From positions 1 to 52,969 of IMG/VR virus record IMGVR_UViG_2718217885_000014: a stretch of 52,969 bases of DNA; one strand, written 5' to 3'. The notes below the pieces were generated by a model. The model saw only the letters and a list, made by a program, of their open reading frames with translations. It had not been told where the DNA came from and did not search any database. Position 1 is the stretch's first letter. Each line of letters opens with the position of its first letter. The DNA comes from a virus (taxonomy: Duplodnaviria; Heunggongvirae; Uroviricota; Caudoviricetes). Below are positions 1-52,969 of the stretch, one piece after another. The translations under genes were made by a program, and so were the position numbers.

Positions 1-603
1 TCATGGATTTTTTTGACTGAAAGCGACAATGTAAGAACAACTCTGGCCGCTATCTGGGTTTCTCATTTGGTACTCGCTGGCAAAGGTAAGAGCAAGACAA
101 TCACCGGCTTGTAAATGCTGAGTCTGATGATTGACTCGAAAATCAAGGCTGCCGCTTAACATCCATAGAGTTTGTCCAGAAAGATGCTCATTTGCAGAGG
201 CAGGGATAGTCAATTGCCCCATAGGGGGGATTTCAACTTTTATTAGTTCCGGACATGCACCCGCTGGGGACAAAGACCAGCGGGTAATGCCTGTTTCTTC
301 ATCAATCCAATGTTGTTGCTGGTCAGTCAAAAGTACAAGTGAATTCTGTTGCATCTCAAGCTCTGCAAAAAGCTTTGATAGCGTAATATTCAGTGCATTA
401 GCTAACCGACTAAGTATTGTTGCACTGGGGCTTGAAGTGCCTCGTTCAACTTTGCTGATCATCGCCTGACTGACACCAGATCGTTGGGCAAGCTCTGTAA
501 CAGTCAAGTTTCGAGACTTTCTGAGCTTGAGTAACAAACGTGCAATATCGCTATCGACTATCTGATTTTTAGCTCTTTTATCCATTCTTCTCCCCTCTTT
601 CAC
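1..603 (-). CDS. XRE-family HTH transcriptional regulator with C-terminal cupin-like domain
   Basis: 200-aa ORF; N-terminal HTH resembling XRE/Cro family (LTVTELAQRSGVSQAMISKVERG); C-terminal half cupin-like. TGA stop at 1-3. Confidence 0.65.
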   Translation of the reverse strand: MKEGRRMDKRAKNQIVDSDIARLLLKLRKSRNLTVTELAQRSGVSQAMISKVERGTSSPSATILSRLANALNITLSKLFAELEMQQNSLVLLTDQQQHWIDEETGITRWSLSPAGACPELIKVEIPPMGQLTIPASANEHLSGQTLWMLSGSLDFRVNHQTQHLQAGDCLALTFASEYQMRNPDSGQSCSYIVAFSQKNP

Positions 604-1083
604 CGACCTGATTATGCCATTACATAAATTGCGATTAAATAAATGATTTTACACGTCTCAAATGCATTTTTTCTATACGTTATAGCTTTAGAGTAAGAGC
701 TGGTAACTTCAACTTCCGTATTTGGCACATAACAGTCCTGGATACAGTGACGCACAGTTTCTTTACAAAAACATAGCTACATAGAGGTTGATCATCGTGT
801 CAAATGTACTGTAGAAATACCTACAATAATATTTTTTTTGCTAATATGCGTATAAATGAATAACTATAGACAGATAAAAATATTAGCAAAAATAAAATTT
901 CCAGCACATTAAACCACAACAATAATACAACACTTGGCAAGTTGACCATAAAGAATGAATAAAACGAAACAATAATTCAAACTTAAACAAACTATAAACA
1001 GTTAAACAATATACAATTGACTCATTAAGTTAGATATAAAAAATACATATTCAATCATTAAAACGATTGAATGGAGACCTTTT

Positions 1084-2037
1084 ATGCGGGCGAAACTTCT
1101 GGGAATAGTCCTGACAACCCCTATTGCGATCAGCTCTTTTGCTTCTACCGAGACTTTATCGTTTACTCCTGACAACATAAATGCGGACATTAGTCTTGGA
1201 AATCTGAGCGGAAAAACAAAAGAGCGTGTTTATCTAGCCGAAGAAGGAGGCCGAAAAGTCAGTCAACTCGACTGGAAATTCAATAACGCTGCAATTATTA
1301 AAGGTGCAATTAATTGGGATTTGATGCCCCAGATATCTATCGGGGCTGCTGGCTGGACAACTCTCGGCAGCCGAGGTGGCAATATGGTCGATCAGGACTG
1401 GATGGATTCCAGTAACCCCGGAACCTGGACGGATGAAAGTAGACACCCTGATACACAACTCAATTATGCCAACGAATTTGATCTGAATATCAAAGGCTGG
1501 CTCCTCAACGAACCCAATTACCGCCTGGGACTCATGGCCGGATATCAGGAAAGCCGTTATAGCTTTACAGCCAGAGGTGGTTCCTATATCTACAGTTCTG
1601 AGGAGGGATTCAGAGATGATATCGGCTCCTTCCCGAATGGAGAAAGAGCAATCGGCTACAAACAACGTTTTAAAATGCCATACATTGGCTTGACTGGAAG
1701 TTATCGTTATGAAGATTTTGAGCTAGGTGGCACATTTAAATACAGCGGCTGGGTGGAAGCATCTGATAACGATGAGCACTATGACCCAGGAAAAAGAATC
1801 ACTTATCGCAGCAAAGTCAAAGACCAAAATTACTATTCTGTTTCAGTCAATGCAGGTTATTACGTAACACCTAACGCAAAAGTTTATGTTGAAGGCGCAT
1901 GGAATCGGGTTACGAATAAAAAAGGTAATACTTCACTTTATGATCACAATGATAACACTTCAGACTACAGCAAAAATGGTGCAGGCATAGAAAACTATAA
2001 CTTCATCACTACTGCTGGTCTTAAGTACATTTTTTAA
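1084..2037 (+). CDS. ompT: outer membrane protease OmpT (omptin)
   Basis: 317-aa translation matches E. coli OmpT almost residue for residue from memory (MRAKLLGIVLTTPIAISSFASTETLSF...), including signal peptide. Confidence 0.95.
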   Translation: MRAKLLGIVLTTPIAISSFASTETLSFTPDNINADISLGNLSGKTKERVYLAEEGGRKVSQLDWKFNNAAIIKGAINWDLMPQISIGAAGWTTLGSRGGNMVDQDWMDSSNPGTWTDESRHPDTQLNYANEFDLNIKGWLLNEPNYRLGLMAGYQESRYSFTARGGSYIYSSEEGFRDDIGSFPNGERAIGYKQRFKMPYIGLTGSYRYEDFELGGTFKYSGWVEASDNDEHYDPGKRITYRSKVKDQNYYSVSVNAGYYVTPNAKVYVEGAWNRVTNKKGNTSLYDHNDNTSDYSKNGAGIENYNFITTAGLKYIF

Positions 2038-2223
2038 CGAAGTTAACCAGATTTTCTCCCGGGTGGTATTGTATAACCCCGGGGAATTTGTTTACAGTTA
2101 CAAGTAGACAATATCCACTAATTTTGTAAGCATTTAACCTATGTCATAACGTGTAATCTCTTACCGCAACACAAGACCTCAATATATTCAAATTTTATCT
2201 TTATTCCGATATTCAGAGACACA

Positions 2224-3708
2224 ATGCGAAAAATAATTACTCATTTCAAAGTTGTTTTAACGTTACTTCTACCAGTAACCGTATCTGCCCAGCAGATACA
2301 GTGGCAATCCTGTATGGCCAGTCAATTCAACCACTGGTTTGGTGAGGAAAAACCGTCTCCTGACTTACTATGTGGTTATTTGTCTGTTCCATTAAAATAT
2401 ACAGACACAGGCGGAGATGCTTCTTATGAAAAAAAATCACAAGTCAAACTAGCGTTGACAAAATTGCCGGCAAAAAGCAAGCATAAAGGAAGTATCCTGA
2501 TAATAAGTGGTGGTCCCGGGTTACCAGGCATAAATCCTTATATTAACTTTGACTGGCCAGTCACAAATCTTCGTGAGTCATGGGATATTATTGGATTTGA
2601 TCCTCGAGGCGTCGGACAGTCCACTCCGACAATAAACTGCCGGCAATCAGATACAGAGACTCAGGAAAACATAACCGGAAAGCAACAAGTATTAAATAAA
2701 ATTAATGCCTGTATCCATAATACCGGAGCCGAAGTCATTCGCCATATCGGCTCTAACGAGGCTGTATACGATATTGATCGTATTAGGCAAGCCTTGGGGG
2801 ATAAACAACTGACAGCCGTGGCGTATTCGTATGGAACTCAAATTGCAGCCTTATATGCAGAACGTTTTCCCTACAACGTAAGATCTATCGTTCTTGATGG
2901 AGTCGTCGATATCGATGACCTGGAGGACAACTTCACATGGCAACTCAAACAGGCACAGAGTTATCAGGAAACGTTTGATCGCTTTGCATCCTGGTGTGCG
3001 CGTACAAAAAGTTGCCCGCTTTCTTCAGACAGAGATAAGGCAATAACTCAGTTCCATGAGCTATTATCAAAATTACATCACAAACCTTTATTAGACAGTA
3101 AGGGAGAAAATATATCTTCAGATGAACTCATATCATTAACAACAGACCTTCTGCTATGGCGTTCATCATGGCCAACCCTTGCAACTGCCATACGCCAGTT
3201 CTCTCAGGGGATTGTCAGTAATGAAATTGAAACTGCGCTCAGTGCTCCGATAGCCTCAGAAGAGTCAAGCGATGCTTCGGGGGTAATCCTTTGTGTAGAT
3301 CAGGGGGATGAGCAATTAACACCAGAAGAGCGAAAATCCCGAAAAGACGCTCTTGCGAATGCCTTCCCGGCTATTAACTTTGACAATGGACGTTCCGATT
3401 CACCTGATTTTTGTGAATTATGGCCAATACATAGCGACCTGAACAAAACTCGCCTGAAAAATACTGTTCTGCCCTCTGGTTTACTGTTTGTAGCACACAA
3501 ATACGACCCAACAACGCCCTGGATTAATGCCCGTAAGATGGCAGAGAAATTTTCCAGCCCGTTACTAACAATAAATGGTGATGGGCATACATTAGCTCTC
3601 ACCGGAGTTAATTTATGTGTAGATAAAGCAGTTGTACATCACCTGATCACTCCACAAAAAATAGAAAATATATACTGCCCAGGAAATTCTGAAGCAGAAA
3701 TACAATAA
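2224..3708 (+). CDS. secreted alpha/beta hydrolase (peptidase S33-like)
   Basis: 494-aa ORF with N-terminal signal peptide (LLLPVTVSAQQ) and a GxSxG nucleophile elbow (AYSYGTQ); followed by a strong terminator. Confidence 0.65.
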   Translation: MRKIITHFKVVLTLLLPVTVSAQQIQWQSCMASQFNHWFGEEKPSPDLLCGYLSVPLKYTDTGGDASYEKKSQVKLALTKLPAKSKHKGSILIISGGPGLPGINPYINFDWPVTNLRESWDIIGFDPRGVGQSTPTINCRQSDTETQENITGKQQVLNKINACIHNTGAEVIRHIGSNEAVYDIDRIRQALGDKQLTAVAYSYGTQIAALYAERFPYNVRSIVLDGVVDIDDLEDNFTWQLKQAQSYQETFDRFASWCARTKSCPLSSDRDKAITQFHELLSKLHHKPLLDSKGENISSDELISLTTDLLLWRSSWPTLATAIRQFSQGIVSNEIETALSAPIASEESSDASGVILCVDQGDEQLTPEERKSRKDALANAFPAINFDNGRSDSPDFCELWPIHSDLNKTRLKNTVLPSGLLFVAHKYDPTTPWINARKMAEKFSSPLLTINGDGHTLALTGVNLCVDKAVVHHLITPQKIENIYCPGNSEAEIQ

Positions 3709-3729
3709 TTTCAAAATATTCCGCCATTT

Positions 3730-3780
3730 GCTCCCAATGCAAAACATATATTGCATTGGGAGCATATTCATATTTTTGTT
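3730..3780 (+). terminator. rho-independent terminator downstream of hydrolase gene
   Basis: Perfect 12-bp inverted repeat GCTCCCAATGCA / TGCATTGGGAGC at 3730-3741 and 3752-3763, followed by a T-run at 3772-3778. Confidence 0.55.
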
Positions 3781-3891
3781 CTTCTTGTATGAAATCGTCT
3801 CATGTACACGGCCCTTTTTTCGCCGAGAACTGATATTACTTTAATCAAAAGTTGACGTGTCAGATTCGAAGTAAATTTATAAAATATCAAA

Positions 3892-4128
3892 TCAATATAC
3901 ATTTTGCACCTTCGAGATAGTAATGGCTGTTACTGTAATATGAGTTACAAACAGCTTCATACCCAGAGCTACTGATGTATCAACACGATTCAACAATACC
4001 CGATATTTATTCCATGCCTCCAGCAACGATGTTTCTTCCTCCGTTGTGATTTCCAGGTCTACAGCATCCTGAAGTGGCGCAATATGCTCACTGGCTATCT
4101 GTATCACATAAAACTGCAACACCCGCAT
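3892..4128 (-). pseudogene. tail fibre assembly protein remnant (tfaX-like fragment)
   Basis: 78-aa ORF containing a motif remembered from Tfa-family proteins ([17 protein letters not shown]) but lacking the rest of a Tfa protein; lies just distal to the intact tfa. Confidence 0.35.
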
Positions 4129-4408
4129 TGCTGCCTGCAGCCCCCGAAAACATGACCGACATCATTAGGGTGAACATCGTCAGCCCCTGTATACAGCTGC
4201 CTGTTACTGCTGTTCACCACATCACGCATATCAACAAACGGGAGATTCAGCGTGGAGCAGCATTCCATTATGGCTACACGAACAGTATCAAGTTTCGCTG
4301 TATGACTCAGTGGTGTTGCCGGGCCAATTGTAACTTCGCGATTTTTTCTGGGCTAATTGACGTATAATTCTGGGCGGAAAGCGCGCCCAAAAAGCCCGGA
4401 ATTGACCG

Positions 4409-5002
4409 CTAATTATCGCTAATCACCATTTCCCTGATTGAACGCAAATCATCCAGATTATTCAGTTGTTCCTTCATCTCGCGCTGGCGTTCGTGGATTT
4501 TAAAGCCCTCCGTCACCATGGCCGCCATCATGGCATCGTTCAGCGCAATAAGTTTCTCCCTGGTCAGTACGACGTTGTTATTATCCGCATCAGTCCAGAA
4601 AAAACCCTCCGGAAGCAGTCCGGCCTGTGCTGTTGCAACCACGGGGGCAAGGCGTGACTGCGAGGTTTTTCCACCATCAAAACGACGGCCATCAAACGTG
4701 AAAATAAACTCAACGTTTTCCTGACTGTCGCGCCATGCCTCAATTTCCCGCTTTTTGGCATCCTTTGCCGCTGCAATAAGTTCCGGCGTGACGGTGAACG
4801 GGGCGATTTCGCCCCATTTCCCGCTTTGCAGCTCCTGCCAGATGTGCTGGCCTGTCGGGGCCATATCATCCTGTATGGCAGTATACAGGGCGAACTCCGT
4901 TTCACCTTCAAATAACACCTCGCAGTCAACCGCACCATTTTCAAGATAATGTGCGTTTCTGATACCTTTCACCGCTCTGATTTTCATGCCTGATTTCCTC
5001 AT
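4409..5002 (-). CDS. tfa: tail fibre assembly protein Tfa
   Basis: 197 aa; C-terminal region resembles lambda Tfa (REKLIALNDAMMAAMVTEG); immediately downstream of stf. Confidence 0.85.
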   Translation of the reverse strand: MRKSGMKIRAVKGIRNAHYLENGAVDCEVLFEGETEFALYTAIQDDMAPTGQHIWQELQSGKWGEIAPFTVTPELIAAAKDAKKREIEAWRDSQENVEFIFTFDGRRFDGGKTSQSRLAPVVATAQAGLLPEGFFWTDADNNNVVLTREKLIALNDAMMAAMVTEGFKIHERQREMKEQLNNLDDLRSIREMVISDN

Positions 5003-7098
5003 TACTCAATGCGTACAAAAAGACCGATAAAGCCACGCTGAGTACCATAATTGTTACCCAGGCCCGAAAGCGCCGTGTAACGACCGGGGAAGTTGTATTC
5101 ACCGGCACCGCCAATCACAACCTGCGGTGAGGATGCGTATGTCCCTGTATCACTAACCTGTGCACTCATGGCCAGAGGACCAAGACGGGAACCCGGCACA
5201 GTATCACCGAGTCCCAGAGAAGCATTTTCACCAAAACTTTCTCCCTGATATACCGCCATAATCGGCACACCGACGGCCGGGTATTGGTAATATGAGAACG
5301 GACCATTACCGGCGGTTGAGGACATCAGATATGCCAGGGAGTTGCCGTCATACACAATAAGGCTTGATGTTGCATTCCAGCTGTTACCACTGTAGCGATA
5401 ACGCATACAATGTATGCTGTGCTCATCCTCGTAATACTGGTTGTAGTACAGCAGCGTTTTGAATTTACGCGCCGTGTCTGATTCGTCGTTATCAGACGGT
5501 GACCACATCACATCAATGATACCGTTAAATTTCGTGGTCCCCTTCAGCAGCGTGGAGGAGTCCGCAATACTGACCGCATAACGCCCCGGGGTGACTGTCT
5601 GCAGCCATATAACGAAATCAGCCTGTCCGTTAAATGACAGAGCTTCGGCGCTGGTGAATGCCTGTCCAAACCCATACATCCCGGACAGGGCCAGCCTGCC
5701 CGGTGTGCGGTCACGGATATCACTCTGGGGTTCCATCGTCGCAGCCGCGCTCAGCTCAAGCTCCGTGCGCATGGCTTCAGCCGTGTCATGCGCCAGTAAT
5801 GCGCGGGCCTTCTCTGACAGCGGAGACAGTGAGGCATTCCCGTCTGTATTGAAGTACAGAAGATTATCTGCCCGTTGCGTCAGTGCGCTGATTGCCGTTA
5901 AGACGTCATTAAGCGGTTGTTTGCCTGCCAGCGCGTTTGTGATTGTCGTCGCAAAGTTCGGGTCATTGCCCAGCGCCGCTGCCAGTTCGTTCAGGGTGTC
6001 CAGAACTTCCGGTGATGAGCCAACCAGCGCAGCAAGCAGTTTGCGCACAAACGCTGCGTTCGCTGCTTCCAGACCGGCGGCATCATCCGGTGGGGTTGGG
6101 GTGGTTGGGGTGCCGGTGAAGGCCGGGCTGTCCAGTGGCGCTTTTGTTTTCGTTTCGTCCATGACGGCTTTGACAGCCTTTGGCGTGGCAGCCAGTTCCT
6201 CGCTGTCGTTGTCCGTATAACTACAGAGTTGCACCAGACCTTTTTCTGTCGTGCTGGCATTTGTTGCATTCAGGTCATCAACTATCTGCTGCGCCTCATC
6301 CCTGTACTGTTTCGCTTCCTGCGCATTGTCTGCACCTGCATCCTGGCTGGCTTTAGCCTGTCGGGCGTATTCGGCGGCACTGTTTTTGTGCCCCAGCGCA
6401 GCATTTGCCGACAGTTCTGAACTGGTCGCTGCTGATGATGCGGTATTATGATAAAGGCGGGCACGTTCGGCGGCATCGACTGATTCGTCCCGCGCTGTGC
6501 CTGATGTCTGTGCGCTGTTTTCAGCCTCACCCGCAAAACGTTCCGCATCATCACGGGCCGTTGCGGTTGTCGTCACATCCTGTGCCGTCTGCTGTGCGTT
6601 TCCGGCTGCAGCTTCGGCGCTCTGCTGTGTCTGATTTTTTAGCTCTTCTGCCTCATCCTTACTAACCGCCGCAGATGTTGCTGCATTGATTGCATCATCA
6701 GCAGCTGTTTCTGCTCTCTCCCTGTCACTGACCACCTGCTCAGACAAGCGAACAACGGTATTTACCATTTCCTCAAAACGCTTCATTACCTCAGGGCGTA
6801 AATCACCCTCCTTTGGTGCATCCAGAAAAGCATTCAGCGTATCCGGCTCATCTGTCGGTGCAACATAAATTTCCCCCGCCTTTACAGGAGGATGCCCTGA
6901 GCGGGACAAAAATACATCATAAAATCCCGGCTCAGCATTAATAGTATACCCGCCATCACTTCCCGTAAGACAGGTTGCCACAATATTAACCACAACTGTC
7001 GGACTGGTTCTTCTGGCACGCAATTCAATCGCACAGTTTACGACAGGCTCACCCGCTCCGTCCTTCAGGACACCTGAAATCTTTACTGCCATATTCAC
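5002..7098 (-). CDS. stf: side tail fibre protein Stf
   Basis: 698 aa; N-terminus MAVKISGVLKDG as in lambda Stf; Ala/Ser-rich repeat shaft; conserved motif ATPKAVKAVMDETKTKAPLDSPAFTGTPT. Confidence 0.85.
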   Translation of the reverse strand: MNMAVKISGVLKDGAGEPVVNCAIELRARRTSPTVVVNIVATCLTGSDGGYTINAEPGFYDVFLSRSGHPPVKAGEIYVAPTDEPDTLNAFLDAPKEGDLRPEVMKRFEEMVNTVVRLSEQVVSDRERAETAADDAINAATSAAVSKDEAEELKNQTQQSAEAAAGNAQQTAQDVTTTATARDDAERFAGEAENSAQTSGTARDESVDAAERARLYHNTASSAATSSELSANAALGHKNSAAEYARQAKASQDAGADNAQEAKQYRDEAQQIVDDLNATNASTTEKGLVQLCSYTDNDSEELAATPKAVKAVMDETKTKAPLDSPAFTGTPTTPTPPDDAAGLEAANAAFVRKLLAALVGSSPEVLDTLNELAAALGNDPNFATTITNALAGKQPLNDVLTAISALTQRADNLLYFNTDGNASLSPLSEKARALLAHDTAEAMRTELELSAAATMEPQSDIRDRTPGRLALSGMYGFGQAFTSAEALSFNGQADFVIWLQTVTPGRYAVSIADSSTLLKGTTKFNGIIDVMWSPSDNDESDTARKFKTLLYYNQYYEDEHSIHCMRYRYSGNSWNATSSLIVYDGNSLAYLMSSTAGNGPFSYYQYPAVGVPIMAVYQGESFGENASLGLGDTVPGSRLGPLAMSAQVSDTGTYASSPQVVIGGAGEYNFPGRYTALSGLGNNYGTQRGFIGLFVRIE

Positions 7099-7156
7099 CC
7101 CACAAAAAAGCCCGCCTGAACCGGCGGGCTGTCATAACACTGTGTTACCTGGCTAA

Positions 7157-7756
7157 TCAGAATTTATAACCGACACCCACGATGAAACCGTCAGTGCGCC
7201 AGTCGCCACTGCCGGAGCCTTCATAAGCAATATCAATGGCCACGGATTCGGTCGGGTTAAACTGCACGCCAGCTCCCCACGCCAGAGACGTGTTGCTGTG
7301 GCGACCGTCATCACTTCCGGTCAGCACATCGTGCGTTTTCCCCTTATTGTCAGTTACGCGGAGATAATCCCCGGAGAAAGTCGACACACGGCTGTAAGCC
7401 ACACCCGCCATCGCATACGCGCTGAACCATTCATTCACGCGCACAGACGGCCCCGCCATTACGCTGAACCAGCGGTTACGAACGGAATCTTCATGCCAGC
7501 GGGTATCACTGTAACGGGTCAGCTGGCGATTCTTGTCTCCTGCATAGCTGAATGACGTCACCAGCCCCAGCGTGTCCGTAAATTCATAACGGTATTTCAC
7601 GTTAATGCCCTTCAGGTCATCGTTTCCGGGCATATCAGTATGGGACTGAAGATACCCGCCGCTTAGTGTGGACTGATGCTCTGCTGCACTCGCTGGCGTA
7701 GCAGCGGCGATCTGCCAGACTACTGCGGACAAAATAACAGCACATAATTTACGCAT
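7157..7756 (-). CDS. lom: outer membrane protein Lom (Ail/Lom family)
   Basis: 199 aa with signal peptide and beta-barrel-like sequence ending in F; lambda position between J and stf. Confidence 0.9.
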   Translation of the reverse strand: MRKLCAVILSAVVWQIAAATPASAAEHQSTLSGGYLQSHTDMPGNDDLKGINVKYRYEFTDTLGLVTSFSYAGDKNRQLTRYSDTRWHEDSVRNRWFSVMAGPSVRVNEWFSAYAMAGVAYSRVSTFSGDYLRVTDNKGKTHDVLTGSDDGRHSNTSLAWGAGVQFNPTESVAIDIAYEGSGSGDWRTDGFIVGVGYKF

Positions 7757-7823
7757 AATTACCTCTCGCTTTTCTGCAATAAAAAAGGCGCCATTTCTGG
7801 CGCCCGTATATGGGTTATAAAAT

Positions 7824-10800
7824 TCAGCTGATACTGATGCCTGCGGTGGCTTTCTTCATCACCACAACCAGCAAATCGCTGATACTTGCTGTGGGATACC
7901 AGTCATTTACCAGCCATGATGACACCGAAAACTCCAGCGTCATGTGGCCGCGACCAGCTGGCATATCAATAACGCCACTGTAAATCAGCGTATTATCCAG
8001 CGCGGTACGGTTATAAATTTCAGCACCGTTTTTCCGTACTATCAGGCGGCATGACGAATAAATATCGTTATTCTCCCGCTCATGTTTAGCGCCGCTGAAT
8101 GCCACCGCCGGAATAACAATCTGCCGGTCAAACGGCTGATCGTCATAAACCCTGACGGTGATGGTCCCTGATGGCCACCGTTCCGGTGCACGGGAGTCCC
8201 GGGGGAAAGCTTTGCCCACTGTTTTAACGAGATCGCCTTCAATCTGGTTGGCGGACAGTTTTCCCAGAACCCGACAGTTCTCGTTAATCGTGACGTTGTT
8301 GAGCGTCCCGGAGTTCGCATTCACGTTACCGCTGATATCGGCATTTTTCGCCGTCAGCCGCCCGTCCGGTGTCAGGGAAAATACCGGCGGATTGCCGCCG
8401 CTGGTAATGGTGGGAGCCGTCAGGCGTTTCAGGAACACGTCGTTCATGAATATCTGATCGCCCTGACCAACAAACATCGGCTTTGTGTTGCCATTCGCAG
8501 GATTAATCATCGCAATCCTGTCTGCCGCCAGCAGCACCTGGCTCTGCATGCCGTCAGGGGTGTTCTCAATACCGGCACCGATACCCGCAATATAAAGGCG
8601 ACCATCCTGCATCTGCTGCAGTTTCACGGCCCACATACTGTTCAGGTTATTACTGGTGTCCGTCTGAACCTTTTGTATCTGCTGGATGGTGGCCTCCTGA
8701 TCTCCCAGCTTCTGGTCCGTTGTCGTCATGATTTCACTGCTTTTTTGATCCACATACTGGCGAACCTGCGCTATCTGGCGTGCATTCTCCTCATTACTCT
8801 GACTGACCGTCTGCGTGAGTTCGCTGCTGACGTTATCCACTCTCTGGCTCACCTGTGATATACCCAGTGACAGCTCATCATTTTTTTTCGCAACCAGCTG
8901 TGTGAGGCTGTTTTCTGTCTCCCCGATTTTTTGGGTCACTTCAGCAATATCACTCTCTATCTGCTGATTGATCTCATCCTCCAGTTGCTCAACTTCACTG
9001 CGCAATGCCGAGGCATTAATACGATCGTTCAGCTCCTGCCCCAGCAGGGTGCTGTTTATTTTCCCTTCAAAAAAATTGAGATACACCTCAGCATCATTAA
9101 CCGGCCGGCCGACAGCTTCCACAAACGCTGATTTACCGACGATGTTCACACTGCGGATATAAAAGTAATAATCATGGCCCGGCCTGATATTAATACTGGC
9201 AGCTATCCAGTACAGCGCCGTGCCAAGATAGCGGGCTGTGGTTTCAACCTGCCTGATATCAGCAATCCGTTTTTCCGAGAACCAGAACTCAAACTGTACC
9301 GTCGGGTCATACACCGCAAGACGCGGGACTGCCGTTATCTGAAAATACCCCGGTATCAGTTCAATAGTGACAGGCGCTGCCGGTGCCGCAATCCGGAACG
9401 ATACCGACGCCGGATCACCCTGCTGCCCCCGGGCATTTACAGCCCGGACCGTCAGCATATAACGCCCCAGCGCCAGTTGTCTGAAGCGGTATGTGGTTTC
9501 CGTCGTCCGGGCTGTGCTGACCAGCCGCTCACTGCCGTCGTCCGCTGCCACGGTCAGGCGAAGCATGAAGCTCACGCCCTTCACCACCTTCGGCGTGTCC
9601 CAGCGGGCCAGTACCTGATACTCCCCGCTGTCTGCGGTGACTTCGGCGGTAAGGTGCTGCACCGCTGGCGGTGTGACACCATTCACCGTGCCGCTCTGGT
9701 CGCCGTCAAAGTGCGCCCCGTTATCCACGATGGCTTCTTTTTCCGGTACATGCTGCACGGCAGTGATGGCATACGTGCCGTCGTCGTTCTCACGGATACT
9801 CACGCAGCGGAACAGGCGCTGGCGCAGCGTCGGCAGCTTCAGCCCCCACACGCTGTATTCGGCAACGCCGTCAGGAACACGGCTCACTTTCACCTTCATG
9901 CCGTCGGTGACGGACTGAACCTCCACGCTGACCGGATTGCCATTTCCGTCAACCAGGCTTATCAGCGTGGTGCCGGAGGATGGCAGCGTGATTTCACGGT
10001 CGAGCGTCAGCGTCCGGGTCTGGCTGTTCACCGCCAGCACACGACCACCGGTGCTGATACCGGCATAGTCATCATCACAGATTTCAATAACATCGCCCGG
10101 TACATGGCGAAGCCCTTCGGCACCCACGCTGAAGTCCACGGTCTGCGTTTCCAGCAGTTCCGTTTTAATCAGCCACAGCCCGGCGCGGTGCGCCTGCCCC
10201 CGGCTGGTACAGCCAAAGGCATCCATCTTCGTGACGTTACGACCGTAACGGGCAATGGCCTGCGTGTCCTCCACAAGCTCTGTTGCCGTCTCCCAGCCGT
10301 TGTCCGGGTCAATCCAGTTCACCTCAACGGCATTATGGCGGTCCTTCAGGGCGCTGAAGCTGTAGCGGAACGGCGCGCCATCATCCGGCATCACCACATT
10401 ACTGCGGTTATAGGTCCACACCTTATCTGATGGTCGGTCCTGCACGAACGTCAGCGTCTGCCCGTTCCATACCGGCATACAGCGCATCGCCGAGCAGAAA
10501 TCACTGAGCACATCCCACGCCTTGCGCTGTGTGGTCAGGTACGCATTACAGGTGATGCGCGGCTCCGTGCCGCCAAAACCGTCCGGCACCGACTGATCGC
10601 AATGCTGGCCGATGACATACAGCGCCCATTTGTCCACATCCGCCGCACCAAGACGTTTCCCCATGCCGTAGCGCGGATGGGTCAGCATATCCCACAGACA
10701 CCAGGCCGGGTTGTTGCTGTATGCCGGCTTAAACGTTCCGTCCCAGATACCGCTGTATTGCCGCGTCTGCGGGTTATAGTTCGACGGCACCTGCAGAATG

Positions 10801-11522
10801 CGCCCGCGCAGATGATAATTACGGCTCACCTGCTGGCTGCCGAACTGCTCCGAATCCACCTGCACGCCGACCAGTGCCGTGTTCGGGTAGCACTGTTTCA
10901 CATCGATGATTTCAGTGTATGACGACCAGAGCGTTTTGTTCTGCAGCTGGTCTGTGGTGCTGTCCGGCGTCATCCTGCGCATCCGTATATTGAACGGGCG
11001 CGGCGGCAGGTTACCCACCACCACCGAGGCCAGATACTGCGAGGTGGTTTTGCCCTTAATGGTGATGTCTTTTTCCGTCACCCAGCCACCATTACGCTGG
11101 ATCTGAACCAGCAGGCGGACTTCCGACGGATTCCGGTCCCCCTTTGAGGTGGTTTCCACCAGTGCCTGCACACCGAAGGTAAAGCGCAGACGGTCAATGT
11201 TTGCAGATGTGATGGTCCGGGTGATCGGCGTGTCGTATTTCACTTCCGTACCCAGCACCGTCTCGGAACCGGAGGATTCAAATCCCTCCGGCGGTGCCTG
11301 CTCCTGCTCACCTGCCCGGAACACGACCGTGACACCGGAGATGTTGGTATTCCCCTCAGTGTCCAGCACCGGCGTACTGTTCAGCAGCACGCTTTTTAAT
11401 CCATCCACCGGACCTTCAATCGGCCCTTCGCTGATGGCATCAATCACACTCAGTAACTGCGTGGACTTCAGGTTGTCCTTCGCTTCGCGCGGGGTATGCC
11501 CCTTACTGCTGCCTTTACCCAT
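7824..11522 (-). CDS. J: tail tip host-specificity protein J
   Basis: 1232 aa; N-terminus [45 protein letters not shown] matches lambda J; lambda gene order. Confidence 0.95.
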
Positions 11523-11582
11523 TCCTCACGCTCCATAAACGACAAAACCGCCCGCAGGCGGTTTCACATAAAACATTTTGCA

Positions 11583-12254
11583 TCAGCGACCAATCACCAC
11601 AACCTGACCACCGTCCCCCTCGTCTGCCGTGCTGATCTCCTGAGAAGCCACCCGCGACCCCACGCGCATTTCACCGTACAGAACAGGCAGAACATTGCCC
11701 TGGGCAACCATGTTATCCAGTGAGGAGAAATAGGTGTTCTGCTTACCGTTATCCGTTGTCTGTGTACGGGGAGTTCTGGCTTTCGGTGCCAGCATCTGCG
11801 CCACACCACCAAGTACCATACTGGCACCGAGAGAAAACAGGATACCGGTCATACCACCGGCCCCAATGGCTGCCCCCCATGCTGCAAGGGTGGCTCCGGC
11901 AGTAAAGAATGATCCGGCAATGGCGGCAGCCCCCAGGACAATCTGGAATACGCCACCTGACTTGGCCCCGGCGACTCTGGGAACAATATGAATCACAGCG
12001 CCGTCAGGCAGAACCTCATGTAACTGCGCCGTCAATCCGGACGTGCTGACGTCCCGCCCGGAAATCCGTACCTGATACCAGCCGTCGCTCAGTTTCTGAC
12101 GAAACGCCGGGAGCTGTGTGGCCAGCGCCCGGATGGCTTCGGCCCCCGTTTTCACACGCAGATCGATGCGGCGGCCAAATCGTTGTAAATCCCCGTAAAG
12201 GCAGATGCGTGCCATGCCTGGTGACGCCAGAGGGAGTGTGTGCGTCGCTGCCAT
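11583..12254 (-). CDS. I: tail assembly protein I
   Basis: 223 aa, MAATHTLPLASPGMARICLYGDLQRFGRRIDLRV as in lambda I; overlaps the K 3' end as in lambda. Confidence 0.9.
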   Translation of the reverse strand: MAATHTLPLASPGMARICLYGDLQRFGRRIDLRVKTGAEAIRALATQLPAFRQKLSDGWYQVRISGRDVSTSGLTAQLHEVLPDGAVIHIVPRVAGAKSGGVFQIVLGAAAIAGSFFTAGATLAAWGAAIGAGGMTGILFSLGASMVLGGVAQMLAPKARTPRTQTTDNGKQNTYFSSLDNMVAQGNVLPVLYGEMRVGSRVASQEISTADEGDGGQVVVIGR

Positions 12255-12895
12255 TTGTCGGTATACCTCTCTCGTTTGCTCAGTTGTTCAGGAATATGGT
12301 GCAGCAGCTCGCCGTCACCACAGTAAATGGCGGCATGATTCGGCACCGATGAACCAAAGCAGCACAGCAGCACATCGCCCGGTTGTGCTGATGACAACGG
12401 CACCTGATACAGCCCTGTGGCCTCCAGATTATCCAGATAGAGATTCTGACCTGATTTCCACCAGTCATCATGTCGGTAAAAATCCGGCAAATCGATACCT
12501 GCAAGATGATAGGCATCGCGGAACAGCGTATAACAGTCTGTCACCCCGTGCTCAAAACGCCGCCCGGTGAGATGCGGCACACAGCGGAACTTATGAATCA
12601 CTCCCCGGCAGACCAGCCACCACGGCAAATCACTCTGCACCTGCAGCCGCCGGTCGGCCTCACTCAGCCAGGGCAGACCACCGGGGTGGCTGTGGACCAG
12701 CGCCACAATCTCACCCTGCATTTCTGCCTGCAGCCAGTCTTCCGGCGACATACGGAAATACGCCTCCGGCTCACCGGAAATATTCACGCAGGGAAAATAT
12801 CTTTCCCCCTCCGGCGCTCTCACCACGAAGCCGCACGACTCCGCTGGCGCACATCGCCGGGCGTGCGCCAGAATCGCTGATTCTGTCTGTGTCAT
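12152..12895 (-). CDS. K: tail assembly protein K (NlpC/P60-like with MPN-like domain)
   Basis: 247 aa, MTQTESAILAHARRCAPAESCGFVV as in lambda K. Confidence 0.9.
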   Translation of the reverse strand: MTQTESAILAHARRCAPAESCGFVVRAPEGERYFPCVNISGEPEAYFRMSPEDWLQAEMQGEIVALVHSHPGGLPWLSEADRRLQVQSDLPWWLVCRGVIHKFRCVPHLTGRRFEHGVTDCYTLFRDAYHLAGIDLPDFYRHDDWWKSGQNLYLDNLEATGLYQVPLSSAQPGDVLLCCFGSSVPNHAAIYCGDGELLHHIPEQLSKRERYTDKWQRRTHSLWRHQAWHASAFTGIYNDLAAASICV

Positions 12896-12900
12896 GGGAT

Positions 12901-13599
12901 TTACTGCGAAAGTTTGTTAATGGAAAGGAAGCCGCCAAAGTTGCCGACGTTATTGCGGAACTTACAACCGCTCAGGCATTTGCTGCATTTATCCTTCGTG
13001 ATATCGGACGTTGGCTGGTCATATTCATCCGCGACAGCCGGACCGCTATAACCGCACTCATCACCGCGATAGGTCCAGGTGCAGGTGTTGGCCAGCATGA
13101 TACGTCCCGGAAAAACAGCGCCGTCCGTTTCCGTCGGCGTGGACAGTACAAAGGAGGCACTCACCGCGCTCAGTTCGCTGCACTGCTCGATGCGCCAGCG
13201 GCTGATCACCTCCTGCTCCGGATCGGCGTCACTGTTTCCGTTGACGAAGTTCACCGCATCCAGAAAACGGGCGTAAACCTTACGCCGGACCACCGTTCCG
13301 CCGACCAGACTCTGCAGATCTTCCGCCATCCCGGTGACCATACCGTACAGGTTAGAAACCGTCAGCGTGGGGCGCGTACTGGTGCCTTTGCCATTCAGTT
13401 CAAAACCACTCCCCTGAATGGGATACGGCTGATACTGTCGCCCCTGCCAGGTGACCGGCTCACCTTTTTCGTTCTGCTCATTACAGAAAAAATAACGTTC
13501 TCCACCGACCTCTGTCAGGTCGATTTCCCAGAGCACCACGCTGGCCGACTGCTCCGCACGGGTGCATTCATTCAGTGTTTCCTGCCGGATATCCTGCAT
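12901..13599 (-). CDS. L: minor tail protein L
   Basis: 232 aa matching lambda L (MQDIRQETLNECTRAEQSASVVLWEIDLTEVGGERYFFCNEQNEKGEPVTWQGRQYQPYPIQGSGFELNGKGTS). Confidence 0.9.
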   Translation of the reverse strand: MQDIRQETLNECTRAEQSASVVLWEIDLTEVGGERYFFCNEQNEKGEPVTWQGRQYQPYPIQGSGFELNGKGTSTRPTLTVSNLYGMVTGMAEDLQSLVGGTVVRRKVYARFLDAVNFVNGNSDADPEQEVISRWRIEQCSELSAVSASFVLSTPTETDGAVFPGRIMLANTCTWTYRGDECGYSGPAVADEYDQPTSDITKDKCSKCLSGCKFRNNVGNFGGFLSINKLSQ

Positions 13600-13928
13600 C
13601 AGTTCACCACCTGTTCAAACTCTGCGCTGAACTCAACACGCAGCATACTGACCCGCGACGACCATTTTGCGCAGGTCACCTTTATCTGCCGCCACTCATA
13701 AGGCGGCGTCCACAGAAAGGCTTTCCAGCCCCCGTGCTCAGCCAGAAACGACTCCAGCGCCGTGGCCTCCTCACGGGAGACAGACAGCGTCACGCTGTAC
13801 GTTTTCAGGTCAGCGTTCAGCCCGGCAGGCGCTCGCTGGGAATAGCCATCACCAAAGCGCACTTTCCTGACGGAAGGGGCCGAAACCACATCCATACCGG
13901 GTTTCACTTTCCAGCGGAAGGTTTTCAT
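13599..13928 (-). CDS. M: minor tail protein M
   Basis: 109 aa matching lambda M (MKTFRWKVKPGMDVVSAPSVRKVRFGDGYSQRAP). Confidence 0.9.
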   Translation of the reverse strand: MKTFRWKVKPGMDVVSAPSVRKVRFGDGYSQRAPAGLNADLKTYSVTLSVSREEATALESFLAEHGGWKAFLWTPPYEWRQIKVTCAKWSSRVSMLRVEFSAEFEQVVN

Positions 13929-16504
13929 CGTCCACCTCCGGAGAACAGGCCACCATCACGCATCTGTGTCTGAATTTCATCACGGGCACCCTTGCGGGCC
14001 ATGTCATACACTGCCTTCATCATCTGTGGACCTGGCAGACCATTCGTACCGTCGTTCTGAATCACCACGTGATTGTTCTGATTAAAATTAATGCCTTCAG
14101 CCCGCCGCATCTGCGCCGGACTTCCGGCACCGCCCACATAACCACCTTCCGCATAGCCCCGCATCAGGCGGTACAGGTTGCCGACACCAATCCGGCTGGT
14201 TGCCTCCTTCGTGAAGACAAATTCACCACGGTGAACAATCCCCGCTGGCTCATATTTGCCGCCGGTTCCTGTGAATCCTCCGGTTGCAAAATGGAATTTC
14301 GCCGCAGCGGCCTGAATGGCTGTACCGCCTGACGCGGATGCGCCGCCACCAACAGCCCCGCCAATGGCGCTGCCGATACTCCCGACAATCCCCACCATTG
14401 CCTGCTTAAGCAGAATTTCTGTCATCATGGACAGCACGGAACGGGTGAAGCTGCGCCAGTTCTGTTCACTGCCGGTCAGCATCGCCGCCATATTCTGTGC
14501 AATACCATCAAAGGTCTGCGTGGCAGCACTTTTAACCTGCGACATACTGTCCGTGGCGCTCTCTTTCCACTCGCTCCAGCCGGACCTGAGGCCTGCCATC
14601 CAGCTCCCGCGAAGCAGGTCTTCAGCCGCCCAGGTCTTTTTCTGCTCTGACATGACGTTATTCAGCGCCAGAGGATTATCGCCATACTGTTCCTTCAGGC
14701 GCTGTTCCGTGGCTTCCCGTTCTGCCTGCCGGTCAGTCAGCCCCCGGCTTTTCGCATCAATGGCGGCCCGTTTTGCCCGTTGCTGCTGTGCGAATTTATC
14801 CGCCTGCTGCGCCAGCGTGTTCAGGCGCCCCTGATACGTAACCTTGTCACCAAGTGCAGCCAGCTGGCGTTTGTACTCCAGCGTCTCGTCTTTATGCGCC
14901 AGCAGGGATTTCTCCTGTACAGACAGCTGGCGACGTTGCGCCGCCTCCTCCAGTACCGCGAACTGACTCTCCGCCTTCCACAAATCCCGGCGCTGCTGGC
15001 TGATTTTCTCATTCGCTCCGGCATGCTTCTCCAGCGTCCGGAGTTCTGCCTGAAGCGTCAGCAGGGCTGCATGCGCCCGGTCTTCCTGACGCTCCCCGGC
15101 TGACACTTTGACACCTGACGACTTCGGTTTTTTCAGCGTCGATTCATAATCCTTTTTCGCCGCCGCCATCAGCGTGTTGTAATCCGCCTGCAGGATTTTC
15201 CCGTCTTTCAGGGCATTATTCAGCTCTTCCTGCCGGTCAGTATATTTCTCCAGTGGCGTCAGCAGGCGCTCATACGCCTTCTGCGCCTCTCCGGTATACT
15301 TCAGCTGTGACGCCTCACGCTCAGCCCGGTCCCTTGCCACCAGTTCACCGGCTTTTTCCATATCCGACTGCAGCGTGGCTGCCGCCAGCCCCAGACGGGC
15401 ATTTTCACGGTCATCCCATGCACCCTGAAGGTTGGCACGGAAAGAGGAGGTCTTTCCCCGGCGCTGACTCCGGCTCTGGTACCACTGCCATTTTTTATCC
15501 GCCTCATCAAATGCCTTCTGCGCACTGGCGAGCATATCCGCTGAGGATTCAGGACGACCGATATCCAGGATGGCATCCCACATCAATTTGAATGCCTTCC
15601 CGGTTTTATCCGCCCAGTTTTCCAGCGTCCCCATGTTTTCTTTCAGGCGACGGGTCTGCTCATCAAAGCCTTTTGTGGCGATATCGTTCGCCGCCTGTAA
15701 GGCCCCTGCCTCATCCCCCGAACGCTGCAGCTGCGCAACATACGCAATCTGCTCTGCCGTCACGTTACGGAACTGGCGCGCCATAGCCATCAGTCCCGAC
15801 GTCGGGTCGGTGGTCAGCTTTCCAAAAGCCTCTGCAACCTTGTCCACTTCCACACCGGATGCAGAAGCAAAACGCGCCACACTCTGGTTGATGGCATCAA
15901 ACTGTTCACCACCACGCACACCGGCATTCACCAGGGCTGCCAGTGACTCACTCGCCTGGTTAAACGTCAGCCCTGCTGCCTGTCCGGCTCTGGACAGGAC
16001 CAGCATGCGATCTGCCGTCAGACCCGACTGATTGCCGGAAAGGACCAGCGTTTTGTTGAAATCGGACAGGGTTGAGTTGCCCTGATACCAGGCATACGCC
16101 AGCGCACCGGTCGCCACCGCCAGCGAGGTGGCCCCGACCATCGGCAGGGTGATCGCACCGGCAAGCCCCCTGAACATGGGGATCATCCCGCCGAAGGAGT
16201 CCTTAACCTGACCACCCTGTTGCAGCAGGATCAGCCACGGACTTTGCCCGCCTGCAAGCTGCGTGGCCACGTCGGTGAACTGTGCAGGCAGCATACGCAT
16301 GGCGGCTTTATACTGCCCGACGGAAATCCCCGCTTTCTGTGCAGCCAGCGCCTGCCGGTTCATCGACTGTTCAACGACTGCCGCTGTTTTTTTCGCATCA
16401 CTTTCCGTACCGGAAAAATGACGCCTGACTCTGGCCATCTGCTCGTCAAATCTGGCCGCATCAAGACTTAAATCAACGACCAGATCGCCTACCGGTTCAG
16501 CCAT
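13925..16504 (-). CDS. H: tail tape measure protein H
   Basis: 859 aa (lambda H is 853 aa from memory); N-terminus MAEPVGDLVVDLSLDAARFDEQMARV; coiled-coil-rich middle; Gly-rich C-terminal region. Confidence 0.9.
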   Translation of the reverse strand: MAEPVGDLVVDLSLDAARFDEQMARVRRHFSGTESDAKKTAAVVEQSMNRQALAAQKAGISVGQYKAAMRMLPAQFTDVATQLAGGQSPWLILLQQGGQVKDSFGGMIPMFRGLAGAITLPMVGATSLAVATGALAYAWYQGNSTLSDFNKTLVLSGNQSGLTADRMLVLSRAGQAAGLTFNQASESLAALVNAGVRGGEQFDAINQSVARFASASGVEVDKVAEAFGKLTTDPTSGLMAMARQFRNVTAEQIAYVAQLQRSGDEAGALQAANDIATKGFDEQTRRLKENMGTLENWADKTGKAFKLMWDAILDIGRPESSADMLASAQKAFDEADKKWQWYQSRSQRRGKTSSFRANLQGAWDDRENARLGLAAATLQSDMEKAGELVARDRAEREASQLKYTGEAQKAYERLLTPLEKYTDRQEELNNALKDGKILQADYNTLMAAAKKDYESTLKKPKSSGVKVSAGERQEDRAHAALLTLQAELRTLEKHAGANEKISQQRRDLWKAESQFAVLEEAAQRRQLSVQEKSLLAHKDETLEYKRQLAALGDKVTYQGRLNTLAQQADKFAQQQRAKRAAIDAKSRGLTDRQAEREATEQRLKEQYGDNPLALNNVMSEQKKTWAAEDLLRGSWMAGLRSGWSEWKESATDSMSQVKSAATQTFDGIAQNMAAMLTGSEQNWRSFTRSVLSMMTEILLKQAMVGIVGSIGSAIGGAVGGGASASGGTAIQAAAAKFHFATGGFTGTGGKYEPAGIVHRGEFVFTKEATSRIGVGNLYRLMRGYAEGGYVGGAGSPAQMRRAEGINFNQNNHVVIQNDGTNGLPGPQMMKAVYDMARKGARDEIQTQMRDGGLFSGGGR

Positions 16505-17335
16505 ACCGGACTCCTCCTGCGATCCCTTCTGATACTGTCATCAGCATTACGTCATCCTCCGTCATGTCCGCCACATCCGGGGAAGCGGGGATAACTTCAT
16601 TCCCGTCCGGGCCAAAGCGGACGCCTCCGGCAAGCCCTGCCGCTTTCTGCATCAGCACATCATCTTCAGGCTCTTCGTCAGCCTCACGCCGGTTCAGCAG
16701 ACTGAAATCCAGCGGATGCATATCCGGATCGCTGAAAAACAGGCTGAGCACGGTGTACGTCAGCCCGGAAAAGTGCATATCCAGCAGAACATCATGAAAA
16801 TAATGGGTACTGTAAAAGCGGTGCCAGTCGGCATACTCCGTGGATGACATCCCGGCAAGCATGGCACGCCAGTCGGGTCGCCCCATCTCGCGCGCCAGTT
16901 TCAGGGCAAAACTCAGCTCACCGTCGAACACTTTCCCGCAGAAACAGGCTCTGCAGGCCCGGCGTCCTCTGCCTGTTCAGGGGCATCATTCACCACAAAC
17001 TCATACATACCGGACAGCCGGTACACCACGTTTTCAGCATGAGAAATTGCCTCTGTGGGCCAGGTGGTAAGCACTTCCTGCTCAATCTGTTTAACGGCTT
17101 CATTCATGGAAGGCTGCTTTGTCTTCTGCGGATGGTTATGCCACAGGGACATAGCCACCACAAAAGCACCGGTTCTGATGGCGTCTTCCACTGTAAACTT
17201 CCGGTTGCTGTCTGACTCCGCCTGTTCTGCCTGCCGTTTCATCAGGGCGAGATGCTCAATGCGCTGCAGGGCTGACAGTTCAGAAAGCGTGACGGTCACA
17301 CCGTTATGTTCAAATGATTCGGTTTTCAGGAACAT
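16497..17335 (-). CDS. tail assembly chaperone G-T fusion made by programmed -1 frameshift
   Basis: Minus-strand slippery heptamer G GGA AAG (plus-strand ctttccc, 16931-16937) near the end of G; the -1 frame continues as the lambda T sequence (FDGELSFALKLAREMGRPDWRAMLAGMSSTEYADWHRFY) to 16497. Confidence 0.75.
16913..17335 (-). CDS. G: tail assembly chaperone G
   Basis: 140 aa, MFLKTESFEHNGVTVTLSELSALQRIEHLALMKRQ as in lambda G; TGA stop at 16913-16915. Confidence 0.9.
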   Translation of the reverse strand: MFLKTESFEHNGVTVTLSELSALQRIEHLALMKRQAEQAESDSNRKFTVEDAIRTGAFVVAMSLWHNHPQKTKQPSMNEAVKQIEQEVLTTWPTEAISHAENVVYRLSGMYEFVVNDAPEQAEDAGPAEPVSAGKCSTVS

Positions 17336-17350
17336 CGCTGACTCTCCGGA

Positions 17351-18091
17351 TTAACTGGCGGTGACGGTAATTTCTGCAACCGCAGCAAACTCACCATTAC
17401 CGGATACAACCGGAATGTTGACCTTGCCTGCAGCAACGCCGTTCACGGTGATGGTCATACCACTGACCGACACGGTGGCTTTTGTTTTATCCGCAGACAC
17501 CGCACGAAAGCTCTTGTCGGTTACGCCCTCCGGCTGGAATGCCACGGTCAGCGTGGTGCTCTGCCCTTTCACCACCGAGGTGCTGGCAGGCGTCACGGTC
17601 ATGCCGGTTGCCGCTGTTACCGTGCTGCGATCTTCTGCCATCGACGGACGTCCCACATTGGTGACCTTCACCGTGCGGGTGATCACTTCCTTCGCCGTCA
17701 CCGCCTTACCGATACTGCTGACCCAGCCACGGAACACATCGACCGTGCCGTTCGGGAAGCGGATTTTATAGGCACGGGTATCGCCTTCATTAAACCACGC
17801 CAGCAGCGCCTGCTGCCCCTGCTCTCCGGGCATCCACGCCAGCGTGAAGCTGGTATCTCCGGCAGATTTCTGCCCCTGCCCGGTCGCAGTCCAGTCTGCA
17901 TCTTCATCATCGAGATAGCTGTCGTCATAGGACTCAGCGGTCAGTTCGCCGGGCGTCAGGTCTTTAACTTTTGCCAGACGCGACCAGTCAACGTCTGAAA
18001 GCGGGTTCGCATAAGGGTCGCCGCTCCCGTTATAAACCCACAGGGTGGTTCCGGCACCTTTCACCGGTATTGCTGGATTTGGTACAGGCAT
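17351..18091 (-). CDS. V: major tail protein V with C-terminal Ig-like domain
   Basis: 246 aa from internal ATG ([20 protein letters not shown]), matching lambda V; the track ORF begins 10 codons upstream at a TTG. Confidence 0.9.
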
Positions 18092-18098
18092 ATCGTCC

Positions 18099-18494
18099 TC
18101 ACATTTCATAGGTAATGACATAAGTCAGATCGGCTGAACTCCACAGGCCCGCATCATCGTCGCGCCGGTAGTCATAGCCGCTGGCCACCATACTGGTGAT
18201 CAAATCTGACAGTGCCGGGATATCACTCATCACCGGATAAATCCGGGACTCCATCCACGCATCCAGCTCTGAATCCGGCACCTGAGCAGGCAGGAAAACT
18301 TCGATATGCAGCTCCGCCTGCCAGGTATCGCTGTCCAGCTCTTCGCCCGTGTATTCAGCGCCGGTGAGATAAACGGCAACTGCCGGAAAATCCGCCTCAT
18401 CAAAAACAGCGGGGCGACCATCAAAAAACGTCGCCCCGGTGTCATGCTTCTCCAGTGCATCCAGTACGGCTGCACGGAGTTCAGTATGTTTCAT
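18099..18494 (-). CDS. U: tail terminator protein U
   Basis: 131 aa, [52 protein letters not shown] as in lambda U. Confidence 0.9.
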
Positions 18495-19069
18495 CGCTTT
18501 ATTACCATCCTCAGTTGATGCTGCAGCGCATAGCCCAGCTCTTTCGGAAGACGTTCACGCCGTATCCGCTCAATATTTTGTTTAAACGCCGTGGTCAGCG
18601 GCACCGCCATCGGGATTTTCACTACATCAATGGGGTAACGGTTTTTCCCGGCCACACGCTGCATGACATGCCAGCGGCCATTTTTCAGTTGCTGAATAAA
18701 CGCGCCGGGAATACGACGGTTTCCCACCACAAGCACGCTGCCGCCACCTTTCAGGGCTGAACGCTGCCCCTTTTTACGACGCCTGCGGCGCGAAAGGACA
18801 ACCCGCGCATTACCCAGCCTGATTACGGGCAAATCCCCCCGGTTAACTTTGATTCTGGCCTGCGGATTTTTGACCGTGGCCCTTTTCAGCCTGGCCCTTT
18901 CCTTTACCAGTTTCCGGCGTACCTTTGTCTCACGGGCAACCTGTGACGCCGACTGCGATATCGCGGATGAAGCAACGCGGTTAATGGCCATTGCGGCGGC
19001 ACCAGGCACCGCCGTTTTGCTGATACGGCTGAGGTTTTCAACGGCCTGCTCAAGACCTTTTATGGCCAT
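18491..19069 (-). CDS. Z: tail completion protein Z
   Basis: 192 aa, MAIKGLEQAVENLSRISKTAVPGAAAMAINRVASSAISQSASQVARE as in lambda Z. Confidence 0.9.
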   Translation of the reverse strand: MAIKGLEQAVENLSRISKTAVPGAAAMAINRVASSAISQSASQVARETKVRRKLVKERARLKRATVKNPQARIKVNRGDLPVIRLGNARVVLSRRRRRKKGQRSALKGGGSVLVVGNRRIPGAFIQQLKNGRWHVMQRVAGKNRYPIDVVKIPMAVPLTTAFKQNIERIRRERLPKELGYALQHQLRMVIKR

Positions 19070-19080
19070 ACATCCCCCTT

Positions 19081-19434
19081 TCAGCGGCGACGGTTAACGG
19101 CAGGCGGTACGCCCCGCCCAAGCCAGAGATGACAGCTTCCACCATCATCCGGCGAAACCCGGTCTATCCAGAAGTTTTCCTCACCGATGGTCAGCGTGTC
19201 TCCACGCCGCAGTTGCCGCACCTCATCAGTCCGGACAAACAGGGACGGGCTGGAGCCTTCAACGCGCACGCCCTGTCCGGCATAGCTGATATTTTCAGGG
19301 TCATCAAAAACACCACGTATTACTGCGCCGGACTGCTCACCGGATGTCATGGTGGCTGACGTTCCCATGTACCTGCGTATCGTTTCATCGGCGCGGGCAA
19401 TGGCAGCATCGAACAGGTTATCGAAATCAGCCAC
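19081..19434 (-). CDS. FII: head-tail joining protein FII
   Basis: 117 aa, MADFDNLFDAAIARADETIR as in lambda FII. Confidence 0.9.
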   Translation of the reverse strand: MADFDNLFDAAIARADETIRRYMGTSATMTSGEQSGAVIRGVFDDPENISYAGQGVRVEGSSPSLFVRTDEVRQLRRGDTLTIGEENFWIDRVSPDDGGSCHLWLGRGVPPAVNRRR

Positions 19435-19445
19435 AGCGCCTCCCG

Positions 19446-19841
19446 TTATTGCATTCTGGCCAGGCCACGTTCTGTCATTTCGGCTGCCACACCGGCAGAG
19501 ACACGGAACGCCGTTCCCGGCAGCACAAATGCCACAGCCTCATCCCGCGTGGCGTGAAGTGCATCGGTATGCAGCGTCACCAGTGCCACAACCGTGACCA
19601 GAGCAGCCGTATCAGTCACGGTATCCGTCTGTGCTGATACCAACTCATTTTCATGTCCGGTCAGCGCATTTTCCGGGCTGACAGACGTGTCCTGACCGGC
19701 TGCGTCATCCGTGTCATCAAGCTCCTCTTCCAGCTCTGCCACACGGAGCGCCAGTTCTTCTTTCGTCCCCGTCAGGCTGACATCACGGTTCAGTTGCTCA
19801 CCCAGCGACCGGAGACGGGCAATCAGTTCATCTTTCGTCAT
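19446..19841 (-). CDS. FI: DNA packaging protein FI
   Basis: 131 aa from internal ATG (MTKDELIARLRSLGEQLNRDVSLTGTKEELALRVAELEEELDD), matching lambda FI; track ORF starts 13 codons upstream. Confidence 0.85.
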   Translation of the reverse strand: MTKDELIARLRSLGEQLNRDVSLTGTKEELALRVAELEEELDDTDDAAGQDTSVSPENALTGHENELVSAQTDTVTDTAALVTVVALVTLHTDALHATRDEAVAFVLPGTAFRVSAGVAAEMTERGLARMQ

Positions 19842-19882
19842 GGACTCCTCCACAGAGAGAAAATGGCCCCGAAGGGCCATGA

Positions 19883-20908
19883 TTACGCCAGTTGTACGGA
19901 CACAAACGCATCAGGGTCAGCCAGCAGCATCAGCGGTGCTGACTGAATCATGGTGAACTCACGCGCCGGATCGCCGGTGGTCACCCAGTTTTTCGGGTAA
20001 CGGGCAGAGGCGTTAATGCCTTCGCGCTGTGCGTCCGCATCCTGAATGCAGCCATAGGTGCGCAGACCGCGTGCCTGAGTGTTCCCCAGCACCATCGTGT
20101 TGTCCGGCAGGAAGTTCTTTTTGACGCCGTTTTCCACGTACTGTCCGGAATACACGACGATGGCCACATCGCCATACATCCCCTTATAGGACACCGCTTC
20201 GCCCAGGTCTTTCACCGCTGTCTCCAGCTCGGAATTAGAGCCACGACGGGTATCCAGCTTCTCCCTGACGGCTTTGAAGGAACGGAACAGCGCCCAGCCT
20301 TTCGGATCGAACACGATGATATTCACCACACCGCTGGCGTTCAGCGCGTAGGCTTCGATATCGTCGGTCGGGTCATACGTGGACTTGTCACGCTTGCTCC
20401 ACTCCGTGCCGCCGGACTGCGTGATGTTATTCTCCTCACTGCGGCCCATATCCACCTCAACCGGATCGAAGGCTTCACCGGTCATGGTGTATTTGCCCTT
20501 AAGCACGGCAGAAACTGCCTGCATCTCTTCGACCTGAGCAATGGCCAGCTCTTCGTCACGCATGTTCTGCATGATGATGCGACGGCGGCGGTAAGCCGGG
20601 TCCGCCAGATTCTGCGGATCTTCATCCGGCAGGCGACGCAGGGTCATCTGCGGATTCACTTCATGCTTCGGCTTGACATATCCCGGCGTAAATTCAGAGG
20701 TGGAGCCGCCACGGGAACGGATAACCTCACCGGAAACAATCGGCGAAACGTACAGCGCCATGTTTACCAGTCCCGGAATTTGTGAGAGATAGACTTTCTC
20801 CGTGGTGAAGGGATAGCTCTCACGGAAAAAGAGACGCAGAAACAGCGGATCAAACTTAAATTTCTGCTCATTTGCCGCCAGCAGTTGGGCGGTTGTGTAC
20901 ATCGACAT
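19883..20908 (-). CDS. E: major capsid protein E
   Basis: 341 aa from MSMYTTAQLLAANEQKFKFDPLFLRLFFRESYPFTTEKVYLSQIPGLVNMALYVSPIVSGEVIRSRGGSTSEF, near-identical to lambda E. Confidence 0.95.
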   Translation of the reverse strand: MSMYTTAQLLAANEQKFKFDPLFLRLFFRESYPFTTEKVYLSQIPGLVNMALYVSPIVSGEVIRSRGGSTSEFTPGYVKPKHEVNPQMTLRRLPDEDPQNLADPAYRRRRIIMQNMRDEELAIAQVEEMQAVSAVLKGKYTMTGEAFDPVEVDMGRSEENNITQSGGTEWSKRDKSTYDPTDDIEAYALNASGVVNIIVFDPKGWALFRSFKAVREKLDTRRGSNSELETAVKDLGEAVSYKGMYGDVAIVVYSGQYVENGVKKNFLPDNTMVLGNTQARGLRTYGCIQDADAQREGINASARYPKNWVTTGDPAREFTMIQSAPLMLLADPDAFVSVQLA

Positions 20909-20963
20909 AAAAAAATCCCGTAAAAAAAGCCGCACAGGCGGCCTTTAGTGATGAAGGGTAAAG

Positions 20964-21296
20964 TTAAACGATGCTGATTGCCGTTCCGGCAAACGCGGTC
21001 CGTTTTTTCGTCTCGTCGCTGGCAGCCTCCGGCCAGAGCACATCCTCATAACGGAACGTGCCGGACTTGTAGAACGTCAGCGTGGTGCTGGTCTGGTCAG
21101 CAGCAACCGCAAGAATGCCAACGGCAGCACCGTCGGTGGTGCCATCCCACGCAACCAGCTTACGGCTGGAGGTGTCCAGCATCAGCGGGGTCATTGCAGG
21201 CGCTTTCGCACTCAATCCGCCGGGCGCGGTTGCGGTATGAGCCGGGTCACTGTTGCCCTGCGGCTGGTAATGGGTAAAGGTTTCTTTGCTCGCCAT
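20964..21296 (-). CDS. D: head decoration protein D
   Basis: 110 aa from second ATG ([52 protein letters not shown]), matching lambda D; AAGGG Shine-Dalgarno about 6 nt upstream of this ATG. Confidence 0.9.
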
Positions 21297-21305
21297 AAAC
21301 ATCCC

Positions 21306-21911
21306 TTACACTGGTGTGTTCAGCAAATCGTTAACGGCATCAGATGCCGGGTTACCTGCAGCCAGCGGTGCCGGTGCCCCCTGCATCAGACGATCCAGCG
21401 CAGTGTCACTGCGCGCCTGTGCACTCTGTGGTGCTGCGGCCAGAATGCGGCGGGCCGTTTTCACGGTCATACCGGGGGTTTCTGCCAGCACGCGTGCCTG
21501 TTCTTCGCGTCCGTGAGCCTCCTCACAGTTGAGGATCCCCATAATGCGGCTGTTTTCTGCCGCAACCGCTGCGGTGATCTGCGCGTTCACGTCCGGCTGC
21601 GCCGCGCTGGCGTTCTCGCCCTCCGTCGCTGGCACCACGTCAGTAACGTCAGCCTGCGAAGCAGTGGCTGAAACAGTTGTTGATTGAGTCTCTTTGGTCA
21701 TTCGCCCTCCTGAGATACGGGATTTACGTGCATCCAGTGCATCACGCATGACGGTGATCGCATCGGTGCTGTTAACAAGTTCATCAGCCAGTCCGGCATC
21801 AATGGCCTCCTGACCGCTGTACACTGCAGCCTCGGTATCCAGCACAGCCTGCACGGACAGGCCGGTATATGCCGACACCTTCTGCGCAAACATCTGGCGG
21901 GTTGCGTCCAT
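21306..21911 (-). CDS. Nu3: scaffolding protein Nu3 (in-frame internal start within C)
   Basis: In-frame ATG (plus-strand cat at 21909-21911) exactly 606 nt upstream of the C stop, the size remembered for lambda Nu3; encodes MDATRQMFAQKVSAYTGLSV. Confidence 0.7.
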   Translation of the reverse strand: MDATRQMFAQKVSAYTGLSVQAVLDTEAAVYSGQEAIDAGLADELVNSTDAITVMRDALDARKSRISGGRMTKETQSTTVSATASQADVTDVVPATEGENASAAQPDVNAQITAAVAAENSRIMGILNCEEAHGREEQARVLAETPGMTVKTARRILAAAPQSAQARSDTALDRLMQGAPAPLAAGNPASDAVNDLLNTPV

Positions 21912-22605
21912 CCGGGACTGCAGTGTCTCCCGGACGTCATCCGGAAGATGGCTGTAAGGATTGCCATCCACCTTATGGCTGCCGCTGTAAATCAGCGTGA
22001 TTTCCACGCCCTGTTTCTCCAGGGCAGCACCGTAATTACTGTGAGCCATCATGACGCCGATGGAGCCTGTCCGGGCGGTCTGCGTGACCAGACGCCGGGA
22101 GGCGGCACTGGCAAGCAGCTGACCTGCACTGCAGTTCATGTCGTTGGCCAGCGCCCATACCGGTTTTATGTCACGCACACGGGCGATGATGTCAGCGCAG
22201 TCAAATGCCCCCGCCACCATTCCGCCTGGCGTGTCCATATCGAGCAGAATGCCGTCCACCATCGGGTCGCTGGCGGCCTGTTGCAGACGGGCGATAATGC
22301 CGTTGTAACCGGTCATCCCCGAGTACGGCTGCAGCGCCCGCGTCCGGCTGACCAGCGTGCCGGACACCGGCAGCACGGCGATGCCGTTCATGACCTGATA
22401 ACTGCGGGCCTGTCGTGGTCCGTCATCATCACCGGATAATGCCAGCGTCGCGAGTGCCTCCTGGGCAGTCAGGCTGTCGCCGGACACCGCATCCGTCAGG
22501 CGGCTGATCCCAAGCTGGCCTGCAAGCGCACAAAAGAAAACCCGCGCATAGGCGGGTTCAAGCATCAGCGGCTCATTAAAGGCCATGCTGGCAATATGCG
22601 GGAGA

Positions 22606-22625
<20 letters not shown>
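21306..22625 (-). CDS. C: prohead protease / minor capsid protein C (S49/ClpP-like)
   Basis: 439 aa starting at GTG (plus-strand cac at 22623-22625) followed by TAELRNLPHIASMAFNEPLMLEPAYARVFF as in lambda C; start overlaps the end of B as in lambda. Confidence 0.9.
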
Positions 22626-26306
<3,681 letters not shown>

Positions 26307-26332
<26 letters not shown>

Positions 26333-26852
26333 TCAGCAACCCCGGTATCAGTTCATCCAGCGCGGCTGCTTTGTTCATGGCTTTGATGATATCCCGTTTC
26401 AGGAAATCAACATGTCGGTTTTCCAGTTCCGGAAAACGCCGCTGCACCGACAGGGGGATCCCGTCGAGAATACTGGCAATTTCACCTGCGATCCGCGACA
26501 GCACGAAAGTACAGAATGCGGTTTCCACCACTTCAGCGGAGTCTCTGGCATTTTTCAGCTCCTGTGCGTCGGCCTGTGCACGCGTAAGTCGATGGCGTTC
26601 GTACTCAATAGTCCCTGGCTGGAGATCTGTCTCGCTGGCCTGCCGCAGTTCTTCAACTTCCCGGCGCAGCTTTTCGTTCTCAATTTCAGCATCCCTTTCG
26701 GCATACCATTTTATGACGGCGGCAGAATCATAAAGCACCTCATTACCCTTGCCACCGCCTCGCAGAACGGGCATTCCCTGTTCCTGCCAGTTCTGAATGG
26801 TACGGATACTCGCACCGAAAATGTCAGCCAGCTGCTTTTTGTTGACTTCCAT
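26307..26852 (-). CDS. Nu1: terminase small subunit Nu1
   Basis: 181 aa, MEVNKKQLADIFGASIRTIQNWQEQGMPVLRGGGKGNEVLYDSAAVIKWYAERDAEIENEKLRREVEEL as in lambda Nu1. Confidence 0.95.
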
Positions 26853-27029
26853 TGTTCATTCCACGGACAAAAACAGAGAAAGGAAACGACAAAGGCCAAA
26901 AAGCCCGTTTTCAGCACCTGTCGTTTCCTTTCTTTTCAGGGGGTATTTTAAATAAAAACATTAAGTTACGACGAAGAAGAACGGAAACACCTTAAACCGG
27001 AAAATTTTCATAAATAGCGAAAACCCGCG

Positions 27030-27041
27030 AGGTCGCCGCCC
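27030..27041. other. cos: cos cohesive-end site (cosN 12-nt overhang; flanking 26941-27060 matches the lambda left end including cosB)
   Basis: Plus strand 26941-27041 is the reverse complement of the remembered lambda left-end sequence (GGGCGGCGACCTCGCGGGTTTTCGCTATTTATGAAAATTTTCCGGTTTAAGG...); AGGTCGCCGCCC at 27030-27041 is the complement of the 12-nt cohesive end. Confidence 0.85.
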
Positions 27042-27240
27042 CGTAACAGGCCGGATCGCCAGAAAGGACCCGAAAATGATAATAATTATCAATTAAATAA
27101 AAGTTATCTCAACCGACAAGTTCACCATGAAAGAGGACAAATAATGAGTTCGGTCTCAATGCATTAATTGATCTGCATCAAATTTAAGTAAAAACATCTT
27201 TGGACAATACAGAACACTGCAGTGAATATGGAAAAAGACA

Positions 27241-27453
27241 ATGTCATCGAAGAACAAAACCAGCAAAACAACAACCCGTAACATCCGTTTTCCCAATCAC
27301 ATGATTGAGCAGATCAATATCGCCCTTGAGCATAAAGGCTCCGGCAACTTTTCGGCATGGGTTATTGAAGCCTGTCGCCGGAGGCTGGCAGCAGACATAA
27401 AATGTGCCCGTCAGTTAACTGTAACAAAGAATGATACACCGTCTGCTCTGTGA
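27241..27453 (+). CDS. small cos-proximal hypothetical protein, possible ribbon-helix-helix DNA-binding fold
   Basis: 70-aa ORF; region NIRFPNHMIEQINIALEHKGSGNFSAWVIEACRRRL resembles RHH/CopG-type proteins; transcribed away from cos. Confidence 0.5.
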   Translation: MSSKNKTSKTTTRNIRFPNHMIEQINIALEHKGSGNFSAWVIEACRRRLAADIKCARQLTVTKNDTPSAL

Positions 27454-27564
27454 TAACTGTTCATATAACCATTTCTTTATATTGCTGAATTTACAAAAAG
27501 TCGCAGTTATTAGTCGTATTTATTCCGAATTGAAATCATCCGTCATATAAAATAAAAAAGAATA

Positions 27565-27572
27565 ACAATAAT
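27565..27572. repeat. 8-bp target-site duplication ACAATAAT (left copy) of IS66-family element
   Basis: ACAATAAT immediately outside the IS terminus; identical copy at 30277-30284. Confidence 0.8.
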
Positions 27573-27602
27573 GTAAGCGGCTCGCCAGAACCGTATTGAT
27601 AT

Positions 27603-29174
27603 TTACTGAGAGGTCAGATCAACTTTCCAGGGCAACAGATCGCGTACCCGGTTTGCCGGCCAGTCCTGGATATGCTCAATGACGTAACGCAGCCATTTTT
27701 CTGGTTCCACATTGTTCAGACGGCATGTGCCGATCAGCGAGTACAACACCGCCGCATGTTCGCCACCGCTGTCGGAACCCGCGAAGAGCCAGTTTTTCCG
27801 GCCTACGGCCACTCCCCGTAAGGCGTTCTCTGCGATGTTGTTGTCGATTTCCACCTGGCCATTACTGCAGTACACGTTCAGGCCATCCCACTGTTTCAGC
27901 AGGTATGCGAACGCTTTTGCCGTATCCGAGTGACGCGACAGTGTTTTCATCTGAGTCTGTATCCAGTCATACAGTGACTGCATCAGTGGCGCAGCTCTGG
28001 CTTTTCTTGCCGCCAGACGCTGTTCTGCTGTACATCCCCGGACTTCTGCCTCTATGGCATACAGTTCACCGATACGCTGCAGGGCTTCCGTGGTGATGTC
28101 GGTGGGCACTCTTGCATGCACATCGTGGATTTTTCTCCGGGCATGAGCCATACACGCGGCTTCCGTTATTCTGCCGGATTCGTATAACACCCGGTAACCA
28201 CCGTAAGCATCGGCCTGAAGCACACCGCTGTAACCGGCCAGATGATTCTGTGGATGGACGCCTTTCCGGTCCGGGCTGTACGCGAACCAGACCGCCGGAG
28301 GCATCTGTGAACCGGCGTTACGGTCATCACGGACGTAGACCCACAGCCGGGCAGTCCTTGTTTTACCACTGCCCGGCTCCTGGACCGGGACGGGGATATC
28401 ATCGGCATGGACTTTACCGGGCATCAGCACATACTGGCGCAGGACGTCATACAGCGGCTCCAGCAGTTCAGCAACGGCACCTGTCCAGCGCCCCAGCGTG
28501 GCGCGGCTCAGCTCCACGCCCTGGCGACGGTATATTTCTGACTGGCGGTATAACGGCAGATGGTCTGCATATTTCCCGGTGACAACATGGGCCAGAAGCC
28601 CCGCTCCGGCATAACTGCGTGCAATGGGTTTTGAAGGTACTGGTGCCTGCACGATATGGTCGCACCGGCAACAGGCCAGTTTCGGACGTTGTGCTTCGAT
28701 AACCTTAAAGGCGCTGCTGATAAGCTCCAGTTGCTCTGACACATCACATCCCAGAGAACTGAGTTCGCCACCACAGGCCGGGCAGCATTCCTCTTCCGGC
28801 CGGATAACCCGGGTTTCACGGGGAAGTGAGGTCGGTAACGGTTTACGGGCAGAAGACTGGCGCAGGGGGGATGGCAGTGCCGGGTCATATTGCTCACCCA
28901 GCGTTTCTGCCATTTCTTCCTGAAGTGCGCTGATTCGCTCCTGTGCTTCCTGTATCTGCCGTTCGGTTTTTGCACGAAGTTTTTCTGAGCTTTTACCGAA
29001 CTGCATACGCTGCAGTTTCGCAACCAGCGCCTTCAGCCGGTTGATTTCGGAAGCATAAGCCGCCACCCGCTGTGAGAGCAGGCGGTTGTATTCAGCCATC
29101 TGGCGGATGGTGTCCTGTTGTGTCTGCAACAGTGCCCGCAGGCGGGCATTCTCATGAGCAAGTGAGGTGTCCAT
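27603..29174 (-). CDS. IS66-family transposase TnpC
   Basis: 523 aa with N-terminal coiled coil, CxxC zinc-finger motifs (CPACGG, CCRCDH) and the conserved IS66 transposase core. Confidence 0.9.
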
Positions 29175-29193
29175 ATCCTCACTTTACATCGGG

Positions 29194-29541
29194 TTATATG
29201 CGGATTCCAGCGCGTTCCGTTCGTTTCGGGTGCTTCCAGTTGATGCCCTCAAGAAGCATGGACAACTGAGCCGGAGTAAGGTGAACCTTTCCATCGCGGG
29301 TGACCGGCCAGACGAAGCGGCCCCGCTCCAGGCGTTTGGTGAAGAGGCACAGTCCGTCGCTGTCAGCCCACAACACTTTTATCTGGTCACCCCGGCGTCC
29401 GCGGAAGATGAACAGATGCCCGGAGAACGGGTCATCCTTCAGGACGTTCTGAACTTTTGATGCCAGGCCGTTAAAACCATTTCGCATGTCGGTGATACCG
29501 GCAACCAGCCAGATACGTGAACCGGCAGGGAGAGATATCAT
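29194..29541 (-). CDS. IS66-family accessory protein TnpB
   Basis: 115 aa, MISLPAGSRIWLVAGITDMRNGFNGLASKVQ..., typical IS66 orf2 product. Confidence 0.9.
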   Translation of the reverse strand: MISLPAGSRIWLVAGITDMRNGFNGLASKVQNVLKDDPFSGHLFIFRGRRGDQIKVLWADSDGLCLFTKRLERGRFVWPVTRDGKVHLTPAQLSMLLEGINWKHPKRTERAGIRI

Positions 29542-30191
29542 CAGTGGCTGCTCCCTTTCATTTCGCGGATAAGTGTCTGTAATAACGCCGGTGTCAGTTC
29601 ACCTTTCAGCCTGAGAGTTCCGGCCGGCAGAACCAGCTCGCAGCACAGACTGTCTGGCAGTGTATTTATCTGTTCAGGTATCTGCACTGGTGCCGGGATT
29701 TTATTATCCGGCTCCGGAGTTAACGTCACGGGAAGTAGCGATGTTTCATGTTCGCCGGGCGGCTGCAGGCCGCCGTTACGCCAGAGATGCCGCCAGTTAA
29801 AGAGCAGGTTATCGTTGATTCCGTTCTCACGAGCTATTTGTGCGACACAGGCACCGGGTAAAAGAGTCCGCTGAACAAGTCTCCATTTAAACTCCGGTGA
29901 AAATCGGTTCCGGCGGGGTTTCTCTGCTTTCACAGGCTGAGTCACGGTCGGGGTTGAAGGATATCGCCCCGGGAAAAGAGCCCGGGCCAGTTGCCCGCAG
30001 GAATATTCACCGGAAAGGGGCCAGTCAGTGAATACCTGGTGAAATCGCCTCACCAGAGAAAAAATGGCGGTTTTGCTGACACCAGTCTGCGCAGAAATGC
30101 GCGGGTACGACAGTGACTCGTCAAATCTCAGCTGTAGCACACGCAGGATCAATTCCGGATTATCTGCCAATACCGCCTTTCGTGCATTCAT
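29541..30191 (-). CDS. IS66-family accessory protein TnpA (orf1)
   Basis: 216 aa; position and size typical of IS66 orf1; stop/start overlap with tnpB. Confidence 0.85.
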   Translation of the reverse strand: MNARKAVLADNPELILRVLQLRFDESLSYPRISAQTGVSKTAIFSLVRRFHQVFTDWPLSGEYSCGQLARALFPGRYPSTPTVTQPVKAEKPRRNRFSPEFKWRLVQRTLLPGACVAQIARENGINDNLLFNWRHLWRNGGLQPPGEHETSLLPVTLTPEPDNKIPAPVQIPEQINTLPDSLCCELVLPAGTLRLKGELTPALLQTLIREMKGSSH

Positions 30192-30276
30192 CTTAAATGT
30201 CCTTTTACTGCGAAAATGGACATTAGTATCGGAAACAGGAAAGGGAGGCGAAAGACGGTTTAAATGATGCGCTTAC

Positions 30277-30284
30277 ACAATAAT
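30277..30284. repeat. 8-bp target-site duplication ACAATAAT (right copy) of IS66-family element
   Basis: Identical to 27565-27572. Confidence 0.8.
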
Positions 30285-30311
30285 AATCTTCTACCCTTAT
30301 CAGTACCTTTA

Positions 30312-30340
30312 CTGCTGTGCTCCAACACAGCAGTTTTTTT
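30312..30340 (+). terminator. rho-independent terminator
   Basis: Inverted repeat CTGCTGTG / CACAGCAG with 6-nt loop followed by seven T at 30334-30340. Confidence 0.55.
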
Positions 30341-30964
30341 GATTATGCTCACATATTTTTCATCCCCACCGCACTGCACATTATAACTGTTGCTTTTCAA
30401 TTCAGGCTTTGTGCAGGTATGTCTGAATCTCCTCCGGGAGAGGTCTTCATCGTTATCAGCCCCAAAACACACCAGCGACACTGACAAAGAGCCTGCGAGT
30501 GCAGTTGCCCCGTTTTCGTTTTATGATGTATTCACCCAGTCAAATAATGAGCAAATTCAATCCATGTCAGACGGCAGAGAATCATAAAATTTAACCATCG
30601 TGCTTACATAAACAATCCGATAAAGACTTAACATACTTAAAATCGCATATTGCATAAGAATAAATAATAAGTCATCAAAAAACATCGGGCAAAACTACCG
30701 CAACTCCAGTTAAAAAGACAATATATTAATCCAGCGACCTCATTTATTATTCAGAAATGCTTAATAATAAGATATTTCCTGTTATTCCTTTATGGAGATC
30801 GGGTAACGGCTCCATGCCAGTCTTGTTGAATGGCTCAAAAAATAAGAGAATAATTCATAACATATATTGTAATTCAGGCTCGGTTATTTCGAATTGAATA
30901 CTTGCATTAAAATCTGATAAAAAATTCGTCATAACAACAACATTCTCTTCTGCATGTGCCATAA

Positions 30965-30993
30965 CCTGCCGTAACAACCCGGCAGGTTTTTTT
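30965..30993 (+). terminator. rho-independent terminator
   Basis: Inverted repeat CCTGCCG / CGGCAGG followed by seven T at 30987-30993. Confidence 0.55.
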
Positions 30994-31193
30994 ATTGAAT
31001 AAATTTCCGGTTTCTTCCACCATCGCACCGGCCAGGCGACTATGAGGGGACAACGCCGCGCTCCGTTAACGCAGTAAACCCCGGTGTGTATCGTTTTTGA
31101 TTATCCCCGCACACTCGCGCAGAGGAGTCTCCCCGTAGGGCTGCGGTCTCTGTTAATGCGGAAATACGGCGACGATACAACGCATTGAAAAAA

Positions 31194-31661
31194 CTATTTC
31201 AGGCACTGAGTACGGATATATTCCTGAAGCGTTCTCAATGCTGCCTGGTCGCTGATGATTCCGTCTCTGATACCGAGAACGTTTCGTCCAGCAACTGGAG
31301 AGAGTTCGACGCTGGCATCATTGCCCACGCGGGCGGTGGCGGTGGCTTCACGCACGGAGCCTGGACAGGTGGCGTTGATCCGCAGGCGCTTACGACCAGC
31401 GGTAACATCAGCACGCAGAGTTTCATTTTCAGCTCTCGCATCGGCTAATTCCCTCGAGTATTTTGCATCGAGCGCAGCAACATCGTGCTGGCGCTGCTGC
31501 ATGTCAGCGATGGTGGCGGTCGCCTGCTTCAGCTCACTGACTTTTTTATCACGCTGTTCTTTGTAGGCGATGGCGTTATCACGGTAATGATTGACCGCCC
31601 ACGACAGGCAGACGATGATGCAGATAACCAGAGCATAAATAATCGCGGCGACTCTGCTCAC
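31194..31661 (-). CDS. Rz: i-spanin Rz
   Basis: N-terminal transmembrane segment [34 protein letters not shown] resembling lambda Rz; probable GTG start overlapping the R stop (GTGA at 31658-31661); track ORF extends to a TTG at 31676. Confidence 0.8.
31235..31426 (-). CDS. Rz1: o-spanin Rz1 lipoprotein, embedded in the +1 frame of Rz
   Basis: [15 protein letters not shown] lipobox signal then proline-rich [10 protein letters not shown], as in lambda Rz1; lies entirely within Rz. Confidence 0.75.
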
Positions 31662-32191
31662 TGATCTATCCCCCAACAGGCTAATGCGCTTTCCTGGTCA
31701 CGACGAATAACCTGTCCATAGCAGTTATTTGAACGTATGCGGCAATCGCGCCCACCATCTTTTATCCACCAGCGAATCGCCTCGCATGCACCCTTACGAT
31801 CACCGGCATTCAGCCGCTTATAAAACGTCGACGGGAAACACTTACCGGGGCCAATGTTATAGGGACAAAATGACGCTATACCCGCTTTCTGTGGTTCGGT
31901 CAGTGGTACTTTAATATTGCGTTCCACCCATGCCAGCGCCTTATCACGTTCAATAGCGTTAACCTGGTCGCATTTTTCCTTCGACAGCTTCATTCCCGGT
32001 ATGACGGGCTTACCATCCACCATTGTGGCACCACGACAGATGGTCCATATACCGGAACCATCGCGGTATGCCGTAGTGTGGTTACCCTCTTTTTCATCCA
32101 GAAACTGGTCAAGTATTTGAGGAGCAGACGCGCCTGCAGCAATCAGCGCCAGAACGGCAGCCGACAGGCCGTATCTGATTTTTGCGTTCAT
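31658..32191 (-). CDS. R: phage lysozyme R (T4-lysozyme family), probable SAR endolysin
   Basis: 177 aa; weakly hydrophobic Gly/Ala-rich N-terminus ([19 protein letters not shown]) then E-D-T catalytic region ([20 protein letters not shown]); resembles K-12 prophage lysozymes RrrD/RrrQ from memory. Confidence 0.85.
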
Positions 32192-32254
32192 GGATATTTA
32201 TCAGGATTTATCGGTTTCTGCCCACGGACAGGTTTATCTGTTCCGGTCAGTGGC

Positions 32255-32605
32255 TTAAGGTTGTGATTCCGGAGGAGTCTTCAGAGAACCAGTAATTCTT
32301 CCTGGTAGCTCTCCTTTGTAGGTTATCCACACATTCTGCGCCTCTAAAATTACGGGGCGCTTTTCCGGCGACTGCTCATCCCCTTCACATAACCCGGCAG
32401 CAACATCCAGGAAGACCTGTCTGATGCGCCTTCTGGCTGCTGCTTCATAAAACTCCAGCGCGGCACCTTCAACACGGTCCAGCGAGATGTCCAGGTCAAA
32501 AATTTCACCGTCAAAGCGTTTTTTGTCCCGTAACGCTAAAGTTACCGTAACTTTATTCTCAAAATTGCGGATCCCTTTCACAATCAGTTCATAGTTTTGA
32601 GTCAT
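32255..32605 (-). CDS. hypothetical protein between holin and lysozyme (YdfR-like)
   Basis: 116-aa ORF occupying the position of ydfR in the K-12 Qin lysis cassette; function unknown. Confidence 0.6.
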   Translation of the reverse strand: MTQNYELIVKGIRNFENKVTVTLALRDKKRFDGEIFDLDISLDRVEGAALEFYEAAARRRIRQVFLDVAAGLCEGDEQSPEKRPVILEAQNVWITYKGELPGRITGSLKTPPESQP

Positions 32606-32609
32606 TGAA

Positions 32610-32825
32610 TTACTCTCCCCGTGCAGCCTTACGCTTGTCTTCTCTGATTTTGAAGTACAGATTTGTCAGATAAGTCAGGAAGCCCAGAACCAGACTCCCC
32701 AGTACACCAATCGCAGCCCACTGTGACGGACTGACCTGATCAAGCCACTGTAAAAACCAGTAGCCAGCACTGCCTGCGGAGGTGCCGTAGGCAATGCCCG
32801 TTGAAATTTTGTCCATGGATTTCAT
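32610..32825 (-). CDS. S: class II holin (phage 21 S-type pinholin) with dual-start motif
   Basis: 71 aa from [63 protein letters not shown], near-identical to phage 21 S; Met1-Lys-Ser-Met4 dual start at 32814-32825. Confidence 0.85.
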
Positions 32826-32936
32826 AACCCCCACCTCGCAGATGCGGGCGTTGTGTAATGGAAACAAAAAAGGCCACCAGCGGCCCGTAAAAACAACACC
32901 CAATCAAAGGCACCCGCAGATGCCTTTTGCGTGGTG

Positions 32937-33089
32937 TTATTCAGATTTGCGCAGTAAAGGCCGGAGCACGACCAGCACCATCACCACCAGCACACCATCT
33001 GCCAGTACCGACATCAGCCGTCCGGTAAAATCCACCACCACTACCAGAAACAGCAGGATGGCAGCCAGCACAAGGCGCGCACTTTTCAC
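32937..33089 (-). CDS. putative small two-transmembrane protein (not in ORF track)
   Basis: In-frame GTG at 33087-33089 overlapping the TGA stop of the upstream TerB-like gene (GTGA); encodes about 50 aa with two hydrophobic stretches (LVLAAILLFLVVVV and VLADGVLVVMVLVVL); internal ATG at 33012-33014 is an alternative start (25 aa). Confidence 0.3.
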   Translation of the reverse strand: MKSARLVLAAILLFLVVVVDFTGRLMSVLADGVLVVMVLVVLRPLLRKSE

Positions 33090-33511
33090 AGGTACTGCTC
33101 CAGTGGTAGCTGCAGCGCCTGAGCAATTTTCTTCAGTTGCGCTTCTTCATCCGGGCCAATGCCGTCCTGGTCAGCGATATCCAGACACAGGCACAGCACA
33201 TTAACTGCGTCATCAGTACCGGCAACATCAGCCAGCTGACGAAGGGCTTCAGCATTGGCAGAGCGCGGCGACGCTTCATAACGGGCGCGGATATTTGCAC
33301 TCATTTGTGCAATCTCACCGGAGAACGGCGCAAAGGCAGGAAGTGCTGCAATGGTTTTCTCCAGTACCGCGATTTCTTTCGCGTCACAGGTGTCGTCAGC
33401 GTATGCAATGGAATACGCACCCCAGACGGTCGCCTCCACTGCGTCGCGGTTCTCCATCTTCTTCACTTCGGTAATGGCCTTGCGAGTTTTCTTTTTGAAA
33501 ATACCAAACAT
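33086..33511 (-). CDS. TerB-like (tellurite-resistance TerB / DjlA N-domain fold) protein
   Basis: 141 aa with TerB-like pattern (acidic helices, LDIADQDGIGPDEEAQLKKIAQALQL); located between the late tRNA genes and the holin. Confidence 0.55.
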   Translation of the reverse strand: MFGIFKKKTRKAITEVKKMENRDAVEATVWGAYSIAYADDTCDAKEIAVLEKTIAALPAFAPFSGEIAQMSANIRARYEASPRSANAEALRQLADVAGTDDAVNVLCLCLDIADQDGIGPDEEAQLKKIAQALQLPLEQYL

Positions 33512-33685
33512 CGTGACTTTTCCTTTTAGTGGGTGAGCCTGCGCCCGGGGGTGACCAGCCCACAGAGAAAGTCACACTGACCATCCCGTAAGCTCACCCC
33601 TGAAAGGCTCTGTGGTTTTTGATATGCGCCGGGCGTGGCGCGGATACAAAAAAGGCCCGCCAAAGCGAGCCGGGAAAAATAAGTC

Positions 33686-33762
33686 TGGCGCGTTGTACTG
33701 GATTCGAACCAGTGACCGATTGCTTAGAAGGCAATTGCTCTGTCCGACTGAGCTAACAACGC
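33686..33762 (-). tRNA. tRNA-Arg (anticodon UCU)
   Basis: 77-nt cloverleaf folded by hand: acceptor GCGTTGT/ACAACGC, D-arm GCTC/GAGC, anticodon stem ATTGC/GCAAT with loop CTTCTAA, T-loop TTCGAAT, encoded CCA. Confidence 0.8.
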
Positions 33763-33775
33763 ATGATGCAGATAA

Positions 33776-33856
33776 TGGACCGCCATCGAGGACTCGAACC
33801 CCGCACCAACAACCCTGTTATCGTGTCGTCTGCTCTTCCTGATGAGCTAATGGCGG
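33776..33856 (-). tRNA. tRNA-like gene with atypical anticodon arm (anticodon not assignable; possibly degenerate)
   Basis: Acceptor CCGCCAT/ATGGCGG, D-arm GCTC/GAGC, T-arm CGGGG-TTCGAGT-CCTCG and CCA are canonical, but 27 nt lie between D and T arms and no standard 5-7-5 anticodon stem-loop could be folded by hand. Confidence 0.45.
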
Positions 33857-33863
33857 TATGTTA

Positions 33864-33939
33864 TGGTGGCCCTTGCTGGATTTGAACCAGCGACCTGGCG
33901 ATTATGAGTCGCTCGCTCTCACCACTGAGCTAAAGGGCC
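33864..33939 (-). tRNA. tRNA with CAU anticodon (Met, or Ile2 if lysidine-modified, as ileZ of phage 933W)
   Basis: 76-nt cloverleaf: acceptor GGCCCTT/AAGGGCC, D-arm GCTC-AGTGGTGA-GAGC, anticodon loop CTCATAA, T-loop TTCAAAT, CCA. Confidence 0.8.
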
Positions 33940-33979
33940 GGGCGCAGGATAATAACGGTACGTAACTAATTCTGCAATA

Positions 33980-35038
33980 TCATCCGTTCTGACTGACTAA
34001 ATCCTGAACTTCCTTGACCGTCTGCTCAAAACGCTCAGTCTCCAGCTCAACGCCAATTGCACGACGTCCCAGCGCCATCGCTGCTTTGACCGTCGAACCC
34101 GACCCCATGAAAAAATCTGCAACCAGATCTCCCGGACGACTGCTTGCGCTGATTATCTGCTGCAACATTTCTGCCGGTTTTTCGCACGGATGTTTCCCGG
34201 GATAGTACTGCACCGGTTTATGCATCCACACATCGGTGTACGGCACCTGCACAGTCACACCGAAATACCGCCGCAAATTTTTATATTCTCTCAGCAGTTC
34301 CGTATACTGCCGGTTCAGTTCACTGTATGTGCTGACCAGCTGGTGGTGTGGCTGCTCCAGTTCACCGCGCTGATGTTTTTCTGCTGCAACACGCGCAAAC
34401 AACGCCTGCAATTTGTTGTAATCAGCTTCGTTCGGTAACTGCCACTGACTGGTACCAAACCAGTGCGAAGCCATGTTTTTCTTTCCGGTGGCTTCCGCTA
34501 TCTGTTTTGACGTTATTCCCAGTTCGGCACGAGCATCCCTGAAATACGATATCAGCGGTGCCATTATGTGCTGTTTGAGTTCCCTTTCTTTTGCCGCATA
34601 GCCGTCACTTTTGCCGCGATATGGCCCCTGGTAATGTTCAGCAAACAGAACGCGCTCTGTGGCAGGAAAATATGCGCGCAGACTTTCTTTATTACACCCA
34701 TTCCAACGTCCAGACGGCTTCGCCCAGATGATATGGTTAAGCACGTTGAAACGTTCACGCATCATGATCTCAATATCAGATGCCAGGCGATGCCCACAGA
34801 ACAGGTAAAGGCTTCCGGCAGGTTTCAACACCCGCCAGAACTGGGCCAGACAGTGGTCCAGCCACTTAAGATAATCTTCGTCCCCTTTCCACTGATTGTC
34901 CCAACCGTTGGGTTTCACCTTGAAGTAAGGCGGATCGGTAACAATCAGGTCAATGGAATCATCAGGCAGGGACTGAATAAAATGCAGGCAATCAGCGTTG
35001 ATTAAATCAACACTGTTTATTTTTACAGTATTTTTCAT
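33980..35038 (-). CDS. DNA methyltransferase (N6-adenine/N4-cytosine family, beta-class), no adjacent endonuclease
   Basis: 352 aa; catalytic DPPY motif near N-terminus (LIVTDPPYF) and AdoMet-binding FxGxG near C-terminus (DFFMGSGST). Confidence 0.85.
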   Translation of the reverse strand: MKNTVKINSVDLINADCLHFIQSLPDDSIDLIVTDPPYFKVKPNGWDNQWKGDEDYLKWLDHCLAQFWRVLKPAGSLYLFCGHRLASDIEIMMRERFNVLNHIIWAKPSGRWNGCNKESLRAYFPATERVLFAEHYQGPYRGKSDGYAAKERELKQHIMAPLISYFRDARAELGITSKQIAEATGKKNMASHWFGTSQWQLPNEADYNKLQALFARVAAEKHQRGELEQPHHQLVSTYSELNRQYTELLREYKNLRRYFGVTVQVPYTDVWMHKPVQYYPGKHPCEKPAEMLQQIISASSRPGDLVADFFMGSGSTVKAAMALGRRAIGVELETERFEQTVKEVQDLVSQNG

Positions 35039-35188
35039 GGATCAGTAAGCGTAACTCTGGTAGGCTCACTCTGCTTTTGCGCTAAAGCAGTGGGCCGTGG
35101 TTCGCTTGTGACCAGTAAGCATGAGCGAATGGCTGGCAGGTGCTACCAACACCCACCAGCCGCCCATTTTCACAGCAGGAAACCGCCA

Positions 35189-35392
35189 TTACTGGCAGCG
35201 TCTGAATTTATTCCCGTACCCGCCGTTATCCTTCGCCAGACCCGCCAGAACTAACTGAGTCAGTATTAACTGGCACCGGACTTCGCTTACTCCGGTAGTT
35301 CTCGTCATCATGCGTGGCGTTACCCACTTGTCAGCAGGTAAGAAATGAAGGACTGCGGCGGCGGTTTCTGTCATATCTTGCTGTTTTAGCAT
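35189..35392 (-). CDS. hypothetical small protein
   Basis: 67 aa from ATG at 35390-35392 (MLKQQDMTETAAAVLHFL...); track ORF extends 28 codons further upstream, probably non-coding. Confidence 0.4.
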   Translation of the reverse strand: MLKQQDMTETAAAVLHFLPADKWVTPRMMTRTTGVSEVRCQLILTQLVLAGLAKDNGGYGNKFRRCQ

Positions 35393-35512
35393 GTTTTTTC
35401 CCTTCTGGTTAACATGACATACCAATAACTCTTGTCTAAAAAGCCAGCAAGATAAAAAGTCAGTATTCACGACCACCAGCGTGTTTACTGTACTGCACCA
35501 AGTTTACAGGTA

Positions 35513-35540
35513 CAAAAAAACCGCTCAGCGGCGGGTTTAA
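35513..35540 (-). terminator. candidate rho-independent terminator (possible tR' equivalent)
   Basis: Minus-strand GC-rich hairpin (CCGC-TGA-GCGG core, extendable) followed by seven U (plus-strand A-run 35514-35520). Confidence 0.4.
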
Positions 35541-35588
35541 GTTGTGTGGCGAAGTAACCACTCTTAACAGCATATTTGATTTTTTACG

Positions 35589-35617
35589 ATTGTAAACGGT
35601 TGATTATTCATCTCCAA
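35589..35617 (-). promoter_or_regulatory. candidate sigma-70 promoter (possible late promoter PR' equivalent)
   Basis: Minus strand: -35 TTGGAG (35612-35617), 17-nt spacer, -10 TACAAT (35589-35594); about 60 nt upstream of the hairpin/U-run at 35513-35540. Confidence 0.3.
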
Positions 35618-35661
35618 TAAAAATAATTGTGTAGGTATGCCCTTAACAATGGATAAGAAAC

Positions 35662-36108
35662 ATGAATAAAATGACTGTATTATTACTTAGCGCAACTATC
35701 ATTTCAGGTTGTACTTCTTCCGTACCATTGATAAAGAAAACTCAATCAGGAAAACCTGAGGGGGTTTATCAAAATACGACAAAAGATAAAGTCAAAGATG
35801 CCCTTGTGAATTACTGCAATAGTAGAGGGTTGATAATTTACAACGCGGATAACAGCAGTGTTATATGTGGTAAAGAACTGGAAGGCGGGTCTGCTGTTTT
35901 TGGACAAATGTTAATCGGCAATGCCTATTCAACAACCCCGGTATCAAAAGTCAGATTTACTATCGCTCAAGTTAATAACGATACAAAAGTGTGGGCCGAT
36001 ATGTGGATGGAAACTCAAATGGCAATGGGGCAAGTACAACAAATGGCTATAACAGACAACGCAAGCAAAAACACTATCCAACAACGTCTTGATGAATTAA
36101 AACCTTAA
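35662..36108 (+). CDS. lipoprotein of unknown function (moron)
   Basis: 148 aa with lipobox (LLLSATIISGC); on the strand opposite to all flanking phage genes; AT-rich upstream region, hairpin downstream. Confidence 0.75.
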   Translation: MNKMTVLLLSATIISGCTSSVPLIKKTQSGKPEGVYQNTTKDKVKDALVNYCNSRGLIIYNADNSSVICGKELEGGSAVFGQMLIGNAYSTTPVSKVRFTIAQVNNDTKVWADMWMETQMAMGQVQQMAITDNASKNTIQQRLDELKP

Positions 36109-36128
36109 GTAAATTAATTAAATAAAAT

Positions 36129-36151
36129 GGGGAGAAATAAATCGACTCCCC
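36129..36151. terminator. hairpin between lipoprotein gene and Q (likely terminator, mainly for minus-strand transcripts)
   Basis: GGGGAG-N11-CTCCCC stem-loop; on the minus strand it is followed by an A/U-rich tract (AUUUUAUUUAAUU). Confidence 0.4.
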
Positions 36152-36193
36152 ACACATTAAACTGATTCAATTACCCCCTCAATAAGAGGTCTT

Positions 36194-36574
36194 CTAACGA
36201 TCCATCTCTAGCTCAATTTCTAACATCATTAACATGCCATCAACTACACCTTCAGCCTTTTGCAATAAACGCCCAACCCAGCAATCAGAACGCCCATGTT
36301 TACGGGCAAGCGCCATAAACGTCATACCACCTACATAATAATCCACTAATAAATCGTGCAAATCGCTGTTGTTCTTTTTCAGGCGAGCCATGCACCCACA
36401 AATGATCATCGCGTCATCGTCACAACATTGCGGGCGGGATTTTACTTTTGAAGGGATTAGTCCTTTAAATCCTGCAGCAATAGACGACCAGGTGACATCC
36501 TCGTGATTATTTGCCACCCATGCCCCCCAACGTTCAAGAACCATTTGAATATCACGCATCAACTTTCTCCACAA
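36194..36574 (-). CDS. late-gene antiterminator Q (QuuD/phage 82 Q-like)
   Basis: 126 aa; from [76 protein letters not shown] it matches K-12 QuuD from memory. Confidence 0.85.
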
Positions 36575-36576
36575 AA

Positions 36577-37566
36577 TCAGGCCAGAACGCCAATTGCCAG
36601 CGCACGATCGATAAAACGAAATATCAGCTCCAGCTGGGAGCCATACTTCTCTTCAAATGCCACGGTATCCGCATGCAGCTCGTCGTGATGCTTTCTGCAC
36701 AAAGGCAACACAAAAAGGTCATGCGCTTTTGTTCCCATTCCACCCTGACCGTGACCTATCAGGTGGTGGGGATCATCAGCAGGCTTTCCACAACATGCAC
36801 ACGGCTGTGTCTTAACCCAGCGCGTGTACTTTTCATTAACCCAGCGGCGACGTTTGGGGCGTAACATAAAAGACTCCGGCGACTCCGGATCCACTTTCAG
36901 CGCCAGCACCTTTTTCGCTTTATCCTGGATGATGCTGGTGGCAGGAACCGAAGGCACAAGGTCACACTCCCGGGTGACAGACGGCACAACAGGCGTCGGT
37001 AATCTCAGTGCCTTACGGGCTGCACTTTCCGGTAAGGCATCCGCCAGGTCATTACGAGCCAGCCACCAGCATAGTTCCGGCATTGTCACAACGTGACTGT
37101 CATCAAAACCGAGATCCCGACGCACGACAGATAACACCCACCGGGCACAGTTATCCGTTGCCATTGATTCCAGCCGTTCCGTGAACTGATCGCGCAGCTG
37201 GTTATCGCAGTGCCAGCACAGACGGATTGCGCCCGGAGCGTGTCGCATTGTGGTCATATTCTCGCTGTGCCAGTCGGAATGAGGCCACTGGCAGCCTTTT
37301 TCACGAAGTAACCAGCGTTCAAGACATTCCACGCCACCAGCACGACGGATTACCGCCTCATTGCGGAACATAGCCCGAACGGCAGGATCATCCGCCAGCG
37401 GTTGTGATGCCGCCGGAACGGCACCACTGGCAAAAGATGAATAACGTTCCGGCTCAGGCTCCAGCAGGACACGCCCCTGCATAAACAGGGGCATCAGTTC
37501 TGAACCGGGTCTGAACAATACGATCCCCATACGTGGGGCAATTTCAGGGGTCAGTAGTGCTCTCAA
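36577..37566 (-). CDS. DUF968-domain protein (YdfU-like)
   Basis: 329 aa with C-terminal Cys/His-rich region ([43 protein letters not shown]); nin-region position. Confidence 0.7.
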
Positions 37567-37575
37567 CGTAGAACC

Positions 37576-38091
37576 TCACAGCACAATCTGTTTCAGTTTC
37601 TGTACCGCTTTCCCCATATCCGCCATAGCATCAACAAACTCATCAAATTTACGACTTGCCATTCCATACGCCTGGAGGATTTCCAGTTTCAGAGGATCCA
37701 GTTGCTTTTTAATTTCCGCACGATCATTAAATTTCTTCTCTGCTTCTTCCGCAGCCCTGATCAGCTCCTCAGCATGCCTGCGTAATTCATCCGGAGTAAC
37801 GGTCTTTTTAATCACAACGGGTTCCTCTGTTTTTACTGGTATTTCACTATTTACTGCCTGATGTCCAAATTTAGGATGATGTAACGTTGTAGTTCTTCCA
37901 TCATTCACAACGACCAGAAGTCCACTGTCGCGGATAATGCCAATGAGTATCTCCTTATCCCTTTTATTCAGCAGACTGTACGCCTGCACTTTCTGTGATA
38001 TCTGGGTCAGTGTTGCGCCTTCCGGCATTCGTTCAACAAAACGTTTAACCCTGGATAAAACTGGCTGCAGATGGGGTGGTGTAATTCTCAT
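37576..38091 (-). CDS. hypothetical protein (N-terminal winged-helix-like, C-terminal coiled coil)
   Basis: 171-aa ORF, tightly packed in the operon; no recognisable family by eye. Confidence 0.55.
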   Translation of the reverse strand: MRITPPHLQPVLSRVKRFVERMPEGATLTQISQKVQAYSLLNKRDKEILIGIIRDSGLLVVVNDGRTTTLHHPKFGHQAVNSEIPVKTEEPVVIKKTVTPDELRRHAEELIRAAEEAEKKFNDRAEIKKQLDPLKLEILQAYGMASRKFDEFVDAMADMGKAVQKLKQIVL

Positions 38092-38106
38092 GCTCCACGC
38101 CTCCCA

Positions 38107-38922
38107 TCAGTGAACGGTATCGAGCAGCTTTAACAGCTCAGGGAATCGGGATTCGAAGAAATGCGGCTGCGTCTCGCGCGGATTTGCAGGACTGGTGATG
38201 TTCTTGCCGAACATGCAGCCTTTCGCCGTCAGCGACCAGAATTTTTTGATGTTGTTAATCGCGGTACGGCTGTATCGTTCGCGTTGTTCAACGATCCCCA
38301 GCTTCGCCATCTGGTGATATGCCTGATTAGCCGTCAGGCGGATACCATACTGCTTCAGCAGTGCACTCAGCGACAGCGTAGGGCGGCTTGAACCATCTGG
38401 CGCATCAGCAGGTGCATCAATGGCATAGATCGGCATAAGTTCAGGAAGACCTGCTACCTTTGATAATTTCTGGTATGCACCAAGTTTCGAGGAGTTTGAC
38501 AGATTTAGAGTCTTTGCTGCTGATTCAAGCAGAATGACCCCGGATTTAATTTTGTCGGATGTGGTTTCTTCTGGTGATGAATTATGAAGCGCATCAAAAG
38601 TACGTATCACTTTTAAGCTGAATGCCGGGCTGATCCACATTGCATATGCATAGACCAGCTCTTTACAGACATACGTCCCACCATTGCGCCCCTGAATGGT
38701 GATGACAGGAATACTACGGGAATCTCCCGTAGTTTCTTCTTCCAGTAATTCCACAAGAGCCTTCGTTTCAGGACGACGCATAAACTCGTGAACTTCCAGC
38801 GAACGGGAGGAGCGATTCTCACCAGCGGCAAGAAGAGCAGCTTTCTGAAGGTCGTTAAGACAGTAGTTAGATTCAAAGTACTGGCGCACAGAAACGCCAT
38901 CAATTACAAGCAACTGATTCAT
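38107..38922 (-). CDS. KilA-N domain protein
   Basis: 271 aa from ATG at 38920-38922 with GGAGA Shine-Dalgarno; N-terminus MNQLLVIDGVSVRQYFESNYCLNDL resembles KilA-N domain; track ORF starts 32 codons upstream without a Shine-Dalgarno. Confidence 0.65.
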   Translation of the reverse strand: MNQLLVIDGVSVRQYFESNYCLNDLQKAALLAAGENRSSRSLEVHEFMRRPETKALVELLEEETTGDSRSIPVITIQGRNGGTYVCKELVYAYAMWISPAFSLKVIRTFDALHNSSPEETTSDKIKSGVILLESAAKTLNLSNSSKLGAYQKLSKVAGLPELMPIYAIDAPADAPDGSSRPTLSLSALLKQYGIRLTANQAYHQMAKLGIVEQRERYSRTAINNIKKFWSLTAKGCMFGKNITSPANPRETQPHFFESRFPELLKLLDTVH

Positions 38923-39202
38923 TGGTTTCTCCACAAATTTCGGGACTGCACTCCCTTTTCGTTGATGCAAGATGAACTTACTGCGATTTTTAATAGTTAT
39001 CAAGGATACACTGTTCATAAATACAGTATCTTTAACGAGGTAATACCCAAATTTAGGGTGTTGCTCAATTCCGTTACCGAGTTGCTAATTTGCAACTCGC
39101 TTTTTCGTACTTACTGATAGTGATCTCGACCTTACCTTCCGGGATAACCGGTCCCCACTCCACCAGCATTCTTTTCACCTGTCTGTCGTCTTCCCACACC
39201 CC

Positions 39203-40539
39203 ATAAGCGCTAACTTAAGGGTTGAACCATCTGAAGAATGCGACGCCTCGGTGCCTCGTTAAGACGATGCCTCGCGTTCTTCAATTGCGTTTTGTAGGCT
39301 GTCAGGGATACTGTCCCACGAATGGCCACCTGTAAGCTCCAGATGACCATTTTTGTTATTCTCCACAACGAGTTAGTTCTTCTTTTCGGATCCGGCACTT
39401 CTGGGGGGGAAATCCAGCGATGGCTGGATTATGTCGTCAATTAAAAATGCGGCGAGTAGATTAGCAAATATCCACGCTTTCGCGAGTTCAGGTTCCTTTG
39501 CACGCAAAGCATCCAGGTGCAGCAAACTTTTGAGCCGCTTAAAAGCCAGTTCAATTTGCCATCGCAGACGGTAACAATCAGCCACTTGCTCTGCTGAATA
39601 TTCATCTTCCGGTAATGATGTTAGCAATAGCACATGGCCCGCTGCTTCCAGCGTTTCCGCCTGAACTACTCGTCCTTTTCGACGATTCTCGCTGAGCAGT
39701 CGGGTTTTACTGATTAATGCTTTTTCGGGAGGAAGTGATACGGCAATGAGACGTGCCGGAAAGGGAGCTCCGGCTTTTTTATTACCTGAATTGCCTATCA
39801 TTACAGTGGTTTCACCGTTCTTACCGCAATCCAGCCCGCGCAGAAAACCCATCATGTCAAAGCGCATTCCTTCTGCAGTTAACCAGCGCAATCCTCGCCA
39901 GTGAACCCGGACGATATAATCAGCTTCTCCAAAAGCAAGTGAGCGGATACATTCGGGACGCGAACCGAATCCCCGGTCAGCAATGCGTATCTCGTCTGCC
40001 GTTTGCGCAAATCGGTCCAGCCGTTCAGCGTCTCTGCTGTCGGTTAGCTCAAAATCAGTGAACTGACAGGTATGAGGATCATATCCCATATGTAGTCGCC
40101 ATTCAGCGCTGCCGCCCCCGGGCGCACTGATTGCTGTTCCATCGACAAGACGCAATCTCTTTCCGCTTGTACAACCCGTAACTGCGGCGCGTACAGCAAG
40201 TGTTTGTGCGGCAAGTATGCCAAACCAGTCGGCGGCATTCCGCAGCCGCTTCAGGAGAGCCACGTCAGATAATGTTGCAACGTCATGGAGCTGAGCCCAT
40301 GCAGTGACTTCACGTAATGACATCCCCCCGGGGCCGTAAGCCAGCCCCAGACGTAGCAGAGTTGCAGCATCACGAATTTCGCGGCGGCGGGTTAGAGCCC
40401 CGGCATTACGTGCCGAAGTATCCAGTTCTTCGGGCTTACCAATATGGGCCAGAATTGCTGACCAGTTATCGTGAGAGTAATTCATCGGCACGTTAAATCA
40501 TATCAGGCGTAATACCACAACCCTTAAGTTAGCGCTTAT
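39203..40539 (-). mobile_element. IS4-family insertion sequence (about 1.34 kb)
   Basis: About 22-bp terminal inverted repeats (ATAAGCGCTAACTTAAGGGTTG at 39203-39224, CAACCCTTAAGTTAGCGCTTAT at 40518-40539); flanked by 11-bp direct repeat TCCCACACCCC (39192-39202 and 40541-40551); one transposase ORF inside. Confidence 0.85.
39373..40485 (-). CDS. IS4-family DDE transposase
   Basis: About 370 aa; C-terminal YRLRWQIELAFKRLKS signature typical of IS4-family transposases. Confidence 0.8.
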   Translation of the reverse strand: MNYSHDNWSAILAHIGKPEELDTSARNAGALTRRREIRDAATLLRLGLAYGPGGMSLREVTAWAQLHDVATLSDVALLKRLRNAADWFGILAAQTLAVRAAVTGCTSGKRLRLVDGTAISAPGGGSAEWRLHMGYDPHTCQFTDFELTDSRDAERLDRFAQTADEIRIADRGFGSRPECIRSLAFGEADYIVRVHWRGLRWLTAEGMRFDMMGFLRGLDCGKNGETTVMIGNSGNKKAGAPFPARLIAVSLPPEKALISKTRLLSENRRKGRVVQAETLEAAGHVLLLTSLPEDEYSAEQVADCYRLRWQIELAFKRLKSLLHLDALRAKEPELAKAWIFANLLAAFLIDDIIQPSLDFPPRSAGSEKKN

Positions 40540-40814
40540 GTCCCACACCCCCGCGTGGGTCAGGGCGTCAAACAGCGCCTTGTTATAGTTGTCCAGATCG
40601 CGGATCCGGTTATCCGGAGGAAACAACACGATCTCCACTGAAGCAGGTGCCGACGTTGGTTTCGGCAGACGACGTAACTGCTCAACTATTGCTGCGCACG
40701 CCGCGCTCTGGAATTTTCGCCCCGCCGCGCTTATCAGGCTCTTACCAGCAAACGCCCCTTTGTTGGGGTGTCGCCAGTACGTGTTCACGCTGGGCGGGAA
40801 AGGCAGTATTAGCT

Positions 40815-41141
40815 TCATACTTTCAGGCCCCTCTCATGTAACCAGTGGGTTGCACGCAGCCTGGCGTTTTCCTCACCGGCAAGCAGTGAGCGGATAATCC
40901 CGACCGCCTCGCTGTCGTCGTCCTTCACCGCGGTATGAAGCGTTATCCCCCGGGCCACACCACGCTTTATCGTGATGACGCCTTTTTTCTCCAGTGCGCG
41001 AAGATGCTCCACCGCTGCATTCACTGAACGGTATCCCAGCATGGTTGCCACCTCCTGATTGGTTGGCGGGAAGCCACGTTCTTTCTGGTAAGAAATCAGC
41101 ATATCCAGCACCTGCTGCTGGCATTGAGTTAACGTCGTCAT
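40815..41141 (-). CDS. LexA DNA-binding-domain-only protein (winged helix, no S24 peptidase domain)
   Basis: 108 aa from ATG at 41139-41141 (MTTLTQCQQQVLDMLISYQKERGFPPTNQEVATMLGYRSVNAAVEHLRALEKKGVITIKRGVARGITL), resembling the LexA N-terminal domain; no C-terminal protease domain. Confidence 0.6.
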   Translation of the reverse strand: MTTLTQCQQQVLDMLISYQKERGFPPTNQEVATMLGYRSVNAAVEHLRALEKKGVITIKRGVARGITLHTAVKDDDSEAVGIIRSLLAGEENARLRATHWLHERGLKV

Positions 41142-41629
41142 TAAGCCCCCACGTAATTGCCTGACAGATACCACTCTTCACCCGATGCAGCGCGCTTGCT
41201 GCTTTTCCGTAAGCACCGCTCACGACGCGCCAGAAAATTGTTTCGTTCTGGCTTGGAGTGGCTTTCACGGAATGCCGCCATCCACACCGTTGCAGCACGA
41301 CGAAATAAGCCCCTGGACTCCAGTTCTTCCGCCTGGCGGGTCAGGCACAAAATCACCCGTGGATCGTTAGTGCCGACATAGAAATTGCGCACAGGTCTGG
41401 TTTCACGAACTGGTTGTGGTTCCGGCTCCTGCGCTCTCTCAGTCAGGCGTGGGAAATGTCTGCGTGTATCTCCTTCACAACGGTGAGCCACACGCCCACT
41501 CTGACGTAACTTGCTTGCTGACTGCAGAACGCGCTGTCGTGAGTAACCAGCAAAAGCATCCGCAATGTCTCCTGAAGTACACCCCGGATGGGCTTCAATG
41601 AATTTCTGAACTTCATTCAAAAGACTCAT
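41141..41629 (-). CDS. PerC-family-like regulator with N-terminal winged-helix region
   Basis: 162 aa; central motif ELESRGLFRRAATVWMAAF resembles the PerC/Pch signature from memory; occupies the slot after the replication initiator where lambda has P. Confidence 0.5.
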   Translation of the reverse strand: MSLLNEVQKFIEAHPGCTSGDIADAFAGYSRQRVLQSASKLRQSGRVAHRCEGDTRRHFPRLTERAQEPEPQPVRETRPVRNFYVGTNDPRVILCLTRQAEELESRGLFRRAATVWMAAFRESHSKPERNNFLARRERCLRKSSKRAASGEEWYLSGNYVGA

Positions 41630-42450
41630 AATCCCCCCCTGAATCCTGCCGGGATCTGGCTGTAGTCCACGTTGTCGTAACTGGCTTTGAAGTACGGGTC
41701 CTCGCGTCTGGCTGCAGATACCGCAGGAACTTCCCAGGATTCTTCGAAATGACGATCCGGACCAAAGAACGTGACAGCCTGTTTCACAAATTGTGTGCCG
41801 CTGTTACCCATCGCAGATACCCAGCCCGCGTAGCGTTTCACACCTTCCAGCATGGTTTCGGGGTTTACCCCCTCATTCAAACGGGCTTTCCAGGCTTTGA
41901 AGGCTGCAGATTTTGAATTGCCACCAGCACGTTTGGGATAGGCCAGCCATGCCTGCTCAAACTCCGGAGAGTATTCCGGTCGGTTTGAACGAACTCGCAC
42001 AGACTCATCAGCAGATGCACCAACAGCTATTGGTTCATTGACTGGTTCTTTGACTGGTTCAAAAGAGTGACTGGTTCTGGGTGAATCTCCTGCACTACCC
42101 CCTGGTGCAACTCCTGCACTACCTGGTGAATTTGCTGCACCAGATAGTGAATTATTTGCACTACCCCCTAGTGAATCTCCTGCACCATCAAGATGAAGGA
42201 GATAGATATTACTTGAGTTACCTTTTTCACCTTTCCGGGTGACTTTTTTTACCAGCCCAGACTCACAAAGGGCCGCAATATGATTCATCACAGAACGTTT
42301 GCTAATCTCGCACTGGTCAGCAATATGCTGGTAGCTGGGCCAGCACTCCCCCTGATCGCTGGCATTATCAGCCAGCTTGATCAGAACCAGTTTTCGCAAT
42401 GGATTACCCACTCGAATTTTCATCGCTTTAACCATCAGCTCCATACTCAT
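41626..42450 (-). CDS. replication initiation protein (lambda O-like, N-terminal HTH)
   Basis: 274 aa; N-terminal HTH domain (CWPSYQHIADQCEISKRSVMNHIAALCESGLVKK); low-complexity Gly/Ser/Ala linker encoded by DNA iterons; position after cro/cII-like genes. Confidence 0.75.
   Translation of the reverse strand: MSMELMVKAMKIRVGNPLRKLVLIKLADNASDQGECWPSYQHIADQCEISKRSVMNHIAALCESGLVKKVTRKGEKGNSSNIYLLHLDGAGDSLGGSANNSLSGAANSPGSAGVAPGGSAGDSPRTSHSFEPVKEPVNEPIAVGASADESVRVRSNRPEYSPEFEQAWLAYPKRAGGNSKSAAFKAWKARLNEGVNPETMLEGVKRYAGWVSAMGNSGTQFVKQAVTFFGPDRHFEESWEVPAVSAARREDPYFKASYDNVDYSQIPAGFRGGL
42078..42186. repeat. iteron array (five degenerate about 20-bp direct repeats) inside the replication initiator gene; probable origin of replication
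   Basis: Repeats TGGGTGAATCTCCTGCACTACCCCC, TGGTGCAACTCCTGCACTACC, TGGTGAATTTGCTGCACC, AGTGAATTATTTGCACTACCCCC, TAGTGAATCTCCTGCACC; three further TGACTGGTTC repeats at 42038-42079; AT-rich tract at 42187-42230. Confidence 0.6.
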
Positions 42451-42671
42451 GCTGCACCTCCGAGATGCTTCATGTTTTTTCCGGAGCGAAAGGCTATAAG
42501 CGGCATACTGACGCGGTAATTACGGCCCAGCGGTTCACAAATCACCTTCTGACATTCACGGTCAACCAGGCTAACACGTAGAACATGCCCTGCTGGCGTG
42601 GTGTACCACTGACCGGGGAGAGGACAACGGAAAGTCTGATTGGTAAATCGTTTGAAAATATTCCGGATCAT
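42447..42671 (-). CDS. hypothetical small protein
   Basis: 74-aa ORF whose stop overlaps the start of the replication gene by 4 nt. Confidence 0.45.
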   Translation of the reverse strand: MIRNIFKRFTNQTFRCPLPGQWYTTPAGHVLRVSLVDRECQKVICEPLGRNYRVSMPLIAFRSGKNMKHLGGAA

Positions 42672-43831
42672 TTACGCCCCCTTACCTCTGAAGAGTTCAG
42701 CGACGAATGAATAAGACGGGCAAGAAATGCCGCATCGTTAATTCGGTCATACAGACTTACAGCCAGCGGTGATTCAGCTTTTTCCAGCATGGGATAAAGC
42801 TGCTGCAACCAGACCTGATGAATTGATGAAATGTAGGAATAGAGTACGCTGGCGTTATGTGCAACGTCGCTCGGTACAGCGGGCTTTGAAAGCTGTTTCT
42901 CCATCTGGTTAAAGGCATTGATGTATGCCTCCTTGAACTGGGCTGCACGTTTGCCAGTGAAGCCCATTGCCAAGAACGCGAAGCCGTCGCGGGTGATGTG
43001 GTAGCAAGGAAGTTTGCGAGTACCGCCGTTGGGCTGGTGTACCCAAATTGATGTCTCCGCAAAATTGCGGGCACAAAACTCTGGAGAACAATCCAAAATG
43101 CGGATCTTTTTCAGAACATCGTCATGACGTTTAGAGAAGAAGTCAGCAACAGCCAAAGAAGATGTAACAGCCTGACCATCAACGATGGCAATTTCAGGTT
43201 GAGAGAGGGTTGGGAGAGTAGTCATGGTGACAGCCCCGGTAGTCAGTTTTTCAGAAAACTCACCACATGGGACGCCAATCACAGAGGTGGTGAGACGTAC
43301 AGGGTTGGCGTTACCGGAGACTACCGAACCCGGCCCGACCGAAGTCGGCCCTGTACGCCCCACCATAATTTGGGCGTAGCAATGCTCATGACACGAAAAA
43401 ACCGCATGAGCGCGGTTATGCTCAGTAATCAATTTCAGGACGCCAATCCCGGCACCCGTTTTATAAGGTGCCTGAACAGTGTAACGTCCCGGAATGGCAG
43501 AATCAATGTGCTGGTGGTCCTTCACACTCAACAAAATCACGCCTGAATTTCCACAAAGGACTAAAGCACTCATGCGGGTAGTCTTTGCGAAGATAGATAA
43601 CGCGCTGTGTATCTGGTTCCCAACGAATAACATGGACATAAAGCCCTCTTCCGTCACGAAACCAGCGGTTAAGTTCCTGCACAACTCGCCCCCCACAGTC
43701 AGGTAAAGTTCTCTGTGGTTACTTACAGCCAGGTGATTTGGTAATCTGCATTCATGCCGTAACAACAGGAGTTCAGCGACGCTGACCACCAGCTGTTGCG
43801 ACAAACGGTTATTTGCCGTTAAACTGTTCAT
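42668..43831 (-). CDS. Rha-family phage regulatory protein with about 200-aa N-terminal extension (possible alternative start at 43225)
   Basis: 387-aa ORF; residues from about 203 (MTTLPTLSQPEIAIVDGQAVTSSLAVADFFSKRHDDVLKKIRILDC) resemble the Phage_pRha domain; start ATG overlaps the stop of the upstream gene, supporting the long form; ATG at 43223-43225 would give 185 aa. Confidence 0.6.
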   Translation of the reverse strand: MNSLTANNRLSQQLVVSVAELLLLRHECRLPNHLAVSNHRELYLTVGGELCRNLTAGFVTEEGFMSMLFVGNQIHSALSIFAKTTRMSALVLCGNSGVILLSVKDHQHIDSAIPGRYTVQAPYKTGAGIGVLKLITEHNRAHAVFSCHEHCYAQIMVGRTGPTSVGPGSVVSGNANPVRLTTSVIGVPCGEFSEKLTTGAVTMTTLPTLSQPEIAIVDGQAVTSSLAVADFFSKRHDDVLKKIRILDCSPEFCARNFAETSIWVHQPNGGTRKLPCYHITRDGFAFLAMGFTGKRAAQFKEAYINAFNQMEKQLSKPAVPSDVAHNASVLYSYISSIHQVWLQQLYPMLEKAESPLAVSLYDRINDAAFLARLIHSSLNSSEVRGRK

Positions 43832-44379
43832 GCGTTAGTTTCTCCACAGACACAAAACGCCACGACGCCCGGAGCTGCACACTCGCGGGCGTCACTCTTT
43901 TCTGGAGCGCAAAAGATTTTGTAGACCAGTGCTGCATGCTCCTGGAGCTTCGAAATTGACAGATACAACTCATCATTAATTGCTGTCTGCTCGTGTGGCT
44001 CCACTACCCCATCTTCGATTGCCGAACGAATCTGCTTTGAGTAACTCCCGATCTGTTCGATGACTTCCAGCAGGCGCTGGTTTATATCGGCGTTCTCTAC
44101 TTCCTCAATTTCAGGAAGCGATACGAACACCCCACCAGCAGACTGTGCGACAGCATCCGCAATGTAGTGAGTGCCAGCTGCGCGCTGTAAAACCATTGCC
44201 CATCCCAGCGGGAAAATCTGATCGCCATCGGCACGAAGGCGGTTAAATAATGCGTTCTCTGTTACATCCAGCCAGTCAGCAGCTTCAGCGTAACCACCCG
44301 GCAACGCCGCGATAGTTTTTCTGACAGCTTTCACGTACCACTCAGGCTGTTTTTCTACTTTCCAGTGATGCTTACCCAC
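43828..44379 (-). CDS. hypothetical early protein in the cII position (YdaT-like, tentative)
   Basis: Proposed GTG start at 44377-44379 with GAGGAG Shine-Dalgarno 6 nt upstream; track ORF extends to 44490 overlapping cro; family assignment is a guess from position. Confidence 0.5.
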   Translation of the reverse strand: MGKHHWKVEKQPEWYVKAVRKTIAALPGGYAEAADWLDVTENALFNRLRADGDQIFPLGWAMVLQRAAGTHYIADAVAQSAGGVFVSLPEIEEVENADINQRLLEVIEQIGSYSKQIRSAIEDGVVEPHEQTAINDELYLSISKLQEHAALVYKIFCAPEKSDARECAAPGVVAFCVCGETNA

Positions 44380-44407
44380 GGTTAACTCCTCGTTTCTGTG
44401 GTTACGT

Positions 44408-44671
44408 TTACGCAACTGAACCGCTAACTTTTGAATAGCACTCTGGTAATCCATCATTTGGATTTGGATAAATATCAGGACGCAGCTCATGGGGGGTTAC
44501 GGACCAGTTCCCCAGCTCACAAAGTTGTAAAACTCGTTCCGACGGGACTTGATTGTTAATTACCCAATTAGCGACAGATTGAGTAGATTTAAAACCAAAG
44601 CGACGAGCTACTTCAGATAAAGACTTTCCCGCAGCCTTTACTGCTTTCTCGGTGTAGTTTTGAGATGACAT
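44408..44671 (-). CDS. cro: Cro-like HTH repressor
   Basis: 87 aa; HTH (LSEVARRFGFKSTQSVANWV); GAGGAG Shine-Dalgarno; divergent from cI across an operator/promoter region. Confidence 0.8.
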   Translation of the reverse strand: MSSQNYTEKAVKAAGKSLSEVARRFGFKSTQSVANWVINNQVPSERVLQLCELGNWSVTPHELRPDIYPNPNDGLPECYSKVSGSVA

Positions 44672-44698
44672 ATCTTTCTCCTCTGAAATCCAGAGGGG

Positions 44699-44741
44699 AT
44701 AATGCTACTTAAAGTAGCGAATTGCAACTACTTAAAATAGA
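44699..44741. promoter_or_regulatory. OR operator/promoter region (PR for cro, putative PRM for cI)
   Basis: Pseudo-palindrome GCTACTTAAAGTAGC (44704-44718) and related CTACTTAAAATAG (44728-44740); minus-strand PR: -35 TTGCAA (44722-44727), 17-nt spacer, -10 CATTAT (44699-44704); plus-strand TAAAAT (44733-44738) 5 nt before the cI ATG suggests a leaderless cI transcript. Confidence 0.6.
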
Positions 44742-44742
44742 A

Positions 44743-45483
44743 ATGACGAGCGTATGTGATGTGAGTAATCTTCTACCTATGGTAGAAGAACAGAAGTATC
44801 CAGATTTCGCCAAGAGACTAAACGAGTTAATGACAAACAAGGGAATTTCTGTCACCCAACTCAAAAGTCTTGTTGGCGTTACATATGAAATGGCGCGGCG
44901 ATACACAATCGGCGCAGCGAAGCCTCGTGCCTCTGTCATGAATAAACTTGCGTTGGCTCTGGGGGTATCGGCTTCATATTTAGAATATGGTGTTGGCGAG
45001 AGAGAAGGATGTAAGGAAATGGCAAGCATCCCCAATCCAACAAAACCCGACGTATACAGGATAGAAGTTTTAGATCTTAGCGTTAGCGCAGGACCTGGAA
45101 CCTATATGCTTTCAGACTATGTTGATGTGCTCTACGCCATTGAGTTCACAACAGAACATGCCCGTTCTCTTTTCGGTAACCGTTCTCAGGATGATATTAA
45201 GGTTATGACTGTAAATGGCGATAGTATGTCCCCTACTCTCGTTTCCGGAGATCGACTGTTTGTCGACATTTCTGTTCGTCACTTCCAGACTGATGGAATT
45301 TACTCTTTCGTTTACGGTAAGACTTTTCATGTTAAACGTCTTCAAATGCAAGGTGACAAGCTAGCCGTTCTTTCGGATAACCCTGCCTATGAGAAATGGT
45401 ACATCGATGAAAAATCGCAGGATCAGCTTTATGTAATGGGCAAGGCGTTGATTCATGAGTCAATAAAATACAATCGGTTATAG
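44743..45483 (+). CDS. cI: CI-type prophage repressor (XRE HTH plus S24 LexA-like autopeptidase domain)
   Basis: HTH (FAKRLNELMTNKGISVTQLKSLVGVTYEMARRY); S24 motifs VNGDSMSPTL (Ser) and FHVKRL (Lys); start uncertain (ATG 44743 chosen; in-frame ATG 44779 and track TTG 44722 are alternatives). Confidence 0.85.
   Translation: MTSVCDVSNLLPMVEEQKYPDFAKRLNELMTNKGISVTQLKSLVGVTYEMARRYTIGAAKPRASVMNKLALALGVSASYLEYGVGEREGCKEMASIPNPTKPDVYRIEVLDLSVSAGPGTYMLSDYVDVLYAIEFTTEHARSLFGNRSQDDIKVMTVNGDSMSPTLVSGDRLFVDISVRHFQTDGIYSFVYGKTFHVKRLQMQGDKLAVLSDNPAYEKWYIDEKSQDQLYVMGKALIHESIKYNRL
44771..44787. promoter_or_regulatory. 17-bp palindrome TTCTACC-TAT-GGTAGAA of unknown function
   Basis: Perfect 7-bp inverted arms with 3-bp spacer; differs from the OR/OL operator sequence; lies within or at the 5' end of cI depending on start choice. 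Confidence 0.35.
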
Positions 45484-45498
45484 TTCTAAGGGCATATA

Positions 45499-45846
45499 AT
45501 GGCTAGTGAGCAGGGATTCGAAAAGATTAACATGGATATGTTGGTCTCTTATTTCTCAGAAAAGAATATATATCTAAAATGTACACTATGTGGACACGAC
45601 AGATTGACTGTGCCTCAAGTCAGCGCGAATGTGGGCATGCCATGTACTATGAAACTTGGTAGTTATGTGAATGTTTTTACTGAAAAAAGCATTTATTCTG
45701 ATACTGCTAACCAGTATTACTTTTCACTAATATGCAACAATTGTGGAAATGAAATTCATATAAATGCGTTTTCAGTTTTGAACTGGGTAAATGAAAAGTT
45801 CCCAGCAAAAACGGAAGATGAAAAAAATGCCGACGCCGCAAAATAA
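45499..45846 (+). CDS. hypothetical protein with two CxxC motifs, first gene downstream of cI
   Basis: 115 aa; CTLCGH and CNNCGN motifs about 50 residues apart (possible zinc ribbon); starts 15 nt after the cI stop. Confidence 0.6.
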   Translation: MASEQGFEKINMDMLVSYFSEKNIYLKCTLCGHDRLTVPQVSANVGMPCTMKLGSYVNVFTEKSIYSDTANQYYFSLICNNCGNEIHINAFSVLNWVNEKFPAKTEDEKNADAAK

Positions 45847-46198
45847 TGTAGTACCATTTAATAGTGAACTTCCCACAATTAGAAGACACGGTGGAGATGG
45901 CGGAGGTGATGACATGCTTGAAGCCCGAGTCGCTAAGTTAGAAGCGAATGTTGAGGATATAAAAACAAATCTCGCAGAGATGAGAGCTGACATTCGTGAT
46001 TTGCGAAACGCTCTCTCCGACACCCGACGCGATGTCGCTGTTATCCTTCAAAAACAAATAGATATAGATGAAAAGTTGTCAAAAAAACCTAGCCTAAGTG
46101 AAGTCAACAGCGCTATTTCATCAGCCGTAAATAAACAGATCGCATGGACTGTTGCAACAGGCTTGGCGATTTTAGGTCTCGCCAAATTTATGTTTTGA
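45827..46198 (+). CDS. hypothetical coiled-coil protein with C-terminal transmembrane anchor, second gene downstream of cI
   Basis: About 123 aa from ATG 45827 (GGAAG 10 nt upstream); heptad-like region LEARVAKLEANVEDIKTNLAEMRADIRDLRNAL; C-terminal hydrophobic tail IAWTVATGLAILGLAKFMF; overlaps the 3' end of the preceding gene in another frame. Confidence 0.55.
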   Translation: MPTPQNNVVPFNSELPTIRRHGGDGGGDDMLEARVAKLEANVEDIKTNLAEMRADIRDLRNALSDTRRDVAVILQKQIDIDEKLSKKPSLSEVNSAISSAVNKQIAWTVATGLAILGLAKFMF

Positions 46199-46504
46199 TA
46201 AGTTTTTGACTATGACCTGCCCTAGTTTTCTTACTATCGAGGCTAAATCACACAATCCATTGAGTAGTAAATTCCCTACCGTTTTACACTTAGCCTCCAA
46301 AAACTCAACAATACTCTCATGATTGACTTCTCCCCACTTGATGATTAACTAGATCACATACTGATCTCAGCCACAATGAAACAATCCATCACGTTCTACA
46401 ACTCAGCTAACTTCACAATATAATTTTTTGATCATAGCCCCCAAAATATTTTACCTGTAAATTCAATGAATTAATTTCAAAATGCGTTTTTATGCCCTTA
46501 ACTT

Positions 46505-46541
46505 CTACTTTTTGTAGTTGATTTTTGCAACTTTAAGTAGC
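46505..46541. promoter_or_regulatory. OL operator/PL promoter region
   Basis: CTACTTTTTGTAG (46505-46517) and AACTTTAAGTAGC (46529-46541) share the CTAC..GTAG arms of the OR sites; possible plus-strand promoter TTGATT-17-CAATAT. Confidence 0.5.
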
Positions 46542-46669
46542 AATATCATTTTACCGACAACGAACAGGCAGGACGCCCACGAAGTAGCCGCCTGGGGCAT
46601 ATGAAGTCCAGGATGATTCGTTGAGTCATGTTGTGCCACTAGGCACTCATGTTAAAGCAGGTGTATGAA

Positions 46670-46945
46670 ATGAAAGTCCAGATTTTAAACAATAACTGTG
46701 AAGTCGTTTGGTCATACGACATAGCCGCCCCTGTAGATCAGAGCGGCGATAGCTGGACCAATGGGAAACATCAGATTATGGCTGGAGTTGTGTTCTCTTT
46801 ACGCCGTGCTTTGGAACAGGCTGAAGTATTTCCATCAGACCCTGAATGGAAATGGCCTTTTTCTATTTGTCCAAATTCGGAGAGCACATTTCAGAAAATT
46901 GGTCAGAAAGTCGCACTCGAAGAGCATCAGCCAACTGTTTCCTGA
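46670..46945 (+). CDS. hypothetical protein, first ORF after PL
   Basis: 92 aa from ATG 46670 with AGGTG Shine-Dalgarno; no recognisable family. Confidence 0.4.
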   Translation: MKVQILNNNCEVVWSYDIAAPVDQSGDSWTNGKHQIMAGVVFSLRRALEQAEVFPSDPEWKWPFSICPNSESTFQKIGQKVALEEHQPTVS

Positions 46946-47108
46946 TTTTTTCAGGTAACTCGTCGGCATCGCAGAAACAACAACGCTCGATCATGTTGAA
47001 AGCCGATTCGTAGAACTGTTTCTGCTGAGTGTCGCTGAGACAGGAAAAGAGCGACGTTACGATGATTTTATTAATTGCATTATCAAGTTCTTTTTCATCA
47101 AAAGTCAT
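46863..47108 (-). CDS. hypothetical protein, convergent with and overlapping the previous ORF
   Basis: 81-aa ORF with AAGGA Shine-Dalgarno; Cys-rich (CCFCD); overlaps 46670-46945 by 83 bp on the opposite strand, so one of the two may be spurious. Confidence 0.35.
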   Translation of the reverse strand: MTFDEKELDNAINKIIVTSLFSCLSDTQQKQFYESAFNMIERCCFCDADELPEKIRKQLADALRVRLSDQFSEMCSPNLDK

Positions 47109-47527
47109 TTGATTTTCCTTTTATGTATACGGGCTTAAAAGGATACCACCGAGCCTGAAGTGGTGAAAAGACAGGCACATAACAGCTAAGTATTTTCAAC
47201 CAAAGAGAATCCTTAGCGTTGTGGTGAATGCGGCTCAGCGCACGCGGGTTAAGGTTGAGGCTGACAGTCGACCTTCTGTGGATACCCACCCGTCTGGTGT
47301 GCAACCTTCGCCAGGCACCGGGAGGCACCCGACACCACAACTTTATGCTGTGTGTAGTCCTGGCGGTACCAGTTTGTACCCTTGCTTCCGGCTGGTACCG
47401 TCCTTTTTACAAAACAGAGAAGAGCATCACCGGACGACGGGCTCATAACCCAATCCAACCGGGCGGCTGCCACCGCAGGTGTTCTTCTCTGTTTTGTGGA
47501 GAAACCAACCGACCTTGCAGGGTCGAT

Positions 47528-47908
47528 ATGATGAGGAGCAGCAAAATGGCTAGCGAACGCAGTACTGATGTGCAGGCATTTATCGGGGAGCTGGACGGCG
47601 GCGTATTTGAAACCAAAATCGGCGCAGTTCTCAGTGAAGTCGCTTCCGGTGTGATGAACACGAAAACCAAAGGGAAGGTCTCACTCAACCTGGAAATCGA
47701 ACCATTTGATGAGAACCGTGTGAAAATCAAACACAAACTCTCATATGTTCGCCCGACTAACCGCGGGAAAATTTCCGAAGAAGACACCACCGAAACGCCG
47801 ATGTATGTCAATCGCGGTGGTCGCCTGACTATTCTGCAGGAAGACCAGGGACAATTACTGACTCTTGCCGGTGAACCTGACGGAAAACTACGCGCAGCAG
47901 GTCATTAA
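47528..47908 (+). CDS. hypothetical early-left protein (YfdP-like)
   Basis: About 126 aa from ATG 47528 (MMRSSKMASERSTDVQAFIGELDGGVFETKIGAVLSEV); the upstream 100 codons of the track ORF look non-coding. Confidence 0.6.
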   Translation: MMRSSKMASERSTDVQAFIGELDGGVFETKIGAVLSEVASGVMNTKTKGKVSLNLEIEPFDENRVKIKHKLSYVRPTNRGKISEEDTTETPMYVNRGGRLTILQEDQGQLLTLAGEPDGKLRAAGH

Positions 47909-47973
47909 TATCGTTCTTAATTAACTGATTATTTATCTCATCACTGAATATCTTTATATAGTGAGGACTTATT

Positions 47974-48798
47974 ATGTCTCAGAACTTAGACGCAACCGCA
48001 ATTAATCAAATCCATGCCCTTATTTCTGCTCAGGGTGTTAATGAAATTATCAGTAAGATTGGTGCCGATGCTGTGGCATTGCCTGAGAATTTCCGCATTC
48101 ATGATCTGGAAAAATTTAATTTAAATCGTTTCCGTTTCCGTGGTGCGCTTTCCACTGCAAGCATCGATGACTTTACCCGTTATTCTAAAGATCTTGCAGA
48201 TGAAGGCACCCGCTGCTTTATCGATGCTGATAATATGCGTGCCGTCAGTGTGCTTAACCTGGGTACTATTGATGAACCAGGTCACGCAGATAACACCGCC
48301 ACTCTCAAACTGAAAAAGACAGCACCGTTCTCTGCTCTGTTGTCTGTTAATGGCGAGCGTAACTCCCAGAAATCACTGGCAGAATGGATTGAAGACTGGG
48401 CCGACTACCTTGTGGGCTTTGATACTAATGGTGACACCATTCAGGCAACAAAAGCGGCTGCGGCGGTCCGTAAAATCACGATTGAAGCGAACCAGACCGC
48501 TGATTTTGAAGATAATGACTTCAGCGGCAAACGCTCTCTGATGGAGTCTGTCGAAGCGAAAACCAAAGACATTATGCCAGTGGCATTTGAATTTAAATGC
48601 GTTCCGTTTGAAGGCCTGAAAGAACGTCCGTTTAAATTACGCCTCAGCATTATCACTGGCGATCGTCCTGTACTGGTTCTGCGCATTATTCAGCTGGAAG
48701 CGGTGCAGGAAGAAATGGCTAACGAATTTCGTGATCTGCTTGTTGAGAAATTCAAAGACAGCAAAGTAGAAACCTTCATTGGTACTTTCAGCGCCTGA
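47974..48798 (+). CDS. yfdQ: DUF2303-type prophage protein (YfdQ-like)
   Basis: 274 aa, the length remembered for K-12 YfdQ; gene order YfdP-Q-R-S-T preserved. Confidence 0.6.
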
Positions 48799-48926
48799 TT
48801 TCATTACTGCAAATGCCCCTGCGGGGGCATTTATGGAAACATAATCGACTCAATAATCGCCGGATGGTGAGGGCTTCCTTTTACCAGAATTCAGCGTGGT
48901 GCAGCACATATAACGTGGAGAACAAT

Positions 48927-49463
48927 ATGCCATTTATTAAAACTTTTTCTGGGAAGCATTTTTATTATGACAAGATAAATAAAGACGACATCGTGATTAA
49001 CGATATCGCGGTTTCCCTTTCAAATATCTGTCGCTTTGCAGGACATCTTTCACACTTCTACAGCGTCGCCCAACATGCGGTGCTTTGCAGCCAACTGGTA
49101 CCGCAGGAATTTGCTTTTGAAGCGTTAATGCATGATGCAACAGAAGCGTATTGTCAGGACATCCCCGCGCCACTGAAACGCCTTCTTCCTGACTATAAAC
49201 GGATGGAAGAAAAAATAGACGCCGTAATCCGTGAGAAATACGGGTTACCCCCAGTTATGAGTACGCCCGTGAAATATGCCGATCTTATCATGCTGGCAAC
49301 CGAACGCCGCGATCTCGGGCTTGATGATGGCTCTTTCTGGCCTGTACTGGAAGGCATCCCGGCAACAGAGATGTTCAACGTGATTCCACTGGCACCTAGC
49401 CATGCCTACGGGATGTTTATGGAACGTTTTAACGAGTTATCGGAGTTACGCAAATGCGCATGA
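48927..49463 (+). CDS. yfdR: HD-domain phosphohydrolase (YfdR-like)
   Basis: 178 aa from ATG 48927 (GGAG Shine-Dalgarno); HD motif region (HLSHFYSVAQHAVLCSQLV...ALMHDATEAY). Confidence 0.7.
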   Translation: MPFIKTFSGKHFYYDKINKDDIVINDIAVSLSNICRFAGHLSHFYSVAQHAVLCSQLVPQEFAFEALMHDATEAYCQDIPAPLKRLLPDYKRMEEKIDAVIREKYGLPPVMSTPVKYADLIMLATERRDLGLDDGSFWPVLEGIPATEMFNVIPLAPSHAYGMFMERFNELSELRKCA

Positions 49464-49816
49464 ATGTTTTCGAAATGGAAGGGTTTCTTCGCGGGAAATG
49501 TGTACCGCGAGATCTGAAAGTGAACGAAACAAACGCTGAGTACCTGGTACGTAAATTCGACGCGCTTGAAGCTAAATGTGCGGCACTGGAAAACAAAATA
49601 ATACCAGTGTCAGCTGAACTGCCACCAGCAAATGAAAGTGTTCTGTTATTTGATGCTAACGGAGAAGGCTGGCTGATTGGCTGGCGTTCTCTCTGGTACA
49701 CCTGGGGACAAAAAGAAACCGGAGAATGGCAGTGGACATTTCAGGTCGGGGACCTTGAAAACTTCAATATCACTCACTGGGCAGTAATGCCAAAAGCGCC
49801 GGAGGCTGGAGCATAA
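49454..49816 (+). CDS. yfdS: DUF551-type prophage protein (YfdS-like)
   Basis: 120-aa ORF, matching the length and position remembered for K-12 YfdS. Confidence 0.6.
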   Translation: MRMNVFEMEGFLRGKCVPRDLKVNETNAEYLVRKFDALEAKCAALENKIIPVSAELPPANESVLLFDANGEGWLIGWRSLWYTWGQKETGEWQWTFQVGDLENFNITHWAVMPKAPEAGA

Positions 49817-50121
49817 TGACCACATTTACCAATAAAGAACTAATTAAAGAAATCAAAGAACGAATCAGCAGCCTAGAGGTTCGAGACGATATTGAGCGCC
49901 GTGCTTATGAAATCGCACTCGTATCTCTGGAAGTAGAGCCAGATGAACGCGAAGCCTATGAATTATTCATGGAAAAGCGTTTCGGTGACTTAGTAGATCG
50001 TCGGAGAGCAAAAAACGGCGATAACGAATACATGGCATGGGATATGACTCTCGGTTGGATCGTCTGGCAGCAACGAGCTGGTATCCATTTTTCAACAATG
50101 ACACAGCAAGAGGTGAAATAA
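49816..50121 (+). CDS. yfdT: hypothetical prophage protein (YfdT-like)
   Basis: 101-aa ORF; its stop overlaps the xis start (TAATG). Confidence 0.6.
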   Translation: MTTFTNKELIKEIKERISSLEVRDDIERRAYEIALVSLEVEPDEREAYELFMEKRFGDLVDRRRAKNGDNEYMAWDMTLGWIVWQQRAGIHFSTMTQQEVK

Positions 50122-50471
50122 TGGAGCCATACAGCCTCACACTCGATGAGGCCTGTCATTTTCTCAAGATATCCAGACCGACTGCCATTAATTGGATACG
50201 CACAGGGCGTCTTCAGGCAACACGCAAAGATCCCACTAAGAATAAATCTCCTTACCTCACAACACGACAAGCCTGCATTGCGGCTCTTCAGTCTCCGCTG
50301 CATACTGTCCAGGTGAGCGCGGGTGATGGCATAACAGAGGAAAGAAAATGTCACTCTTCCGCAGAGGTGAAATATGGTACGCCAGTTTCACATTGCCGAA
50401 CGGAAAAAGATTTAAACAGTCTCTTGGAACAAAGGACAAAAGGCAGGCGACAGAACTCCATGACAAGCTAA
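50121..50471 (+). CDS. xis: excisionase (AlpA/HTH_17-like)
   Basis: 116 aa from ATG 50121 (AGGTGA Shine-Dalgarno); HTH region [26 protein letters not shown]; 3' end overlaps the integrase start. Confidence 0.65.
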
Positions 50472-51511
50472 AGGCTGAAGCATGGCGGGTCAGCAAACTT
50501 GGTGAAATACCTGATATAACGTTCGAGGAAGCGTGTGTCAGGTGGCTTGAAGAGAAAGCACATAAAAAATCACTGGACGATGACAAAAGCCGGATCGGAT
50601 TCTGGCTTCAACATTTCGCAGGAATGCAACTAAGAGACATTACTGAATCAAAAATTTATTCAGCAATGCAGAAAATGACGAACCGGCGTCATGAGGAAAA
50701 CTGGAAACTCAGGGCAGAAGCATGCAGAAAAAAAGGGAAACCTGTTCCAGAATACACGCCAAAACCAGCGTCCGTTGCAACGAAGGCTACGCATCTTTCA
50801 TTTATAAAGGCCCTACTAAGAGCCGCAGAGCGTGAATGGAAAATGCTGGATAAGACACCAATTATTAAAGTGCCTCAACCAAAGAATAAACGGATCCGCT
50901 GGCTGGAGCCTCATGAAGCACAAAGGCTGATTGATGAATGTCCGGAGCCATTAAAGTCTGTTGTTGAATTTGCACTGGCAACAGGCTTAAGACGCTCGAA
51001 CATCATCAACCTTGAATGGCAACAAATAGATATGCAGCGCCGGGTGGCATGGATAAACCCGGAAGAGAGTAAATCAAACCGCGCAATTGGCGTTGCGCTG
51101 AATGATACTGCATGTCGCATATTGAAAAAACAAATAGGGAATCATCACCGTTGGGTATTTGTGTACAAGGAAAGCTGTACCAAACCAGACGGAACAAAAG
51201 CGCCAACAGTAAGGAAGATGCGGTATGACGCAAACACAGCCTGGAAAGCGGCGCTGAGACGGGCTGGTATTGATGATTTCAGATTTCACGACTTGAGACA
51301 CACCTGGGCAAGTTGGCTGGTTCAAGCCGGAGTCCCGTTGTCAGTGTTACAGGAAATGGGAGGCTGGGAGTCTATCGAAATGGTTCGTCGATATGCTCAC
51401 CTTGCACCTAATCACCTTACCGAACACGCACGGCAAATAGACTCGATCCTGATCCCATCGGTCCCAAATTTGTCCCAGTCAAAAAATAAGGAAGGTACTA
51501 ATGATGTGTAA
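50348..51511 (+). CDS. int: tyrosine site-specific integrase
   Basis: 387 aa; C-terminal catalytic region with R...HDLRHT...Y motifs ([26 protein letters not shown]); ends 14 nt before the 3' end of thrW. Confidence 0.9.
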
Positions 51512-51525
51512 CTTATTGATTTAGA

Positions 51526-51601
51526 TGGTGCCGATAATAGGAGTCGAACCTACGACCTTCGCATTACGAATGCGCTGCTCTACCAACTGAGCTATATCGG
51601 C
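51526..51601 (-). tRNA. thrW: tRNA-Thr (anticodon CGU), thrW; prophage attachment site
   Basis: 76-nt cloverleaf with anticodon loop TTCGTAA and encoded CCA; sequence matches E. coli thrW from memory; integrase converges on its 3' end. Confidence 0.85.
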
Positions 51602-51715
51602 CCTGAAAGGACATGTTCACGAACGTGAATCACGGTGGACAAGGTTAAAACTAACCGGGCGATGCGTCAATGGCCTTGTGAATCAAATGGCTACTTTTGC
51701 ATCACCCGGTTTTAT

Positions 51716-52969
51716 TTACGCACGAATGGTGTAATCACCAATGCCGATCCACTTGTAAGTGGTCAGTGCTTCCAGCCCCATTGGGCCACGCGCGTGGAGT
51801 TTTTGTGTGCTTACCGCCACTTCCGCACCCAGACCAAACTGGCCGCCGTCGGTAAAACGCGTAGAGGCGTTAACGTAAACAGCGGACGAATCCACTTCGT
51901 TAACAAAACGCTGGGCGTTGCGCATATCGCGGGTCAGGATCGCATCGGAGTGTTGTGTGCCGTGTTCACGAATATGGGCGATGGCATCGTCAAGATCGCT
52001 GACGATTTTGACGTTCAAATCTAATGACAGAAACTCATCGTCATACTCTTCGGCTTTAACAGCAACCACCTTCGCAGGGCCTGCCTGCAACTGCGCCAGT
52101 GCAGCTGCATCTGCGTGTAATGTCACGCCGCTTTCCGCCATTTGTTTGCTTAATGCGGGCAGGAAGCTATCGGCGATGTTTTTATTCACCAGCAACGTTT
52201 CAACCGTATTACATGTGCTCGGACGCTGAGTTTTCGCGTTGACGATCACTTTTAATGCTTCAGCGATCTCTACACTTTCATCAACGTAAATATGGCATAC
52301 GCCTATACCACCTGTGATCACCGGGATTGTCGACTGTTCACGGCACAGTTTATGCAAACCAGCGCCACCACGCGGGATCAGCATGTCGATGTATTTATCC
52401 ATACGCAGCATTTCACTGACCAGCGCACGGTCAGGATTATCAATCGCCTGCACGGCACCCGCCGGTAAGCCACAGGATTTCAGGGCGTCCTGAATCACCG
52501 CCACCGTTGCCGCGTTAGTGCGACAGGTTTCTTTGCCACCACGCAGGATCACCGCATTACCGGTTTTCAGGCACAGCGAAGCGACATCAACCGTCACGTT
52601 CGGGCGCGCTTCATAAATCACGCCAATCACCCCCAGCGGCACGCGACGACGCTCAAGACGCAGGCCGCTGTCCAGTACGCTGCCATCGATTACCTGCCCC
52701 ACCGGATCGGCGAGGTTACACACCTGGCGCACATCATCGGCAATGCCTTTCAGCCGTGCGGGCGTCAGTGCCAGACGGTCAAGCATCGCTTCGCCAAGGC
52801 CATTGGCACGCGCGTCAGCAACATCCTGGGCGTTAGCGTTGAGGATGATTTCGCTTTGTGCTTCCAGTTCATCGGCGATTTTTTCCAGCACGCGATTTTT
52901 TTCGCGGCTGGAGAGTTGCGCTAATTTATACGAGGCTTGCTTCGCGGCAATGCCCATTTGTTCCAGCAT
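51716..52969 (-). CDS. proA: gamma-glutamyl phosphate reductase ProA
   Basis: 417 aa, [58 protein letters not shown] matches E. coli ProA; ATG is the last codon of the window. Confidence 0.95.

Follow-up and report, generated by a model that had tools for sequence, protein, structure and literature searches.

In the stretch of DNA that we analysed (52,969 nucleotides at its full length, referred to as the window), a prophage whose integrase lies beside the tRNA gene thrW carries ompT, a hydrolase gene and a regulator gene at its opposite, tail-fibre end, and the question that this locus raises is whether these three genes belong to the prophage or to the host chromosome that flanks it. We find that window 1–3780 is very probably the cargo region of a lambda-like thrW prophage, at the end away from the integrase.

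Organization of the integrase-distal end

The earlier note on this DNA described the regulator, ompT and the hydrolase gene as abutting the tail-fibre end of the prophage, and we observe the same arrangement and the same open reading frames, with a remnant of a tail-fibre assembly (Tfa) gene next to them. The features of the window are listed below.

1–585, minus strand: XRE/cupin-type regulator, 194 aa
586–1083, no strand: AT-rich intergenic region between the divergent regulator and ompT genes
1084–2037, plus strand: ompT, omptin outer-membrane protease
2224–3708, plus strand: alpha/beta hydrolase with a signal-peptide N-terminus, 494 aa
3729–3764, plus strand: terminator-like hairpin with a 14-bp stem, closing the ompT-hydrolase unit
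3892–4107, minus strand: Tfa remnant, C-terminal part only (Pfam Caudo_TAP, E 3e-18, profile positions 76–121 of 131)
4409–5002, minus strand: DUF4376 tail-fibre-assembly-like gene of the resident prophage
5002–7098, minus strand: side tail fibre gene of the resident prophage
50348–51511, plus strand: tyrosine integrase of the prophage, with 14 bp between its end and the 3' end of thrW
51525–51571, no strand: the copy of the 47-nt att core that is nearer to the integrase, spanning the 3' part of thrW
51526–51601, minus strand: thrW, tRNA-Thr(CGT), intact
from 51716: proA

The GC content is 39–42% in window 1–4000, in contrast to 52–60% in the tail and head genes. The Tfa remnant, which RefSeq gives as 'incomplete, missing N-terminus', forms the right edge of the shared cargo block, with the homology to the O157, O55 and phage copies stopping at 4093–4106.

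The far att boundary and the empty thrW site

The earlier note had found no partial thrW copy between the Tfa remnant and the window start, and our searches agree with it. When the 25-mer of the thrW 3' end was searched across the whole window with up to 3 mismatches, the sole match was at 51526, and in window 1–5200 the longest exact match to the whole tRNA was 8 nt, against a mean of 9.5 nt for shuffled sequences. Ungapped scans of the window with 15–25-mers for a degenerate thrW piece gave none above chance, and direct repeats across the whole window consisted of just short chance families. An attL core inside 3709–4400, by which the earlier note would have recognized the genes as host flank, was not found there by the 25-mer and exact-match searches.

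Because the window's own genome is absent from the complete-genome collection, the left flank was inferred from near-identical relatives; it was read in two complete genomes that are 100% identical to window 1–4500, E. coli 09-00049 and OkiPb01715, and not in the source genome. These two were also the best matches of a 24-kb query (99.7%, with a 711-bp gap), and they differ from the window by 75 substitutions in 1–19500 and by the 711-bp indel, with the rest of the window being 99.6–100% identical to 09-00049 and holding 711 extra bp. The upstream search for the thrW 3' end that the earlier note proposed yielded, in both relatives, an exact 47-nt copy of the thrW 3' part 813–859 bp to the left of window position 1. 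The gene order in both is paoD, a truncated LysR gene, the 47-nt thrW copy, GNAT and window position 1, and the cargo includes a fourth gene outside the window, encoding a YjaB-like GNAT acetyltransferase, between the far thrW copy and the window start.

Upon joining the outer flanks in silico, we obtained the empty thrW site, which matches that of E. coli W, O103:H2 12009 and others at 100% along an unbroken 1517 nt. This reconstituted site was covered to at least 80% in 818 genomes, in which the LysR remnant runs straight into thrW without the cargo genes. The earlier note had considered either that attL lies outside the window and the genes are prophage cargo, or that the boundary has decayed; the exact copy to the left and the exactly rebuilt empty site bear out the former, and the intact, 47-nt exact far att copy in both genomes speaks against the latter. 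From core to core, with the insertion sequences included, we estimate that the prophage would measure about 52.4 kb and extend about 0.8 kb past the window.

The cargo block in other genomes and phages

Some part of window 1–4500 was matched in 4374 genomes, the hydrolase gene in 1253, about 23% of the complete genomes of E. coli, and the block of regulator and GNAT genes in 393, a nested prevalence. We found the block at three att sites, namely thrW, argU and icd, with the copies elsewhere showing 98.3–98.9% identity. In O55:H7 CB9615, it adjoins an argU fragment beside envY-ybcH-nfrA, which is the DLP12 locus, and in O157:H7 F3113 it adjoins a truncated icd-type gene fragment beside iraM, both differing from the window in the integration site. 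The Sp8, O157:H7 and O55:H7 loci resemble the window in carrying the same block, with the regulator and the distal part of the ompT upstream region in it, at approximately 99% DNA identity, and the annotation of prophage Sp8 in O157 Sakai takes in the hydrolase (ECs_1662) and ompT (ECs_1663). Unlike in the window, the Sakai GNAT gene is cut by IS629, the annotated end of Sp8 lies between ompT and ECs_1664, and the O157 and O55 loci have the methyltransferase gene ybcY past the Tfa remnant.

Deposited phage genomes contain the same genes. Window 1–4106 is covered by both PhiR29_1 and PhiR29_2, and PhiR29_1 has all four cargo genes of the window in the order Stf, Tfa, YbcY, Tfa, hydrolase, ompT, XRE-cupin, GNAT and an argU-type att core. 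Additionally, ompT and the hydrolase gene occur together in the phages ev243 (Nesevirus), 2G7b, Turner, PhiR26_1, PhiR30_1 and PhiR49_1. As in the window, the two genes lie between the tail-fibre genes and attP-int in the deposited coliphages, with 97–99% identity, the order in ev243 being tail fibre, tfa, hydrolase, ompT, attP and int. In contrast to the window, the core is of argU type in ev243 and PhiR29_1, and the regulator and GNAT genes are missing from most of these phages. The window integrase is 73% identical to that of ev243, which integrates at argU. The suggestion of an accessory island made in the earlier note is supported by the low GC content, the three different att sites and the occurrence in deposited phage genomes. 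The junction at 4094–4408 is unlike that of the other loci, without ybcY and with a fragment of a GDSL-hydrolase gene, and we therefore infer that recombination brought the block next to this tail-fibre region and that it was not always in this phage.

The location of ompT in the defective lambdoid prophage DLP12 was described previously (PMC5723341), and the cargo arrangement is therefore known in kind. In K-12, the DLP12 order is tfaD, ybcY, tfaX, appY, ompT and the prophage end beside envY. The window shares with DLP12 the position of ompT, which has a Tfa remnant on one side and the att copy distal to the integrase on the other, an OmpT that is 98% identical and approximately 90 conserved nt next to the att core. 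It differs from DLP12 in that the site of the latter is argU rather than thrW, the common part is window 971–2087 only, appY stands there in the place of the hydrolase gene, and neither an XRE/cupin nor a GNAT gene lies upstream of its ompT.

Alternative explanations of the boundary

The three genes could be host chromosome flanking the prophage, with the true boundary between the Tfa remnant and the hydrolase gene, for which the only hint is that the window has no att copy; we assign this virtually no chance. The comparison with the 818 empty thrW sites refutes it, as there the LysR remnant joins thrW directly, and furthermore no att-like sequence is present in window 1–5200 and the block is also found at the ends of prophages in argU and icd, as well as in phage genomes that have been deposited. 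Decay of the far boundary in the window's own strain, which would have locked the prophage in, is very improbable, since a perfect 47-nt copy is present in both complete genomes with the junction and window 1–4500 is identical to them, even though this flank comes from relatives of the source and insertion sequences are active hereabouts in relatives.

We regard it as quite improbable that the block is the remnant of an older, separate thrW element in tandem, bounded by att copies and outside the packaged genome of this phage. Tandem arrays at thrW do occur, and the genomes N96 (100% identical over window 1–4500) and 08-00022 (99.8%), which have other elements or IS66 beyond or inside the GNAT gene, carry further integrase or recombinase remnants past the far att copy. 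Approximately 126 nt directly inside the far att copy are common to many genomes without the rest of the block, and the junction at 4094–4408 bears scars in the form of the Tfa remnant and the GDSL-hydrolase fragment. However, there is no third att copy between the block and the tail-fibre genes, tail fibre, tfa, block, attP and int are contiguous in deposited phage genomes of 45–48 kb, and the annotations of both Sakai Sp8 and K-12 DLP12 place ompT within the prophage. The reading that we prefer remains that of cargo within the thrW prophage itself.

ompT and the adjacent hydrolase

OmpT is a protease of the outer membrane, with cationic antimicrobial peptides among its substrates. The product of the window's ompT gene matches the Pfam family Omptin (PF01278, 432 bits) and the NCBIfam model NF008222 (703.7 bits, with the cut-off at 537), and it is identical to K-12 OmpT at 312 of 317 residues. 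The five differences, at precursor positions 40, 226, 254, 290 and 316, include no catalytic position, the catalytic residues being Asp83, Asp85, Asp210 and His212 in mature numbering. Upon searching 2030–2240, between ompT and the hydrolase gene, no inverted repeat was found, and the strong terminator-like hairpin lies 3' of the hydrolase gene. In Sakai, ECs1662 and ECs1663 belong to one expression cluster of a microarray table, being down by log2 2.5 and 2.7, respectively (PMC2241611), and expression in O157 has been reported (PMC2241611, PMC6854850). Most likely, ompT and the hydrolase gene form one host-expressed unit that is closed by the hairpin and would be co-transcribed.

The hydrolase matches Abhydrolase_1 (PF00561; E 3e-33, 115.9 bits) and, in its C-terminal domain, the TAP-like Abhydrolase_4 (PF08386; E 2e-14, 54.1 bits), both over the cut-off. 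Members of the Hip1/TAP-like family are proteases or esterases. Residues 21–475 match structures of M. tuberculosis Hip1 (E 3.5e-51), and the YSYGT, DP(T/A)TP and xxHT motifs are aligned between the two proteins. Ser202 (YSYGT), Asp428 (YDPTTP) and His455 (GDGHT) of the hydrolase align to the triad of Hip1, which is S228/D463/H490 (PMC4022732). It resembles Hip1 (Rv2224c, CaeA) and the Streptomyces tripeptidyl peptidases (TAP/SlpD/SlpE) in its full-length homology and TAP C-terminal domain, and Hip1 in being a putatively exported, cysteine-rich protein (10 Cys against 11 in Hip1) of alpha/beta fold with an aligned triad. Unlike Hip1, it has a Gram-negative host, is phage-borne, lies beside an omptin and is without a lipobox. 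On inspection, the N-terminal sequence MRKIITHFKVVLTLLLPVTVSA/QQ looks like a Sec signal peptide, and because no lipobox accompanies it, the hydrolase is probably periplasmic and not anchored to the envelope. Judged from its sequence, the hydrolase is a Hip1/TAP-family (peptidase S33-like) serine-protease homologue, with predicted protease activity and export.

Regulator and ompT upstream region

The regulator has an N-terminal Cro/C1-type helix-turn-helix (Pfam HTH_3, E 5e-17), which matches PDB entry 1y9q (E 2e-9), and its PDB matches are confined to this part, save one cupin at E 0.011. The match to Cupin_2 is weak (E 7e-4, 19.7 bits against the Pfam cut-off of 27.2), and the C-terminus is probably a cupin domain. 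The NCBIfam PuuR model aligns with residues 16–189, but its 43.5 bits are far below the cut-off of 211, so the regulator is not PuuR itself; RefSeq gives it as a helix-turn-helix protein. It is divergent from ompT, and its counterpart in O157 Sakai, judged by position and DNA identity, is ECs_1664. Any control of ompT or the hydrolase gene by this regulator, which the earlier note pictured as a local one, would be putative: several phage genomes have ompT and the hydrolase gene without it, and the hydrolase gene is matched in 1253 genomes against 393 for the regulator-GNAT block.

The approximately 113 bp next to ompT (971–1083) are common to all ompT loci, with K-12 homology beginning at window 971, and the sequence further upstream belongs to the EHEC-type block only. 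In a spread sample of 3086 genomes, the whole upstream region was matched in 347, and the matches otherwise started at window 969–971. Upstream of ompT there is a 20-nt inverted repeat (828–847/880–899), and promoter-like hexamers in the intergenic region are no commoner than in shuffles. A 42-nt likeness between 678–719 and ompT 1555–1596 (RYSFRVRAGNF and RYSFTARGGSY in translation) was considered as an omptin pseudogene fragment and rejected as not significant, with tblastn returning 11 residues alone, at E 0.05 for a 498-nt target.

The ompT upstream region has been linked in the literature to high OmpT expression in EHEC. Expression of ompT in EHEC reportedly exceeds that in EPEC roughly 32-fold, and Thomassin et al. 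in 2012 are said to have used promoter-swap constructs. It is a tentative and rather unlikely idea that the XRE/cupin regulator is an unrecognised driver of high EHEC ompT expression and that ompT and the Hip1-like gene form a two-protease operon acting in series. If true, the phage-borne proteases would act serially on host peptides, with cleavage at the outer membrane followed by periplasmic trimming.

Discussion

In this account, the tyrosine integrase inserted a lambda-like prophage into the 3' end of thrW, and the 47-nt direct repeat bounds the element, with one copy in the intact tRNA beside int and the other approximately 0.8 kb outside the window on its left. Lying between the tail-fibre genes and attP, the cargo region is the equivalent of the lambda b-region, and its cargo is a low-GC block of four genes, namely GNAT, the divergent XRE/cupin regulator, ompT and the Hip1/TAP-type hydrolase. 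The lysogen would express ompT and the hydrolase gene, which would equip it with a protease at the outer membrane and with another enzyme, a hydrolase or protease that is probably periplasmic. The block moves between lambdoid phages with different integrases, presumably through recombination in its flanks, which are the tfa remnant and a conserved stretch of approximately 100 nt beside the att core. This prophage has IS66-family and IS421 insertions, so that it may have lost the ability to excise or to be packaged, and its cargo may be immobilized.

The boundary question is settled for this prophage, which allows ompT and the genes next to it to be classed as phage-borne lysogenic-conversion genes and not as host genes. 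That lambdoid prophages carry ompT has been established for a long time (DLP12, Sp8) and is no new biology here, and the new details are modest, comprising the Hip1/TAP-family hydrolase and the regulator in the EHEC-type distal ompT upstream region. The wider interest lies in these two uncharacterised genes, the one for the Hip1-family hydrolase and the one for the XRE/cupin regulator upstream of ompT.

Gene content and boundary of the left end

We found that window 1-3780 contains three intact genes, and the open reading frames and profile matches agree with the gene description in the earlier note. The features of this end, together with those of the integrase end, are as follows:

25-462 bp left of window position 1 (14539-14976 of fetched locus L001, NZ_CP015228.1 356307-356744): GNAT acetyltransferase gene, 145 aa; NF007807 equivalog, 234 bits against a cut-off of 134
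1-585, minus strand: regulator gene, 194 aa; Cro/C1-type HTH, Pfam HTH_3 E 5e-17
1084-2037, plus strand: ompT; Omptin 432 bits, NF008222 703.7 bits against a cut-off of 537
2224-3708, plus strand: hydrolase gene, 494 aa; Abhydrolase_1 and TAP-like C-terminal domain
3729-3764: hairpin with a 14-bp stem, downstream of the hydrolase gene
3892-4107, minus strand: remnant of a tail-fibre assembly (tfa) gene, C-terminal part
4104-4268, minus strand: 54-aa ORF, C-terminal fragment of a GDSL/SGNH hydrolase (Lipase_GDSL_2 E 1.7e-4, below cut-off)
further downstream of the tfa remnant: DUF4376 Tfa-like gene, side tail fibre, lom and J
50348-51511: integrase gene, at the right end of the window
51526-51601, minus strand: thrW, after the integrase gene and followed by proA

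The C-terminal part of the regulator has a weak cupin match (Cupin_2, E 7e-4, below cut-off), and the NCBIfam PuuR model aligns to residues 16-189 with a score far below the model cut-off. OmpT shares 312 of 317 residues with the K-12 protein, and none of the five substitutions falls at a catalytic position. The GC content is 39-42% in window 1-4000 versus 52-60% in the structural genes.

A search with 25 nt of the thrW 3' end, allowing up to three mismatches, gave no match other than that at 51526, and no exact match between the complete tRNA and window 1-5200 was longer than 8 nt, whereas shuffled sequence gave a mean of 9.5 nt. By these searches no att core lies within 3709-4400, where, according to the earlier note, its presence would mark the three genes as host flanking DNA. 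We observe that window 1-4500 is 100% identical in three complete E. coli genomes (09-00049, OkiPb01715 and N96) and that the full window aligns with the 09-00049 prophage at thrW at 99.6-100%, apart from 75 substitutions in 1-19500 and 711 bp that are extra in the window. The left flank was read in the near-identical relatives 09-00049 and OkiPb01715, not in the window's own genome, and the order there is paoABCD, a truncated LysR gene, the 47-nt sequence ATGGTGCCGATAATAGGAGTCGAACCTACGACCTTCGCATTACGAAT, a spacer of ~350 bp, the GNAT gene and the window. In both relatives this 47-mer is found 813-859 bp beyond the window edge, and it agrees with window 51525-51571 at every base. For the comparison with empty thrW sites proposed in the earlier note, the host side of the far copy was joined in silico to thrW-proA, and the resulting 1517-nt construct is 100% identical, in a single piece, to natural sites in E. 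coli W, O103:H2 12009, DH5alpha and others, with at least 80% coverage in 818 genomes. Since the exact reconstruction exists in natural genomes, the element (~52.4 kb, IS insertions counted) is bounded exactly by the 47-nt repeat, and the three window genes lie inside it, as does the GNAT gene, a fourth cargo gene between the far att copy and the regulator. Of the two alternatives in the earlier note, these results bear out the one in which attL lies beyond the window and the genes are prophage cargo.

The empty-site comparison also excludes the reading of the three genes as host flanking DNA. Decay of the boundary in the source strain, whose flank is unseen, is unlikely, since window 1-4500 has identical counterparts in genomes with a perfect second copy. 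It is also unlikely that the block of cargo genes, from GNAT to the tfa remnant, derives from a separate, older element in tandem with the prophage: no third att copy was found by the 25-mer search across the window or the longest-match search in 1-5200, and deposited phage genomes have the same contiguous order. Two genomes, N96 and 08-00022, do have tandem arrays at thrW, but with the additional element on the outer side of the far att copy. In those two genomes, integrase/recombinase remnants beyond the far att copy (4964-5127 of the N96 locus, L008, and 575-2900 of the 08-00022 locus, L005) indicate tandem occupation of thrW.

At the integrase side, ~20 nt outside the att core (GTAACTTATTGATTTAG, window 51484-51524) resemble the host sequence downstream of thrW (GTAACTCTTTGATTTTA, L001 14100-14140), and also the equivalent position in the argU phage ev243 (~3620-3650 of its locus, L011); an imperfect attP-attB similarity thus reaches past the 47-nt core. 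Just inside the far att copy, ~126 nt (L001 14188-14313) are at least 97% identical in several genomes without the ompT block at thrW, and would seem to be an arm common to different thrW elements.

The block at other prophage ends and in phages

The block spans window -845 to 4093, with one limit just inside the att core and the other in the Tfa remnant, and recurs at other prophage ends at 98.3-98.9% identity. In O55:H7 CB9615 it adjoins an argU 3' fragment beside envY-ybcH-nfrA, the DLP12 locus, and in O157:H7 F3113, with homology from window -747 onward, it adjoins a truncated icd-type gene fragment beside iraM, the e14 attachment locus. The annotation of O157 Sakai places the hydrolase (ECs_1662) and ompT (ECs_1663) within 'prophage Sp8; lambda-like phage', and after ompT come the regulator (ECs_1664) and IS629. 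Among phages, PhiR29_1 and PhiR29_2 (46 kb) cover window 1-4106, and the PhiR29_1 annotation has all four block genes beside an argU-type core, the GNAT gene being described as YjaB-like. In O157 Sakai and 08-00022 that gene is disrupted by IS629 or IS66.

The ompT and hydrolase genes are also present in phages ev243, 2G7b, Turner, PhiR26_1, PhiR30_1 and PhiR49_1. The order in ev243 is Lom, tail fibre, methyltransferase, Tfa, hydrolase, ompT, attP core, integrase and recombination genes, which puts the pair at the position of the b region on the lambda map; its integrase is 73% identical to that of the window. K-12 DLP12 has this same architecture (tfaD, ybcY, tfaX, appY, ompT, prophage end), but its homology with the window is limited to 971-2087, a span made up of ompT, the 113 bp before it and the 50 bp after it. 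The block is therefore phage cargo and not a local peculiarity, and its occurrence at argU- and icd-type prophage ends and in deposited phages accords with the 'accessory island' that the earlier note had described.

Distribution and mosaic structure

Across 5426 complete E. coli genomes the distribution is nested: some part of window 1-4500 is matched in 4374, the hydrolase gene in 1253, nearly all at 99% identity or more, and the regulator-GNAT block in 393, being complete in 105 and interrupted in most O157:H7. Upstream of ompT, the sampled matches fall into two classes, with the whole region including the regulator in 347 genomes and a match beginning at window 969-971 in the others. At one edge of the block, the att-side stretch CTGCGCTCACACGTCCCAC...GTTTTGTCCCAC is common to thrW-type and argU-type elements and partly to the icd-type one, and at the other edge lies tfa-derived sequence, which also matches other tfa genes. 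From this arrangement we infer that the two flanks may act as recombination linkers moving the block among lambdoid phages. The junction at 4094-4408 is unlike other loci in that ybcY is missing, and the GDSL-fragment stretch stands where the O55, O157 and phage genomes have the ybcY methyltransferase.

The hydrolase and the regulation of ompT

The hydrolase is a full-length homologue of M. tuberculosis Hip1/CaeA (E 3.5e-51 against solved structures, residues 21-475), with Ser202, Asp428 and His455 aligned with the Hip1 motifs YSYGT, DPATP and QHT. Hip1, whose triad is S228/D463/H490, is a cell-envelope serine protease and kin of Streptomyces tripeptidyl peptidases (PMC4022732). By inspection, the N-terminus of the hydrolase carries a Sec-type signal sequence. 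We therefore predict that the hydrolase is exported, probably to the periplasm, and acts as a serine peptidase or esterase.

Several observations are consistent with ompT and the hydrolase gene forming one transcript: no hairpin was found in the 186-bp gap between them, a strong hairpin lies downstream of the hydrolase gene, and the two are adjacent at every locus and phage genome examined. Also consistent with a single transcript, ECs1662 (log2 change -2.53) and ECs1663 (log2 change -2.72) fall in one cluster of a Sakai microarray (PMC2241611).

The regulator gene and ompT are divergent, and the former lies within the upstream part specific to the EHEC-type block. According to PMC6854850, which cites Thomassin et al. 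2012, ompT is expressed 32-fold more strongly in EHEC than in EPEC owing to distal promoter sequences that lie over 150 bp ahead of the start codon. The regulator is missing from several phages and from many bacterial genomes that have ompT and the hydrolase gene, so carriage of the pair does not require it. Separately, a 42-nt upstream stretch (678-719), 74% identical to ompT-internal 1555-1596, was dismissed as chance, the peptide similarity being 11 residues (E 0.05 in a tiny target).

Remainder of the prophage

An IS66-family element (tnpA, tnpB, tnpC; window 27603-30191) separates the lysis genes from the terminase gene, and an IS4-like IS421 (39373-40485) adjoins rusA, both coordinates being converted from the annotation of fetched locus L002. 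The prophage may be defective for lytic growth; the two insertions may prevent phage production while leaving excision possible. The 711 bp absent from 09-00049 (window 26862-27572) are flanked by the IS66-family element on one side and the small terminase (nu1-like) gene on the other, and include a 70-aa ORF (27241-27453) that by eye resembles K-12 YlcI; an IS-adjacent deletion appears to have removed this stretch from 09-00049. The prophage carries tRNA genes for Arg(TCT) and Met(CAT) at 33686-33939 (ARAGORN), and the equivalent place in 09-00049 has three tRNAs in the RefSeq annotation.

Overall, the ompT-cargo arrangement is already known in kind, being annotated in public genomes and phages, and the remaining interest, which is small, lies in a Hip1-family hydrolase that travels with ompT and in an XRE/cupin regulator within the EHEC-type distal upstream region of ompT.

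Follow-up and report, generated by a model that had tools for sequence, protein, structure and literature searches.

The G GGA AAG heptamer in the tail chaperone genes of a lambdoid Escherichia coli prophage as the very probable site of a lambda-type programmed −1 frameshift

In phage lambda the tail chaperone genes G and T are joined by ribosomes that slip back one base shortly before the end of G, and a pair of overlapping reading frames with the same appearance is present in the window analyzed here, a DNA stretch of 52,969 nucleotides that is a mosaic lambdoid prophage of E. coli of a common type. Is the second frame of this pair a gene in its own right, or is it the extension of the first that is entered by frameshifting at a slippery heptamer? 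The latter is very probably correct, and no feature of the DNA speaks against it. The locus is most likely the programmed −1 ribosomal frameshift site of lambda-type genes G/T. The evidence gathered at the locus, all of it observed directly, comprises the sequence and phase of the heptamer, a −1 frame that stays open, homology, synteny and conservation among relatives.

The plus strand reads CTTTCCC at positions 16931-16937, which corresponds to GGGAAAG on the minus strand. Gene G (16913..17335, minus strand) is an open reading frame of 423 nt that specifies a tail assembly chaperone of 140 aa as the 0-frame product, with its TGA stop at 16915..16913. The heptamer (16931..16937, minus strand) starts at offset 398 in the G frame (398 mod 3 = 2), which sets it in the phase G|GGA|AAG, that is, as a slippery X_XXY_YYZ site at codons 134-135 of 140. 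In the 0 frame the heptamer supplies Gly134 and Lys135, and the five codons beyond it read Cys-Ser-Thr-Val-Ser before the TGA. The −1 frame from the heptamer reads GGG AAA GTG TTC GAC and is open up to the stop at 16497-16499, which amounts to 144 codons after the shift. The conceptual G-T fusion (16497..17335, minus strand) is accordingly 279 aa in length, comprising G residues 1-135 and 144 residues from the −1 frame, and conceptual translation of the junction gives ...PVSAGKVFDGELSFALK. The T segment (16497..16931, minus strand) is listed as an open reading frame that begins on the last G of the heptamer, having been called mechanically from a GTG; this first codon is read as Val in the fusion.

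The motif GGGAAAG is not rare in the window: eight copies were counted on the two strands compared to ~6.5 expected from the length. Only two of the eight have the X_XXY_YYZ phase within a genuine open reading frame of some length, and only the copy at 16937..16931 lies seven codons before a stop and has a −1 extension that continues for 138 codons past that stop. The significance of the heptamer thus derives from its context and homology and not from the seven bases alone. The second in-phase G GGA AAG (15452-15458, minus strand) is inside gene H, 360 codons from where the open frame begins. A slip there would truncate H, since the −1 frame closes after 15 codons; with this short −1 frame, and being missing from lambda H, the copy was rejected as a frameshift site and is probably incidental. 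A TTTAAAC motif in phase at 50411-50417 (plus strand), at the end of a 144-aa open reading frame with a −1 continuation of 346 codons, resembled an IS-type frameshift, but was also discarded as incidental because the −1 frame is an integrase gene with its own upstream ATG at 50348. Transcriptional slippage at the G-T site was taken to be unlikely, given that no homopolymer run exceeds three bases. Searches of Rfam, both with gathering thresholds and with a cutoff of E ≤ 10, returned no family that covers the G-T site.

Both halves of the pair are recognizable by profile. G matches PF06894 (Phage_TAC_2) with E = 4.9e-59 across profile positions 1-125 of 126, and the T extension matches PF06223 (Phage_tail_T, minor tail protein T) over the full profile length with E = 2.1e-14. 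The Phage_TAC_2 and Phage_tail_T domains were both detected on the translated fusion. Upstream of G-T is gene V (17351..18091, minus strand), whose product, the major tail tube protein, is 246 aa from the lambda-equivalent start MPVPNP and contains PF16461 (Phage_TTP_12, E = 2.4e-70) and a Big_2 domain. The V start at 18091 was inferred by homology, and the ORF finder extends V to 18121; lambda V is 741 nt. Downstream, gene H (13925..16504, minus strand) encodes a tape-measure protein of 859 aa with PF06791 (TMP_2) and PF09718 (Tape_meas_lam_C). The start of H overlaps the stop of T by 8 nt as in lambda, and V, G-T and H are all on the minus strand. The H protein of lambda is 853 aa, and the tape-measure rule predicts a marginally longer tail here.

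Alignment with lambda G/T (NC_001416, 9711-10549), which had been proposed as a check of the site, placed the heptamer at the same position and in frame. The two loci are alike in the heptamer, its phase and its distance to the G stop, in frames of 140 and 144 codons that yield a 279-aa fusion, in the V-G-T-H order and in the 8-nt T/H overlap. G is identical to lambda G at 135 of 140 residues (96%), with five amino-acid changes, and T is identical throughout (144/144, 100%). At the DNA level 20 of 871 aligned positions differ from NC_001416, with no gaps, and the bases around the heptamer match lambda for at least 19 nt upstream and at least 40 nt downstream. The five changes in G, the length of H, the early region and the integration site distinguish this prophage from lambda. 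Overall, three statements in the original prediction withstood scrutiny at this stage: that the heptamer is in frame near the end of G, as its phase at codons 134-135 bears out, the gene being a genuine G homologue; that the −1 frame continues as a T-like sequence, which is identical to lambda T and contains PF06223; and that the chaperone pair is intact, as seen in the full-length G and T, the gene order and the T/H overlap.

The conservation of the site was assessed in ~130 related loci in which G identity extended down to 31%. A scan of IMG/VR with G recovered only relatives that were 97-100% identical, which are useless for tests of divergence, and therefore the divergence set was composed of a graded series from a phage collection and a scan of one genome per species. 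GGGAAAG was located seven codons before the G stop in all 80 IMG/VR loci, and the −1 frame was 144 codons in 79 of these and 129 codons in one. The heptamer also was retained in relatives from the phage collection with 86%, 81% and 69% G identity. Stx1 and VT1-Sakai phages (40-43% G identity) instead have A AAA AAG at the homologous position, to which phages this version is confined. A third, non-canonical version, G GAA AAG, is present in HK225/N15-like phages, phi80, mEp043, cdtI and Klebsiella Kp4865-4 (31-47% G identity) and also in Phi06_2987. The strict X_XXY_YYZ search produced no match in 5 of 12 phage-record loci, in which G GAA AAG is the homologous motif. The scan of one genome per species furnished 38 usable prophage loci from ~20 enterobacterial genera, with GGAAAAG in 34, GGGAAAG in two and AGAAAAG in two. 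None of the loci examined departed from A AAG at the homologous position. Moreover, the 0-frame Lys codon was AAG in 39 of 39 non-redundant sequences, compared to a diversity of ~0.4 at other synonymous sites. The −1 frame was open for 113-154 codons in all loci except one decayed Shigella copy.

That copy (locus L139, Shigella flexneri CP182557.1) keeps GGGAAAG, but its T frame is broken after 11 codons and its G frame is truncated. Further observations concern the distribution of the motif versions. G GAA AAG is the motif of most of the wider G-T family (loci L085-L092 and L110-L153), including most enterobacterial prophages, and only the lambda clade has the canonical G GGA AAG. A perfect slip on G GAA AAG is limited to the A-site A AAG, and the P-site slip from GAA to GGA needs a middle G:U pair. 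The T proteins also differ in length. The lambda-clade T C-terminus (~16497-16660, minus strand) includes a tandem duplication, ...EDDVLMQKAAGLAGGVRFG... followed by ...EDDVMLMTVSEGIAGGVRYG, whereas T proteins of the N15, phi80 and cdtI types are shorter and end after one copy of this C-terminal ...GG(V/I/T)R(Y/F)G motif. Searches with tblastn additionally found T sequences 100% identical to lambda T on short contigs attributed to unrelated genera, including Neobacillus, Oceanobacillus, Pseudomonas, Kitasatospora, Chromatium, Shewanella, Legionella, Bradyrhizobium and others. These contigs (loci L095-L109, L111, L114, L115, L122, L131, L145 and L154), many of which have coverage of ~1x, are almost certainly lambda DNA contamination of sequencing libraries. 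A lambda-type G is also present in MW057783.1, a record that bears the name Campylobacter phage CJLB-4.

The divergent sequences bear directly on how T is entered. T could instead be an independent gene that is started at GTG 16931 or at an internal ATG, with the heptamer incidental. The ORF finder and curated records (RefSeq, PGAP) do present T as a stand-alone coding sequence from that GTG, as in NC_001416 (10115-10549, RefSeq) and NZ_CP015228.1 (339352-339786, PGAP), neither of which has a joined ribosomal-slippage coding sequence, and some phage records begin T at an internal Met. Nevertheless, the GTG is unconserved, being replaced in relatives by GTC, GCA, GCC, GCG or GTA, and direct reading revealed no Shine-Dalgarno-like sequence at a workable distance before it, in agreement with the assignment of no SD to this cluster by Sharma et al. 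(2014). In most relatives Phe takes the place of the first internal Met of lambda T. In the T-frame protein, by comparison, conservation sets in at the second residue past the shift: K2, E7, F10 and L14-E17 are shared by all of 10 divergent sequences, and across the family conservation extends to T-frame residues that precede any conserved Met. The G-frame tail past the site varies both in length (2-7 codons) and in sequence. The combination of a conserved T frame with a variable start codon and a variable G tail is what would be expected if ribosomes reach T by frameshifting rather than by initiation. In addition, gpG and gpGT are the only g-t products described in those parts of reviews that deal with the two genes (PMC5009743). 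Independent initiation of T is therefore highly improbable. The original prediction had regarded the frame at 16497-16931 as the frameshift extension and not as a separate gene, and the unconserved GTG together with the T-frame conservation that begins at the shift upholds this view. Thus, a joined G-T coding sequence with ribosomal slippage is the better annotation, and the stand-alone T coding sequence of the ORF track and of the RefSeq and PGAP records forms its second half. A joined frameshift coding sequence is annotated in the record of phage 434 (OL657226.1).

The occurrence and rate of slippage and the roles of the proteins in this prophage are inferred from experiments with lambda because the two loci are nearly identical. 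By this analogy, most ribosomes would read G to its stop and produce gpG (140 aa), and a small fraction (~3-4% in lambda) would slip back one base, with the tRNA-Gly and tRNA-Lys on GGA AAG re-pairing on GGG AAA. Slipped ribosomes would then go on in the −1 frame to generate the 279-aa gpGT. The G domain shared by the two products would coat the tape-measure protein H, and the T domain would recruit the major tail protein V. Tails are likely to assemble correctly only at the gpG:gpGT ratio of ~30:1, which would be fixed by the slip frequency, and both proteins would be expected to be absent from the virion.

The lambda data on which this scheme is modeled are the experiments of Levin, Hendrix and Casjens on gpGT (Levin 1993, to which both PMC5009743 and PMC3296357 refer). 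The sections on g-t in the review by Atkins et al. (2016; PMC5009743) describe low-level −1 shifting with gpG:gpGT of ~30:1, the binding of the tape-measure protein by G domains and of the major tail protein by the T domain, and the requirement for gpG and gpGT in tail assembly together with their absence from virions. The lambda G-T values in Maynard et al. (2012; PMC3296357) correspond to ~96% 0-frame reading, i.e., a shift of ~4%, and the rate is described there and in relevant passages of a 2023 review in Annual Review of Virology (PMC7618472) as dependent on thiolation of tRNA-Lys(UUU); the latter review describes the same lambda site and mechanism. The running text of Maynard et al. (2012) prints the slippery sequence as GGGTTTG with the codons GGT-TTG, whereas Table 1 of that paper has the correct GGGAAAG. 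The misprint could mislead text-mined annotations.

Does an RNA signal assist the slip? The site shares with the IS911, IS3 and dnaX cassettes a tRNA-Lys-dependent heptamer ending in A AAG and tandem slippage of the X_XXY_YYZ kind. Those cassettes differ in possessing experimentally proven stimulators, an SD-like element and/or a 3′ hairpin or pseudoknot, and in their higher efficiency. At the G-T site direct reading of the 17 nt 5′ of the heptamer, GCAGAGCCUGUUUCUGC, revealed no GGAG, AGGA or GAGG that could act as an SD-like stimulator 6-17 nt upstream, and the SD entry for the G_GGA_AAG_4 (gpG) cluster in Table S4 of Sharma et al. (2014) is likewise N. On the 3′ side a putative stem-loop (16853..16923, minus strand) is weakly predicted to start 7-8 nt past the heptamer, with an outer helix CGGUGAGC/GCUUGCCG (16916-16923 with 16853-16860 in the predicted fold) around an inner GC-rich hairpin. 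If conserved, such a structure could pause the ribosome and lift slipping from 0.3% to ~4%. The idea is not new, as the earlier analysis of this cluster by Sharma et al. (2014) predicted a hairpin in 51% of its members with a 7-nt spacer.

Several results are in keeping with a stimulatory stem. Its spacer of 5-8 nt is canonical. The 120 nt after the heptamer have a folding z of −2.0 under dinucleotide shuffling, with the stem beginning 7 nt downstream, and when codons were shuffled synonymously across the reading frame the 90 nt after the heptamer were over-stable, with a mean z of −2.0 in 39 sequences. A sliding window in 16 diverse sequences showed a trough, z = −2.44, for the window that starts where the heptamer ends (offset 0), flanked by values of −1.56 at −20 and −1.67 at +20, against a background of ~ −0.4. 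An alignment of 13 sequences yielded a consensus of two nested helices in which five pairs changed on both sides, compared to 0-2 in slid controls. Covarying cells among the 39 sequences numbered 46 versus 10-14 in slid controls, and pair 16:84 occurs as GC, AU and CG. Furthermore, according to Table S3 of Sharma et al. (2014), GGGAAAG supports 0.277% shifting without a stimulator, 3.8% with the moderate stimulators of IS911 and 43% with the IS3 pseudoknot. The difference between 0.28% in a neutral reporter and ~4% in lambda implies some contribution of context.

Other results weigh against the stem. With the strictest null, in which third-codon bases were permuted within the folding window, the mean z was −1.4 at offsets −9 to +30, with a background of ~ −0.4. 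RNAalifold did not recover the stem from the full set of 39 sequences, in which seven pairs changed on both sides compared to 4-6 in slid controls, and |z| was <1 in 8 of the 39 non-redundant sequences (from Kluyvera, Leclercia, Erwinia, K. spallanzanii, Phytobacter diazotrophicus and C. meridianamericanus). Synonymous-site diversity was 0.40 in T codons 5-29, which cover the stem, and 0.43 in codons 30-78 (Mann-Whitney p = 0.32). The stem stretch also encodes the most conserved part of T. Downstream structure is reportedly dispensable for the shift according to the lambda work of Levin and colleagues. The cluster was scored as RVSS = N by Sharma et al. (2014), with a ddG of 0.020 that is below the 0.09 threshold, and the predicted hairpin was considered probably fortuitous; stimulatory signals seem not to be involved according to the lambda g-t section of Atkins et al. 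(2016; PMC5009743). A stimulated shift at this locus is therefore doubtful. The broader proposal that the G-T shift of lambda-like phages has a stimulator, a stem 5-8 nt past the slip site that would increase slippage ~tenfold over 0.28%, is equally tentative. Were it correct, the stem would matter most in the majority of relatives that have the weaker G GAA AAG, the gpG:gpGT ratio would be set jointly by the heptamer and the RNA structure, and the description of the classic G-T site as lacking a stimulator would need revision.

The prophage that houses the lambda-type site is a mosaic in which the structural module is ~96% lambda-like and the early region resembles other lambdoid phages. A tyrosine integrase gene (50348-51511, plus strand) is followed by tRNA-Thr(CGT) (51526-51601, minus strand), which is the likely att site, and by host proA (51716-52969, minus strand). 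The lambda att core GCTTTTTTATACTAA is absent from the window even when one mismatch is permitted. The prophage is located at tRNA-Thr(CGT) beside proA and not at attB-lambda. The opposite end of the window includes genes for an omptin-family outer-membrane protease (1084-2037, plus strand) and a 494-aa open reading frame with a faint hydrolase match (2224-3708, plus strand), and an IS009 sRNA identified with Rfam (3971-4168, minus strand). Two further stretches of the window (33686-33939 and 43283-43471, minus strand) account for phage-borne tRNA-Arg(TCT) and tRNA-Met(CAT) genes and for a C4 antisense RNA adjoining the isrK Hfq-binding sRNA.

A mosaic element lodged at a tRNA gene next to proA might be cryptic, with a G-T cassette that is a relic no longer expressed or selected in this genome, and the S. 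flexneri locus described above is at least one related copy in which the T frame has decayed. However, G, T, H, V and the neighboring structural reading frames are all full length and intact, and T is unchanged from lambda T. E. coli 09-00049 (NZ_CP015228.1) matches the G-T stretch at 100% identity. Two other complete E. coli genomes carry the locus with 100% identity, and of 5426 complete genomes of the species 3540 have the module. A relic is thus improbable, and silence of the prophage would in any case alter neither what the site is nor how it works.

Beyond the lambda clade the same arrangement recurs. N15/HK225, phi80 and VT1-Sakai, like the present prophage, have two overlapping reading frames flanked by the genes for the major tail protein and the tape-measure protein, with a shift-prone site near the end of the first and a −1 extension that bears the T domain. 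Xu, Hendrix and Duda are said to have described, in 2004, a conserved frameshift in the tail-assembly chaperone genes of long-tailed dsDNA phages. The G-T frameshift is thus already known (Levin 1993; Xu 2004) and has been textbook knowledge since 1993, and the understanding of its mechanism is unchanged by the present analysis. For this prophage, the intact G-T site shows that the tail-assembly module is intact.

Follow-up and report, generated by a model that had tools for sequence, protein, structure and literature searches.

The two overlapping genes at positions 32937–33511 of virus record IMGVR_UViG_2718217885_000014 are, as judged from their sequences, the lambdoid-prophage form of the tciA-tciB pair of phage P1. 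The whole stretch of 52,969 nt is hereafter called the window; all coordinates refer to the window, and the cassette genes all lie on its minus strand. With a probability of about 0.6, the unit, which joins a TerB-family gene to a DUF3927 gene, is a dispensable, mainly late-expressed modifier of envelope or ion physiology and not a core component of lysis, and it would most reasonably be described as a membrane-associated stress or exclusion module. As a discovery the identification carries little weight, because the genes, their families, and the link to P1 are already present in public annotation. Assembled here are the near-universal pairing of the two genes, their conserved overlap, the alternative partners, a conserved leader, and the independence from lysis genes, together with the limits of a defined 803-bp unit. 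Few accessory genes of temperate enterobacterial phages are commoner than the TerB/DUF3927 cassette and its DUF3927 relatives; hundreds of P1-like and Klebsiella phage-plasmids and a large number of Klebsiella prophages carry the cassette, which occupies the slot that Shiga toxin holds in other phages. An earlier note on this DNA had correctly described a TerB-family protein, an overlapping small hydrophobic ORF, and their slot, but it had missed the identity of the pair with P1 tciA-tciB and of the smaller product with DUF3927.

The tciA-tciB pair and its two products

A megablast search against phage records recovered P1 tciA at 79.7% DNA identity. TciA has the same length as the window protein and is 85% identical to it (120 of 141 residues, no gaps, E 2e-90), and TciB is a DUF3927 protein that is 45% identical to the mini-protein encoded in the window (BLASTP E 2e-9). 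Gene order, the presence of a stop/start overlap, and the adjacency of tRNA genes are also common to the two phages. In the P1 record (NC_005856), tciA (426 bp), tciB (165 bp, one base of which is common with tciA), and tciC (108 bp) are flanked by tRNA genes and belong to the C1-controlled ban operon, whereas the window copy lies in a lambdoid late operon. In addition, the second gene starts with ATG in a TGATG overlap in P1 but with GTG in a GTGA overlap in the window, and a 133-nt leader that precedes the lambdoid form is missing in P1. A tblastn search with P1 TciC as the query found it in P1-type loci only, and none was present in a locus identical to the window (L002). The "tellurite/colicin/cell-division" label carried by the tci genes was assigned by homology only.

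The tciA homologue (33086–33511, minus strand) encodes a 141-aa cytoplasmic TerB-family protein with six helices. The TerB-family profile search proposed in the earlier note came out in favor of this assignment, returning 29.0 bits against Pfam PF05099 (gathering cut-off, 24.4 bits; E 1.4e-6), a score just above threshold that came from two stretches with partial coverage of the profile. The protein matched PHROG 632 ("tellurite resistance") from end to end (E 5e-64), and RefSeq names it "tellurite resistance TerB family protein" (WP_000466935.1) in 100% identical DNA of E. coli 09-00049. A phmmer sequence search of the PDB returned only a chance-level match to PNPase (E 0.015) and no TerB structure, so that a fold comparison was needed, and in that comparison the all-helical fold matched TerB-like structures. 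Two acidic motifs of what we take to be the DGxxxxxE type can be read directly at residues 39–46 and 116–123, and the acidic residues conserved in the alignment are D39, D43, E46, D114, D116, and E122. Comparison of TerB homologues with the window copy gave omega values of 0.01 to 0.09, and TerB is under strong purifying selection. Within the first motif, codon 40 (33392–33394) specifies Asp in the window, where Gly is near-invariant elsewhere (ADG to ADD); the same variant is found in several viral contigs whose protein is 100% identical (L013–L017).

TerB of the ter operons (terZABCDEF; Klebsiella and IncHI2 plasmids) resembles the window protein in Pfam family, overall size, and all-helical fold, but its partner there is the polytopic TerC, whereas the partner in the window cassette is a 50-aa protein. 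RefSeq annotation of the identical region includes no TerC, TerD, TerE, TerZ, or TerA gene within 6 kb on either side. Since tellurite resistance requires TerC and TerD together with TerZ or TerA, as cited in PMC12054061, it is very improbable that the cassette is a genuine tellurite-resistance determinant, despite the family name and the RefSeq product name that suggest one; the Pfam TerB score, barely over its threshold, also argues against this function. An NCBIfam scan gave no matches.

The tciB homologue (32937–33089, minus strand; GTG start at 33089, TAA at 32937) encodes a 50-aa hydrophobic protein, MKSARLVLAAILLFLVVVVDFTGRLMSVLADGVLVVMVLVVLRPLLRKSE. It scored 49.2 bits against the Pfam DUF3927 profile (PF13064; threshold, 25; E 5e-13), with residues 4–48 aligned to positions 4–48 of the 53 in the profile, and it matched PHROG 1470 ("TciB-like") with an E value of 2e-23. 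The mini-ORF of about 50 aa had initially been taken as unannotated. It is real and of that length, but RefSeq already names its product "DUF3927 family protein" (WP_000833650.1) in the identical region of E. coli 09-00049, with the same 4-nt overlap. Hydropathy analysis supported the two hydrophobic segments described previously (residues 6–19 and 25–42), separated by a dip at D20–R24 and with a net charge of +2 at each end of the protein. For the two-TM description given along with them the indications diverge: AlphaFold2 modeled the protein alone as one continuous helix over residues 2–47 (pLDDT 91.7), and this single long helix counts against a hairpin topology. An N-in/C-in hairpin is nonetheless favored by the positive-inside rule because both ends carry a net charge of +2, and a two-TM protein would be plausible.

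Bases 33089–33086 read GTGA, such that the GTG start of the mini-ORF overlaps the TGA stop of the TerB gene by 4 nt (33086–33089, minus strand), exactly as had been claimed. A Shine-Dalgarno-like GGAG (33098–33101, minus strand) lies within the TerB coding sequence, 8 nt before the mini-ORF GTG; the motif is also present in a divergent allele (L011) and reads GGAA in P1. Among 88 scored loci, the overlap was of the GTGA type in 86 and of the TGATG (P1) type in 2. An intact DUF3927 ORF lay directly downstream in 89 of the 90 fetched loci whose TerB homologue was full length, and a full TerB gene lay upstream in all 79 loci retrieved via the mini-protein, which represent its closest relatives only. 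Rearrangement has cut the downstream DUF3927 ORF in L071, and in L084 the DUF3927 ORF persists despite a premature stop in the TerB gene. Translation of the two ORFs is probably coupled through the overlap and the internal GGAG, which would yield the small protein together with TerB.

A chance origin of the mini-ORF, with the TerB gene alone being real, is scarcely credible. The ORF is short, starts with GTG, and has a relatively high omega against the window copy (0.1 to 0.7, with exchanges mainly among V, A, I, L, and M), all of which might be expected of a spurious frame. However, family models exist in both Pfam and PHROGs, the DUF3927 profile finds 868 cluster representatives of constant length (nearly all 50–51 aa), the frame was kept in 89 of 90 loci with a conserved start overlap, and a core of residues (R5, D20, F21, T22, S27, D31, G32, L34, V35, and P44) is invariant down to 44% identity. 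Omega values in this range combined with an invariant core thus indicate a real gene under weaker constraint. Within one locus pair, dS is often far lower for the mini-ORF than for the TerB gene next to it (0.27 versus 0.78 in L004; 0.15 versus 0.57 in L086), which could result from recombination mosaicism or from constraint at the DNA or RNA level.

The divergent allele L011 (2122–2714) is a mosaic, in which the leader and the mini-protein are 88% and 70% identical to those of the window and the TerB between them is 43% identical. This TerB scored 61 bits against the Pfam TerB profile, above the window copy, and the GTGA overlap is retained. A tight, coevolving TerB-DUF3927 complex is argued against because the mini-protein evolves much faster than TerB and because it tolerates either a 43%-identical TerB, as in L011, or a 247-aa membrane protein as its partner, as described below. 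A single Logan contig (P0172) encodes a 196-aa fusion of P1-type TciA and TciB that arose through a frameshift at the overlap (...LEQLYLMVIKARL...); either a sequencing error or a natural fusion may account for it.

An 803-bp cargo unit between Q and the holin gene

Upstream of the cassette, the window carries a Q-family antiterminator gene (36574–36194, minus strand), promoter-like and terminator-like sites at about 35596–35520 followed by a small ORF, an N6/N4 DNA methyltransferase gene (35038–33980, minus strand), and a tRNA block. The block consists of a tRNA with a CAT anticodon (33939–33864), a tRNA-like stretch that looks degenerate (about 33775–33855), and a tRNA-Arg (33762–33686), all on the minus strand. 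Both tRNAs were found by ARAGORN and Rfam, and an Rfam scan over 31000–37500 matched these two and nothing else. The degenerate stretch, listed as "tRNA-OTHER" by RefSeq in the identical locus, is the counterpart of argN in Stx phages. A plus-strand ORF (35662–36108; 148 aa; PHROG 3152, unknown function) whose product has a lipoprotein-like N-terminus is placed between Q and the putative late promoter/terminator. Downstream of the cassette are an S21-type holin gene (32825–32610, minus strand; Pfam "Bacteriophage P21 holin S," E 3e-35), a 116-aa YdfR/DUF1327 gene (32255–32605, minus strand), and then a lysozyme gene encoding a hydrophobic N-terminus, followed by Rz and Rz1. The YdfR/DUF1327 gene separates the holin gene from the lysozyme gene and splits the usual S-R pair, as it also does in phage PhiR49_2.

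These coordinates confirm that the pair lies after the late tRNA genes and upstream of the S21-type holin gene. The further claim of the earlier note, that this is the slot in which Stx phages carry stx, agrees with the 92 to 97% identity of the tRNA block to those of Stx and phiP27 phages and with the gene order of a Stx2a phage (Q, ileZ-argN-argO, stx2AB, further genes, and holin). The window and PhiR49_2 have the tRNA block and the holin-YdfR-lysozyme-Rz genes in common, and unrelated sequence in PhiR49_2 replaces positions 32842–33644. This swap between common flanks delimits a variable cargo segment of 803 bp (minus strand; boundaries by blastn), and its variable presence between genes that stand side by side in related phages is a trait of morons. 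The known morons between Q and S (stx1/stx2, nanS-p, and Pas sRNAs) are similar in being inserted directly after an ileZ-argN-argO-type tRNA block, in their presence/absence polymorphism among similar phages, and in having a 3′ terminator. The cassette differs from them in having no recognized promoter of its own and a base composition near that of its neighbors. Base composition was considered as a mark of foreign origin and rejected, since the GC content of the cassette (54.8%) barely differs from that of the neighboring DNA (51.4%).

A noncoding leader of 133 nt (33512–33644, minus strand) travels with the cassette in lambdoid prophages. It was 84 to 99% conserved in 155 of the 179 loci compared, whatever lies further upstream, and its bearers include lambdoid prophages of E. 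coli, Citrobacter, Enterobacter, and Klebsiella as well as L011, with its 43%-identical TerB allele; P1-type and phage-plasmid copies do not have it. The leader folds with a z-score of −3.5 relative to shuffled controls, and the consensus fold predicts a long hairpin in which CCUUU is paired with AAAGG of the TerB ribosome-binding site. Covariation was sparse, with 3 pairs changed on both sides; 53 of 500 shuffles did as well and a control slid by +1 gave 4 pairs, so the structure remains a prediction. No Rfam family matched the leader, and a sigma-70 consensus scan of the minus strand over 33512–33690 found no site reaching 9 of 12 matches. The conserved leader could hold a nonconsensus promoter.

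Terminator-like hairpins lie on both sides of the cassette. One found by a terminator scan just 3′ of the tRNA-Arg gene (33654–33671, minus strand) lies at the upstream edge of the cassette, inside the segment common with PhiR49_2, and in most loci a hairpin of varying sequence lies ahead of the leader. On the other side, the 110 nt 3′ of the mini-ORF contain hairpins and not an ORF. The same type of scan identified two in tandem there (32871–32942, minus strand; fold z-score, −3.2), of which the first (32942–32891) overlaps the mini-ORF stop codon and is followed by a U run, and the second (32886–32871) consists of GGGCCGCUGGUGGCCU followed by UUUUUG. Q-antiterminated late transcription would be the main source of cassette transcripts, given that the leader contains no consensus promoter and that the unit is bounded by terminator-like hairpins.

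In E2348/69, L011, and PhiR49_2, the position of the tandem hairpins is taken by a PasD/STnc100-like sRNA gene, and the Pas sRNAs (PasA, PasC, and PasD) have been described beside TerB and holin genes (bioRxiv 10.64898/2026.05.13.724894). Assignment of the region 3′ of the mini-ORF to a PasA, PasC, or PasD sRNA was rejected, as PasA and PasD2 of E2348/69 found no match in the window.

Distribution, alternative partners, and candidate roles

DNA related to 32937–33511 was present in 345 of 5,426 complete E. coli genomes (about 6%), with 238 chromosomal occurrences and 171 on plasmids of about 90 to 120 kb. It was also found in 669 PLSDB plasmids, mostly nonmobilizable and from E. coli and Klebsiella, including P1-like phage-plasmids. 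TerB homologues with 75 to 97% identity occur in Citrobacter, Enterobacter, Klebsiella, Pantoea, Rahnella, Yersinia, Hafnia, and Plesiomonas. Klebsiella prophages have the order Q-TerB-DUF3927-holin, with holins of the Phage_holin_8 and Phage_holin_3_7 families, and their DUF3927 protein is listed in 3,008 blocks of the collection. A Franconibacter prophage has the pair between an antiterminator gene and a lysozyme gene, and a Klebsiella phage-plasmid has it away from lysis genes, with methyltransferase and RNase H genes as its neighbors. Temperate enterobacterial phages of at least three kinds inherit the two genes together.

DUF3927 genes are also found without TerB. In E. coli E2348/69 (L099; NC_011601.1, 740129–741328), the upstream partner is a polytopic membrane protein of 247 aa that belongs to no Pfam family, separated from the DUF3927 gene by a gap of 85 nt, and the PasD2 sRNA gene begins 41 nt after the DUF3927 gene. 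This E2348/69- and O157-type module is like the window cassette in its DUF3927 protein and its place in the same Q-to-holin slot; it differs in its unrelated multi-TM partner, in the lack of overlap between its genes, and in having PasD2 directly after them. It is commoner than the TerB form, being present in 700 of the 5,426 complete E. coli genomes (about 13%) versus 345, with a median of 5 copies and up to 10. A DUF3927 gene is also kept beside a truncated TerB gene in ETEC H10407.

These arrangements bear on whether the cassette might be a toxin-antidote or abortive-infection/exclusion pair, in which the mini-protein would be a membrane-damaging toxin that TerB neutralizes or regulates. 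Membrane toxins are frequently small hydrophobic proteins, coupled translation would fix the stoichiometry of the two products, and ter operons have been linked to phage inhibition and colicin resistance (PMC7371120, PMC9603915). However, the presence of multicopy DUF3927 without TerB in those 700 genomes, and its persistence beside a broken TerB gene in ETEC H10407 and L084, would be unexpected if TerB were a needed antidote. In addition, PADLOC-DB 2.0 gave no defense-model match for either protein at E values up to 0.1. We consider a toxin-antidote pair quite unlikely. A literature search for TerB in anti-phage or exclusion roles found nothing specific. Alternatively, DUF3927 could be a generic small inner-membrane module of temperate enterobacterial phages with interchangeable upstream partners, TerB in the window and the 247-aa protein in EPEC/EHEC prophages, which, together with a leader predicted to sequester the RBS, would form a regulated late-phase device that sets membrane potential or ion balance before holin triggering or excludes competitors. 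This broader proposal is unlikely; if true, many EHEC genomes would hold several copies of a so far undescribed control layer acting on lysis or exclusion.

Given the placement of DUF3927 genes just upstream of three different holin types, a lysis-related role may also be considered. In its specific form, lysis timing would be regulated by the small membrane protein, alone or together with TerB, through modulation of holin triggering, for example by way of the membrane potential or of the pinholin itself. This would explain why the cassette directly precedes the lysis genes of the late operon, as well as the recurrence of DUF3927 between Q and the holin gene in lambdoid prophages irrespective of holin type (S21-type in the window, Phage_holin_8 and holin_3_7 in Klebsiella, and class II in E2348/69), and the mini-protein is holin- or antiholin-like in size and hydrophobicity. 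The P1 copy, however, sits beside tRNA genes and ban and not beside lysis genes, the Klebsiella phage-plasmid copy is likewise located elsewhere, and PhiR49_2 has the same holin-YdfR-lysozyme-Rz genes without the TerB/DUF3927 pair. Furthermore, CRISPRi knockdowns in P1 showed tciA, tciB, and tciC to be nonessential (PMC10695390), and stx, nanS-p, and sRNA genes are likewise accommodated in the Q-to-holin interval, a general cargo slot. A lysis-timing regulator is doubtful on this evidence. Consistent with a dispensable unit, tciABC has been lost from nearly half of the P1 subgroup-1 phage-plasmids (PMC9603915).

For a dispensable modifier of envelope or ion physiology, which is the reading we prefer, the following mechanism can be proposed. 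The small protein would be inserted in the inner membrane, and its most likely form there would be an N-in/C-in helical hairpin bearing the conserved residues Asp20 and Asp31; the TerB-fold protein would work at the cytoplasmic face of that membrane by analogy with TerB and TerC. The TerC-TerB complex is cited in PMC12054061 as a membrane-linked core unit of ter operons. This analogy may not transfer to the cassette because no TerC, TerD, or TerE gene is nearby. The effect on the infected cell could be, for example, protection against colicins, superinfecting phage, or membrane stress.

Four further, near-identical copies of this enterobacterial cassette, with 86 to 95% protein or 94% DNA identity (H21 [PP818812.1], L003, L008, and L012), come from records labeled Actinobacillus phage, Bacillota MAG, Pseudomonas lundensis, and Kocuria sabuli. 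These labels probably reflect contamination or misbinning and not the true host range.

Follow-up and report, generated by a model that had tools for sequence, protein, structure and literature searches.

The middle gene of a late-operon tRNA trio in a lambdoid prophage is probably a non-decoding relic of argN

We found that the middle one of three tRNA-like genes in a lambdoid late operon is probably a relic of the phage tRNA gene argN that does not decode. The DNA analyzed, which we call the window, is the full 52,969 nucleotides of the virus record IMGVR_UViG_2718217885_000014. For the allele in the window, we put the probability of the relic reading at roughly 0.68. According to this reading, the middle element would be an argN derivative that kept its tRNA body while its anticodon arm was rearranged into 28 nt. 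The element almost certainly cannot read codons, and we think that it is probably still transcribed and processed.

All three genes are carried on the minus strand. The original prediction placed them between a methyltransferase gene and a TerB-like gene, in the slot that ileZ-argN-argO occupies in phage 933W, and took the outer two for canonical tRNAs with anticodons CAU and UCU. ARAGORN and Rfam (gathering score of the tRNA model RF00005, 29 bits) agreed on the outer two, and Pfam identified the neighbors as predicted. The trio and the hairpin that follows it are these:

33864..33939, minus strand: ileZ-type tRNA, anticodon CAU (ARAGORN, tRNA-Met(cat); Rfam tRNA, 72.5 bits; annotated ileZ in Stx phages)
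33776..33856, minus strand: middle element, an argN-derived tRNA-like gene of 81 nt without a canonical anticodon arm (aligns to argN; ARAGORN and Rfam silent; PGAP, tRNA-OTHER)
33686..33762, minus strand: argO-type tRNA-Arg, anticodon UCU, reads AGA (ARAGORN, tRNA-Arg(tct); Rfam, 71.7 bits; annotated argO in phiP27 and Stx phages)
33654..33671, minus strand: terminator-like hairpin and then a U run, directly 3' of argO (from a consensus scan only)

The middle element lies 7 nt from ileZ and 13 nt from argO. A gene identical to the one at 33864-33939 is labeled tRNA-Ile (tRNA-Ile2) by PGAP, the genome annotation pipeline of NCBI. Because identical copies carry this annotation, the CAU tRNA presumably reads AUA after lysidine modification. 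Along the minus strand, the order of the late operon is as follows, each assignment being from Pfam:

before the Q antiterminator, minus strand: DUF968 protein
36194-36574, minus strand: Q antiterminator
33980-35038, minus strand: N6_N4 DNA methylase
33686-33939, minus strand: the tRNA trio
33086-33511, minus strand: TerB-domain protein
32610-32903, minus strand: P21-type holin
between the holin and the lysozyme, minus strand: DUF1327 protein
31658-32191, minus strand: lysozyme

The setting of the trio is thus a Q-dependent lambdoid late operon, and stx is absent. We rejected a plus-strand open reading frame at 33612-33842 as coding, since it overlaps the tRNAs and has no support.

The sequence of the middle element is CCGCCAU UA GCUC AUCAGGAA GAGC AGACGACACGAUAACAGGGUUGUUGGUG CGGGG UUCGAGU CCUCG AUGGCGG U CCA, which divides into the following parts:

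33850..33856, minus strand: acceptor stem, 5' strand CCGCCAU, pairing with AUGGCGG at 33780-33786
33832..33847, minus strand: D arm GCUC / AUCAGGAA / GAGC with G18 G19 and A20 (from sequence and fold)
33804..33831, minus strand: rearranged centre of 28 nt, made of an AGACG linker, an AC-A-CGAUAAC AGG GUUGUUG-GU hairpin, and G (from the minimum-energy fold and the argN and K-12 alignments)
33787..33803, minus strand: T arm CGGGG / UUCGAGU / CCUCG, identical to argN (partial covariance-model match to a tRNA-like T arm)
33776..33786, minus strand: acceptor 3' strand AUGGCGG, discriminator U, and encoded CCA (from sequence)

Both sequence and fold bore out the prediction that the acceptor, D, and T arms and the CCA are normal. 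There is a 7-bp acceptor stem with a discriminator and a 3' CCA, G18 G19 lie in the AUCAGGAA loop, and the T loop UUCGAGU is of the UUCRA type. The minimum-energy fold keeps the three normal arms (-27.5 kcal/mol; z = -1.5) and pairs the centre as AC/GU followed by CGAUAAC/GUUGUUG, a stem of 7 bp with AGG as its 3-nt loop. A length of 27 nt instead of about 22 had been given for the stretch between the D and T arms; our recount is 28 nt against 23 nt in argN, where position 26, the anticodon arm, and the variable loop all fall within this stretch, so the counts changed and the excess of 5 nt stood. The 21-nt T-arm/acceptor motif of the wider family described below occurs once in the window, with 0 expected in shuffles.

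We found no canonical anticodon arm, which would need a stem of 5 bp and a loop of 7 nt with U33 and a purine at position 37. With default settings, ARAGORN called the two outer genes and not the middle one. The Rfam tRNA model gave no match to the middle element even at E<=10 over 33740-33890 (151 nt), where the sole match to the element was a 13.8-bit fragment of its T arm to mascRNA. Nothing significant from other Rfam families was found over the middle element or over its homologue in Escherichia coli K-12. The claim that no standard anticodon stem-loop can be drawn, which a predictor might have overturned, therefore holds, and the hand-fold on which it was based stands.

Could the element decode after all, through an unusual anticodon arm with, for example, an expanded loop or a 4-nt intervening sequence, or by decoding of the frameshift type? 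Every other tRNA feature is intact, and ARAGORN with lowered thresholds returned two models, a tRNA-?(aaca) whose D stem is mispaired and whose loop has 8 nt, and a tRNA-Cys(aca) with ACGA as a 4-nt intron. However, these folds need mismatched stems or an intron, and neither has U33. The type of intron that the tRNA-Cys(aca) model requires is not known from bacteria. The covariance model is silent, the thermodynamically favored centre has a stem of 7 bp and a loop of 3 nt, the loop sequence differs between the window, K-12, and other family members, and sister copies decay. We rejected a decoding tRNA, as no acceptable anticodon arm emerged from ARAGORN in default, lowered-threshold, or intron mode or from Rfam at E<=10, and we regard an unusual decoder as extremely improbable.

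The relic reading draws first on the relationship to argN. Phage records that match the 331-nt cluster number 289; the Stx2e phage phiP27 (97.6%) comes first, and most of the others are Stx2 phages at 90 to 95%. These matches and the alignment support the 933W-type slot. In a Stx2a phage record that annotates ileZ, argN, and argO, argN is a canonical 77-nt tRNA-Arg(UCG) that ARAGORN calls. It shares with the middle element the slot between ileZ and argO, downstream of Q, and no base differs between the two in the first 16 nt or in the last 28 nt (the acceptor, the 5' D arm, the T arm, the discriminator U, and the CCA). In contrast, the stretch that begins in the 3' portion of the D loop (AUCAGGAA in the middle element, AUCGGGAUA in argN) and extends through the variable loop is completely different. 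The anticodon arm of argN is UCAGC / CUUCGAA / GCUGG, whereas the middle element has no anticodon loop. The slot and the body are thus those of argN and A20 is present, while the anticodon UCG with its C35 is missing. Descent from a functional tRNA is clear, and an essential element has been lost.

The phiP27 copy has the same rearranged centre and an extra T-stem mismatch (CCUGG); its record annotates ileZ and argO and leaves the middle element unannotated. PGAP labels a 100% identical copy in a chromosomal prophage tRNA-OTHER.

If ACGA is taken out of the centre, ACGAC can again pair with GUUGU in a 5-bp stem with a 7-nt loop, UAACAGG. For this reason, the proximate lesion looks like a tandem duplication of 4 to 5 nt on the 5' side of the anticodon stem (CGACA-CGAUA). 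The precursor that we reconstruct in this way also lacks U33. Simple gene conversion from the K-12 chromosomal allele was rejected as the source of the centre, because several indels separate this centre from that of K-12. At most, the donor may have been a diverged relative, or the two alleles may share ancestry.

The mosaic sequence is also what would be seen if the element mattered as DNA, as a recombination or att-type site or a lambdoid module boundary, with its RNA irrelevant. The ends are identical to argN and T-loop position 65 is of the argN type, while a stretch of 20 nt, made up of the D loop and the start of the centre, is shared exactly with the K-12 copy; moreover, the flanks of the chromosomal module differ between Escherichia species, as they do at tRNA integration hot spots. 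Nevertheless, there is no integrase or att-like partial duplicate nearby, the element sits within the late operon and away from the prophage ends, and the family keeps a full cloverleaf body, which goes beyond a mere core site. We consider a role as DNA very unlikely.

Lying in the late operon with ileZ 7 nt upstream of it and argO 13 nt downstream, the middle element would most likely be cotranscribed with them from the late promoter, following antitermination by Q. RNase P and the 3' exonucleases recognize the acceptor/T-arm half of a tRNA. Since this half is intact here, we predict that RNase P would cut the 5' end and that exonucleases would trim the 3' end to the encoded CCA, which would release an 81-nt tRNA-shaped RNA. 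The main identity elements for ArgRS are C35 together with A20. The 28-nt centre offers neither a 5-bp stem with a 7-nt loop, nor U33, nor a C35 for ArgRS; because C35 is missing, charging by ArgRS would be improbable, and from what is known of tRNA biology, decoding on the ribosome would be impossible.

Copies of the element in other prophages bear on whether its body is still maintained. With the 81-nt query, the window-type allele at 95% identity or more was found in 70 of 5,426 complete E. coli genomes (at 99% or more in 23 and at 95 to 99% in 47), and a 90 to 95% variant of a poly-G type was found in 1,020. The rearranged centre is therefore present in approximately 1,090 of these genomes, which makes the rearranged allele roughly as common as canonical argN (1,069 of the same 5,426).

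An exact-pattern scan of IMG/VR yielded 112 usable copies in 24 variants, including 2 identical to the window and 2 of the phiP27 type. In the majority, GGGGG(G)nCGGGUCCCC replaces the T loop, with a G run of 5 to 17. Several have acceptor-stem mismatches (ATGACGG, ATAGCGG, CCGTCAT, and CCGGCAT), a few are truncated, and two substitutions in the central hairpin (ACGCGATAAC and ACACCATAAC) are both uncompensated. A 66-nt deletion form fills the same slot in other E. coli prophages. Disabling changes are thus found in most of the 112 copies and in the 66-nt form, as relaxed constraint would leave them, and the window allele is the least-decayed form. Since all the decayed forms share the rearranged centre of the window, the centre changed first and the body decayed later, which is the order expected where function went with the anticodon arm. 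That the same centre recurs in approximately 1,090 of 5,426 genomes, mostly with secondary lesions, further shows that selection on the body relaxed after the centre changed. The original prediction had left the choice between a degenerate pseudo-tRNA and an unusual tRNA; the argN ends and slot, the missing anticodon arm, and the lesions in sister copies favor the former.

The designation degenerate fits the allele of the window prophage and not necessarily all genes with an argN body. BLAST with the related K-12 sequence and two further pattern scans recovered a wider family with the scaffold CCGCCAY UA GCUCA..GGA.AGAGC ... CGRGG UUCGAGN CCYCG RUGGCGG N CCA. Its members occur on Salmonella conjugative plasmids with prophage late regions, on one Cedecea plasmid, in Yersinia phages YeP1-3 (annotated "tRNA-OTHER / Pseudo-TTG"), and on well over 100 IMG/VR contigs. 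Another lies beside blaSED in a Citrobacter-sedlakii-like chromosomal segment and has its own intrinsic terminator. The usual place of a member, X, is second in an array, tRNA-Met(CAU)-X-tRNA-Thr(UGU)/Gly(UCC)/Arg, with spacers of 1 to 3 nt.

Among 88 distinct family sequences, the anticodon loop is canonical in 23, mostly Arg-UCU or Arg-UCG. A 7-nt loop without U33 is found in 24, loops of other lengths in 27, and U33 with a pyrimidine at 37 in 1, and 13 received no ARAGORN call. A canonical loop is therefore absent in 74% of the 88. When each sequence was folded separately, most members formed a central hairpin of 4 to 7 bp and a few formed none. The 3' strand of this hairpin in noncanonical members is nearly always GUUGU, and the 5' strand is ACAAC, ACGAC, GCAAC, or AUAAC, which are one-sided A/G changes that still pair with U; the loop has 3 to 8 nt of almost free sequence. 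Eight variants of a 73-nt subgroup were found, and they differ only at three adjacent loop positions, with three states each, and at the discriminator.

These features suggest a different reading, in which the middle element is a functional, non-decoding tRNA-like RNA whose body matters while its anticodon arm is free, or is pushed, to vary. Such an RNA might act, for example, as a decoy or competitive inhibitor of tRNA-targeting defense nucleases, a processing module of the tight tRNA array, or a regulator. We consider this reading unlikely for the window allele. The observations in its favor come from the family and from the chromosomal homologue described below. In 68 arrays chosen solely by a 14-nt 5' anchor, raw mean pairwise identity, which carries no phylogenetic correction, was 0.945 for the neighboring tRNA-Met, 0.919 for the 3' 28 nt of X, 0.660 for the centre of X, and 0.606 for 100 nt of flanking DNA. 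The 3' half is thus nearly as conserved as tRNA-Met and the centre is as variable as intergenic DNA, and this pattern of conserved body and variable centre argues against simple pseudogene decay at the family level.

On the alignment of the 88 sequences (A3), pairing was 99.5% in the acceptor, 98.9% in the D stem, and 95.2% in the T stem, again as raw values, and the search patterns fixed 14 to 21 nt of each sequence, so that conservation of the body is partly built in and appears inflated. The same fixed positions apply to the 73-nt subgroup with its three free loop positions. The 7:66 acceptor pair covaries (C-G in 59 and U-A in 27 of the 88), the members without a canonical loop retain the cloverleaf body, and the place of X in the arrays is constant. 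Covariation within the central hairpin could not be read from A3, in which MAFFT placed the subfamilies out of register and only 42.6% of cells were paired. In the window allele itself, the acceptor stem, the D and T arms, and the CCA show no defect; being undecayed, this allele could have a role that depends on its body. On the other hand, most copies of its lineage have lost the T loop or acceptor pairing. Moreover, ileZ and argO are intact beside dead middle copies, so the processing of the neighbors is independent of the element there. Purifying selection was seen for the family body and for the chromosomal homologue described below and was absent in the prophage lineage of the window. We concluded that a non-decoding argN relic is the better account of the window allele.

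Work on other phage tRNAs is relevant to this reading. The P2-OLD nuclease amputates anticodon arms that have paired CNG motifs at 28-30 and 40-42 plus A37, and the late-region tRNA-Thr(UGU) of phage 21 rescues cells from it, which makes that tRNA an antidefense tool (PMC12445682). Phage tRNAs, those of T5 among them, also escape anticodon nucleases via changes in the anticodon loop (PMC10264068). Canonical argN, with UCAGC/GCUGG and A37, fits the CNG/CNG motif, whereas the odd family members, with CAAC/GUUG stems, do not. Like the middle element, the phage 21 tRNA-Thr(UGU) and the T5 tRNAs belong to phage tRNA arrays and have altered anticodon stems (shortened or without the CNG motif), and tRNA-Thr(UGU) is the usual downstream neighbor of argN-body family members. 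In contrast to the middle element and most of the family, these nuclease-resistant tRNAs keep a working anticodon and decode. A link of any family member to a defense system is suggestive at most.

We tentatively propose, as a speculation less likely to be right than wrong, that the argN-body family consists of tRNA-shaped RNAs with a dispensable or fast-evolving anticodon arm, which the tRNA arrays of lambdoid late operons would carry in an arms race with nucleases that cleave anticodon arms, such as P2-OLD, PARIS, and retron effectors. They might serve as uncleavable decoys or as a "chassis" for new anticodons; one would have been domesticated as a promoter-driven Escherichia gene upstream of yahM, and the element in the window would be a recently inactivated member.

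The pseudo-tRNA "tRNA-Other" of Bacillus cereus and other non-decoding tRNA-like RNAs likewise combine a tRNA body with a noncanonical anticodon region and a possible role outside decoding. There is reportedly experimental evidence for the charging and a regulatory effect of the B. cereus RNA, which is not known to be related in sequence to the middle element.

The 81-nt query also found a single chromosomal site, at 86.7% over its full length, in approximately 5,100 E. coli genomes (approximately 95%), where it overlaps the annotated start of yahM. The K-12 copy resembles the middle element in having 81 nt and the same acceptor, D arm, AGACGACA linker, and T arm. It differs in being a stand-alone gene with its own conserved promoter and a leader of approximately 80 nt. 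When folded, its centre gives an ACGACAA/UUGUUGU stem of 7 bp capped by a CCAGGA loop. The ARAGORN call for this copy is tRNA-Ser(gga), with position 38 as the site of the anticodon. No RNA is annotated at this site in the RefSeq record, and Rfam is also silent.

The chromosomal element is 81/81 identical in E. coli, E. albertii, E. whittamii, E. ruysiae, and Escherichia sp. E1V33, and the S. flexneri copy has one change. The species scan used an exact 23-nt pattern with one genome per species, and it matched in Escherichia and Shigella only. In an alignment of ±400 nt, 0 of 81 columns vary in the element and 29 of 81 vary in the leader immediately upstream; compared with the upstream 190 nt, the invariance has a Fisher p of about 1e-21. 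A TTGACA-16-CATAAT promoter approximately 90 nt upstream is also conserved, and promoter, leader, and element occur together in 5,168 of 5,426 E. coli genomes. The DNA on either side of this module is unrelated between Escherichia species. By these comparisons, purifying selection acts strictly on the homologue throughout the genus Escherichia, and the homologue is probably functional. The contrast between its invariance in five species and its variable leader speaks for a role of the tRNA body and counts as an observation against a relic.

An open reading frame that runs from the K-12 promoter through the tRNA-like gene was rejected, since it has indels and a stop codon in other Escherichia species. 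Matches to ArgR, Fur, or CRP sites in the promoter, inspected by eye only, were weak. The yahM frame starts within the 3' acceptor strand (AUGGCGG) of the element, and its opposite strand contains a terminator-like hairpin 3' of yahN; for both reasons, yahM may be spurious and may not be a real gene. The region is transcribed, because RNA-seq of MG1655 lists yahM-yahN as a convergent transcriptional overlap (PMC12288877) and "yahM" is induced in epithelium-adherent STEC (PMC7649339).

Our literature searches on yahM and tRNA, on argN, argO, and ileZ, on pseudo-tRNAs in prophages, and on lambdoid tRNA-like genes turned up no description of the middle element, and no paper that we found describes a tRNA-like gene upstream of yahM. 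The middle element is already known as a sequence annotated "tRNA-OTHER". Its derivation from argN, the size and behavior of the family, and the conserved chromosomal homologue appear to be undescribed so far.

The third "tRNA" of the trio should be annotated as a non-decoding argN pseudo-tRNA. Since the middle element does not decode on this account, the prophage in the window would supply decoding of AUA and AGA without the CGA/CGG decoding of the 933W type. Across the Enterobacterales, most of the related prophage genes keep a tRNA body without a usable anticodon. Because phage tRNAs counter defenses that cleave tRNAs, a body that is conserved while its anticodon arm is free gives a lead toward decoy or escape functions that can be put to the test. 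The chromosomal gene is the lead most worth following. With it, E. coli K-12, whose genome is better annotated than that of any other bacterium, would gain a new RNA gene, and the orphan open reading frame yahM would be explained away.

We found an unannotated 81-nt homologue of the middle element, the argN-derived tRNA-like gene between ileZ and argO, on the chromosome of about 95% of E. coli genomes. This chromosomal gene was identical at 81/81 positions across five Escherichia species, and the leader of about 80 nt that separates it from its own promoter was variable at 29/81 sites. The relevant features of the yahM locus (L003) are as follows.

L003 2885-2912, conserved promoter of the chromosomal tRNA-like gene, TTGACA-16-CATAAT
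L003 3001-3081, the tRNA-like gene (E. coli BW25113, CP069132.1 341041-341121)
L003 3071-3316, yahM open reading frame, whose start falls within the tRNA-like gene, in the 3' strand of its acceptor stem
L003 3177-3227, minus strand, terminator-like hairpin after yahN, lying within yahM on the opposite strand

We found that yahM is missing from E. ruysiae and E. whittamii and that it may therefore be a spurious open reading frame.

Most copies of the middle element in E. coli prophages (L004 3001-3080 and IMG/VR loci L016 to L135) have a G run instead of the T loop. The run comprises 5 to 17 G, and its length differs between copies. It is a slippage-prone tract within the late transcript.

The window itself contains two hairpins that match the intrinsic terminator by consensus only, three Rfam matches, and one further tRNA gene.

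33654-33671, minus strand, intrinsic-terminator-like hairpin directly 3' of argO
35520-35532, minus strand, intrinsic-terminator-like, tR'-like hairpin downstream of the late antiterminator gene Q
3971-4168, minus strand, IS009 RNA (120.6 bits, barely over the gathering score of 117)
43283-43370, minus strand, C4 antisense RNA (82.3 bits)
43395-43471, minus strand, isrK Hfq-binding RNA (60.1 bits)
51526-51601, minus strand, canonical tRNA-Thr(CGU), close to the window end

The adjacent C4 and isrK matches probably mark an anti-repressor or immunity control region of the prophage. The tRNA-Thr(CGU) gene may belong to the host and lie at its junction with the prophage.

Other members of the family, which share the argN tRNA body, occur in compact prophage arrays (IMG/VR loci L141 to L254, e.g., L143, L142, and L140) of the order tRNA-Met(CAU)-X-tRNA-Thr(UGU)-tRNA-Gly(UCC), where X is the family member and the spacers are 1 to 3 nt. 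In both the 73-nt and the 78-nt subgroups of X, the loop varies more than any other part; in the 73-nt subgroup it includes three adjacent three-state sites.

We also found one stand-alone member, in the blaSED region of an Enterobacter hormaechei IncC plasmid.

L137 2502-2576 (CP030077), 75-nt family member

Its stem is 5 bp long and its loop reads UUUU; the gene is followed by a strong intrinsic terminator and adjoined by blaSED. Its surroundings look like a mobilised segment of the Citrobacter sedlakii chromosome, and this member thus apparently represents a second chromosomal lineage of the family.

Follow-up and report, generated by a model that had tools for sequence, protein, structure and literature searches.

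The methyltransferase gene at positions 33980..35038 on the minus strand of the window, the whole stretch of 52,969 nucleotides that was analysed, encodes a member of the M.EcoGII family of beta-class N6-adenine DNA methyltransferases and lies behind a terminator at the start of a phage late operon, with no restriction endonuclease beside it. The enzyme is most probably a late-expressed hypermethylase without a target motif, which would shield packaged phage DNA from restriction. The gene represents a new allele within a family that is already known, abundant and characterised biochemically, whereas the conserved leader RNA that precedes it is the only element of the locus for which no description was found.

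The open reading frame begins with ATG, codes for 352 amino acids and is intact, with all catalytic motifs kept. The DPPY motif was found at residues 35-38 and the FxGxG motif, in the form F-M-G-S-G, at residues 310-314, on either side of a central target-recognition domain (TRD) of approximately residues 160-237. This order (DPPY, TRD, FxGxG) is that of the beta class within PF01555 (N6_N4_Mtase), and PF01555 was also the single Pfam match of the protein (E = 2.7e-44, residues 29-341). PADLOC called it MTase_II (PDLC03265, E = 2e-155), the PHROGs label was DNA methyltransferase, and the RefSeq entry in a near-identical prophage, WP_052934280.1, is named 'DNA-methyltransferase'. Sequence matches in the PDB were to beta-class enzymes such as M.RsrI, CcrM and M.MboIIA and covered only the two halves of the catalytic core. 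The reading frame, the coordinates and the motifs are exactly those given in the first-pass annotation, which had described a 352-residue methyltransferase with DPPY and FxGxG motifs.

The window protein was compared with M.EcoGII, an enzyme encoded by a prophage of E. coli O104:H4 C227-11, for which Murray et al. (PMC5778455) described adenine methylation irrespective of the surrounding sequence. The same authors assigned it to 'a very large family' present in prophages of E. coli and pointed to a close homologue encoded by phage 1720a-02. The window protein and M.EcoGII are identical at 303 of 349 positions (87%) over their full length and without meaningful gaps, the M.EcoGII sequence having been machine-read from the PDF of Supplementary Table S1 of PMC11551740, with a few obvious OCR slips. 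Identity to the enzyme of phage 1720a-02 is likewise 87% (305/352). Within the TRD, delimited according to the published domain boundaries (residues 160-237), the identity is 83% to M.EcoGII (65/78), 87% to Anc291 and 70% to SUPREM/Anc284. The non-specificity of M.EcoGII was demonstrated on DNA (PMC5778455, PMC11551740); Anc291 and SUPREM/Anc284 are active on both DNA and RNA, and their non-site-specificity was demonstrated on RNA only (PMC11551740). The nearest site-specific relative of the M.EcoGII cluster shares only 27% identity (PMC11551740). Given this gap and the identities to the three tested enzymes, the window methyltransferase is, as far as its sequence indicates, well inside the experimentally sampled non-specific clade. 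By its 87% identity to the tested M.EcoGII it is thus expected to be non-specific itself, although 13 of the 78 TRD positions differ from M.EcoGII and specificity is not readable from sequence.

The window corresponds to a lambdoid prophage devoid of stx, integrated at the tRNA-Thr gene thrW beside proA of E. coli. It matches a prophage of E. coli 09-00049 at 99.7-100% identity, with the exception of an additional 711 bp, and it bears IS66 and IS4-family insertions. Among 5426 complete E. coli genomes, 2594 carry relatives of the gene with at least 80% nucleotide identity and at least 80% gene coverage, at up to 8 copies per genome. The allele of the window is rare: it is present at 99% nucleotide identity or more in only 6 complete E. 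coli genomes, while 2583 carry relatives of 80-90% identity. The 3-kb segment running from Q to the tRNA genes matched 356 phage records, most of them Stx-converting phages, and the majority of Stx phages carry such a relative at the equivalent site.

The placement of the gene in the late operon, between Q and the tRNA genes, was confirmed. The Q antiterminator gene (PF06530, E = 2e-51; 36194..36574, minus strand) is located upstream and its product is predicted to license read-through of tR'. Downstream and on the same minus strand, the tRNA cluster (33686..33939) comprises a tRNA with a CAT anticodon (33864..33939), a degenerate tRNA-like gene annotated as 'tRNA-OTHER' in RefSeq (~33776-33856) and tRNA-Arg(TCT) (33686..33762), and is followed by a terminator-like hairpin (33671..33654, minus strand). 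Between Q and the methyltransferase gene, a promoter-like site (TTTACA, 16 nt, TATGCT; 35569..35596, minus strand) is a candidate for the late promoter PR', and a candidate tR' intrinsic terminator, GCCGCTGAGCGGT followed by seven T, is found at 35513..35532 on the same strand, with a distance of ~45 nt between the two. The part of the block that extends from the -10 region to the end of the terminator is shared with phage 1720a-02, in which it comes directly after the Q stop codon. The hexamers of the promoter match the consensus weakly (9/12), and the conservation with phage 1720a-02 does not extend to the -35 region; the terminator is hence the well-supported part of the block and the exact promoter a candidate. 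Together, these elements resemble the PR'/tR' arrangement of lambdoid late operons. After tR', the order of the genes is the 67-residue ORF, the 150-nt leader, the methyltransferase, the tRNAs, a TerB-family gene, DUF3927, a holin gene, DUF1327, lysozyme and Rz. The possibility that the transcript between PR' and tR' is the StxS sRNA was considered and rejected, as StxS has 258 nt and belongs to another Q/PR' type, compared to ~45 nt here.

As a rule, genes located behind tR' are not expressed in lysogeny and are switched on by Q antitermination (PMC7547250). In agreement with this, M.EcoGI and M.EcoGII were reported to be silent in lysogens and toxic if over-expressed (PMC5778455), the homologue M.EcoMV was reported silent in lysogens by RT-PCR (PMC4659465), and close homologues in O111 strains were also reported silent in lysogens (bioRxiv 10.1101/173336). 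Since the gene of the window is located downstream of the candidate PR' and tR', it should likewise be silent in the lysogen and depend on Q during lytic growth.

No restriction endonuclease was found in the RefSeq annotation of the near-identical prophage, nor in Pfam and PADLOC scans of the unassigned neighbours in the window, and the methyltransferase is therefore solitary, as the first reading had it. The survey was extended to related loci with 56-88% identity, of which 80 were fetched, one genome per species, from Escherichia, Salmonella, Enterobacter, Citrobacter, Klebsiella, Kluyvera, Mixta, Erwinia, Photorhabdus, Xenorhabdus, Proteus, Morganella and Gilliamella. The 64 loci in which the gene is complete and flanked on either side by at least 1.5 kb were kept, and their neighbours within 2.5 kb were clustered. 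Three mutually unrelated Q families (PF06530, PF06323 and PF03589) recurred upstream of the methyltransferase, together with DUF968 and DUF1367, and holins, lysozymes and spanins (Rz) recurred downstream; no nuclease was found among the recurrent neighbours within 2.5 kb at these 64 loci. DUF968 has a marginal HNH-like match (26.9 for a cut-off of 26.6) and lies 1.5 kb upstream of the methyltransferase, but it was rejected as an overlooked partner nuclease, because it belongs to the early nin region beyond Q and tR' and is present at only ~27 of the 64 loci. At 10 Xenorhabdus loci, the gene that comes next encodes a Tad2-like domain (Thoeris anti-defence), which indicates that counter-defence genes make use of this slot. 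Only 2 of the 64 loci have tRNA genes behind the methyltransferase, so that the tRNA neighbourhood is an addition of the Escherichia lineage, and the idea that the methyltransferase and the tRNA genes are functionally linked was rejected. The conserved feature across the Enterobacterales is the slot, i.e. the position as first cargo of the late operon, whatever the type of Q. This conserved slot favours a function in the lytic cycle and speaks against a decayed restriction-modification cassette.

According to the model that we favour, transcription from PR' would halt at tR' in the lysogen, just upstream of the gene, so that the enzyme would not be made, which would also spare the cell the toxicity of genome-wide methylation. 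Upon induction, the Q-modified RNA polymerase would pass tR', and the methyltransferase, as the second ORF of the late transcript, would be produced alongside the lysis and morphogenesis proteins. The adenines of the replicating phage DNA would then be heavily methylated, regardless of sequence, before packaging, and the progeny genome would enter its next host with resistance in place against many adenine-sensitive restriction systems of types I, II and III. Such an enzyme would be an orphan by design, and no cognate nuclease is expected for it. A protection of phage DNA from host restriction, one of the roles suggested in the first-pass annotation, thus fits the evidence and corresponds to the role proposed for the M.EcoGII family (PMC5778455), where it was itself deduced rather than demonstrated. 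A search of the literature found no report of virion-DNA methylation or of plating efficiency with and without an M.EcoGII-like gene. As methyl-adenine-dependent type IV nucleases would target heavily 6mA-modified DNA (PMC11037411), the benefit of hypermethylation is likely to depend on the host.

Several other explanations were weighed against this one. Orphan methyltransferases with regulatory roles exist (reviewed in PMC10073500), and a sequence-specific orphan similar to Dam or CcrM, expressed in the lysogen, could reprogram host or prophage genes epigenetically, in line with the altered host gene expression envisaged in the earlier annotation. The enzyme does share the beta class with CcrM and YhdJ and gave partial matches to their NCBIfam models, but the scores are far below the curated equivalog cut-offs (70.4 versus 830 for CcrM and 114.5 versus 292 for PRK11524, the YhdJ model), the protein is very similar to the non-specific M.EcoGII, its gene is behind the terminator in the late operon, and neither a methylation signal nor a transcript of homologues was detected in lysogens (PMC5778455, PMC4659465, bioRxiv 10.1101/173336). 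With the gene behind tR' and close homologues silent in lysogens, such a regulatory role is disfavoured and we regard it as decidedly unlikely. It is extremely improbable that the gene is what remains of a degraded type II restriction-modification system, with the methyltransferase as its surviving 'antitoxin' half, a possibility that had also been put forward. PADLOC and REBASE-style models class the enzyme as a type II methyltransferase, and DUF968 with its HNH-like match is nearby; yet neither a nuclease nor a nuclease pseudogene flanks the gene in the window, no nuclease is among the recurrent neighbours at the 64 related loci, DUF968 is separated from the gene by Q and tR' and is absent from more than half of the loci, and the conserved position at the start of the late operon, behind Q genes of any type, is not the way in which restriction-modification cassettes are inherited.

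The relevant substrate might also be RNA (rRNA, the phage tRNAs or late mRNA), in which case the enzyme would tune translation during lytic growth. In vitro, M.EcoGII accepts RNA as a substrate (PMC5778455), and the window gene has an ORF for a small winged-helix protein shortly before it and tRNA genes shortly after it. A different methyltransferase of Stx phages modifies 16S rRNA together with a small partner protein of winged-helix type (PMC10810198). However, M.EcoGII is ~100-fold slower on RNA than on DNA (0.12 versus 11.12, in the same units; PMC11551740), and the window protein has Q179, as does M.EcoGII, and not E179, the residue linked to higher RNA activity (PMC11551740). Furthermore, tRNA genes seldom follow the methyltransferase at the related loci, and the rRNA enzyme, M.EcoPA8orf6770P, is not a PF01555 protein but an MT-A70 catalytic subunit encoded beside PNB-2, elsewhere in the phage genome, near its other end (PMC10810198). 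We therefore consider RNA to be an unlikely primary substrate. An identity of the window enzyme with the 16S rRNA methyltransferase itself (M.EcoPA8orf6770P + PNB-2, Gong et al.) was rejected on the basis of its sole Pfam match, PF01555, and of the different locus of the rRNA enzyme. Finally, the gene could be an inert passenger, i.e. a decaying moron devoid of a current function, since the IS66 and IS4-family insertions suggest that the prophage may be defective. This is very improbable in view of the intact ORF with all its catalytic motifs, of the clear purifying selection across genera (56-88% amino-acid identity) and of the co-varying leader. The reading as a late anti-restriction hypermethylase accordingly remains the one that we favour.

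The 5' leader of the methyltransferase gene spans 150 nt (35039..35188, minus strand), from the 67-residue ORF to the ATG of the methyltransferase, and contains a structured core of ~100 nt (35071..35166, minus strand), for which a model with four helices was established: P1 (TGGGC/GCCCA), P2 (GGCTGGTGGGTG/CACCTGCCAGCC), P3 (TTCGCTCATG/CACAAGCGAA) and P4 (CTGCTTT/AAAGCAG). The leader folds better than shuffled sequences (z = -2.95) and is conserved from Escherichia to Proteus, with visible compensatory changes. RNAalifold alone yielded P1 and P2 only, and P3 and P4 were placed by eye and then tested by pair counting. In a MAFFT alignment of 20 sequences, 11 double-sided pairs were counted, compared to 5.0 +/- 1.5 in column-shuffled alignments, none of 500 of which reached 11, and to 2-5 in slid controls of the model. 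With 43 sequences the count rose to 23 double-sided pairs, versus 8.1 +/- 1.5 after shuffling and 3-6 in slid controls, in an alignment that had been built by the covariance model and is hence fitted to it. The covariance model gave one match per locus, always abutting the start codon of the methyltransferase gene and also at loci devoid of the small ORF, and no match elsewhere in 1 Mb. Searches against Rfam returned only noise (E up to 1 over 2.8 kb and E up to 10 over 221 nt). An exact Chi octamer, located at 35153-35160 in the window, is contained in P2 of most Enterobacteriaceae; it is absent in Proteus, in which compensatory changes preserve the stem. In Xenorhabdus and Photorhabdus the leader is shorter and only the long hairpin is retained. 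No Shine-Dalgarno sequence was found before the methyltransferase ATG in any of the lineages compared.

The first ORF after tR' (35189..35392, minus strand) codes for a winged-helix protein of 67 residues (phrog_331, no Pfam match), which is annotated as 'TrmB family transcriptional regulator' in some homologues. By tblastn, this ORF was found 86-189 nt upstream of the methyltransferase at 46 of the 64 loci, in addition to two more diverged copies, and unrelated genes occupy the space at the loci that lack it. Its AlphaFold model (pLDDT 86) is a stand-alone winged helix with the topology H-H-H-b-b. The best full-length structure matches of this model were Z-alpha domains (1qbj, TM 0.81-0.84, rmsd 1.3-1.4 A), and the winged-helix domains of TrmB and IclR match it about equally well. 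The sequence identity to Z-alpha is 16%. The Z-DNA contacts of ADAR1 Z-alpha are made by an Asn and a Tyr in helix 3 and by a Pro-Pro-x-Trp motif in the wing; these contact residues are absent from the 67-residue protein, in which helix 3 reads RCQLILTQLVLAGL and the wing GGYGNKFRRCQ. Because the ORF is missing at some loci and M.EcoGII is active alone, the small protein is not needed for catalysis.

We tentatively propose, at somewhat less than an even chance, that the winged-helix protein, the ~100-nt leader and the methyltransferase constitute an undescribed three-part unit associated with M.EcoGII-family genes, in which the leader would act as a dedicated post-transcriptional brake or timer for a toxic hypermethylase without a motif, perhaps in concert with the winged-helix protein or with the methyltransferase itself as an RNA-binding protein. 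If so, the leader would represent a new class of cis-regulatory RNA, found only before M.EcoGII-family genes. The leader, and possibly the small protein, might thus be candidates for the post-transcriptional control of a dangerous enzyme, and both provide testable entry points to the question of how phages restrain a toxic methyltransferase.

As originally worded, the observation of a solitary methyltransferase matters little, as it adds one more copy of a family found in about half of the complete E. coli genomes. Profiling the methylome of the lysogen, as had been suggested, is unlikely to detect a signal, and profiling of the cloned enzyme is unlikely to reveal a motif. In view of the close identity to M.EcoGII, a check for a target motif would most likely yield none, but adenine methylation in any context. 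M.EcoGII itself is widely used as a tool for chromatin footprinting and RNA methylation.

Among the known systems, the closest is M.EcoGII (GenBank EGT69837.1; paralogue M.EcoGI), with which the window enzyme shares the DPPY-TRD-FxGxG order, the location on a prophage and the orphan status. The AlphaFold model published for the M.EcoGII family features a four-helix-bundle TRD with a helix-turn-helix and a long charged linker (PMC11551740). At this level of identity, a different fold of the window protein is very unlikely, and it shows hardly any change in the segments assigned to the dimer interface. The two proteins differ at 13% of their residues and by three additional residues at the C-terminus of the window protein (352 versus 349 residues), and the window gene is located in an stx-less prophage at thrW. 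CcrM and YhdJ, which are sequence-specific orphans, also belong to PF01555 and present the same order of motifs, but they have unrelated TRDs and are encoded on the chromosome, with expression during growth of the cells. The alpha-class promiscuous adenine methyltransferases of phages (Drozdz et al.), as they are summarised in PMC5778455, are similarly phage-encoded, show little or no specificity and are presumed to serve in anti-restriction, whereas their motif order is reversed, with FxGxG first and DPPY last, and they form an unrelated family, so that the resemblance is functional only (PMC5778455).

With respect to the organisation of the locus, the Stx and other lambdoid phages 1720a-02, phiP27, cdtI and Stx2a/Stx2c show the same succession of Q, a short terminated leader, a small ORF, the methyltransferase and tRNAs. 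In phage 1720a-02, stx2A is located just downstream of the methyltransferase gene. In contrast to the Stx phages, the prophage of the window carries the TerB-family and DUF3927 genes downstream of the tRNAs in place of stx, and a moron of 148 residues, a lipoprotein-like gene (phrog_3152; 35662..36108) on the strand opposite to the methyltransferase, is inserted between Q and the PR'/tR' block.

The methyltransferase gene (33980-35038, minus strand), which codes for an N6-adenine DNA methyltransferase of the M.EcoGII family, is preceded on the same strand by a conserved multi-helix RNA leader. This leader extends from 35039 to 35188, with a structured core at 35071-35166, and abuts the ATG of the methyltransferase gene. 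Covariation analysis of the leader identified 11 double-sided pairs, compared to 5.0 +/- 1.5 in shuffles, and with 43 sequences 23 double-sided pairs were found, compared to 8.1 +/- 1.5 after shuffling. The leader is present as one copy per locus, and M.EcoGII-family genes are its sole downstream context. An Rfam search with the leader matched no family, and no Shine-Dalgarno sequence was found in it before the methyltransferase ATG.

Immediately upstream of the leader (35189-35392, minus strand) lies the first ORF after tR', the intrinsic terminator that accompanies the candidate late promoter PR'. It encodes a 67-aa protein of phrog_331, and an ORF of this type is found 5' of the methyltransferase gene in about 48 of the 64 related loci that contain a full-length methyltransferase gene. 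The protein was predicted by AlphaFold to be a stand-alone winged helix (pLDDT 86), the nearest folds being Z-alpha and TrmB/IclR winged-helix domains. The Z-alpha contact residues were looked for in the 67-aa protein and are absent.

Helix P2 of the leader contains one exact Chi octamer (GCTGGTGG), at 35153-35160. Exact copies of this octamer occur 15 times in the window, compared to 1.8 expected from shuffles, and all are located within 18 kb (31766-49629) that cover the lysis genes through the early region; the structural genes, which span 31 kb, have none. Twelve of the 15 are on the minus strand, the orientation in which Chi would act on RecBCD that comes in from the cos end, past the lysis genes.

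Downstream of the methyltransferase gene, a tRNA cluster is found at 33686-33939 (minus strand), in which ARAGORN detected two tRNAs, with CAT and TCT anticodons. The RefSeq annotation of the near-identical record, from E. coli strain 09-00049, mentions three, namely tRNA-Ile, 'tRNA-OTHER' (about 33776-33856) and tRNA-Arg. The gene with the CAT anticodon is assigned to Met by ARAGORN but to Ile by RefSeq, and the middle gene ('tRNA-OTHER') looks degenerate.

Two insertion sequences were identified: an IS66 element (tnpA/B/C, 27603-30191), inserted after the small terminase gene, and the IS4-family element IS421 (39373-40485) in the nin region. IS66 is accompanied by an extra 711 bp (26862-27572), which are missing from strain 09-00049 and include a 70-aa ORF (27241-27453). 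The prophage, which carries these internal mobile elements, may be defective.

Two small overlapping hypothetical ORFs (45499-46198, plus strand) adjoin the cI-like repressor gene, a site typical for a superinfection-exclusion or defence moron. For one of them, PADLOC gave a weak match (LmuB, E = 2.8e-4) that probably reflects noise. At the far prophage end, just past the tail-fibre genes, the annotation of the near-identical record places two genes (about 1084-3700), one for the omptin protease OmpT (ompT) and one for an alpha/beta hydrolase.

In ten Xenorhabdus loci (7202-8017 in L066, and nine more), the next gene 3' of the methyltransferase gene encodes a protein of ~270 aa with a Tad2-like domain (Thoeris anti-defence 2, PF11195; E = 3e-16). 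These neighbours suggest that counter-defence genes have their slot where the late operon starts. In the window, a 148-aa lipoprotein-like gene of phrog_3152 (35662-36108, plus strand), whose product has a signal peptide and a Cys, lies between Q and the PR'/tR' block, on the opposite strand. It had no match in Pfam or PADLOC and is likely a lysogen-expressed moron. Phage 1720a-02, the methyltransferase of which is 87% identical to that of the window, lacks this gene, its PR'/tR' following directly after Q. Moreover, 1720a-02 contains stx2A just downstream of the methyltransferase gene, whereas the window has a TerB-family gene (33086-33511, minus strand) and a DUF3927 gene (32937-33089, minus strand) in this region, downstream of the tRNA cluster. 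The window prophage therefore looks like an stx-less relative of the Stx phages that carries other cargo genes in this region.

Follow-up and report, generated by a model that had tools for sequence, protein, structure and literature searches.

An IS186 copy interrupts the rusA-like resolvase gene in a lambdoid thrW prophage

On the minus strand of the window, that is, the whole 52,969-nt stretch of DNA analysed here, a reading frame of the RusA type runs into a mobile element and is continued on its far side, which raises the question of how this gene came to be split and what the interruption means for the prophage that carries it. The initial annotation had described a rusA-like gene divided by an IS4-family element with a target duplication, a description borne out by the identity of the element, by its repeats and by the agreement of the restored gene with the allele of strain N96. 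As detailed below, a simple transposition of IS186 into codon 93 of the prophage rusA almost certainly explains the locus. The features concerned are collected in Table 1.

Table 1. Positions of the interrupted rusA gene, the inserted element and neighbouring features in the window
Feature	Position	Strand	Remarks
Upstream neighbour, LexA-DNA-binding-domain protein	40815..41174	-	stop overlaps the rusA start
rusA 5' fragment	40541..40818	-	start at 40818; native codons 1-92 and first two bases of codon 93
Target-site duplication, copy on the rusA 5' side	40541..40551	.	TCCCACACCC(C); exact direct repeat, from junction analysis
IS186 (IS4 family)	39202..40540	-	1339 bp, from outer end to outer end of the 23-nt inverted repeats
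Inverted repeat, transposase-proximal (IRL by convention)	40518..40540	.	CATAAGCGCTAACTTAAGGGTTG arm; rusA 5' frame enters here
insL transposase	39373..40485	-	ORF 39373-40485/40491; 370 aa, single ORF, DDE domain
Inverted repeat, transposase-distal (IRR by convention)	39202..39224	.	CATAAGCGCTAACTTAAGGGTTG arm; 23 nt
Target-site duplication, copy on the rusA 3' side	39192..39202	.	39202 shared with the first base of the inverted repeat
rusA 3' fragment	39074..39201	-	codons 93-131 and stop, with duplicated codons 90-92; holds D94/D95
Downstream neighbour, KilA-N domain gene	38107..38922	-	followed by DUF968 and antiterminator Q genes
IS66-family element	27573-30276		2704 bp, 8-bp duplication ACAATAAT; between lysis and terminase genes; relative to N96

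The inserted element matches the annotated IS186A of E. coli K-12 MG1655 at 1341 of 1341 nt (100% identity). Its arms are perfect over 23 nt, and the arm sequence has just two matches in the window even with up to three mismatches tolerated, against 0.00 expected from shuffles. Between them, the ORF list holds one long ORF, insL, co-oriented with rusA and the early operon, whose product is identical to K-12 InsL1 (370 aa). This protein scored E=1.6e-26 against the Pfam profile DDE_Tnp_1 (PF01609) and 133.2 bits against NCBIfam NF033592 (IS4 family transposase; cutoff 115), and it carries at residue 305 the stretch YRLRWQIELAFKRLK, which conforms to the Y-(2)-R-(3)-E-(6)-K signature of region C1 in the definition of the IS4 family (PMC2266710). 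The other traits of the family were found as well, namely a single transposase ORF with a DDE domain and no frameshift, a target duplication close to one helical turn in length (roughly 10 bp), and terminal inverted repeats, here beginning with 5'-CAT, the conserved ends tabulated for the IS231/ISH8-type subgroups (PMC2266710). RefSeq labels it 'IS4-like element IS421 family transposase'. IS421 is a synonym of IS186, whose copies in E. coli K-12 are known as IS186A/B/C. The rusA frame had been said to run into the right inverted repeat, a wording that holds in window coordinates, but the end at the transposase start is by convention the IRL.

From its own start, the 5' rusA ORF reads 43 nt into IS186, where it gains DISANLRVVVLRLI and stops at 40498, yielding a product of 106 aa that consists of RusA residues 1-92 and 14 IS-encoded residues and that RefSeq names WP_065225513.1, 'RusA family'. 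The 3' frame, which keeps its phase with respect to the repeat, resumes at 39199 and runs to the stop at 39074, in agreement with the earlier statement that rusA continues in frame after the second repeat copy. This 3' fragment has neither a start nor a ribosome-binding context of its own, and the annotation of OkiPb01715 lists it as a pseudogene ('missing N-terminus'). The break itself falls after W92, within codon 93 of 131 and two codons ahead of a DD pair.

In silico removal of IS186 and one repeat copy (1349 bp, 39203-40551, to which the ranges 39202-40550 and 39192-40540 are equivalent) gave the uninterrupted rusA that the initial annotation had anticipated, a 131-aa ORF. The range originally proposed for this excision, 39203-40550, is one base short: it takes out 1348 bp, leaves an extra C and shifts the frame. 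The restored protein scored 55.4 bits against the Pfam RusA profile PF05866 (cutoff 22.8), covering profile positions 1-123 of 124, and aligned over residues 3-120 with the E. coli RusA structures 1Q8R/2H8C of the PDB (E=7e-18). It keeps the R-D-L-D-N..K and W-x-D-D elements, and its residues D74, D76, K80 and D94/D95 correspond to D70, D72, K76 and D90/D91 of K-12 RusA, which are critical for catalysis and metal binding (PMC1636454). Against NCBIfam NF007305, which describes RusA of the K-12 type, the restored ORF reached 71.2 bits, below the cutoff of 200. Judged by these profile matches, it is a predicted Holliday-junction resolvase of the RusA family and not of the K-12 type. Activity typical of the family is cutting of Holliday junctions by a dimer in the presence of Mg2+.

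The ends of the insertion were then defined to the base. The direct repeat TCCCACACCCC abuts both ends of IS186 exactly, so that the 11-bp duplication noted initially was correctly placed at the termini of the element; its length, however, is a maximum, since the last C (39202) doubles as the first base of the inverted repeat and the duplication may be counted as 10 or 11 bp. On the plus strand, the base preceding the duplication is T at this site, so that IS186 must include the terminal G at 40540. At canonical sites the bases beside the duplication (G and C) are the same as the terminal bases of IS186, which renders duplication length inherently ambiguous there. Symmetry and the conserved CAT ends of the family favour a 1339-bp IS186 with a 10-bp duplication, and a length of 10 bp is thus more probable than 11 bp.

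IS186 is reported to insert almost solely at 5'-GGGG(N6/N7)CCCC-3' (PMC5009759). On the rusA sense strand, the target in the window reads GGGG-GTGTGG-GAAG, with one perfect half-site and another that matches at 0 of 4 bases; it therefore departs from this target preference, which is not part of the definition of IS186. For comparison, IS186 ends were gathered from K-12 and by scanning species-representative genomes. In five other full copies both flanks could be read and a duplication was present; all five lie in GGGG-N6-CCCC and are bordered by a 10-bp duplication GG-N6-CC, measured with the same end definition as for the window copy. A further full copy, L014, has a visible flank that matches the motif, and the full GGGG-N6-CCCC motif accordingly fits six other full copies examined; one more, L002, has two unrelated flanks, and most of the single ends match the motif. 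The half-site target at rusA is hence unusual, yet, the duplication being perfect, it does not contradict a simple transposition.

The uninterrupted form of the locus is found in strain N96 (Tibetan pig, China), where the same prophage likewise occupies thrW beside proA and has no IS186 in rusA. The comparison with a related IS-free prophage suggested in the initial annotation could thus be made, and the restored gene is identical at 396 of 396 nt to the N96 allele (WP_032240286.1). The window aligns with N96 at 99.97% over 30277-39202 (8.9 kb), and the alignment resumes collinearly from 40541, the two alignments overlapping in N96 by precisely the 11 bp of the repeat; both flanks of IS186 are collinear with N96 over more than 20 kb. 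Moreover, a 952-bp empty-site query recovered the uninterrupted site in 175 complete E. coli genomes (coverage of at least 80%), the unoccupied site TCTTCCCACACCCCCGCGTGGG occurs once in the intact rusA alleles of L002, L006 and L007, and the phages PhiR49_1, SfIV and mEp460 and Stx2a phages, cultured or sequenced, bear uninterrupted rusA homologues of 97-98% identity. No empty-site allele differing from the joined flanks was found.

Two complete genomes, 09-00049 (lettuce, USA), assigned to serogroup O168 (PMC7175801), and OkiPb01715 (bovine faeces, Japan), have the same IS186 junction, with 3 SNPs relative to the window over 25.4 kb around the rusA site. The window keeps 711 bp (26862-27572), directly upstream of the small-terminase gene, that are absent from both; it also shows 77 differences in 1-26861 and 3 SNPs elsewhere, and it diverges from these siblings in two patches of the tail region. 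Its exact configuration was absent from the complete RefSeq E. coli genomes, and on the strength of these differences the window is seen to represent not the 09-00049 chromosome itself but a third, sibling strain beside 09-00049 and OkiPb01715. The exact 106-aa fusion product is encoded on 17 public contigs, 15 of which exceed 1 Mb. A 92-aa 'partial' RusA ending on the exact junction base accounts for 295 index blocks, and 23 of the 24 contigs of this class that were read have the gene context of the window. Such 92-aa partials are to be expected from short-read assemblies of this lineage, and rusA::IS186 is probably also present in hundreds of draft assemblies.

Partial entries of similar length had at the outset been considered IS junctions throughout the range of 90-96 aa. 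The junction proved to be the end point of the 92-aa class alone. Entries of 90 aa stop at a G/T polymorphism (nt 270) that distinguishes paralogous alleles, and they are unrelated to IS186. Among the 92-aa contigs, L037 (from assembly GCA_025045895.1) carries a different rusA allele in a different context (Dam gene), and it may stem either from an independent insertion or from an assembly fork.

As regards age, a junction common to genomes from two continents and to 17 contigs is an inherited lineage marker and not a strain-private one, and its distribution indicates that the insertion predates the split of a strain lineage occurring in the USA and Japan. IS186, the duplication and both rusA halves are free of mutations, which argues for an evolutionarily young event. 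The insertion had been called recent and precisely datable; its youth is supported, but the sequence holds no date and no private mutation, and the allele is shared across the lineage.

Members of the IS4 family are described as cut-and-paste elements, and we infer the same mechanism of transposition at rusA. The DDE transposase InsL would have moved an IS186 copy into codon 93 of the 131-codon rusA of the lambdoid thrW prophage, and staggered cleavage of the target followed by gap repair would have duplicated 10 bp, possibly 11. The gene would thereby have been left in two pieces, the 5' one with an IS-encoded tail and the 3' one promoterless and start-less.

Two other origins of the junction were weighed against this transposition. 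Misassembly is a classic problem with IS elements, and IS186 is multicopy (median of 3 matching places per genome, maximum of 23), so an assembler might have misplaced a repeated IS into rusA. Nonetheless, the identical junction and the perfect duplication recur in two complete genomes that were produced independently, as well as in 15 contigs of more than 1 Mb, short-read contigs with the gene context of the window stop exactly at the junction base, and a target duplication would not arise from a misjoin, all of which makes an artefact next to impossible. Alternatively, the rusA pieces might have been joined by recombination between two IS186 copies, through deletion or inversion, and the flanks would then not be those of the true pre-insertion site. 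This scenario draws on L030 and L034, where the IS186 beside rusA is bordered on its other side by GGGTAAAACCCC and then cas3, and on the unrelated flanks of the L002 copy mentioned above. The flanks in the window, however, share the 10/11-bp repeat, join to the empty-site sequence of N96 and keep its gene order far beyond the junctions, and we consider such a recombination extremely unlikely. Simple transposition of IS186 thus remains by far the preferred origin.

We then considered the functional consequence of this transposition. In the gene as it stands, IS186 separates D94/D95 from the rest, and the predicted product lacks both. The 106-aa protein keeps the equivalents of D70, D72 and K76 and loses the D90/D91 pair along with the entire C-terminal third. 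With the break located just before the DD motif (D90/D91 of K-12 RusA), the allele is very probably null for Holliday-junction resolution. The proposed inactivation of a recombination function would accordingly hold for this copy but does not extend to the siblings, both of which have in their complete genomes an additional prophage whose rusA module is intact, 99.1% identical and unoccupied at the target site; any such copy in the window's own strain would lie beyond these 53 kb. Phage resolvases of the RusA/Rap type are accessory in lambdoid phages, and the host has RuvABC. Given both facts and the intact paralogue of the sibling genomes, the insertion is probably near-neutral.

It is very unlikely that the truncated protein has been kept as a catalytically dead, dominant-negative or regulatory junction binder after the manner of RusA D70N, which binds DNA without cutting it (PMC1636454). 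The 106-aa protein does retain the N-terminal two thirds, including the basic stretch that precedes D74 and the first two of the acidic residues, but the missing third, to judge from the position of the break, probably holds core beta strands of the published fold (PMC1636454), so that a stable fold is doubtful; moreover, the fragment bears no sign of selection, and the allele is simply young.

The surroundings of rusA bear on whether the insertion acts beyond the gene itself. The prophage is lambdoid and integrated at thrW beside proA; a second att site sought in the window was not found, the best repeat being a 12-mer. The stop of the gene for the LexA-DNA-binding-domain protein overlaps the rusA start, which places both in one operon, and the replication genes and Q, encoded on the same strand, lie on either side of rusA, with the KilA-N, DUF968 and Q genes all downstream of IS186 in the early-right operon. 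The rest of the prophage had been taken to be intact, a statement contradicted by the IS66-family element listed in Table 1. A nonsense mutation in a Rha-like gene, suspected from a differing RefSeq annotation, was discarded, as ORF 42668-43831 is intact and merely has L263W with respect to N96.

This gene order allows for a polar effect that would supplement the transposition of IS186 and account for the persistence of the allele in the lineage: 1.35 kb of IS186 upstream of KilA-N, DUF968 and Q might lower Q expression and help to lock the prophage in the chromosome. The position of rusA ahead of Q is in line with this idea, and so is a pattern of progressive decay composed of a second IS ahead of the terminase genes and the 711-bp loss of the siblings upstream of the small-terminase gene. 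A consensus scan of IS186, however, revealed no convincing intrinsic terminator on the operon strand, the lone match being one 5-bp stem, and no outward promoter, and a neutral allele persists in a clone without selection. We therefore regard the polar effect as unlikely, and deem it doubtful that the IS186 and IS66-family insertions were non-neutral, immobilised the prophage via Q/late-gene polarity and were kept for that by a widespread O168-related lineage. More likely to be true than polarity is the notion that IS186 is able to use a target with a single GGGG/CCCC arm, with its true terminus fixed.

Collectively, these data identify rusA::IS186, the outcome of a simple transposition, as a real and ordinary event, in which both the IS and the kind of prophage gene that it entered are already known. 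IS elements routinely disrupt accessory prophage genes as prophages decay. The insertion opens no new biology, and its sole slightly unusual feature is the half-site target, one natural example of insertion at a half-match to an otherwise very strict motif. The event is already recorded by public genome annotation, in which, however, the 5' fragment wrongly passes for a normal protein. Events of this kind are masked by draft assembly and automatic annotation: RefSeq gives the 106-aa fusion as an ordinary member of the RusA family, and the 'partial' RusA database entries that are contig ends run to hundreds. The allele is also a clean, PCR-typable lineage marker with a defined junction, although of small practical value.

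Among the closest known systems is the prophage of N96, which shares the neighbourhood and the integration site and also differs in lacking the IS66-family element between the lysis and terminase genes. The element itself agrees with IS186 of K-12 in nucleotide sequence, in InsL, in its 23-bp inverted repeats and their 5'-CAT ends and in a duplication of ~10 bp, the place of insertion being the sole difference. With respect to the published motif and the six other copies (GGGG-N6-CCCC), the target in the window has GAAG in place of CCCC. K-12 RusA (1Q8R, 2H8C), of which the RusA of the window is a distant family member, is likewise encoded by a prophage gene, that of the cryptic prophage DLP12, in an early operon and upstream of Q. 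Insertions of IS2 or IS10 upstream of K-12 rusA switch on the silent gene. An IS upstream thus activates rusA in K-12, whereas in the window the IS lies within the coding sequence and destroys the gene.

The prophage carries a second insertion sequence besides the IS186 copy that splits rusA, namely an IS66-family element with ends reading GTAAGCG... and a flanking duplication, ACAATAAT, with copies at 27565-27572 and 30277-30284. This element lies between the small-terminase gene and the lysis genes, and is absent from the otherwise near-identical prophage of E. coli N96, in which rusA is uninterrupted. The window retains the 711-bp stretch next to it, which has been deleted from 09-00049 and OkiPb01715, the two sibling complete genomes that share the rusA::IS186 junction, and the window therefore represents a third strain. 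Loss of these 711 bp in the siblings looks like an IS-adjacent deletion, and may have removed the region where cos would lie. Comparison with N96 further uncovered only ~6 SNPs in 20 kb of the prophage (30277-51700), as against 76 differing positions in 1.25 kb of the adjacent chromosomal proA (51719-52969). The far greater divergence of proA thus evidences a recent move of the prophage, or of this chromosome segment, between backgrounds.

Mobile-element and RNA features of the prophage, in window coordinates
Feature	Coordinates	Details
IS66-family element	27573-30276	second IS in the same prophage; 2704 bp; tnpA, tnpB, tnpC
711-bp stretch	26862-27572	directly between the small-terminase gene and the IS66-family element
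C4 antisense RNA	43283-43370	Rfam, 82 bits; inside ORF 42668-43831
isrK RNA	43395-43471	Rfam, 60 bits; inside ORF 42668-43831
IS009 RNA family	3971-4168	Rfam, 120.6 bits, just over the gathering score of 117
Prophage tRNA cluster	33686-33939	upstream of the lysis genes

Loci from other assemblies revealed further arrangements of IS186. In one contig (L037, GCA_025045895.1), the end falls exactly on the IS junction base, the adjoining rusA is a different allele with seven differences, G270T among them, and the context also differs, with a Dam methylase gene upstream. Either IS186 inserted here independently, at the same site, or the contig end marks a fork in the assembly. At two other loci, L030 and L034 (3279-4617 and downstream), IS186 starts at the rusA junction, and beyond it come GGGTAAAACCCC and a cas3 gene instead of the rusA 3' fragment, which suggests that two IS186 copies recombined and that a large rearrangement took place. 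An IS66-family transposase gene takes the place of the far end of IS186 at L032. The copy found in eight OkiPb strains (L002, 4623-5961) is flanked by unrelated sequences, GGGGTTTACCC on one side versus GGGTATCACCCC on the other, with no duplication, and adjoins an integrase gene and a truncated replication gene. In this yjjG-side prophage, whose rusA is still intact, IS186 thus seems to have mediated a deletion or a recombination event. Exact IS186 ends were also evident in assemblies labelled as Marinobacter, Labrys, Acidobacteriota, Prevotella, Actinomyces, Kocuria, Bradyrhizobium, Streptosporangium and Corallococcus, among others (L010-L012, L014-L016, L019, L022-L024 and L026-L028). Mostly these are very short contigs, several with the flanks of K-12 IS186 copies, and they most likely represent E. 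coli contamination of the assemblies.

The interrupted gene is also present in public annotation. RefSeq lists the 106-aa rusA-IS fusion ORF (window 40498-40818) as WP_065225513.1, a normal 'RusA family crossover junction endodeoxyribonuclease' with no pseudogene mark, and the rusA 3' fragment is marked partial in OkiPb01715 and left without annotation in 09-00049.

In the prophage tRNA cluster, ARAGORN called tRNA-Arg(TCT) and tRNA-Met(CAT); RefSeq names the CAT tRNA tRNA-Ile and lists between the two a third, 'tRNA-OTHER', which is absent from the ARAGORN calls for the cluster. The IS009 match adjoins a truncated tail-fibre-assembly gene. The C4 and isrK matches sit in the 5' part of a 387-aa ORF described as 'Rha family / Phage_ASH', a stretch whose annotation differs between the two RefSeq records. 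Their location within this reading frame suggests an antirepressor module of the P1 c4-icd-ant type and an ORF call that is over-extended.

Follow-up and report, generated by a model that had tools for sequence, protein, structure and literature searches.

Introduction

The closest described counterparts of the locus analyzed here are orf38-orf43 of phage SfV and yfdO-yfdN-yfdM of CPS-53/KpLE1 in Escherichia coli K-12. The same module is present in phages SfII, SfIV, mEp460 and Ayreon and in Stx2c phages. SfV, mEp460 and Ayreon are plaque-forming or inducible phages, and Ayreon was isolated on E. coli K-12 (PMC5764929). The Eru classification of Stx phages has no initiator-only type (PMC8044961).

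Two genes of this module encode relatives of PerC/Pch and of LexA, respectively. Pch is an H-NS anti-silencer that displaces H-NS (PMC4764244). [quoted passage not shown] Cleavage of LexA at Ala84-Gly85 lowers its affinity for DNA and uncovers degrons recognized by ClpXP and Lon (PMC3159453), and GIL01 gp7 binds host LexA (PMC4551915).

Here, we analyzed a 52,969-nucleotide prophage sequence (IMG/VR record IMGVR_UViG_2718217885_000014), the whole of which is referred to below as the window. It is 100% identical to RefSeq NZ_CP015228 (an E. coli prophage), where the PerC and LexA names are already given. Its gene order is that of SfV and CPS-53/KpLE1, and the proteins are 96–100% identical. We favor, with a probability of about 0.55, a reading in which the phage replicates with an initiator only and uses the DnaB and DnaC of the host, the PerC-like protein modulates transcription, and the LexA-like protein occupies SOS boxes in a form that is proof against RecA.

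Results

The two regulator genes lie in a common early-right operon

The locus is an early-right operon of the kind that is standard in lambdoid phages of the SfV/CPS-53 type. On the minus strand, the initiator gene is followed by the genes for the PerC-family protein, the LexA-domain protein and RusA (Table 1). At each junction between the four genes, the stop codon of one overlaps the start codon of the next (4, 1 and 4 nt in order). The initial annotation had placed a 162-aa and a 108-aa gene directly behind the initiator, with exact coordinates and sizes; it had also treated the arrangement as unusual, whereas the layout is a common module, already annotated in RefSeq and in the phage genomes that have appeared from SfV onwards.

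Upstream of the initiator, orf74 is conserved throughout this initiator family, whichever cassette comes after, and is 56–59% identical at loci L014-L017, where the initiator is followed by DnaC-like and DnaB-like genes. At the other end of the operon, rusA is interrupted by an IS421/IS186-type insertion (Pfam RusA; RefSeq annotation), its 5' part being 106 codons long. The prophage is damaged: in addition to the element in rusA, it carries an IS66 element near the terminase genes.

Table 1. Features of the window and the basis on which each was assigned.
Feature	Position	Strand	Basis
orf74	42447..42671	-	PHROG 1153; overlaps initiator start
Replication initiator, 274 aa (SfV orf39 / YfdO type)	41626..42450	-	HTH_36, PHROG 270
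Iteron-like direct repeats in initiator gene (linker-coding part)	42031..42185	.	repeat analysis
Initiator tail, residues ~249-274, ...REDPYFKASYDNVDYSQIPAGFRGGL	41629..41706	-	comparison of initiator C-termini
PerC-family protein, 162 aa (YfdN / SfV orf40 type)	41141..41629	-	Pfam PerC, PHROG 1324
LexA DNA-binding-domain protein, 108 aa (SfV orf42 / mEp460 gp46 type)	40815..41141	-	Pfam LexA_DNA_bind
rusA 5' part	40498..40818	-	Pfam RusA, RefSeq
Transposase ORF of IS421/IS186-type insertion	39373-40491		RefSeq annotation
rusA 3' remnant	~39077-39202		tblastn finds both RusA pieces
Strong candidate SOS (LexA) box TACTGTATTTATGAACAGTG	39009..39028	minus	exact CTGT-N8-ACAG
KilA-N domain gene	38107..38922	-	Pfam KilA-N 1.6e-15; RefSeq start codon
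Strong candidate SOS (LexA) box TACTGTAAAAATAAACAGTG	35011..35030	minus	22.3 bits

The module was found in about 819 of 5426 complete E. coli genomes. Cassette variation was surveyed in 80 IMG/VR contigs with an initiator at least 98% identical to that of the window. The order PerC-Dam-LexA-RusA occurs in 55 of them, PerC-LexA-RusA in seven and PerC-Dam-RusA in four; the PerC-like gene is deleted in about three to four. Phage cdtI, reportedly an inducible prophage, has the same initiator and tail but just 26 codons of the PerC-like gene left, and Salmonella phage ST64B is without the LexA-like gene. Each of the two genes is, in other words, singly absent from some natural relatives, as might be expected of dispensable passengers or decaying remnants. 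We nevertheless regard this explanation as scarcely credible: the full cassette is kept in the 55 contigs, both proteins are conserved across genera at 65–72% identity, and dN/dS values of 0.06–0.27 for the PerC-like gene and 0–0.17 for the LexA-like gene (dS of about 0.1–0.17) point to purifying selection on both.

The initiator is not accompanied by a phage helicase or helicase loader

The initiator matched Pfam HTH_36 with E=1.8e-11 and PHROG 270 'replication initiation protein' at 1e-88, in addition to a weak match to DnaD_N; 5457 homologues were found. Its AlphaFold model comprises a winged helix (residues 1–85), a disordered Gly/Ser/Ala linker (91–157) and a four-helix C-terminal domain (162–229), followed by a disordered tail. 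Foldseek matched the N-terminal winged helix alone, with no significant E-values, and a PDB sequence search with the initiator returned noise only. Residues 147–249 also matched PHROG 1701 'DnaD-like helicase loader' and PHROG 9327 'primosomal protein', and we considered whether the C-terminal domain is a built-in loader. This candidate was rejected and the two labels were discounted because homologues with the same C-terminal domain still carry DnaC-like and DnaB-like genes.

The linker-coding part of the gene contains iteron-like direct repeats, namely three to four copies of GAACCAGTCA at a spacing of ~12 nt (42031–42078) and about five copies of a 21–24-nt unit resembling GGTAGTGCAGGAGATTCAC (42081–42185). 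Their number differs among initiator homologues, which is visible in the alignment as variation in linker length. The gene displays the features of a lambdoid O-like initiator: its product has a DNA-binding domain at the N-terminus, it contains iterons, and it stands behind a cII-like gene in the pR operon. By analogy with the position of lambda ori within gene O, the repeats are a probable candidate origin, and the initiator would bind iterons that are part of its own coding sequence.

Nowhere in the prophage did we find a lambda P, DnaC/IstB, DnaB or Walker-A protein. A Pfam scan of 20 ORFs in and near the early region gave no Phage_lambda_P (PF06992), IstB_IS21, DnaB_C or Bac_DnaA match, and no helicase loader is listed in the RefSeq annotation of the whole prophage. 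A Walker-A regular expression, applied to all stop-to-stop segments of 50 aa or more, produced two matches, both by chance. As positive controls, the Phage_lambda_P model detected the P homologue of phage EPP-1 at 3.8e-58, and the searches used on the window recovered loader and helicase domains in sister loci. Judged by the Pfam scans, the RefSeq annotation and the Walker-A search, the absence of a phage loader, first proposed in the initial annotation, is real. The accompanying suggestion of loading by the host fits the evidence: SfV, mEp460 and Ayreon share the module and are also without a helicase or loader gene.

What is new is the identity of the genes that elsewhere occupy exactly the slot of the two regulators. 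Behind initiators 68–84% identical to that of the window, in Klebsiella, Raoultella, Citrobacter and E. coli, the next genes encode IstB/DnaC-like and DnaB_C proteins. Among 80 species-level loci, ~36 have this DnaC-like and DnaB-like cassette, and PerC-like and LexA-like genes are absent from all of these. Since these sister initiators precede DnaC-like and DnaB-like genes, the two regulators of the window occupy the helicase/loader slot, and the earlier idea that they sit in the place of a loader holds literally. Profile searches assigned the two proteins to PerC and LexA_DNA_bind, and neither of them looks like a replication factor. A phage without a helicase or loader gene must have its initiator recruit DnaB and DnaC from the host, and borrowing of the host proteins is the most likely arrangement here. 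In this lineage, accessory regulators that are co-translated with the initiator would replace the two-gene helicase/loader cassette. The term 'initiator-solo' was not found in a literature search.

The PerC-family protein has two domains

RefSeq names the 162-aa product 'PerC family transcriptional regulator', and some copies of the gene are named yfdN. The protein matched Pfam PerC (PF06069) over residues 98–149 with E=3.7e-8 and 34 bits, against a cut-off of 22.6. The match is strong and not a chance resemblance, and assignment to the PerC family, initially made from a central motif, was right. The match to PHROG 1324 'transcriptional activator' reached 5e-78, and NCBIfam ANR_neg_reg was matched below threshold. 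The predicted domains are a winged helix (residues 1–60; 41450–41629), a disordered linker (63–84) and a three-helix PerC domain (90–149; 41183–41362), with AlphaFold pLDDT values of about 86–91 in both folded parts. Foldseek aligned the N-terminal domain to ArsR/SmtB/MarR/BlaI winged helices with an rmsd of ~2 Å and non-significant E-values, and a PDB sequence search with the protein returned nothing.

PerC and PchA-C have a single-domain architecture of ~90–104 aa, which the 162-aa long form does not share. Because the PerC match covers ~50 residues and the winged helix is without a PerC/Pch counterpart, the mechanism may differ. By family analogy, the protein would modulate transcription in the manner of Pch, and its most likely role is to relieve the silencing that H-NS imposes on AT-rich DNA of the phage or the host. 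Activation of the LEE, the role that had been suggested from the PerC resemblance, is unlikely to be the main one: the protein is of the two-domain YfdN type, which occurs mostly in hosts without the LEE (K-12 CPS-53; Shigella and Salmonella phages). A literature search found nothing on ler activation or H-NS displacement by YfdN-type proteins, nor any paper testing the PerC-like or the LexA-like protein.

The C-terminal tail of the initiator varies with the downstream cassette

The last ~25 residues of the initiator differ in the sister modules that have DnaC-like and DnaB-like genes. The tail peptide ...DYSQIPAGFRG tracks the downstream cassette and not the body of the initiator. The identical terminal motif is found in mEp390 gp42, an unrelated protein, and the C-termini of L032 and L063 read (I/V)P(A/P)GFRG; no compared initiator with a phage DnaB-like gene downstream has the motif. 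From this link between tail and host helicase, which draws on four independent lineages only, we infer that the initiator may recruit host DnaB/DnaC via the tail. The peptide may be a portable docking peptide that marks initiators capturing the host rather than a phage-encoded DnaB.

The same observations could be accommodated if the YfdN-type protein were, by analogy with lambda P, a helicase adaptor that is not an ATPase and bridges the initiator tail to host DnaB. The PerC-like gene holds the exact slot of the DnaC-like gene and overlaps the initiator stop codon by 4 nt, the tail changes along with the downstream cassette, and a P-like loader is possible without a Walker A motif, lambda P itself having none. 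However, cdtI keeps initiator and tail with its 26 PerC-like codons, about three to four IMG/VR relatives are without the PerC-like gene, mEp390 has the tail motif without that gene, and L032 and L063 combine the motif with a DnaC-like gene. Moreover, the protein is predicted to fold as a winged helix and a three-helix PerC domain, and it matched neither Phage_lambda_P nor loader structures. An adaptor role is very improbable in our judgment, and capture of host DnaB/DnaC by the initiator remains the preferred reading.

The LexA-domain protein ends before the protease domain

The LexA-like ORF encodes 108 aa from its ATG, or 119 aa if an upstream GTG is used. The 108-aa protein matched Pfam LexA_DNA_bind at 3.7e-19 (68.7 bits), is 43% identical to residues 1–86 of E. 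coli LexA, and was matched by PDB LexA chains at 7e-16. The TIGR00498 lexA model was matched at positions 1–91 only, with 70 bits against a cut-off of 111, and Pfam gave no Peptidase_S24 match. The strong LexA_DNA_bind match and the end at residue 108 confirm that this is a LexA winged helix without the S24 protease, as had been proposed. Without S24, the protein is also without the Ser119/Lys156 pair and the LexA dimer interface. Its winged helix spans residues 1–70 (40932–41141) and is followed by a conserved, probably helical C-terminal extension of ~35 aa (40818–40922); the C-terminal motif is kept even in relatives that are 42–52% identical.

Residues S39, N41, A42 and E45, which we take to be the recognition-helix residues that read CTGT in LexA (LexA-DNA structure, PDB 3JSO), are identical in the 108-aa protein. 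All 12 aligned relatives have S39 and N41, and most have A42 and E45; wing residues R64-G65 occur in nearly all family members. Two other ideas were rejected. A sequence LLAGE, comparable to VAAGE of LexA, was considered as a retained cleavage site that could be a pseudo-substrate or a trans-cleavage target; relatives have VG, AN or TG at this position, and we took the A-G pair to be there by chance because it is not conserved. A defence or anti-defence role was also considered, and PADLOC gave weak winged-helix matches only.

On its own, the N-terminal domain of LexA is a weak DNA binder, since it is the C-terminal domain that dimerises. Our guess is that the ~35-aa extension may substitute for the LexA dimerisation domain. 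Judged from its sequence, the LexA-like protein is plausibly an SOS-box repressor immune to RecA. The narrower proposal of a RecA-proof LexA surrogate that dimerises via the extension is tentative, and the docking-peptide function of the initiator tail, a separate proposal, is equally so.

Candidate SOS boxes and possible targets

Both candidate SOS boxes of the prophage (Table 1) exceed the median score of genuine E. coli boxes, with 0.05 expected. The box at 39009–39028 reaches 21.5 bits with the PSSM (training-set median 20.5), and shuffled sequences gave 0.05 sites per window. It lies ~50 nt past the rusA remnant; ~90 nt downstream of the box comes the KilA-N gene, and then orf171, DUF968 and Q. 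As the first gene behind this box, the KilA-N gene may code for a regulator or an antirepressor under SOS control. Conservation of the box extends to L002 and to 14 of the 72 IMG/VR relatives that carry the LexA-like gene, and the box is therefore not a universal target of the LexA-like protein. The box at 35011–35030 spans codons 4–10 of a DNA methyltransferase gene downstream of Q, and the start of SfV orf48 carries the same box. A simple sigma-70 scan called no promoter at either site. Sites with the spacing CTGT-N10-ACAG numbered five against 0.7 expected; we attributed this excess to chance because all five lie in structural genes, their spacers are GC-rich, and 21 spacings had been tested.

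It is conceivable that the LexA-domain protein has a phage-specific operator, and not SOS boxes, as its target, or that it binds a protein (for example a phage regulator, RecA or RusA) via its extension. Conservation of the extension in relatives of 42–52% identity suggests a specific partner or an oligomer, and most relatives are without an SOS box upstream of the KilA-N gene. In addition, the recognition helix has diverged in some members, for example P0086 and P0482, and the codon overlap that joins the LexA-like gene to rusA is near-constant. Even so, S39, N41, A42, E45 and R64-G65 are kept in nearly all members, and strong SOS boxes recur in the phage group at three kinds of site. The LexA-domain gene of Edwardsiella phage EPP-1 is located directly behind an SOS box, and behind a Rha-like gene, despite the lambda P homologue of that phage. 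We consider action elsewhere than on SOS boxes rather unlikely.

Both proteins could, alternatively, be directed primarily at the host, the PerC-like protein activating the LEE via ler and the LexA-like protein reprogramming host SOS as its main purpose. Membership in the PerC family, the activation of ler by group 1 Pch (PMC5931665; PMC4764244) and the conserved LexA recognition residues would be in keeping with such a role. By contrast, the module is widespread without the LEE (K-12 yfdN; SfV, SfII and SfIV; ST64B), and PchD and PchE, which do not belong to group 1, are minimally active on ler (PMC5931665, PMC6265319). Furthermore, the two genes lie in the lytic early operon and would therefore be expressed in lytic growth and not in the lysogen. 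Regulation aimed mainly at the host is quite improbable, and occupancy of SOS boxes by a RecA-proof protein during lytic growth is the reading that we carry forward.

Discussion

According to the favored reading, the LexA-like protein would be made from pR after induction. It would then re-occupy SOS boxes in a manner that is irreversible for RecA, at the two prophage boxes and possibly at host SOS promoters. If this is true, a LexA surrogate would restrict the SOS-box genes of the phage (KilA-N through Q, and the methyltransferase) to a timed pulse and would switch off the SOS regulon of the host, recA and LexA-controlled antirepressors of rival prophages included. An uncleavable LexA look-alike is encoded by Stx2c, Stx2k and Cdt phages and by ~15% of complete E. 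coli genomes, and it could influence how strongly SOS, co-resident prophages and toxin genes react to DNA-damaging antibiotics. As for replication, an initiator family that occurs both with and without DnaC/DnaB genes of its own offers a natural system for host-helicase capture, together with a candidate peptide. Lastly, the label 'PerC family' on the long forms should not be equated with an activator of the LEE.

With SfV, the window shares the order orf74, initiator, PerC-like, (Dam), LexA-domain, RusA, KilA-N, DUF968 and Q. Unlike SfV, it is without a Dam gene between the regulators, as are Ayreon and the seven IMG/VR relatives; it has IS421 in rusA and, in front of the KilA-N gene, ~130 nt of extra intergenic DNA with an SOS box; and its late region is lambda-like, not SfV-like.

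The modules of Klebsiella, Citrobacter and E. coli that combine an initiator with DnaC-like and DnaB-like genes are comparable to P22 18/12 and to Eru2/Eru3 of Stx phages. They share with the window the initiator (68–84%), in E. coli the upstream genes Rha/Ash and orf74, and RusA or Q downstream, but have helicase and loader genes where the window has regulators. Lambda O/P resembles the window in its origin iterons within the linker-coding part of the initiator gene, and lambda also has the same early-right layout of cro, cII-like, replication and nin-like genes and Q. By contrast with lambda, the window has no P homologue, its initiator is of the HTH_36 and not the Phage_rep_O type, and the C-terminus of lambda O is different.

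EPEC PerC and EHEC PchA/B/C share the Pfam PerC domain with the 162-aa protein, and Pch are likewise prophage-encoded. The 162-aa protein differs from them in its additional N-terminal winged helix and linker and in its location in a lytic early operon. By analogy with PchD and PchE, activity on ler is doubtful (PMC5931665).

Like LexA(Ind-) mutants, the 108-aa protein is predicted to resist inactivation by RecA*. It differs from LexA itself in that an Ala-Gly site is not conserved in its family and in its family-specific extension of ~35 aa. In the N-terminal cleavage fragment of LexA, the exposed C-terminus is a ClpX signal; the C-terminus of the 108-aa protein differs from it. Finally, GIL01 gp7 and plasmid PsiB have the same proposed outcome, a mobile element that damps or reshapes the host SOS response. 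Whereas those two proteins contact LexA or RecA, the 108-aa protein would be a surrogate repressor that acts on DNA.

Early-right operon and helicase-loader search

The window is 100% identical to a lambdoid prophage in E. coli 09-00049 (NZ_CP015228.1, about 304025–356993, reverse complement), whose integration site adjoins tRNA-Thr and proA. In its early-right operon, the junctions between the initiator, PerC-like, LexA-like and rusA genes overlap by 4, 1 and 4 nt, respectively, hence these four genes are almost certainly co-translated.

Genes of the early-right operon, in order from Cro/YdaS
Feature	Position	Strand	Context or basis
Cro/YdaS-like gene	44408–44671	-	Early-right operon, first in order
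YmfL/CP76 cII-like gene	43828–44490	-	Early-right operon
Rha+Ash regulator	42668–43831	-	Early-right operon
orf74	42447–42671	-	Early-right operon
274-aa initiator	41626–42450	-	Early-right operon
PerC-family protein, 162 aa	41141–41629	-	Pfam
LexA-domain protein, 108 aa	40815–41141	-	Pfam
rusA, IS421-interrupted	40498–40818	-	Early-right operon
KilA-N gene, orf171, DUF968, Q	After rusA	-	Early-right operon

Profile matches confirmed that a PerC-like and a LexA-domain protein follow the initiator. Both assignments are strong: 34 bits for Pfam PerC (cut-off 22.6), and 68.7 bits (E = 3.7e-19) for LexA_DNA_bind. The LexA-like protein shares 43% identity with residues 1–86 of E. coli LexA but stops at residue 108, and its match to the LexA equivalog model is limited to positions 1–91. 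The view that the phage lacks a lambda P- or DnaC-type loader was also borne out. None was found in a Pfam scan of 20 early and neighbouring ORFs, none is listed in the RefSeq annotation of the whole prophage, and a Walker-A regular expression applied to all reading frames of the window returned two matches, both judged to be chance. As a positive control, the lambda P model picked up the P homologue of phage EPP-1 (3.8e-58).

An IS421/IS186-type element (about 39203–40497; transposase ORF 39373–40491) splits rusA, the second piece lying at 39077–39202, so the nin-like region of this prophage copy is damaged. Another insertion, an IS66 element (tnpA, tnpB, tnpC; about 27600–30200, matching locus L001 1–1792 and L003 1804–4392), separates the lysis genes from the small terminase gene and is a second hint of a possibly defective prophage. 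RefSeq replaces the 387-aa Rha+Ash ORF with a 321-aa Rha protein and a DUF4222 pseudogene fragment; since relatives encode an intact 385-aa protein, the 5' part of this gene may be rearranged. Downstream of the methyltransferase gene lies a tRNA cluster (Arg, one "tRNA-OTHER", Ile; about 33400–33700, L001 5287–5540). Stx-phage late regions have a similar cluster, whereas here TerB-family and DUF3927 genes, instead of stx genes, come next.

Sister phages carry a DnaC/DnaB cassette in the same position

Initiators 68–84% identical to that of the window are followed immediately by an IstB/DnaC-like gene (292–303 aa), a DnaB_C helicase gene (451–466 aa), and then RusA or Q. This arrangement was seen in Klebsiella, Raoultella, Citrobacter and also E. 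coli, where the loci share the upstream Rha/Ash and orf74 genes with the window. Among 80 species-level loci, a DnaC-like and/or DnaB-like gene lies downstream in about 36, and a PerC-like or LexA-like gene in none. Something else thus normally belongs directly after the initiator, as initially supposed, and the PerC-like and LexA-like genes occupy the position of the DnaC/DnaB cassette.

Of 5426 complete E. coli genomes, 819 contain at least 80% of the region 40400–42700. Module genes at 94–100% identity occur in SfV (orf39–43), SfII, SfIV, mEp460, Ayreon, 1720a-02, and Stx2c, Stx2k and Stx2a phages, and at 69% identity in ST64B. RefSeq already names the proteins "PerC family transcriptional regulator" and "LexA family transcriptional regulator", and the mEp460 copy of the latter is annotated "LexA DNA binding domain protein". 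The arrangement is therefore real, yet a widespread and previously annotated module; our additions are the swap of cassettes, a tail motif that changes along with the cassette, and the SOS boxes. Ayreon is inducible and was isolated on E. coli K-12 (PMC5764929), hence phages with the module need no helicase or loader of their own to replicate. The interpretation offered in the initial annotation is thus supported in part: reliance on host loading is supported, while activation of LEE is unlikely (see below).

The two proteins are probably not replication factors

Among 80 IMG/VR contigs with an initiator at least 98% identical to that of the window, 55 have the order PerC-like, Dam, LexA-like, RusA; seven have the window's layout (PerC-like, LexA-like, RusA), four have PerC-like, Dam, RusA, and in about three PerC-like is deleted. 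In phage cdtI the PerC-like gene is reduced to 26 codons, the LexA-like gene is absent from ST64B, and EPP-1 has a LexA-domain gene although it also carries lambda P. Both genes are under purifying selection (dN/dS 0.06–0.27 for PerC-like, 0–0.17 for LexA-like). A role for either protein in replication is therefore improbable, and the selection on them marks both genes as functional accessory genes.

The PerC-like protein is predicted to have a disordered linker joining a winged helix (residues 1–60, pLDDT about 86–91) to a three-helix PerC domain (90–149). In Foldseek, the N-terminal domain superposed on winged helices of the ArsR/SmtB/MarR/BlaI type (rmsd about 2 Å), with E-values that were not significant. 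Pch relieves H-NS silencing (PMC4764244). In O157, ler is activated only by 104-aa group 1 Pch proteins, and not or minimally by PchD and PchE (PMC5931665, PMC6265319); YfdN, the K-12 homologue of the PerC-like protein, was merely deleted from a ler reporter strain (PMC5931665). Activating LEE is unlikely to be the principal function of the protein, given how often the module occurs in hosts that lack LEE. By analogy, our best guess is an anti-silencing or transcription-modulating role in lytic growth. Among clones that filament on over-expression, a UTI89 fragment (4,997,073–4,999,597), homologous to about 41100–43800 of the window, was enriched as a whole (PMC6206680); it spans a Rha-like gene, the initiator and yfdN2 and reaches into dam. 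The annotation of mEp460 gp46 notes similarity to UTI89_C5103, which places the LexA-like gene just outside this fragment.

The LexA-like protein is a plausible uncleavable SOS-box binder

The LexA-like protein retains LexA residues S39, N41, A42 and E45 and wing residues R64-G65, which we take, from the 3JSO structure, to be base contacts. Its last ~35 residues (consensus EAVGIIRALLAGEENARLRAxxWLHERGVKV) remain conserved in relatives of as little as 42–52% identity. We rejected a retained LexA cleavage site, as the A-G pair aligned with it is not conserved in relatives. Since cleavage is what reduces the DNA affinity of LexA and exposes degrons (PMC3159453), the LexA-like protein, without this site, could, if it dimerises and so binds tightly, be a stable candidate repressor that RecA cannot remove; an uncleavable SOS-box binder is plausible.

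CTGT-N8-ACAG occurs six times in the window against about 0.5–0.7 expected. With a PSSM trained on a list of E. coli SOS boxes, two of the six scored 22.3 and 21.5 bits (training-set median 20.5; 0.05 sites per window in shuffled sequence). One strong box, which is also conserved in SfV, spans codons 4–10 of a methyltransferase gene located downstream of Q. About 90 nt separate the second box from the KilA-N gene that lies downstream of it; this box is kept in locus L002 and in 14 of 72 relatives. EPP-1 has a 24.3-bit box ahead of a Rha-like gene, and the LexA-domain gene comes next. A strong LexA box (21.7–24.6 bits) also lies within the coding region of mEp460/ST64B-type cI repressors, around codons 55–75 (loci L005 2971–2990, L007 1676–1695, L018 1496–1515), and the same box is present in 28 of 80 IMG/VR relatives. 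CTGT-N10-ACAG was found five times (4871, 5623, 15980, 27957, 29115; 0.7 expected, shuffle maximum 3), always in structural or late genes with GC-rich spacers; as 21 spacings were tested, this excess is probably chance.

The initiator tail varies with the downstream cassette

The AlphaFold model of the initiator has a confident winged helix (1–85), a disordered linker (91–157), a four-helix domain (162–229) and a disordered tail. Likeness to DnaC/DnaB-paired initiators ends at about residue 250, beyond which tails differ between groups: ...REDPYFKASYDNVDYSQIPAGFRG with the regulator cassette, and ...SGFSEQDYGxxxCNW or ...SGLGxMSDxFG... with the DnaC/DnaB cassette. The GFRG tail also ends mEp390 gp42, a member of the unrelated Phg_2220_C family; this phage lacks a loader, and the LexA-like gene and RusA come immediately after gp42. 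The tail recurs in loci L032 and L063, where a DnaC-like gene alone comes after the initiator, and in the loci compared (four lineages with the tail) it never stands alongside a phage DnaB-like gene. The motif ...DYS(Q/R)IP(A/T)GFRG (41629–41706, minus strand; locus L006 4921–4995; tails of L032 and L063) goes with the downstream cassette, not with the initiator body, and is common to unrelated initiators. Its recurrence in four lineages suggests that the tail may be a peptide that docks on a host factor, the simplest candidate being host DnaB.

The linker-coding DNA contains about five 21–24-nt repeats and 3–4 copies of GAACCAGTCA, forming two iteron-like arrays inside the initiator gene (42031–42185). 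Repeat number differs among initiator homologues, visible as linker-length variation. These repeats are probably the replication origin, mirroring lambda, whose iterons lie inside gene O.
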